From contig JBFMGO010000121.1 in NCBI GenBank assembly GCA_040752695.1, positions 1 to 17,285 on the forward strand: DNA of 17,285 nucleotides, in the 5' to 3' direction. A program made the position numbers and the translations under genes. This DNA is from a bacterium. Lineage in GTDB: Bacteria > SZUA-182 > DTGQ01. The notes beneath the pieces were generated by a model that saw only the letters and a list, made by a program, of their open reading frames with translations, was not told the origin of the DNA and did not search any database. This document shows, piece by piece, positions 1 through 17,285 of the stretch. Within the stretch, counting starts at the first letter, position 1; each line of letters starts with the position of its first letter.

Positions 1-14
1 CAAAATATATTTAT

Positions 15-30
15 AGCAAATTATATGCCA
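15..30 (-). promoter_or_regulatory. sigma-54 (-24/-12) promoter directed leftwards out of the window
   Basis: Reverse complement of 15-30 reads TGGCATATAATTTGCT, giving GG-N10-GC and a close match to the TGGCAC-N5-TTGCW consensus, in an AT-rich non-coding region. Confidence 0.75.
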
Positions 31-185
31 ATTATAAATTGATATAACATCAAGTGTAATGTAACGTTTTATCATTGAGATATGACTATTGAGAAGTATA
101 AGGACACCTGAGAAATAAGAAATGGAGTTCCTAATATAGGAAAAATTTTTCATGTATTCCCAAAATCCCGGCAATGTCAGGATCT

Positions 186-221
186 TTGAGCAAAATCCTC
201 ATGAGCTTGAGCAAAATCCTC
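186..221. promoter_or_regulatory. tandem 15-bp direct repeat, candidate enhancer (UAS) of a sigma-54 activator
   Basis: TTGAGCAAAATCCTC occurs at 186-200 and 207-221 (21-bp period). The first copy forms the palindrome TGAG-N7-CTCA. It lies about 160-190 bp upstream of the minus-strand sigma-54 promoter. Confidence 0.5.
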
Positions 222-453
222 GTTTCTCACCAAATCGGTCAGGCTCGATCGATGTAATCAGCTCATTTCCCCCCTTGAAGGGAGCGAGGAATCCATGCTG
301 CTCTCTTCCTTATATTCCTTATATGAGGCAGGATGAAGGGATGAAGGTGCCTTTCAGGGGAATTTTTCCTCTTCCCTTCCCGCCGTTTCCCCGGTCTTTT
401 TCTCATTCCTATGCAGTTGAATAATAAAATTATCCGATATGTCTATATCGTCA

Positions 454-507
454 GACAGACTTACATTGCAGGGCAGGGTTACATTACTGGACAGATGTAC
501 ATTGTCT
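454..507. repeat. three imperfect 18-bp direct repeats upstream of the operon
   Basis: GACAGACTTACATTGCAG / GGCAGGGTTACATTACTG / GACAGATGTACATTGTCT. Confidence 0.6.
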
Positions 508-662
508 GTCAGATTCATAGTATTCAGTCAAGATTCAAGCGGGCGGGCAGGCGTCAGGGCACCTTAGGCTGATGTGAAAAAAGGCCGGTGTAACTTGCGG
601 GGCGAAGCTGTGCCCAATGAATTTTTCAGTGGAAAATTTTAGAGAGGAATGTTTATGAAAAA

Positions 663-1766
663 ATGATTCAAGAGGTTAACACCTTTTTAGAATTTCAGGA
701 AATTGAGCATGCATGGGACGATCTCTACCAGCGGGCAATGATCAGTAACCTTTTTCTGACTCACACTTGGCTCACGCTTTGGATCAAACACTTTGGGAAT
801 GGTCAGACCTTTGCTTTGTTGCATGTGCCAGACGGTGCCCCCAAACCGGAGGCTGGTGTCGTTTTAAAGCGGTACAACAAGTCGATAGGCTTTATCGAGA
901 ATGACTTTTCCGCTTATCCAGATTTTCTGGCAACACCTCAGTCGATTGGTGCCATCCAGGACTTACTGACCCATGTGAAAGGAAGGCATTTGCCATCCAA
1001 ATTGGTTTTTGCGGGAGTCAGTGCCAATTCCGTTTTGTGCAAAAACAGTGCGAGCCTGGCTAAAGATCAGTGGGTTCCGATCTTCAAATACCCTAGTCAG
1101 ATGCGGTCGATCCTGATTTCCGGTACCTTCGACTCTTATTTCAAATTGCAGGGAGCGAAGTTCAGATCAGAAACACGGCGAAAGGTCCATCGGGCGGAGA
1201 AAAATTTCCGGGTCGGATTAAGGACATTCTCCCACGGTAGAGAGAAGACAGAACTGTTTGAAATGGTGAGATTAATTGAGCAGGATTCATGGAAAGCCCG
1301 GATCGGATCGGACATTATCCACAACGAAAAGCAATTGGCCTTCTATGGCGATGTATTCGAGCGTTATGCAGAGCAGGACAAGGCAAGGATTTATGTACTC
1401 TATTTTAATGATCAGCCCGTTTCATTCATCTTCGGAATCCTGTTAGACCGTACGTATTATGCTCTTAAAACTTCATACAGGCTTTTCTACCGCGATTATT
1501 CACCAGGGCTTGTCTTATTTGCAAAAATCATTCAGTCACTCTTTGAGGAGAAAGAGGTAAAAAGGCTGGAATTCCTTGGTTCTGATGCCAGATGGAAGGA
1601 AGAATTTTCCAATTATCAGGAAGATTTTTGTACTCTTGAGCTTTACCCCATGGGCCTGAAATCGTTATCTTACAACATGCTCTACCTGTATATTCGCCCA
1701 CTCATCAAGAGGTTAAAAATCATAACCTTAATCAGAAAATTGCAGAGAAGATCAGAACATTCGTGA
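663..1766 (+). CDS. GNAT-family N-acetyltransferase, CelD/BcsL (Acetyltransf_6)-like
   Basis: 367-aa ORF. N-terminal 'WDDL...FLTHTWLTLW' segment, central 'KFRSETRRK' and 'SWK', C-terminal 'YSPGLVL...EFLGSDARWKEEF', all typical of this EPS-associated GNAT family. Confidence 0.8.
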   Translation: MIQEVNTFLEFQEIEHAWDDLYQRAMISNLFLTHTWLTLWIKHFGNGQTFALLHVPDGAPKPEAGVVLKRYNKSIGFIENDFSAYPDFLATPQSIGAIQDLLTHVKGRHLPSKLVFAGVSANSVLCKNSASLAKDQWVPIFKYPSQMRSILISGTFDSYFKLQGAKFRSETRRKVHRAEKNFRVGLRTFSHGREKTELFEMVRLIEQDSWKARIGSDIIHNEKQLAFYGDVFERYAEQDKARIYVLYFNDQPVSFIFGILLDRTYYALKTSYRLFYRDYSPGLVLFAKIIQSLFEEKEVKRLEFLGSDARWKEEFSNYQEDFCTLELYPMGLKSLSYNMLYLYIRPLIKRLKIITLIRKLQRRSEHS

Positions 1767-2815
1767 TGAACGGTTTCTATAAATTCAAGTGCAGGATCAA
1801 GCGGTTTGTCGTGCCTGTCCTGTTTCGCAGCGGTTATTATTCATGGCTTCTGCGAAAAGGAGGAAACACCAGCCGTTGTCTGATCCTGATGTATCACCGG
1901 GTTGGAGGCGATGAAGATAAGAGCCTGTATGGAATCAGTAAACAGAACTTCGAAAGGCAGATGCAGTTTTTGAGAGAGCACATGAGGCCGATTCCTCTCT
2001 CTTTTTTAGTCGACAGGCTGCAAAACCGCTCTCCTATTCCTCCAAAATCGGTAGTTGTCACTTTCGATGATGGGTATGCGGATAACTATTTCAATGCCTA
2101 TCCTGTTTTAAGAAAATACCGGATTCCGGCCACCATTTTTCTGGTGGCCGGCTATATCAGCACAGGCAAGCGATTCTGGTGGGATCAGTTGCGGGCCGTA
2201 GTCCAGCGGAATCCCAATTTGCCAACGGTTCTTGAAAAGGATTGCTTTCTTCCTCCCCGTGTCCTGGCCAGGTGGCTTTCGGGCGGGCCGCACAGCTACC
2301 AGGAACTGGCAGAATCCCTGATTGCCCATATATGGCGGAATCAGAATACCTGTCCGGACCACTGGATCGAGCTTTTGGGGAGAGGATTGGAGAAGGACCT
2401 TTCGACTGACGATTATGCTCCCCTGACCTGGGAGCAGGTCAAGGAAATGAGTCATCATGATCTTGAATTCGGCTCTCATACGGTCAGTCACCCCAATATG
2501 GTGCATCTTCCTTCGGAAGAGGTGGAAGATGAGTTGAGGATGTCGAAGAAGATTATCGAAAAGCACCTTGGCTGTCCGGTAGAAGGCTTTGCCTATCCCA
2601 TCGGGCAGTGCGAACACTATGACAACCGCATCAAGACGCTGGTGCACAAGGTAGGATTTCAGTATGCCTGTACAGCTCAGTTTGGCTGCATTTACCCGGA
2701 GAACTGGGACATCCTCTCCCTCAGGCGGATCCCTCCGCCGAACTCTTTACCCTGCTTTGTGCGGGATATCGGCTATTATTTAAGTCTTCCACCTCTGGAT
2801 GGTTCTGTGCGATGA
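1766..2815 (+). CDS. polysaccharide deacetylase (NodB/CE4 family)
   Basis: Motifs ILMYHRV, TFDDGY, FGSHTVSH and FAYPIG. ATG at 1766 overlaps the upstream TGA; GTG at 1763 is an alternative start. Confidence 0.92.
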   Translation: MNGFYKFKCRIKRFVVPVLFRSGYYSWLLRKGGNTSRCLILMYHRVGGDEDKSLYGISKQNFERQMQFLREHMRPIPLSFLVDRLQNRSPIPPKSVVVTFDDGYADNYFNAYPVLRKYRIPATIFLVAGYISTGKRFWWDQLRAVVQRNPNLPTVLEKDCFLPPRVLARWLSGGPHSYQELAESLIAHIWRNQNTCPDHWIELLGRGLEKDLSTDDYAPLTWEQVKEMSHHDLEFGSHTVSHPNMVHLPSEEVEDELRMSKKIIEKHLGCPVEGFAYPIGQCEHYDNRIKTLVHKVGFQYACTAQFGCIYPENWDILSLRRIPPPNSLPCFVRDIGYYLSLPPLDGSVR

Positions 2816-4083
2816 AGCGGATACTGATCATTTCGTACTATTATCCGCCTCTTTTGGATGTAGGGGCCTTGAGGGCTCTGGGGTTTTCCCGTTATTTGCC
2901 GGAGTATGGCTGGCAGCCCTATGTGGTTTCAGTTAAAAATCCCGATCCTGCTTACTGCCTGCTCGGAGAGGAATCGTTTCCCTCTCACGTGCAGGTTTCC
3001 TATACGCGTTCTTTAGTCAACCTGGCCCGGTTCAATGGGCTGGCCAACGGGTTCATGTCCCGGGTATCCAGGTTCCTGGGAAAGGATCATCTTCAGAATC
3101 TGGCGGATATCCTTTTCTTACCCGATATCTTCGTTGGCTGGGTCCCGCTTTCCTGCTGGACAGCCTACAGGCTTATCCGGAAATACCGAATCGAGGTTAT
3201 TTACGTTTCCGCCAAACCATTCAGTTCAACCCTGACCGGGACAATCCTGAAGCGGCTTACCGGCAAGTTCCTGATACTGGATTTCCGGGACCCGATATCT
3301 TTAGAGGCTATGGGAGAGAGTGAACCGAAGGAAAACCGTTTCTACTGGAGAACCATTCGCAGACTGGAAAAACTGGTGTTGAGCCAGACAGACTGGCTTT
3401 TAGTAACCAGCCGCAAGACTCAGGAGCGATACATCCACCTTTATCCCTTTCTCAAGGATAAGTGTTCGGTGATTTACAACGGCTTTTTGGATGAGCTTCT
3501 TCCTGCGGCGCATTCCTCTGCGGGCAGCCGGTTTTCCATTATCTATACCGGTAACTTCTATCCGACCCTCCCCGGAGCGGATATCTTTTTCGAAGGCTTA
3601 CATCAGGTTTTGGCCGAAGGTAAAATCCTCAGGGATAAAATACGGTTCTACTACTTTGGCGACAACGAGAAATGGTTTCACAGCATGAAAGTGAAATATC
3701 AGTTGCATGGAGTGATCCAACACTGTGGATACACGAACCGCAAAAGGGCATTGCAGCATATCGCCGACTCCTCTTTGTTTCTCTTAAGATCCAGAGGGGA
3801 TATGATCAGCGCCAAACTCTACGAGGCACTGGCCATCGGTAAACCCATCCTCTCTTTAGATTCTACCGACGAGGTCGCCCAGCTTATCAGGAACTACTCC
3901 TCGAACTTCTACCTTCTTTTTGCCGGAGATGGACCGGAAAAGGTGGCTGGAGCCATCCACTATGCCTACGAAAGGTGGGAGAAAGGGGACTGGCCGACTA
4001 TCCCGAACGAAGAGTATCTGGAGAGATTCAATAAACGGCGATTGACTCAGCAAATGGCTTCCGTTTTGGAAAGGGTTCGTTAA
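2812..4083 (+). CDS. glycosyltransferase family 4 (GT-B)
   Basis: N-terminal 'MKRILIISYYYPP...GALR', then 'DFRDP', 'IYNGF', 'IIYTG' and 'KLYEALAIGKPI'. ATGA coupling to the deacetylase stop. Confidence 0.88.
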   Translation: MKRILIISYYYPPLLDVGALRALGFSRYLPEYGWQPYVVSVKNPDPAYCLLGEESFPSHVQVSYTRSLVNLARFNGLANGFMSRVSRFLGKDHLQNLADILFLPDIFVGWVPLSCWTAYRLIRKYRIEVIYVSAKPFSSTLTGTILKRLTGKFLILDFRDPISLEAMGESEPKENRFYWRTIRRLEKLVLSQTDWLLVTSRKTQERYIHLYPFLKDKCSVIYNGFLDELLPAAHSSAGSRFSIIYTGNFYPTLPGADIFFEGLHQVLAEGKILRDKIRFYYFGDNEKWFHSMKVKYQLHGVIQHCGYTNRKRALQHIADSSLFLLRSRGDMISAKLYEALAIGKPILSLDSTDEVAQLIRNYSSNFYLLFAGDGPEKVAGAIHYAYERWEKGDWPTIPNEEYLERFNKRRLTQQMASVLERVR

Positions 4084-4086
4084 AGG

Positions 4087-4140
4087 GGGGCAGAGAATAG
4101 AGGAGGGGCAGGGAATAGAGAAGGAGCCGGGAATAGAGAT
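4087..4140 (+). repeat. 3 x 18-bp purine-rich tandem repeat at the GT4/flippase junction
   Basis: GGGGCAGAGAATAGAGGA / GGGGCAGGGAATAGAGAA / GGAGCCGGGAATAGAGAT. Confidence 0.85.
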
Positions 4141-5578
4141 TTCCGTCAGGCAAAAAGTTCGATCAGCCACCACCTGGTTAGCGGGGACAAGGCTGATCGG
4201 ACAACTTTTGACCATGGGTATTACCATTACCATCACCCGGCTTCTGGAACCAGCGGATTTCGGGCTTTTCGGAATGGCCAACCTGGTCATCTCCTTTTTG
4301 ACCCTGTTTGAAGGAATAGGGCTGGATGCGGCCATAATCCAGAACCAGGATCTGGGCCAGGAGGATCTGGACCGGGTTTTCTGGCTGATGGTTTCAGTCA
4401 ATACCGGCCTGTACGTGATAACCTTTTTCCTCGCTCCTTTCATGGCCGGGTTTTTCCGGGAGGGAAAACTGTCGGTCATGATCAGGATTCTCGGAATCAA
4501 TCTGATTCTGGCTTCTCTCTATGGAGTACCGTATAACCTGATGACCAGGGACCTGAGCTTTGATCACCGGTCCAAAGCGGAGCTGGTTTCAGGTGTGGGG
4601 CACAGCACGATCTGCCTGGCCATGGTATTGGCCGGATGGAAGGTCTGGTCGTTGATTTACAGCAGTCTGGCCACTCCGCTCATCATGATCGGCCTGATTT
4701 ATTATTACCGCAGGTGGACTTTCAGGGTTTGCTCTCCCTTAAGCAAAAAGTGCCGGGGACTTCTTCACTTCGGGAGTCAAATCATGCTTTCCCGGACCTT
4801 GTGGTATATTTATTCCAACTCCGATTTTCTCATAGCCGGGCGTATTCTGGGCAAGGAGGCCCTCGGCAATTATACCCTGGCCTTCGAGATGGCTTCTCTC
4901 CCTCTGGAAAAGGTGGTTTCACTGATTCCGCAAATCGCTTATCCCACCTTTTCTCAGGTCCAGAAGGAGGAAGAGAAGGTCCGGCACTACTATTTAAAAA
5001 CCATCCGGCTGGTGGCTCTGGTCGTCTTTCCCCTGTTTCTGGGGCTCTTCCTGGTGGCTCAGGATTTCATCCTGCTGGTTTTCACCGGCAAATGGTCAGC
5101 GGCCATTGAACCTCTCAGGATTCTGTGTCTCATGTCAATCCTTCGCTCCATGGCAGTATTGGGCGCTCCTTTGACCAACGCCCTTGGCAGACCGGGCATC
5201 GCCCTGTTCAACTCGTTTCTCTGCGCCCTTTCTTTGCCTGCCGCGTTTTGGGTAGGAGCCAGATCCGGTATCCGGGGAATCTCCCTTGCCTGGCTTTTCG
5301 TGTATCCGGTTCTTTTCCTTTTCATGACCTGGAATTCCACCCGCATTATTCACATCTCGGCCAAAGAGTATTGGACGAACCTCCTGCCCGTCATGGAGGG
5401 GAGTCTGGTCATGGCGATTTTTGTTTACGGCCTTAGATTATGGTTTTTGACGGATTTCGGGCCGTGGTTTCGCCTCATCCTCACCTGTCTGACCGGGGCT
5501 TTGGGATATCTGATTTTTTTATGGGTGGCTCACCGGTCTTTGCTGAAAGAGTTGTGGGAATTCGCGAGGAGAGACTGA
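4133..5578 (+). CDS. Wzx/WzxC-type polysaccharide flippase (MOP superfamily)
   Basis: Multi-TM protein with 'RLLEPADFGLFGMA', 'GLDAAIIQ' and 'NSDFLIAGRILGKEALGNY'. The frame is open upstream of the TTG at 4208 and encodes the family-like N-terminus 'EISVRQKVRSATTWLAGTRLIGQLL'. Start placed by inference at ATA 4133, 6 nt after AAGGAG. Confidence 0.88.
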   Translation: MEISVRQKVRSATTWLAGTRLIGQLLTMGITITITRLLEPADFGLFGMANLVISFLTLFEGIGLDAAIIQNQDLGQEDLDRVFWLMVSVNTGLYVITFFLAPFMAGFFREGKLSVMIRILGINLILASLYGVPYNLMTRDLSFDHRSKAELVSGVGHSTICLAMVLAGWKVWSLIYSSLATPLIMIGLIYYYRRWTFRVCSPLSKKCRGLLHFGSQIMLSRTLWYIYSNSDFLIAGRILGKEALGNYTLAFEMASLPLEKVVSLIPQIAYPTFSQVQKEEEKVRHYYLKTIRLVALVVFPLFLGLFLVAQDFILLVFTGKWSAAIEPLRILCLMSILRSMAVLGAPLTNALGRPGIALFNSFLCALSLPAAFWVGARSGIRGISLAWLFVYPVLFLFMTWNSTRIIHISAKEYWTNLLPVMEGSLVMAIFVYGLRLWFLTDFGPWFRLILTCLTGALGYLIFLWVAHRSLLKELWEFARRD

Positions 5579-5584
5579 AAAATT

Positions 5585-7447
5585 ATGCCTGGATTGTTTG
5601 GCTTTTATCAAAAAAAATCCGGCATTCAGGAAAGCTCGCAAGAGCTCCTGGACCGGATGAAAAACCACATGCAGCGCAGATCCAGTCGAATCTGCGACAC
5701 GGTGGCCCTCGACCGGTTCGCTGCGGGCCGCCTGACTCTGGGTACTCTGGACCCGTCACCCCAGCCTGTGGTCAGTCCGGACAAGCGGTACCTGTTGTTT
5801 TTCGACGGGCAGATTTATGAATACCAGTCCCTGAAGCGCGACCTGAAGGAGCGCGGATATCTCTTTCCCCGGGATGCGGAAGCTGAGTTGATCATGAACC
5901 TTTTTCTTGACCAGGGGATCGGATTTGCCCAGTACTTAAAGGGGATTTTTGTGGTGGTCGTGTATGATCGAGTCACCCACACGCTCCTTTTGGCCAATGA
6001 CCGCTATGGCCTGTTTCCTCTCTACTGCAAGGATTCACCTGACCGGTTTTCCTTTTCTTCGGAACTCAAAGGACTGCTTCCCGTTATGGGGGAAGACAGG
6101 AGGATCGACAAGAGCGCATTGTGCGATTTTTATAATTTTCAGTTTATCATGGGGGACAAGACCTTCCTAGCCGATATCAGACTTCTTCCCTACGCCACGG
6201 TCATGGAGGTGAGAAAAGATGGAATCAGCCAGCGCCGGTACTGGAACTACCCGTATCAGAACACTGAGCGGGACCCCGGCCCCGATAGTCTTATTGAGGA
6301 AGGTCTTACGCTGATCAAAAAGGCGGTCCAAAACCAGTTGAAGCCGGACCTTAAGGTCGGCATCCCTTTGAGCGGAGGGTTGGATTCCCGGCTGTTGGGG
6401 ACAATCGCCTCTTTGGACCAGGCGCGGGTGAATTTTTTCCATGCAGGCAGCAATCCCCGCTATCTGGAGACGCAGGCAGCGCAAAAGGTGTGCGGCTTCC
6501 TGGATGGAGAATGGCACTTTTTTGACCTTCGTGCCCAGGACGTAACCACCCTGATTCCGGAAGTGCTCAGCCTCAACGACAGCCATTTTTCCTGCCGCCA
6601 GAGCTGGCTCCTCGGTATTGCCAAGGCAGCGGCCAGGGAAGGAAGGGCGAATATCCTCCTTGACGGCTATTGCTTCGATGTGCAACTGGGGTCCACTTTT
6701 TCGTCCAGCGGCAAAAGCTCCTCCTCCGGCTTCTCTCCTGAAGAGAGGATCAGGATGGCGCGGGATACCTATTGCGGATTTTATCCGGAATTTGCCCGGC
6801 AGTTTTTTACCCCTGAATTTTCCCGCTCTCTCATCGGGGTAACGGCTGAAAATATCCGGATTATGAGCGAGGAGCGCATCCATGAGCCTATGGACAACTG
6901 GCTCCAGTATTTCTGTTTTGTCAACCGGGCCAGGAGGTTCACCATCGGCAACCCCTGGGTAAACCGGAATTATATCGAGAGCGCCTTCCCCTACATGGAT
7001 TACGACCTGTTCGACTTCTGCCTGCGCCTGCCCCCTCACTACCGGCAAAAGAGCTGGCTGTACAGGCAGATTTTTCTACGCTACTTCCCGAATCTGTCCA
7101 GAATTCCCTGGAGCAAGACCGGCCTGCCCCTGCACCGGTATCAGACCGGTATTTCATGCCTGCGAGACATAGTCAAAGGGTCGGGATACTACCTCAATCG
7201 CCTGAGCAGGGGGCAGTGGGAATTGGGCAATTCGGATGTAAATCCCAGCCGCCGGTTTCGCAAGGACCCCGCTTATCGCCGCTTTTTCCTGAACATTCTA
7301 AAGGATAAGCGCACCTTTAGCAGGGGTATGGTTTCCAGGCAGGGAATCGAAAACCTGATCCGGTATCTTGATTCCGGAAGGAATTATTTTGACCTGGTAG
7401 AGGCCATCGTTACCGTGGAATTTTTCTTCCGCTCCTTCATGGATTGA
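5585..7447 (+). CDS. asparagine synthetase B-like amide ligase with degenerate glutaminase domain
   Basis: Ntn-domain segments 'QPVVS', 'FDGQIY', 'DRYGLFPLY' and 'SSELKGL'. Synthetase PP-loop 'LSGGLDSR', plus 'FPYMDYDL'. N-terminus is MPGLFG rather than MCGI. Confidence 0.88.
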   Translation: MPGLFGFYQKKSGIQESSQELLDRMKNHMQRRSSRICDTVALDRFAAGRLTLGTLDPSPQPVVSPDKRYLLFFDGQIYEYQSLKRDLKERGYLFPRDAEAELIMNLFLDQGIGFAQYLKGIFVVVVYDRVTHTLLLANDRYGLFPLYCKDSPDRFSFSSELKGLLPVMGEDRRIDKSALCDFYNFQFIMGDKTFLADIRLLPYATVMEVRKDGISQRRYWNYPYQNTERDPGPDSLIEEGLTLIKKAVQNQLKPDLKVGIPLSGGLDSRLLGTIASLDQARVNFFHAGSNPRYLETQAAQKVCGFLDGEWHFFDLRAQDVTTLIPEVLSLNDSHFSCRQSWLLGIAKAAAREGRANILLDGYCFDVQLGSTFSSSGKSSSSGFSPEERIRMARDTYCGFYPEFARQFFTPEFSRSLIGVTAENIRIMSEERIHEPMDNWLQYFCFVNRARRFTIGNPWVNRNYIESAFPYMDYDLFDFCLRLPPHYRQKSWLYRQIFLRYFPNLSRIPWSKTGLPLHRYQTGISCLRDIVKGSGYYLNRLSRGQWELGNSDVNPSRRFRKDPAYRRFFLNILKDKRTFSRGMVSRQGIENLIRYLDSGRNYFDLVEAIVTVEFFFRSFMD

Positions 7448-7473
7448 GGATGGGATGGTGGGCTGTATCTCTC

Positions 7474-7522
7474 CTGACTTTTGGCTTTTGACTTCTGACT
7501 TTTGACTTCTGAATCCTGACTT
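7474..7522. repeat. 7 x 7-bp tandem repeat (consensus YTGACTT)
   Basis: CTGACTT TTGGCTT TTGACTT CTGACTT TTGACTT CTGAATC CTGACTT, with more degenerate units to about 7536. Confidence 0.9.
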
Positions 7523-7572
7523 CTTACTCCTTAACTGATATAACAGAGCACGATACAAAAAGGGACCCTGGC

Positions 7573-8706
7573 CTGATCAGTCTGGTAGCAGTAGGAGACG
7601 TTTGTCTTGGAATGGGGGTCTTAGATTCCATCCGGCACTTTGGTCCGGATTTTCCCTTTGCTCCGTGCAGCCCGATCCTCCGGCAGGGAGATCTGGTTTT
7701 TGGCAATCTGGAAATGGTTCTGTATGACAGGGGAACACAGCTCAGAGAAAGTCGGATTGATTTTAAGGTTCCCCTGCCATATGGCGCCGGGCTTGGCCGG
7801 GCTGGTTTTCAGGTACTCAGTGTAGCCAATAATCATATCCTGGACTTTGGCACTCCCGCCTGCCAGGATACCTTGAAGTTCCTGCAAAAGCAGGGGATAC
7901 AGACTGTCGGGTGCGGGAGGGACCTTAAAGAGGCCAGAAAACCCGCCATATGCATGGTCAGGGGGCAGCGGGTCGGTTTTTTAGCCTATTCAGATGATGT
8001 CGGGCAATCCAAAGGACCGCATGGGCCCTGTGTGGCACCGATCAAGAAGAAAAATCTCCTTGAGGATATCCGGGCACTTCGACAGCAGGTTGACCTGATT
8101 ATTATTTCCCTGCATGCAGACCTTGAATTTGTAGCCTATCCGGCACCCTGGCGGGTCCGGCTTTGCCGCCAGCTCATCGAGGCCGGGGCGGATCTGATCC
8201 TTCAGCACCACCCGCATGTGCCGCAAGGGGTAGAGAGATACCGCCATGGGATGATCATCTACAGCCTGGGAAGCTTCGTTTTTCCCGTTGCGGGAAACGA
8301 TTACGCAGATCATCCCTGGACGGACCAAAGTTTCATTCTGCGCGTATGGATGGACAGGCGGGGGATCGCAAGTGCGGAGTTTCTGCCGGTACGGATCAAT
8401 CGCTTCAATCAGCCTGTGCCCCTTAGTGATGAGGATCAGCGGAGAGAATTTCTTCGTTACCTCCGCCAGATCTCTTTACCTCTTCACCGGCCTGACCTTC
8501 TGGACCGGTTCTGGCTGCAATCCTGTATAGCCGCTTTCGGTACCCACTGGTCCTGGATAAAGGAAGTGTACTGGGAGAAAGGGTGGGCGGGAGTGGTTCA
8601 ATGCCTGGAATTTCTGGCCAGGACGTCCGAAAACCGGCGCTGGCTGCTCGGCCTTTTATCAGGCATGGCACGATTTGGGCTCAGGGATGGCTTCAGGCAC
8701 AAATGA
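7573..8706 (+). CDS. CapA/PGA_cap family metallophosphoesterase-fold protein
   Basis: Motifs GNLE, ANNHILDFG, SLH, HHPHVPQGVE and YSLG. The first conserved motif 'LVAVGDVCLG' is encoded in frame upstream of ATG 7612, so the start is placed by inference at CTG 7573, 7 nt after AAGGGA. Confidence 0.85.
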   Translation: MISLVAVGDVCLGMGVLDSIRHFGPDFPFAPCSPILRQGDLVFGNLEMVLYDRGTQLRESRIDFKVPLPYGAGLGRAGFQVLSVANNHILDFGTPACQDTLKFLQKQGIQTVGCGRDLKEARKPAICMVRGQRVGFLAYSDDVGQSKGPHGPCVAPIKKKNLLEDIRALRQQVDLIIISLHADLEFVAYPAPWRVRLCRQLIEAGADLILQHHPHVPQGVERYRHGMIIYSLGSFVFPVAGNDYADHPWTDQSFILRVWMDRRGIASAEFLPVRINRFNQPVPLSDEDQRREFLRYLRQISLPLHRPDLLDRFWLQSCIAAFGTHWSWIKEVYWEKGWAGVVQCLEFLARTSENRRWLLGLLSGMARFGLRDGFRHK

Positions 8707-10010
8707 TGCTCTCCTTCTACCTCTGGACCCTGGTTAGTATAGGCCGTCCTCAGGATGTCCTGCCGGAGCTTCTGTTCCATCTCCATCCGGGCAAGATTGC
8801 TGCTCTTTTTACCCTTTTGCTCTATTTTTTAAATGTCAAAAAGAAGGTTAACCAAAATATTTTCCAGACACCGGAGGTTGTGGCCTTTTTATTTTTTTGT
8901 CTCGTTATGACCGCTTCCGGCTTGTGTGGTGTATACCCTCGACAGAGCTGGGAATTTTTGAAGACCGACTTTTGCAAGCAAGTGGTTTATTGCCTGGTCT
9001 TAAGCCGTATCATAGTCACATCCAAAGATATCAAAAAGCTGGCCTGGGTAATTATTTTAAGCGCGGTTATCATCTCCTTAGCCAGTATCAGCGTCAGAGC
9101 TCAGACCGACCGGGTCAGTGTCGGCACCATGTATGATCCCAATGATCTGGCCATGGTTCTGGTTATATCCTTTCCCTTTGTCCTTTACTTCTTCCTTGAG
9201 GAAGGCGGCTTCAGAAAAATCTTTCTGGCCGGAGCCGGGGTCGTCATTTTATTTGCCTTCCTGCTTACCCAGTCGAGGGGGGGATTTCTCGGCCTTATGG
9301 CCATTATCCTGACCTTTGCAGTAAGCGGCAGTTCCCTGAAGGGCAAGGCCGGGCAGGGTAAGGTTGAGAAGGGTCGGGACGAGGGGCAAAAATGGTCGAA
9401 GAGAGTGGTTGTCCTCCTTCTGACGCTTGCCCTGGTCGGCCTGGCCAGCAATCAATACTGGCAGCGCATCAAGACTATCCTGTCACGCGAGGACCGCGGC
9501 TCTATGAGAGAGGTGATCTGGGGGCGGGGGCTGAAACTGTTTGCGGAAAATCTCTGGCTTGGGGTGGGAGTGAATTGCTTTTCCACGGCCTACGGGCGGG
9601 CGCTGGAAAAGGGCAGGTTCGGTAAAGTCGGCAATGTCTATGACCGGTCCTGGAGAGCAGCTCACAACAGTTACCTCCAGGTGGGGACCGAGACTGGCAT
9701 TTTCGGCCTTTTGCTTTTCCTCTTTCTGCTGGGCCTGAGCATAAAAAATTTCAGGGAAACCAAAATTCTGGCTCTGGCCGGTTCCGATTCACAAACCCGG
9801 CGCCTTTCGGAGATGTATTTACTGGGATTAATCGGCTTTATGGTCTGCGGTTTTTTTCTCTCTCAGGCCTATTCGATCTTTCCTTATCTTTTTCTGGCTG
9901 TTTCTGGCATTCTGCGCCGCCAATTCCTTAAGGAGGTAAAAAAGAATGAATTCGATCCCGAGGGTAGAGGATTGGGGATTGGAGAATCAACAGGGCATTC
10001 TCCTGGTTGA
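8703..10010 (+). CDS. O-antigen ligase / Wzy-like polymerase family membrane protein
   Basis: Many TM segments; motifs 'RPQD', 'DPNDLA', 'TQSRGGFLGL' and 'AHNSYLQVGTETGIFG'. ATG 8703 overlaps the CapA TGA (ATGA) and is preferred over GTG 8583. Confidence 0.87.
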   Translation: MMLSFYLWTLVSIGRPQDVLPELLFHLHPGKIAALFTLLLYFLNVKKKVNQNIFQTPEVVAFLFFCLVMTASGLCGVYPRQSWEFLKTDFCKQVVYCLVLSRIIVTSKDIKKLAWVIILSAVIISLASISVRAQTDRVSVGTMYDPNDLAMVLVISFPFVLYFFLEEGGFRKIFLAGAGVVILFAFLLTQSRGGFLGLMAIILTFAVSGSSLKGKAGQGKVEKGRDEGQKWSKRVVVLLLTLALVGLASNQYWQRIKTILSREDRGSMREVIWGRGLKLFAENLWLGVGVNCFSTAYGRALEKGRFGKVGNVYDRSWRAAHNSYLQVGTETGIFGLLLFLFLLGLSIKNFRETKILALAGSDSQTRRLSEMYLLGLIGFMVCGFFLSQAYSIFPYLFLAVSGILRRQFLKEVKKNEFDPEGRGLGIGESTGHSPG

Positions 10011-11292
10011 CGGGGCGAGTTGTCTGGACTTGACCAGGGACTTTGGTACCCCGCTTCATGTAGTTCATGAAAAGAGGCTTTTAAATAACATAAAACGGTT
10101 TAAGGACGCCTTCAGTGGCTATCAGCCGGGAGTGAACGTTTTCTATTCATACAAATCCAATGGCATTCCCGGTGTATTACAGCTTATCCACCGGGGAGAG
10201 AAAGAGGAAGAGGGTCTGGGTGCCGAGGTCATTTCCCCTTATGAGCTGTGGCTGGCCCTGCGGATGGGAATCGCTCCCCGGCGAATTGTCTACAACGGCA
10301 TAAATAAGCCTCTGGAAAGCCTGAAGCTGGCTCTCAAACTCAAAATAAGAATCAACGCTGATTCCATCGAGGAGGTGAAGCAGATTGACACAGAGGCTAA
10401 AAAGCTCGGCAGAACTTGTGAGATAGGGATTCGGGTCTGTCCACGGGCGGGCTGGAACTCCCACTTTGGTCTGAGCCTGGCTGATGGCCAGGCCGAGCAG
10501 GCCGTAGACTACATCAGCCGATCCTCACACCTTTTATGTACAGGATTGATGTGTCATCTCACCACCAGGGCCACTGACGCCGAAACACATGCACTTGCCT
10601 GCTTCGACCTTTTACGGTTTGCCTCAAAGATTCATCGAAGGTATGGCATAACCATTCAGTCCCTCGATCTCGGAGGGGGGTTTGGAGTGCCCACCGTCAA
10701 GGGATTCTCCCACTGGGAAGCACTGCGATACCGGCTGTGGAACCGTCCTCCCCGCAAGCCCGACCCCTCACGCTGTCAGCCGATCGAGGATATGGCCAAA
10801 AGAATCATTTCCGCTCTTTTTAAAGGATGTGAGCGGTTCGGACTCAACCCCCCCGTTCTTTGCCTTGAGCCGGGCAGAATCATTACCAGCGACGCTCAAG
10901 TCCTGCTGCTGACGGTCGGAGGGGTCAAACAACGAGGGGAAGGCCGGCTGTTTGCACTCACCGATGGGGGAAGATTCAATATTAATTACCCCCTGGAACA
11001 TGAATATCATGCCGCTTTTGTGGCTAACAAGCTGAATGATCCACTCCGACAGAATTATTTTGTGGTTGGCAGGCTTTGCTCTCCAGGCGATTGGGTCTAC
11101 CGGAATATTCACCTCCCCTGCCTGCAGGCACAAGATATACTGGCTATTATGGATTCCGGAGCCTACTTTACCCAATTCTCGACCAATTTTTCCTATCCGC
11201 GCGCTGCGGTCGTGGCTGTACGGGATGGAAAGGCCCGCGTCCTGCGGCACAGGGAGACGTATGAATGCATGGTTAGCATGGATCTCATGTGA
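9946..11292 (+). CDS. PLP-dependent decarboxylase, LysA/diaminopimelate decarboxylase fold (divergent paralogue)
   Basis: 'FGTPLHV', PLP lysine in 'YSYKSN', 'DLGGGFG', 'EPGR', 'GRLCSPGD' and 'GAY'. Strong SD TAAGGAGGT at 9929-9937. Confidence 0.87.
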   Translation: MNSIPRVEDWGLENQQGILLVDGASCLDLTRDFGTPLHVVHEKRLLNNIKRFKDAFSGYQPGVNVFYSYKSNGIPGVLQLIHRGEKEEEGLGAEVISPYELWLALRMGIAPRRIVYNGINKPLESLKLALKLKIRINADSIEEVKQIDTEAKKLGRTCEIGIRVCPRAGWNSHFGLSLADGQAEQAVDYISRSSHLLCTGLMCHLTTRATDAETHALACFDLLRFASKIHRRYGITIQSLDLGGGFGVPTVKGFSHWEALRYRLWNRPPRKPDPSRCQPIEDMAKRIISALFKGCERFGLNPPVLCLEPGRIITSDAQVLLLTVGGVKQRGEGRLFALTDGGRFNINYPLEHEYHAAFVANKLNDPLRQNYFVVGRLCSPGDWVYRNIHLPCLQAQDILAIMDSGAYFTQFSTNFSYPRAAVVAVRDGKARVLRHRETYECMVSMDLM

Positions 11293-11349
11293 GGAGTAAG
11301 CTTTTGAGGAATAAACTCTTGTGGAGTAAGCTTTTGAGGAGTAAGACTT
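11290..11349 (+). repeat. 4 x 15-bp tandem repeat, each with an SD-like core
   Basis: TGAGGAGTAAGCTTT / TGAGGAATAAACTCT / TGTGGAGTAAGCTTT / TGAGGAGTAAGACTT. Confidence 0.9.
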
Positions 11350-11354
11350 CATAG

Positions 11355-12554
11355 ATGCGGGTTTTGATCACGAATGCCCGCAACCGCATCGCCTATGCTG
11401 CCCTGAGGAGCCTTGGTGAGCGGGGTATCCCGGTCTGCACGGCAGATTCCATACCCTGGGCCATGTGCTTTTCCTCTCGCTACTCAAGGAGCTGTTTCCG
11501 CTATCCCTCCCCTTTTCAGGAGCCAGAGCGGTGCATTGCCTCCCTGATCGAGAACGGCCGCAGGGAACGCTGTCAGTTCCTTTTGCCTACCTACGAGGAA
11601 ACCTTTCTCATATCCAAGTACCAGGACAAATTGAAGGAGCATTTTCGCCTGGTCGTTCCGGAATATGAAAAGATCCTGACAGTTCATGACAAGCAAAGCC
11701 TCTCCAGGCTGGCCGGGAAGCTGGGCATTCCTGTCCCCAGGACCGCCTTTCTCACCGAGCATCCTTCGCAGCACCCCTGGCTGACAGAAGCCCGTTATCC
11801 AGTCTGGCTCAAACCCCGGCAGGGCGGAGGAGCCTGGGGAATCGAGAAGGTAGCTTCCTACGATGAACTGCTTTTGCGGTGGATCAAGTCCGGCGATCTT
11901 CCCTATGGGCTTCCGCCTGGCCGCTTCCTGGTGCAAGAGCACATCCCTGGTGAGATTTATTGCGTGGCCATGCTGTTTCGGCAGGGGAAAATGCGGGCGC
12001 GATTTACCTATCGCCAGGTAAGGAATTACCCCCTGCAGGGAGGCGTGGCTACACTGCGGGTCAGTGACCGGCAAAGTGAAGCCGAAGGGTGCTTGCAGCG
12101 GCTCATGGAGGCTCTGCAATGGCACGGCGTGTGTCAGGCGGATTTCGTTGTGCATAAGGAAACGAAGGTCCCCTACCTTTTGGATGTCAATCCGCGATTC
12201 TGGAGCGCTACGCACCTGGCCGTCATTTCGGGTGTTGATTTTCCCTACATGGTATACCGCATAGCTGCGGATGGGGATACAGACCCGGTCATGGATCATC
12301 CTGCCGGTATCCATTCCCGGTGGTTCTGGGGAGAAGTGCGGGCCTTCTGGGCGTGCTTTCGCCAGCCCGGACAAAAGATCAGGGCACTGAAAACCTATGG
12401 CCGTATCGGGAAAGCTTACAGCAATTTCGATGACCTGTGTCTTCGTGACCCCCTGCCTCCTCTGGTGTTCTTAGGGGATGGCCTCAGGCGGATACTCAAG
12501 CAGCGCTCCCTTACCCTGCGGCCTCATGATTCCCTGGAAGGAGTATGGGAATAA
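11355..12554 (+). CDS. ATP-grasp carboxylate-amine ligase
   Basis: 'RSLG', 'DKQSL', 'YPVWLKPRQGGGAWG', 'VQEHIPG', 'LLDVNPRFW' and 'GVDFPY', matching the ATP-grasp family found in polysaccharide loci. Confidence 0.87.
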   Translation: MRVLITNARNRIAYAALRSLGERGIPVCTADSIPWAMCFSSRYSRSCFRYPSPFQEPERCIASLIENGRRERCQFLLPTYEETFLISKYQDKLKEHFRLVVPEYEKILTVHDKQSLSRLAGKLGIPVPRTAFLTEHPSQHPWLTEARYPVWLKPRQGGGAWGIEKVASYDELLLRWIKSGDLPYGLPPGRFLVQEHIPGEIYCVAMLFRQGKMRARFTYRQVRNYPLQGGVATLRVSDRQSEAEGCLQRLMEALQWHGVCQADFVVHKETKVPYLLDVNPRFWSATHLAVISGVDFPYMVYRIAADGDTDPVMDHPAGIHSRWFWGEVRAFWACFRQPGQKIRALKTYGRIGKAYSNFDDLCLRDPLPPLVFLGDGLRRILKQRSLTLRPHDSLEGVWE

Positions 12555-12598
12555 ACGGTGAAACGGGTGGGTGAAACGGGTGAAGGAGTGAAAGGGTG
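12553..12598 (+). repeat. degenerate tandem repeat of mostly 8-9-bp units ending in GTG
   Basis: AAACGGTG / AAACGGGTGGGTG / AAACGGGTG / AAGGAGTG / AAAGGGTG. The last two units supply the SD and GTG start of the next gene. Confidence 0.7.
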
Positions 12599-13831
12599 AG
12601 AAACAATGGCCAAGGTAATCAGGGGAGGGTCAGGGTGATGCAACTGATTGCTCCCAACACCCTGGGAGGCGCAGAGCGGGTGGTCCTTTCGATTCAGCAA
12701 TGGCTGGGAAGGGGAGGGGAGGATGGCGAAGTAAAAAGAAGAGAAAATGGTGAAGCAAGAGGGAATGAGACAAGAGAGGAAGAGAACGGAGAATATTTCT
12801 CATCGACTCTGGGCGTGTTTTCCTGGGTTAAAAAACCCGATAACGCCTTTTTGCGCGAGGTGAGCAGCCGGGGCTACCCCCATGTCATCTTTCCCATGCG
12901 CTTTGCCTTCGACTGGGCCAACCTGGTTCAGCTTTTCCGCTCCCTCAAGGCGAACCGGATTCAGCTTCTCCACACCCATGGTTATCGCTCGGATATCCTG
13001 GGGCTGATCTGCGCCAGAGCGGCCCGGATTCCGGTAGTCACCACCTTGCATGGCTGGACTGCCATGGATTGGAAAGTACGAAGGTACGAGGATGTTCAGC
13101 GGTGGGGATTGCCTTTCTTCTCGGCCATTATCGCTGTATCGGAAGAGATCAAAGACCGGCTCATTCGGCAAAGAGGGATTGATCCCGGCAAGATCACGGT
13201 TCTTCAAAATGCGGTCAGTCTTCCTCATGAAGCCGATGGATGGGCTCAGCCTGCGGACCGGGGGCAGATCAGGCGGCAATTCGACTGCGACCCGGATGCT
13301 CCTGTGATTGGATTTGTCGGCCGCCTGAGCCCGGAAAAAAATCCTGCCGATTTACTCAGGGCGACGAGCCTTCTGGCTCGCCGGATACCCAATATGCTGT
13401 GCTGGATAGTCGGAGAGGGGCCGGAGCGCTCAGCATTGGAAAATCAGGCCATGAGCCTTGGCATCACGCAAAGGGTCCGGTTCCTTGGCTTTCAGGCGCA
13501 GATAAGCCGCATCTACAAGGCCCTGGATGTACTGGCCATCACCTCCAGCACCGAAGGAACCCCAATGGCGCTCCTTGAGGCCATGTCATGGGGCATCCCG
13601 GTGGTTTCCACGCGGGTGGGAGGAATAGGCGCTCTTTTAGAACATGGCGTGGATGGCTTTTTGGTAAATCCGGGGGATACGGCCGGGCTGGTCAGAAGCC
13701 TGGAAAGAGTGCTGAGTGACCCGGAACTGGCCCACGAAATGGGAAAAACAGCCCGCGAAAAGGTGCGGGTGGAATTCGCCATGGCCGGATGGATTCAGAA
13801 AATCCGCAAGGTGTATCGCCGGTGCCTTTGA
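12596..13831 (+). CDS. glycosyltransferase family 4 (GT-B)
   Basis: 'GGAERVV', 'HTHGYRSD', 'TLHGW', 'VGRLSPEKN' and the EX7E motif 'EGTPMALLEAM'. GTG start 7 nt after AAGGAG; a start near 12635-12638 is also possible. Confidence 0.92.
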   Translation: MRNNGQGNQGRVRVMQLIAPNTLGGAERVVLSIQQWLGRGGEDGEVKRRENGEARGNETREEENGEYFSSTLGVFSWVKKPDNAFLREVSSRGYPHVIFPMRFAFDWANLVQLFRSLKANRIQLLHTHGYRSDILGLICARAARIPVVTTLHGWTAMDWKVRRYEDVQRWGLPFFSAIIAVSEEIKDRLIRQRGIDPGKITVLQNAVSLPHEADGWAQPADRGQIRRQFDCDPDAPVIGFVGRLSPEKNPADLLRATSLLARRIPNMLCWIVGEGPERSALENQAMSLGITQRVRFLGFQAQISRIYKALDVLAITSSTEGTPMALLEAMSWGIPVVSTRVGGIGALLEHGVDGFLVNPGDTAGLVRSLERVLSDPELAHEMGKTAREKVRVEFAMAGWIQKIRKVYRRCL

Positions 13832-14103
13832 GGATGCCCGTGGCTCTCTATGTTCACATAGAAATTACCAATTTTTAAAGGATTAAGCTCTTCCTTTCAA
13901 GACCTGACACCTCCCTGCTTTCTTGATTTTGTATCGATAGACCAGGTTTCTCCCTCAGGTTATTATAAACTAAGCTTTATCTCTATTACATTTCTTATCC
14001 TTTTTTAGTTCCTTTTTTATTTATTCCTCAAGTTTTAAAAAACTATGTTATACTATATGTGTAATGGCAACCATCTTATAGATATACAAGGAAGTTTTGA
14101 ATT

Positions 14104-14580
14104 GTGAAAAAAATCGTCTACATTGAAACGACTATTCCCAGTTTTTACTATGAAGTCAGGACTGAACCGGAGATGGCTGCACGCAGGAATTGGACGAGAG
14201 AATGGTGGGACAGCCAACGCCACTATTATCAACTTGTAACAAGTCTGGCAGTTATAGAAGAGCTGGAAAATGGAGATTATCCGAATAAAGAACAGGTATT
14301 GCAGATGCTTACAGATGTTCCAATCCTGAGTATTCCTATGGAAATCCGCGACGTTGTTGATACATATATAGCACGCAAGCTCTTACCTGCCAATCCTAAA
14401 GGTGATGCACTTCATCTGGCTTTAGCATCTTTTTATAGCTGTGATTTTCTGCTTACATGGAATTGTCAACACTTGGCAAATGCGAATAAATTTGCTCACA
14501 TAAGACGGATAAATACGCTCTTGGGCCTATTTGTCCCAATATTAACAACGCCGTTTGAACTTTTATCACAAGAGGAATAA
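14104..14580 (+). CDS. PIN-domain (VapC-like) toxin/ribonuclease
   Basis: 'VYIETTIPSF', 'VIEEL', 'DALHLALA' and 'LLTWNCQHLAN' carry the PIN-family acidic/conserved motifs. AT-rich gene. Confidence 0.88.
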   Translation: MKKIVYIETTIPSFYYEVRTEPEMAARRNWTREWWDSQRHYYQLVTSLAVIEELENGDYPNKEQVLQMLTDVPILSIPMEIRDVVDTYIARKLLPANPKGDALHLALASFYSCDFLLTWNCQHLANANKFAHIRRINTLLGLFVPILTTPFELLSQEE

Positions 14581-14585
14581 AGAAA

Positions 14586-14747
14586 ATGAAAAGTGATCCT
14601 GTTATTGATCGGATAAGGGAGGTGAGACGTAAAATATCGGAGAAATGCGATCATGACACGACAAAGCTGATACAGCATTATCAGGAGTTAGAAAAAAAAA
14701 CCACCCGTACGTTTTTCCAAAAAGCCGTTGAGAGGACCACTAAGTAA
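14586..14747 (+). CDS. 53-aa protein, probable antitoxin partner of the PIN toxin
   Basis: Not in the ORF track. Reads MKSDPVIDRIREVRRKISEKCDHDTTKLIQHYQELEKKTTRTFFQKAVERTTK, starts 5 nt after the PIN stop with GAGGA upstream. It resembles the small 'DPxxxExRxxR' proteins I recall downstream of this PIN subfamily. Confidence 0.7.
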   Translation: MKSDPVIDRIREVRRKISEKCDHDTTKLIQHYQELEKKTTRTFFQKAVERTTK

Positions 14748-14994
14748 CTTGACCAGTTACCATACTGATGTTGGTCAGGGAGCACCTCATATACGCTATT
14801 TCCCTTTATCCCTGCACAAGAGATGAGTTTTCCCCGGCCTGATCTCCCCTTTGCTCATCCAGGATATCGAGGCCCTCATCAAAATGATAGTAAGTGAAAC
14901 CAGATTGAGGGAGAAATACTGAACATGATGATTTTATACTATTTCCTGAGTTTATTCGATACTATTTCCCAAATTATTTTGTTAGATTTCCTTA

Positions 14995-15024
14995 TTGTAA
15001 AAGTGAGCACGATCAGGGTAGAAT
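14995..15024 (+). promoter_or_regulatory. candidate sigma-70 promoter for the 15080 gene
   Basis: TTGTAA-N18-TAGAAT, about 55 nt upstream of the start codon. Confidence 0.4.
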
Positions 15025-15079
15025 AATTAAGAGAGAAGTCGTAAACTGAGCACAAGGTTAGAGATGAGGTAGTTTGGTT

Positions 15080-15277
15080 ATGGAAAAGAAGGTAAAGGAT
15101 CTTACCATTCAAGAATTAAGGGATCTGGTATCGAATATCGTTAAAGAAACAATGGAAGAATTCATTGAAGATATGCTGGTGCTTGCAAGCAAAAACTATT
15201 TGGCCGCGATAGACGGAGCAGGAGAAGACGATCATGACAATAAAATGCAGCAGTTTGAGGAAACATTTGATGCATAG
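15080..15277 (+). CDS. small acidic antitoxin-like protein (orphan)
   Basis: MEKKVKDLTIQELRDLVSNIVKETMEEFIEDMLVLASKNYLAAI..., with SD GAGGT 9 nt before ATG 15080. It resembles small antitoxins that precede RelE/ParE toxins (from recall, not searched). Confidence 0.6.
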   Translation: MEKKVKDLTIQELRDLVSNIVKETMEEFIEDMLVLASKNYLAAIDGAGEDDHDNKMQQFEETFDA

Positions 15278-15302
15278 GATATGAGGTATATCCTAATTAT
15301 GT

Positions 15303-15349
15303 AACATCCCCCCGCTATCCCCCTTGAGAAAAGGGGGGAAGGGGATGTT
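15303..15349. repeat. GC-rich palindrome (REP-like / possible terminator)
   Basis: Outer arms AACATCCCC...GGGGATGTT enclose CCCCCTT-gagaa-AAGGGGG. Confidence 0.65.
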
Positions 15350-15363
15350 CCCCTTCCTTTTGA

Positions 15364-15526
15364 GAACTTGCCTTAAAAATCCTGTTGGAGAATAAACAGC
15401 CGTCTATTTCGTCACCCCTTGTGAAAACGGGGGAACAAGTGTTTAAAAAGACTGAATTTTTTAGCTTTCGCTGGAATGACGACAGGGGCGTATGGCCATG
15501 AGTCCCTTATCTTTTCAAGCAAGCTC
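15364..15526. mobile_element. possible degenerate MITE with an internal palindromic element
   Basis: GAACTTGCCTTAAAA (15364-15378) versus the reverse complement of 15512-15526, GAGCTTGCTTGAAAA: 12/15 identical. Internal imperfect palindrome CGTCACCCC...GGAATGACG. No ORF. Confidence 0.35.
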
Positions 15527-15544
15527 CTATGGGAACGGTGCCCC

Positions 15545-15576
15545 CTCCTTTTCCTGAAGAAAAAAGGAGCCTTTTT
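15545..15576 (+). terminator. possible intrinsic terminator
   Basis: Stem CTCCTTTT...AAAAGGAG followed by CCTTTTT. Confidence 0.35.
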
Positions 15577-15643
15577 CCTGTTTAGGTTACGGCAGGAAAC
15601 ATACTGGTAACATCGTCACGATAAAAATAAAAAATACCTTCCG

Positions 15644-16846
15644 ATGAACATCCTGTTTCTTTCGACTACTATTCCTTACCCCCCCATTGACGGGCATTCG
15701 CAAAGGACTTACTATCTTTTAAAACATTTGGCGGAGCGCCACCGGATCCATTTGATCGGGTTCGTGAAAAAGCCCGATGATTGGGGATCGGCACAGATAC
15801 TCCGGGAATTTTGCGCCGGTGTGTATCCGTTCGTTCTTCCTGAAGATGTTTCCCGGCTGGATCTGGGACTTTCTCTGGCCTGCAATCTTTTTTCCTCCGA
15901 TCCCTTTGTGGTCCGGAAATATTTTCATCCCCAAACCCGGCTCACTCTGGAAAAGATTTTCCAAAAAGATCGGATACACCTTATGCACTGCGATATGCCT
16001 AATCTGACTGTTTATGTCAACAGCCGCAATGGTCCTCCTGCCATTACGGTTCATCACGATCTGGAATGGACGCTTATGGAACGCAGGGCAGACATGGAAT
16101 CAAACTTTTGCAAAAAGTGGTACTTTTCCCGGCAGGCTCAAAGGTGGCAGCGTTATCTGGCCAGGATAGAGGCTAAGACCCGGCTTCATGTGGTGGTTTC
16201 CGACCTGGATAGACAGCGCCTGGAGGAGATCTCTCCCCTGCATATACCGGTTCGTGTAGCACCTAACGGCGTGGACGTGGAATACTTTCAACCCCGGCCT
16301 TGCGTACCGGTGGAAAAAACGATTTTATTCTTGGGGGGAATGCATGTTTTTCAGAATGCGGACGGAGTAGAATACTTTTTGAAAAGCGTCTGGCCTCTGA
16401 TTCAGGATATGGAAAAAGGGGTGAAGTGCCTGATCATAGGACAAAATCCATCCAGGCAGCTCCAAAACCTGGCTTCAGAAACAGGGGCCTGGATGCCCGG
16501 ATTTGTCGAGGATGTGCGGCCCTTCTTGGCCAGTGCCGGCCTCATGGTAGTGCCGATCCGCATTGGCAGCGGAACGCGCCTCAAGATTTTATCAGCCATG
16601 GCCATGGGTAAGGCCGTGGTTTCCACCTCTGTCGGCTGCGAGGGAATCGATGCCCGGGACGGGGAGCATCTGTTGGTGGCGGACACCCCTTTGGATATGG
16701 CCCGCCAGGTGGTGGAGGTGCTGCGAAACCCTGCCCTTCAAAAACGGCTGGGAGAGAACGGCCGCAGGCTGGTTGAAGAAAAATACTCCTGGGCCAGAAT
16801 CGCCCGGATCATGGAAGATGTTTACCAGGAGGCGGTGGAGGGATAA
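15644..16846 (+). CDS. glycosyltransferase family 4, resembling the sugar transferases of PEP-CTERM-associated EPS loci
   Basis: 'MNILFLSTTIPYPPIDG', 'PNGVDVEYF', 'GFVEDVRP', 'VVPIRIGSGTRLKI' and 'GCEGI'. Confidence 0.9.
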   Translation: MNILFLSTTIPYPPIDGHSQRTYYLLKHLAERHRIHLIGFVKKPDDWGSAQILREFCAGVYPFVLPEDVSRLDLGLSLACNLFSSDPFVVRKYFHPQTRLTLEKIFQKDRIHLMHCDMPNLTVYVNSRNGPPAITVHHDLEWTLMERRADMESNFCKKWYFSRQAQRWQRYLARIEAKTRLHVVVSDLDRQRLEEISPLHIPVRVAPNGVDVEYFQPRPCVPVEKTILFLGGMHVFQNADGVEYFLKSVWPLIQDMEKGVKCLIIGQNPSRQLQNLASETGAWMPGFVEDVRPFLASAGLMVVPIRIGSGTRLKILSAMAMGKAVVSTSVGCEGIDARDGEHLLVADTPLDMARQVVEVLRNPALQKRLGENGRRLVEEKYSWARIARIMEDVYQEAVEG

Positions 16847-16872
16847 GCAGGTTTTGTCCTGAGCCTCTCCTC

Positions 16873-16926
16873 CATACTGTAAGGCAACCCCTGACCATTC
16901 ACACTGTAAGGCAACCCCTGACCATC
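16873..16926 (+). repeat. 2 x 27-bp near-perfect direct repeat
   Basis: CATACTGTAAGGCAACCCCTGACCATT / CACACTGTAAGGCAACCCCTGACCATC, ending just before the SDR ATG. Confidence 0.9.
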
Positions 16927-16927
16927 C

Positions 16928-17285
16928 ATGAATCTCAATGGCAAAGTCATCATCATTACCGGAGCCAGCAAAGGTATAGGTAGGGCCGCTGCCTGCCTTT
17001 TGGCTGAAAAGGGAGGGCAGGTCGTCCTGGCTGCCCGCGATGGAAGCGCACTTCAAGAGGTCAGCCGCAGCATCAAAAGGGGCAGGGGTATTTCCCTGGC
17101 AGTGTCCTCCAACGTACGGCGTGAAGGCAGCGTCAAAGCCCTGGTCAACCAGGTGATCAGTCGGTTCGGCCGCATAGATGTCCTCATTAATAACGCAGGC
17201 GTATGCGTTTACGGGCCTGTGACTCAGACTACGCTGGATGAGTGGGAACAGGTCATGGAAACCAATTTGAAAGGGGTTTTCCTCT
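16928..17285 (+). CDS. short-chain dehydrogenase/reductase (SDR), truncated by the window end
   Basis: Not in the ORF track. Reads MNLNGKVIIITGASKGIGRAAA...FGRIDVLINNAGV...TNLKGVFL, with TGxxxGIG and NNAG motifs; open to the window end. Confidence 0.92.
   Translation, partial: MNLNGKVIIITGASKGIGRAAACLLAEKGGQVVLAARDGSALQEVSRSIKRGRGISLAVSSNVRREGSVKALVNQVISRFGRIDVLINNAGVCVYGPVTQTTLDEWEQVMETNLKGVFL

Follow-up and report, generated by a model that had tools for sequence, protein, structure and literature searches.

A family of fold-III PLP decarboxylases that is misannotated as diaminopimelate (DAP) decarboxylase occurs alongside carboxylate-amine ligases in glycan clusters from more than 10 phyla. 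We describe one member from a bacterial DNA stretch of 17,285 nucleotides, analysed at full length and referred to as the window. The widespread unit is the decarboxylase plus the ligase, recurring in many unrelated bacteria. It is quite likely that the glycan of the window's cluster carries an amide-linked, amino-acid-derived decoration, and the two enzymes probably act on one substituent. Our best explanation of the whole is tentative: a Wzx-dependent surface glycan whose repeat unit would be aminoacylated in the cytoplasm while lipid-linked, carrier-free and before flipping. It is based on what was observed of the gene content, on active-site motifs that are intact, on conservation, and on a clade of decarboxylases found with carboxylate-activating ligases in glycan clusters.

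Gene cluster and its conservation

The original prediction described an operon that combines glycan assembly genes with amide-forming and other modifying enzymes, and this observation stands: the named genes exist, share one orientation and are under purifying selection. According to Pfam, the named genes from 663 to 13831 all lie on the + strand in the order below, with intergenic gaps of -65 to about 125 bases.

663..1766, +: FemAB-like double GNAT (Acetyltransf_6; PF13480, E 2e-24)
1763..2815, +: CE4 polysaccharide deacetylase, PgaB/IcaB-like arrangement (PF01522, E 4e-29)
2812..4083, +: GT4 glycosyltransferase (Pfam)
4208..5578, +: Wzx/MOP flippase (PF13440, E 5e-74)
5585..7447, +: AsnB-like amide synthetase (Pfam and motif alignment)
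7573..8706 (start proposed), +: CapA/PGA_cap metallophosphoesterase-fold protein (PF09587, E 1e-59)
8703..10010, +: Wzy_C/O-antigen-ligase-family membrane protein (PF04932, DUF5935)
9946..11292, +: fold-III PLP decarboxylase (Pfam, fold match, tree)
11355..12554, +: ATP-grasp carboxylate-amine ligase, PylC/2pn1-like fold (Pfam, fold match)
12596..13831, +: GT4 akin to TIGR03088 of the XrtA system (177 bits, cut-off 409)
15644..16846, +: GT4 akin to TIGR03087 of the XrtA system, same cluster (262 bits, cut-off 317)
16928..17285, +: SDR, truncated by the contig end and resuming on contig C45 (Pfam)

By Pfam, the cluster contains the flippase, polymerase or ligase, and glycosyltransferases of a Wzx/Wzy-dependent system. 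The window holds no priming transferase, chain-length or export genes, and homologues of a priming transferase lie on other contigs. The flippase scores 248.8 bits against NF007773 (cut-off 273); its frame is open 5' of the TTG at 4208 and the homologue in the related genome G002 has a longer N-terminus, and the real start is probably near 4114. The Wzy_C/ligase protein has 8 hydrophobic segments and reaches 103 bits against the exosortase-A-associated ligase family TIGR03097 (cut-off 188). Beyond the region of the original prediction, the window holds two more GT4s and the SDR. The first of these GT4s is the usual neighbour of the ATP-grasp gene, and in two related loci (L001 and L081) the second type comes directly after it. 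The cluster resumes on C45 with a GT4, an AsnB with intact Cys1, a GT4 and a GT2, together with an oxidoreductase-like ORF, a join made by synteny to another genome of the genus; no overlap between the contig sequences was found. Scans for promoters (18 vs 14.4) and terminators (27 vs 22.2) were at chance level.

Gene order is retained in both of the other genomes of the genus (2/2), and relatives whose proteins are 58-76% identical keep the nine-gene order unchanged. Against one same-genus genome, dN/dS was 0.09-0.20 in all eight genes tested, CapA included, with dS near saturation, values by which the named genes are judged to be under purifying selection.

The decarboxylase and its ligase partner

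On motifs, profile scores and phylogeny, the decarboxylase is assigned to an uncharacterised glycan-linked fold-III PLP clade and not to LysA. Its PLP machinery is intact (K70, H204, EPGR at E308-R311, C378, and GAY with Y407) and its fold matches 2p3e with Z 45.7 and rmsd 1.6 over 396 residues. That it is a second DAP decarboxylase, there to supply lysine, is extremely unlikely, even though the best sequence and fold matches are DAP decarboxylases and public records label the Desulfovibrio vulgaris homologue as one. The score against TIGR01048 (lysA) is 242.1 bits, below the cut-off of 297.9. The original prediction would have failed had this gene been the housekeeping lysA; the true lysA sits on another contig (C12), in argH-lysA-dapF-dapA-dapB, and is 27% identical to the window decarboxylase. 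The C-E and RPxLY of LysA, whose Glu and Arg we take to contact the distal end of DAP, are replaced by CSPGD and YPLEHEY, and in the 161 family ORFs the residue that follows the catalytic Cys is never Glu or Asp, whereas LysA has C-E there. In a FastTree phylogeny with long-branch warnings among the reference rows, the family is one clade (support 99), apart from six LysA-like rows and one TIGR03099 member, itself a single long branch; against TIGR03099 the window enzyme scores 108 bits (cut-off 478). We therefore rejected housekeeping LysA on the score, the separate lysA and the distinct clade; the same points, with the lost residues, speak against a second DAP decarboxylase. A C-(T/S)-P-x-D motif is common to the window enzyme, BtrK (CTPED) and SbnH (CTPKD), the latter two acting on acylated amino acids. 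The C-S/T motif, presumably a mark of the lost distal-amine site, fits several substrates.

The ATP-grasp enzyme keeps K113, K153, the GGG loop, Q194 and D277-x-N279-P-R281, which are kept in 34 homologues. Its closest structures (2pn1/PylC) share just 14-21% identity, and it may resemble the D-aspartate ligase (Aslfm) family.

Neighbourhoods were counted in 65 dereplicated decarboxylase loci, each flanked on either side by 1.5 kb or more; these loci are phylogenetically non-independent and were labelled by HMMs built from the same loci. An ATP-grasp gene occurs in 42 of them (adjacent in 33), an ATP-grasp or PaaK-like ligase in 53, and a glycan gene in 46; within the fetched flanks, 19 loci have no glycan gene and 12 no ligase. 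In the window's clade plus its sister, 27 of 29 loci carry a ligase. The predicted co-occurrence of decarboxylase, ATP-grasp ligase and glycan genes is thus borne out across many phyla. Partner type tracks the decarboxylase tree: it changes 12 times, compared with 29.9 on average after shuffling, and 0/300 shuffles were as low; the test covers 60 of the 65 rows and measures clustering only. Another group of loci has a PaaK-like ligase with a divergent GNAT (13 of 17 loci having that GNAT carry the ligase), a route that activates small acids. In the nearest sister clade the two enzymes sit next to PqqD and a urea-transporter/M23 gene and lack any glycan link, which means that other chemistry is open to the pair.

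The original prediction also saw no gene for an acyl carrier protein (ACP) or acyl-CoA ligase in the window, and the ORF and Pfam survey agrees. A crude motif screen found an ACP-like ORF in just 3 of 160 loci; a carrier protein is accordingly not part of the unit, and an ACP-dependent route was rejected. A genome search with two ACP queries gave no match and is uninformative, because it missed even the fatty-acid ACP.

Our literature search, mostly at title level, found no paper on the decarboxylase/ATP-grasp pair; a 2009 amidoligase survey may already describe such neighbourhoods. The pair is present in D. vulgaris Hildenborough (DVU_RS16185/16190), which is cultured and genetically tractable, so the question is directly testable.

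Proposed route and alternatives

In the route that we favour, for which we infer the substrates, the CE4 enzyme would strip an N-acetyl group and expose a sugar amine. The ATP-grasp enzyme would then convert the side-chain carboxyl of Asp or Glu to an activated acyl phosphate and couple it to that amine. The decarboxylase, needing a free alpha-amine, would strip the alpha-carboxyl and leave a beta-alanyl or 4-aminobutyryl arm with a primary amine end. This would be the BtrJ/BtrK order, with decarboxylation on the sugar or just before coupling. The exact reaction order and substrate class are more tentative than the explanation as a whole. The deacetylase has no hydrophobic signal segment and shows LMYH, TFDDGY, HTVSH and AYPIG, which we take, by role, to be CE4 motifs. 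In the window's clade and sister, just 9 of 29 loci have a deacetylase or DegT gene nearby, so the sugar amine often comes from a non-local source.

Alternatively, the decarboxylase would act first, turning a free amino acid (e.g., serine or phosphoserine) into an amine with which the ATP-grasp enzyme or the Cys-less AsnB amidates a uronate; we regard this as rather unlikely. The precedent is the Cj1438 ATP-grasp domain of the Campylobacter jejuni HS:2 capsule, which amidates glucuronate with serinol-P or ethanolamine-P (PMC11800379). The C-S/T motif would also suit a small substrate without a distal amine, an Arg that the window's clade and its sister carry two positions ahead of the catalytic Cys might bind a phosphate or carboxylate, and one decarboxylase clade is partnered mostly by a methyltransferase, as might be expected for an ethanolamine-to-choline route. 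However, Cj1438 is TupA-like, whereas none of the four Pfam matches of the window enzyme is TupA, TupA is unlisted in its fold search and its fold is nearest 2pn1/PylC. The ATP-grasp family also usually lacks the decarboxylase (42 genomes without and 1 with, among 301 sampled), and in decarboxylase-free loci it is flanked by sugar-amine-making enzymes in 10 of 30 cases (CE4 8, DegT 2), a pattern that speaks for the direction of coupling in the favoured route. A UDP-sugar dehydrogenase is near in just 8 of the 65 loci.

In the order of siderophore synthesis (SbnH/FslC), a ligase would attach the side-chain amine of Lys, Orn or Dap to a carboxyl of the glycan, the decarboxylase would leave a diamine amide, and the Cys-less AsnB, as second ligase, would close a cross-link. 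This is improbable. The C-T-P-x-D of SbnH, the presence of SbnH-citryl-diaminoethane and N-citrylornithine decarboxylase structures among the fold matches, and two distinct carboxylate-activating enzymes in the cluster speak for it; but an AsnB of any kind is near in just 17 of the 65 loci, many of them Cys1-intact, and the modifiers look cytoplasmic (none has a signal-like segment, save a borderline one in the first strand of CapA), a location in which cross-linking repeat units ahead of flipping is difficult to envisage.

In the favoured route, lineage-specific add-ons would diversify the product: the FemAB-like GNAT would add or cap an aminoacyl group, the Cys-less AsnB would link an organic amine or an amino acid to the carboxyl of a uronate, the Cys1-intact AsnB further down would handle plain -NH2 amidation, and CapA would epimerise an N-acylated terminal residue from L to D. 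The GNAT could be a VimA-like transferase that places aminoacyl or acyl groups on a sugar amine; a profile of nine homologues matches a TIGR03019-type FemAB profile over 287 columns with probability 98.7%, while the protein itself gives no TIGR03019 listing in the TIGR profile search and no useful match in the PDB. The AsnB-like protein was predicted to be glutaminase-degenerate, and two sites are indeed lost (Cys1 to Pro in MPGLFG, and NGEIYN to DGQIYE), with the ATP loop SGGLDS retained; the N-terminal Cys and oxyanion Asn of glutamine-dependent AsnB/WbpS enzymes are missing, and by these residues it is an amide synthetase without a working glutaminase. MPGLFG and DGQIYE recur in L001, L081, L082 and L083, and G002 has MPGLYG.

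The original prediction gave CapA no role. Since the first motif (AVGD) precedes the ATG at 7612, the true start of its gene must lie upstream of that codon, and we propose the CTG at 7573. The only PDB matches are MslH entries, at low overall similarity in two short aligned stretches. Residues aligned to MslH Glu44, Asn87, His88, Asp91, His259 and His295 are retained, with His261 changed to Asp; H88, D91 and H215 align to the dyads His88/Asp91 and His295/Asp11, D9 being equated to Asp11 by the N-terminal GD motif alone, outside the aligned stretches. CapA is thus a candidate MslH-type L/D epimerase, although the same motifs occur in non-glycan homologues; against NF038314 it scores 67 bits (cut-off 700).

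The recurrence proposed for Cys-less AsnB, CapA, decarboxylase and ATP-grasp together was not found: the set is confined to the window's own clade and CapA is present in 2 of the 65 loci. Among outside CapA homologues (20 among the stronger of 44 matches), an AsnB was next door in 0/20 and a glycosyltransferase near in 1/20, so a conserved Cys-less AsnB-CapA pair elsewhere was rejected. Locus counts and CapA neighbourhoods likewise rule out the six-enzyme set as a widespread system, and the six-enzyme pathway is therefore a local assembly. It is unlikely, all the same, that the cluster is a mosaic of independently acquired modules making separate substituents (a Vim-like aminoacylation, an AsnB amidation and a decarboxylase/ATP-grasp arm), with CapA perhaps unrelated to the glycan. 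The sparse add-ons (GNAT 12, deacetylase 12, AsnB 17 and CapA 2 of 65 loci), the CapA neighbourhoods, and a PIN gene and other inserts that break up the cluster in the window and in G002 favour such a history; the fixed nine-gene order and the low dN/dS, that of CapA too, argue against it. Such a mosaic is compatible with the core of our best explanation.

If true, the favoured route predicts substituents with an amine end that alter the charge at the surface, and it may also be relevant to the target to which exosortases attach proteins. It is doubtful, though conceivable, that exosortase attaches PEP-CTERM proteins to an amine-ended arm which the pair has built on a lipid-linked glycan and which acts as the nucleophile. 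The support is circumstantial. Of 25 genomes that carry the window-type decarboxylase, 20 also have an exosortase (14/17 clusters; 13/14 labelled Thermodesulfobacteriota), against 9 of 25 with other decarboxylase clades and a phylum background of 104/301. Of the 29 loci of the window's clade and sister, 5 have an exosortase no more than 10 kb away, vs 0/36. The pair is rare among exosortase genomes (1/301 sampled) and would therefore be one linker variant at most. A PEP-CTERM acceptor of this kind would parallel the seryl/glycyl sugar that serves type IX cargo.

Comparison with known systems

The pathway was predicted to be undescribed. Its non-LysA decarboxylase, its ligase and glycan co-occurrence and its lack of a carrier hold; recurrence of the full set and complete novelty do not. 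In Porphyromonas gingivalis and Tannerella forsythia, VimE, VimA and WbpS give an amino sugar an amino acid and an amide, and similar genes lie beside exosortases, D. vulgaris included (PMC7468200). The deacetylase/FemAB-like/AsnB part is thus published, as is uronate amidation by an ATP-grasp enzyme in C. jejuni (PMC11800379), so the pathway is not wholly undescribed. The window shares with Wbp/Vim a CE4 deacetylase adjoining a FemAB-like transferase and an AsnB-family enzyme, opening GNAT-deacetylase-GT4. It differs in that the wbpA/B/E/D-like genes for a di-N-acetyl uronic acid are absent from the window (Pfam) and its AsnB lacks Cys1, the Cys1-intact AsnB coming later on C45. The main text of PMC7468200 has no mention of a decarboxylase or ATP-grasp, and its supplements gave no text matches, though the D. 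vulgaris locus may appear in Fig. S7, which is a picture.

Window proteins resemble several of the XrtA/PEP-CTERM families (TIGR03019, 03097, 03099, 03108, 03006, 03087 and 03088), but all fall below the family cut-offs, and no exosortase, priming transferase, Wza or Wzc is in the window. Genome-wide there are 4 matches to exosortase and 7 to PEP-CTERM, and a canonical XrtA-type locus lies on contig C56 (labels partly by inspection). With the MslH/CapA epimerases, the window CapA shares both His/Asp dyad positions and most metal ligands (PMC10406935, PMC8179263), but not His261, and the window has no lasso or poly-glutamate synthase genes.

The C. jejuni capsule amidation (Cj1438 ATP-grasp domain, Cj1435; PMC11800379) likewise has an ATP-grasp amide formed on a growing glycan, with PLP enzymes supplying the amine, but there the TupA-like ATP-grasp is fused to a GT2 and accompanied by a phosphatase, an arrangement of which Pfam shows no part in the window. 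Butirosin synthesis differs in that no ACP or AMP ligase stands beside the window decarboxylase, which is 23-24% identical to BtrK, titled L-glutamyl-[BtrI ACP] decarboxylase in the PDB, and whose clade excludes the BtrK-like family TIGR03099. The decarboxylase of the C. jejuni amidation is presumably Cj1436, and the ATP-grasp ligase of butirosin presumably BtrJ. The window and butirosin share an ATP-grasp enzyme with a fold-III decarboxylase, as in BtrJ/BtrK, and the C-T-P-x-D motif of BtrK, and our explanation, if true, would place carrier-free butirosin-type side-chain chemistry on surface glycans.

The gene cluster and its extent

The window makes up contig C121 in full and belongs to a 6.0-Mb genome that is 96.6% complete. 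Each gene named in the original prediction was confirmed by Pfam; all lie on the + strand, with intergenic gaps of -65 to about 125 bases. The cluster extends beyond these genes: two GT4s and an SDR still lie inside the window, and the continuation on contig C45 carries GT4, an AsnB with its glutaminase nucleophile (Cys1) intact, GT4 and GT2, in the same order in G002, a genome of the same genus. Relative to G002, dN/dS is 0.09-0.20 in all eight genes tested; the decarboxylase occurs in both other genomes of the genus and in none of three other genomes of the family. Because the AVGD motif of CapA precedes ATG 7612, the ORF must, as read from the sequence, start upstream of that codon; relatives' CapA proteins begin just ahead of the motif, and CTG 7573 was taken as the start.

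Short tandem repeats (periods 7-21) occupy gaps at window 4087-4139, 7471-7531, 11290-11345 and 12557-12599, two of them directly preceding genes without a canonical start codon. A low-GC insert at 14104-15277, absent from the homologous locus L001, separates two GT4 genes; it holds a PIN-domain gene as well as a 67-aa ORF similar to one of G002 that looks antitoxin-like. In genome G001, a cohesin/dockerin-tailed secreted protein (L173:16542-19244) precedes the cluster; it has 40 matches in the window's genome (contigs C160, C124, C159 and others), the best of them falling mostly on the tail.

The decarboxylase and its genomic company

Two genes are central to what follows:
9946..11292, + strand, fold-III PLP decarboxylase
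11355..12554, + strand, ATP-grasp ligase

The PLP residues are retained in the decarboxylase, and its fold matches 2p3e with Z 45.7. Its identification as LysA was rejected: it scores under the lysA cut-off, the true lysA (27% identical) lies on contig C12 between argH and dapF, neighbours named by inspection, and the LysA motifs RPxLY and C-E are replaced by YPLEHEY and C-S-P-G-D. At the same Cys, BtrK has CTPED and SbnH CTPKD. The acid that follows the catalytic Cys in LysA, which we take to bind the distal amine, is found directly after the Cys in 0 of 161 family ORFs. In a FastTree phylogeny of 83 rows, the 66 family rows form a single clade (support 99); LysA-like rows, one TIGR03099 member and a sister clade fall outside it. 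Close homologues (L082:6214-7986, L083:10001-11818, P0002 and P0003) carry in-frame, partly repetitive insertions of ~90-145 residues in total, mainly in one loop, and 35 residues are inserted in the CapA of L001.

Neighbourhoods were surveyed with an alignment of 60 decarboxylase homologues. Of its 412 genome matches and 510 metagenome matches, the 80 best in each set were used, and neighbours were labelled with HMMs made from clusters of the very same loci. Merging at 70% identity reduced the 160 loci to 84, of which 65 with at least 1.5 kb on each side were kept and 19 left out. Among these 65, drawn from best matches, ATP-grasp occurs in 42 (adjacent in 33), any glycan gene in 46, and O-antigen ligase, GT4 and ATP-grasp together in 20; AsnB is present in 17, GNAT in 12 and the deacetylase in 12. 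For the 48 loci with 5-kb flanks, the counts are ATP-grasp 32, either ligase 40 and glycan gene 36. The named loci bear 14 phylum labels. Of the 29 loci in the window's clade and its sister, 10 have O-antigen ligase, decarboxylase and ATP-grasp in immediate succession. Partner type changes 12 times on the decarboxylase tree vs a shuffled mean of 29.9, which denotes clustering, not co-evolution. The original prediction of a six-enzyme glycan-decoration pathway thus survives in part: the decarboxylase recurs with a ligase, ATP-grasp or PaaK-like, in 53 of the 65 loci, but the six-gene set fails as a conserved core, CapA being present in 2. Among the loci examined, only L001, L081, L082, L083 and G002 combine CapA with an AsnB of the MPG type.

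Other arrangements were also observed. A clade with a CSPED motif (L003, L007, L085, L099, L102, L108, L124, L133) has a SAM methyltransferase as partner, not a ligase, and often an unassigned 550-aa protein. In Myxococcaceae (L046-L080; Myxococcus, Corallococcus, Pyxidicoccus), GT2-decarboxylase genes stand with a convergent ATP-grasp, which provides a second cultured test system.

Reverse controls covered 301 genomes from the phylum to which genome G046 belongs, with only 5-6 candidates scored per genome. The ATP-grasp family was found in 42 genomes and the core decarboxylase family in one, the centre genome itself; ten further genomes gave weaker decarboxylase matches, and of eight inspected, five belong to a PqqD-linked sister clade and three to other contexts. 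Around the best 30 ATP-grasp loci, the 58 of 90 flanking ORFs scanned included a CE4 deacetylase at 8 loci, DegT at 2 and FemAB at 2, and no decarboxylase. Taken with the ligase-rich decarboxylase loci, these counts indicate a one-way dependence, of the decarboxylase on a ligase context and not the reverse. Of the 301 genomes, 38 have CapA homologues; at 20 loci inspected, a glycosyltransferase lay within 6 kb at one and an adjacent AsnB at none, so CapA is a local recruit. A rival reading takes the cluster as a mosaic of modules.

The sister-clade operon (L177:7451-12181, L178, L191, L192, L194, L195, L197; Pfam on L177 and L191) has a fixed order of small PqqD-family protein, ATP-grasp, CMNID-type decarboxylase, urea-transporter/M23 fusion and further conserved ORFs, with no glycan link seen; its role may be peptide modification, or the PqqD-family protein may serve as a carrier. 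The ATP-grasp family also recurs with GT2, RadC, TatC or radical SAM (L206, L207, L210, L211, L212, L214, L216).

Partner enzymes and proposed chemistry

The ATP-grasp retains both lysines, the glycine loop and the D-x-N-P-R motif, and its nearest folds are 2pn1 (Z 28.6) and PylC (Z 26.2). The GNAT fits a FemAB-type profile across both domains. The AsnB-like protein keeps SGGLDS but, with Cys1 and the oxyanion Asn missing, would have to receive its amine from outside; ordinary amidation could fall to the intact paralogue on C45. In CapA, the residues equivalent to MslH Glu44, Asn87, His88, Asp91, His259 and His295 are conserved, and His261 is replaced by Asp (MslH residues as given in PMC10406935); CapA proteins have been proposed as epimerases (PMC8179263). 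Hydropathy suggests that the modifying enzymes are cytoplasmic.

Most likely, in a scheme whose substrates we infer throughout, the deacetylase would uncover a sugar amine, the ATP-grasp would attach Asp or Glu via its side chain, and the decarboxylase would leave a beta-alanyl or 4-aminobutyryl arm; GNAT, the Cys-less AsnB and CapA could add further or separate substituents. This coupling direction is preferred because the ligase family is accompanied by deacetylase or DegT and an alternative PaaK-like plus GNAT route exists. Its rivals are an amine-first route of Campylobacter type and a diamine route of siderophore type.

Possible exosortase link and known systems

The window's genome has four exosortase and seven PEP-CTERM matches. 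Of 25 genomes with a window-type decarboxylase, 20 have an exosortase, vs 9 of 25 with other clades and 104 of 301 in the background, a comparison confounded by phylum and kinship that drew on 50 of the 80 genome loci, author-selected, with one unpublished genome among the 9. On D. vulgaris plasmids, prsK adjoins a set made up of ATP-grasp, GNAT, PaaK-like ligase and a decarboxylase 39.5% identical to the window's; in strain DP4, the set lies ~11 kb from xrt. In strain Hildenborough, the decarboxylase-ligase pair has the locus tags DVU_RS16185 and DVU_RS16190, the latter being the decarboxylase.

What is conserved is the decarboxylase-ligase pair rather than the six genes together, and this core is apparently uncharacterised: no report of the clade with its ligase was found in the literature searched, mostly outside subscription papers. 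The Wbp/Vim pathway combines a CE4 deacetylase, a FemAB-like transferase and an AsnB enzyme, with speculated exosortase links; unlike the window, it has no decarboxylase or ATP-grasp in the main text of PMC7468200. Single elements have precedents elsewhere: C. jejuni Cj1438 amidates glucuronate (PMC11800379), ATP-grasp and Fem ligases act as D- and L-amino-acid ligases (PMC2922099), and amide-linked amino acids are known parts of O-antigens (PMC7685785).
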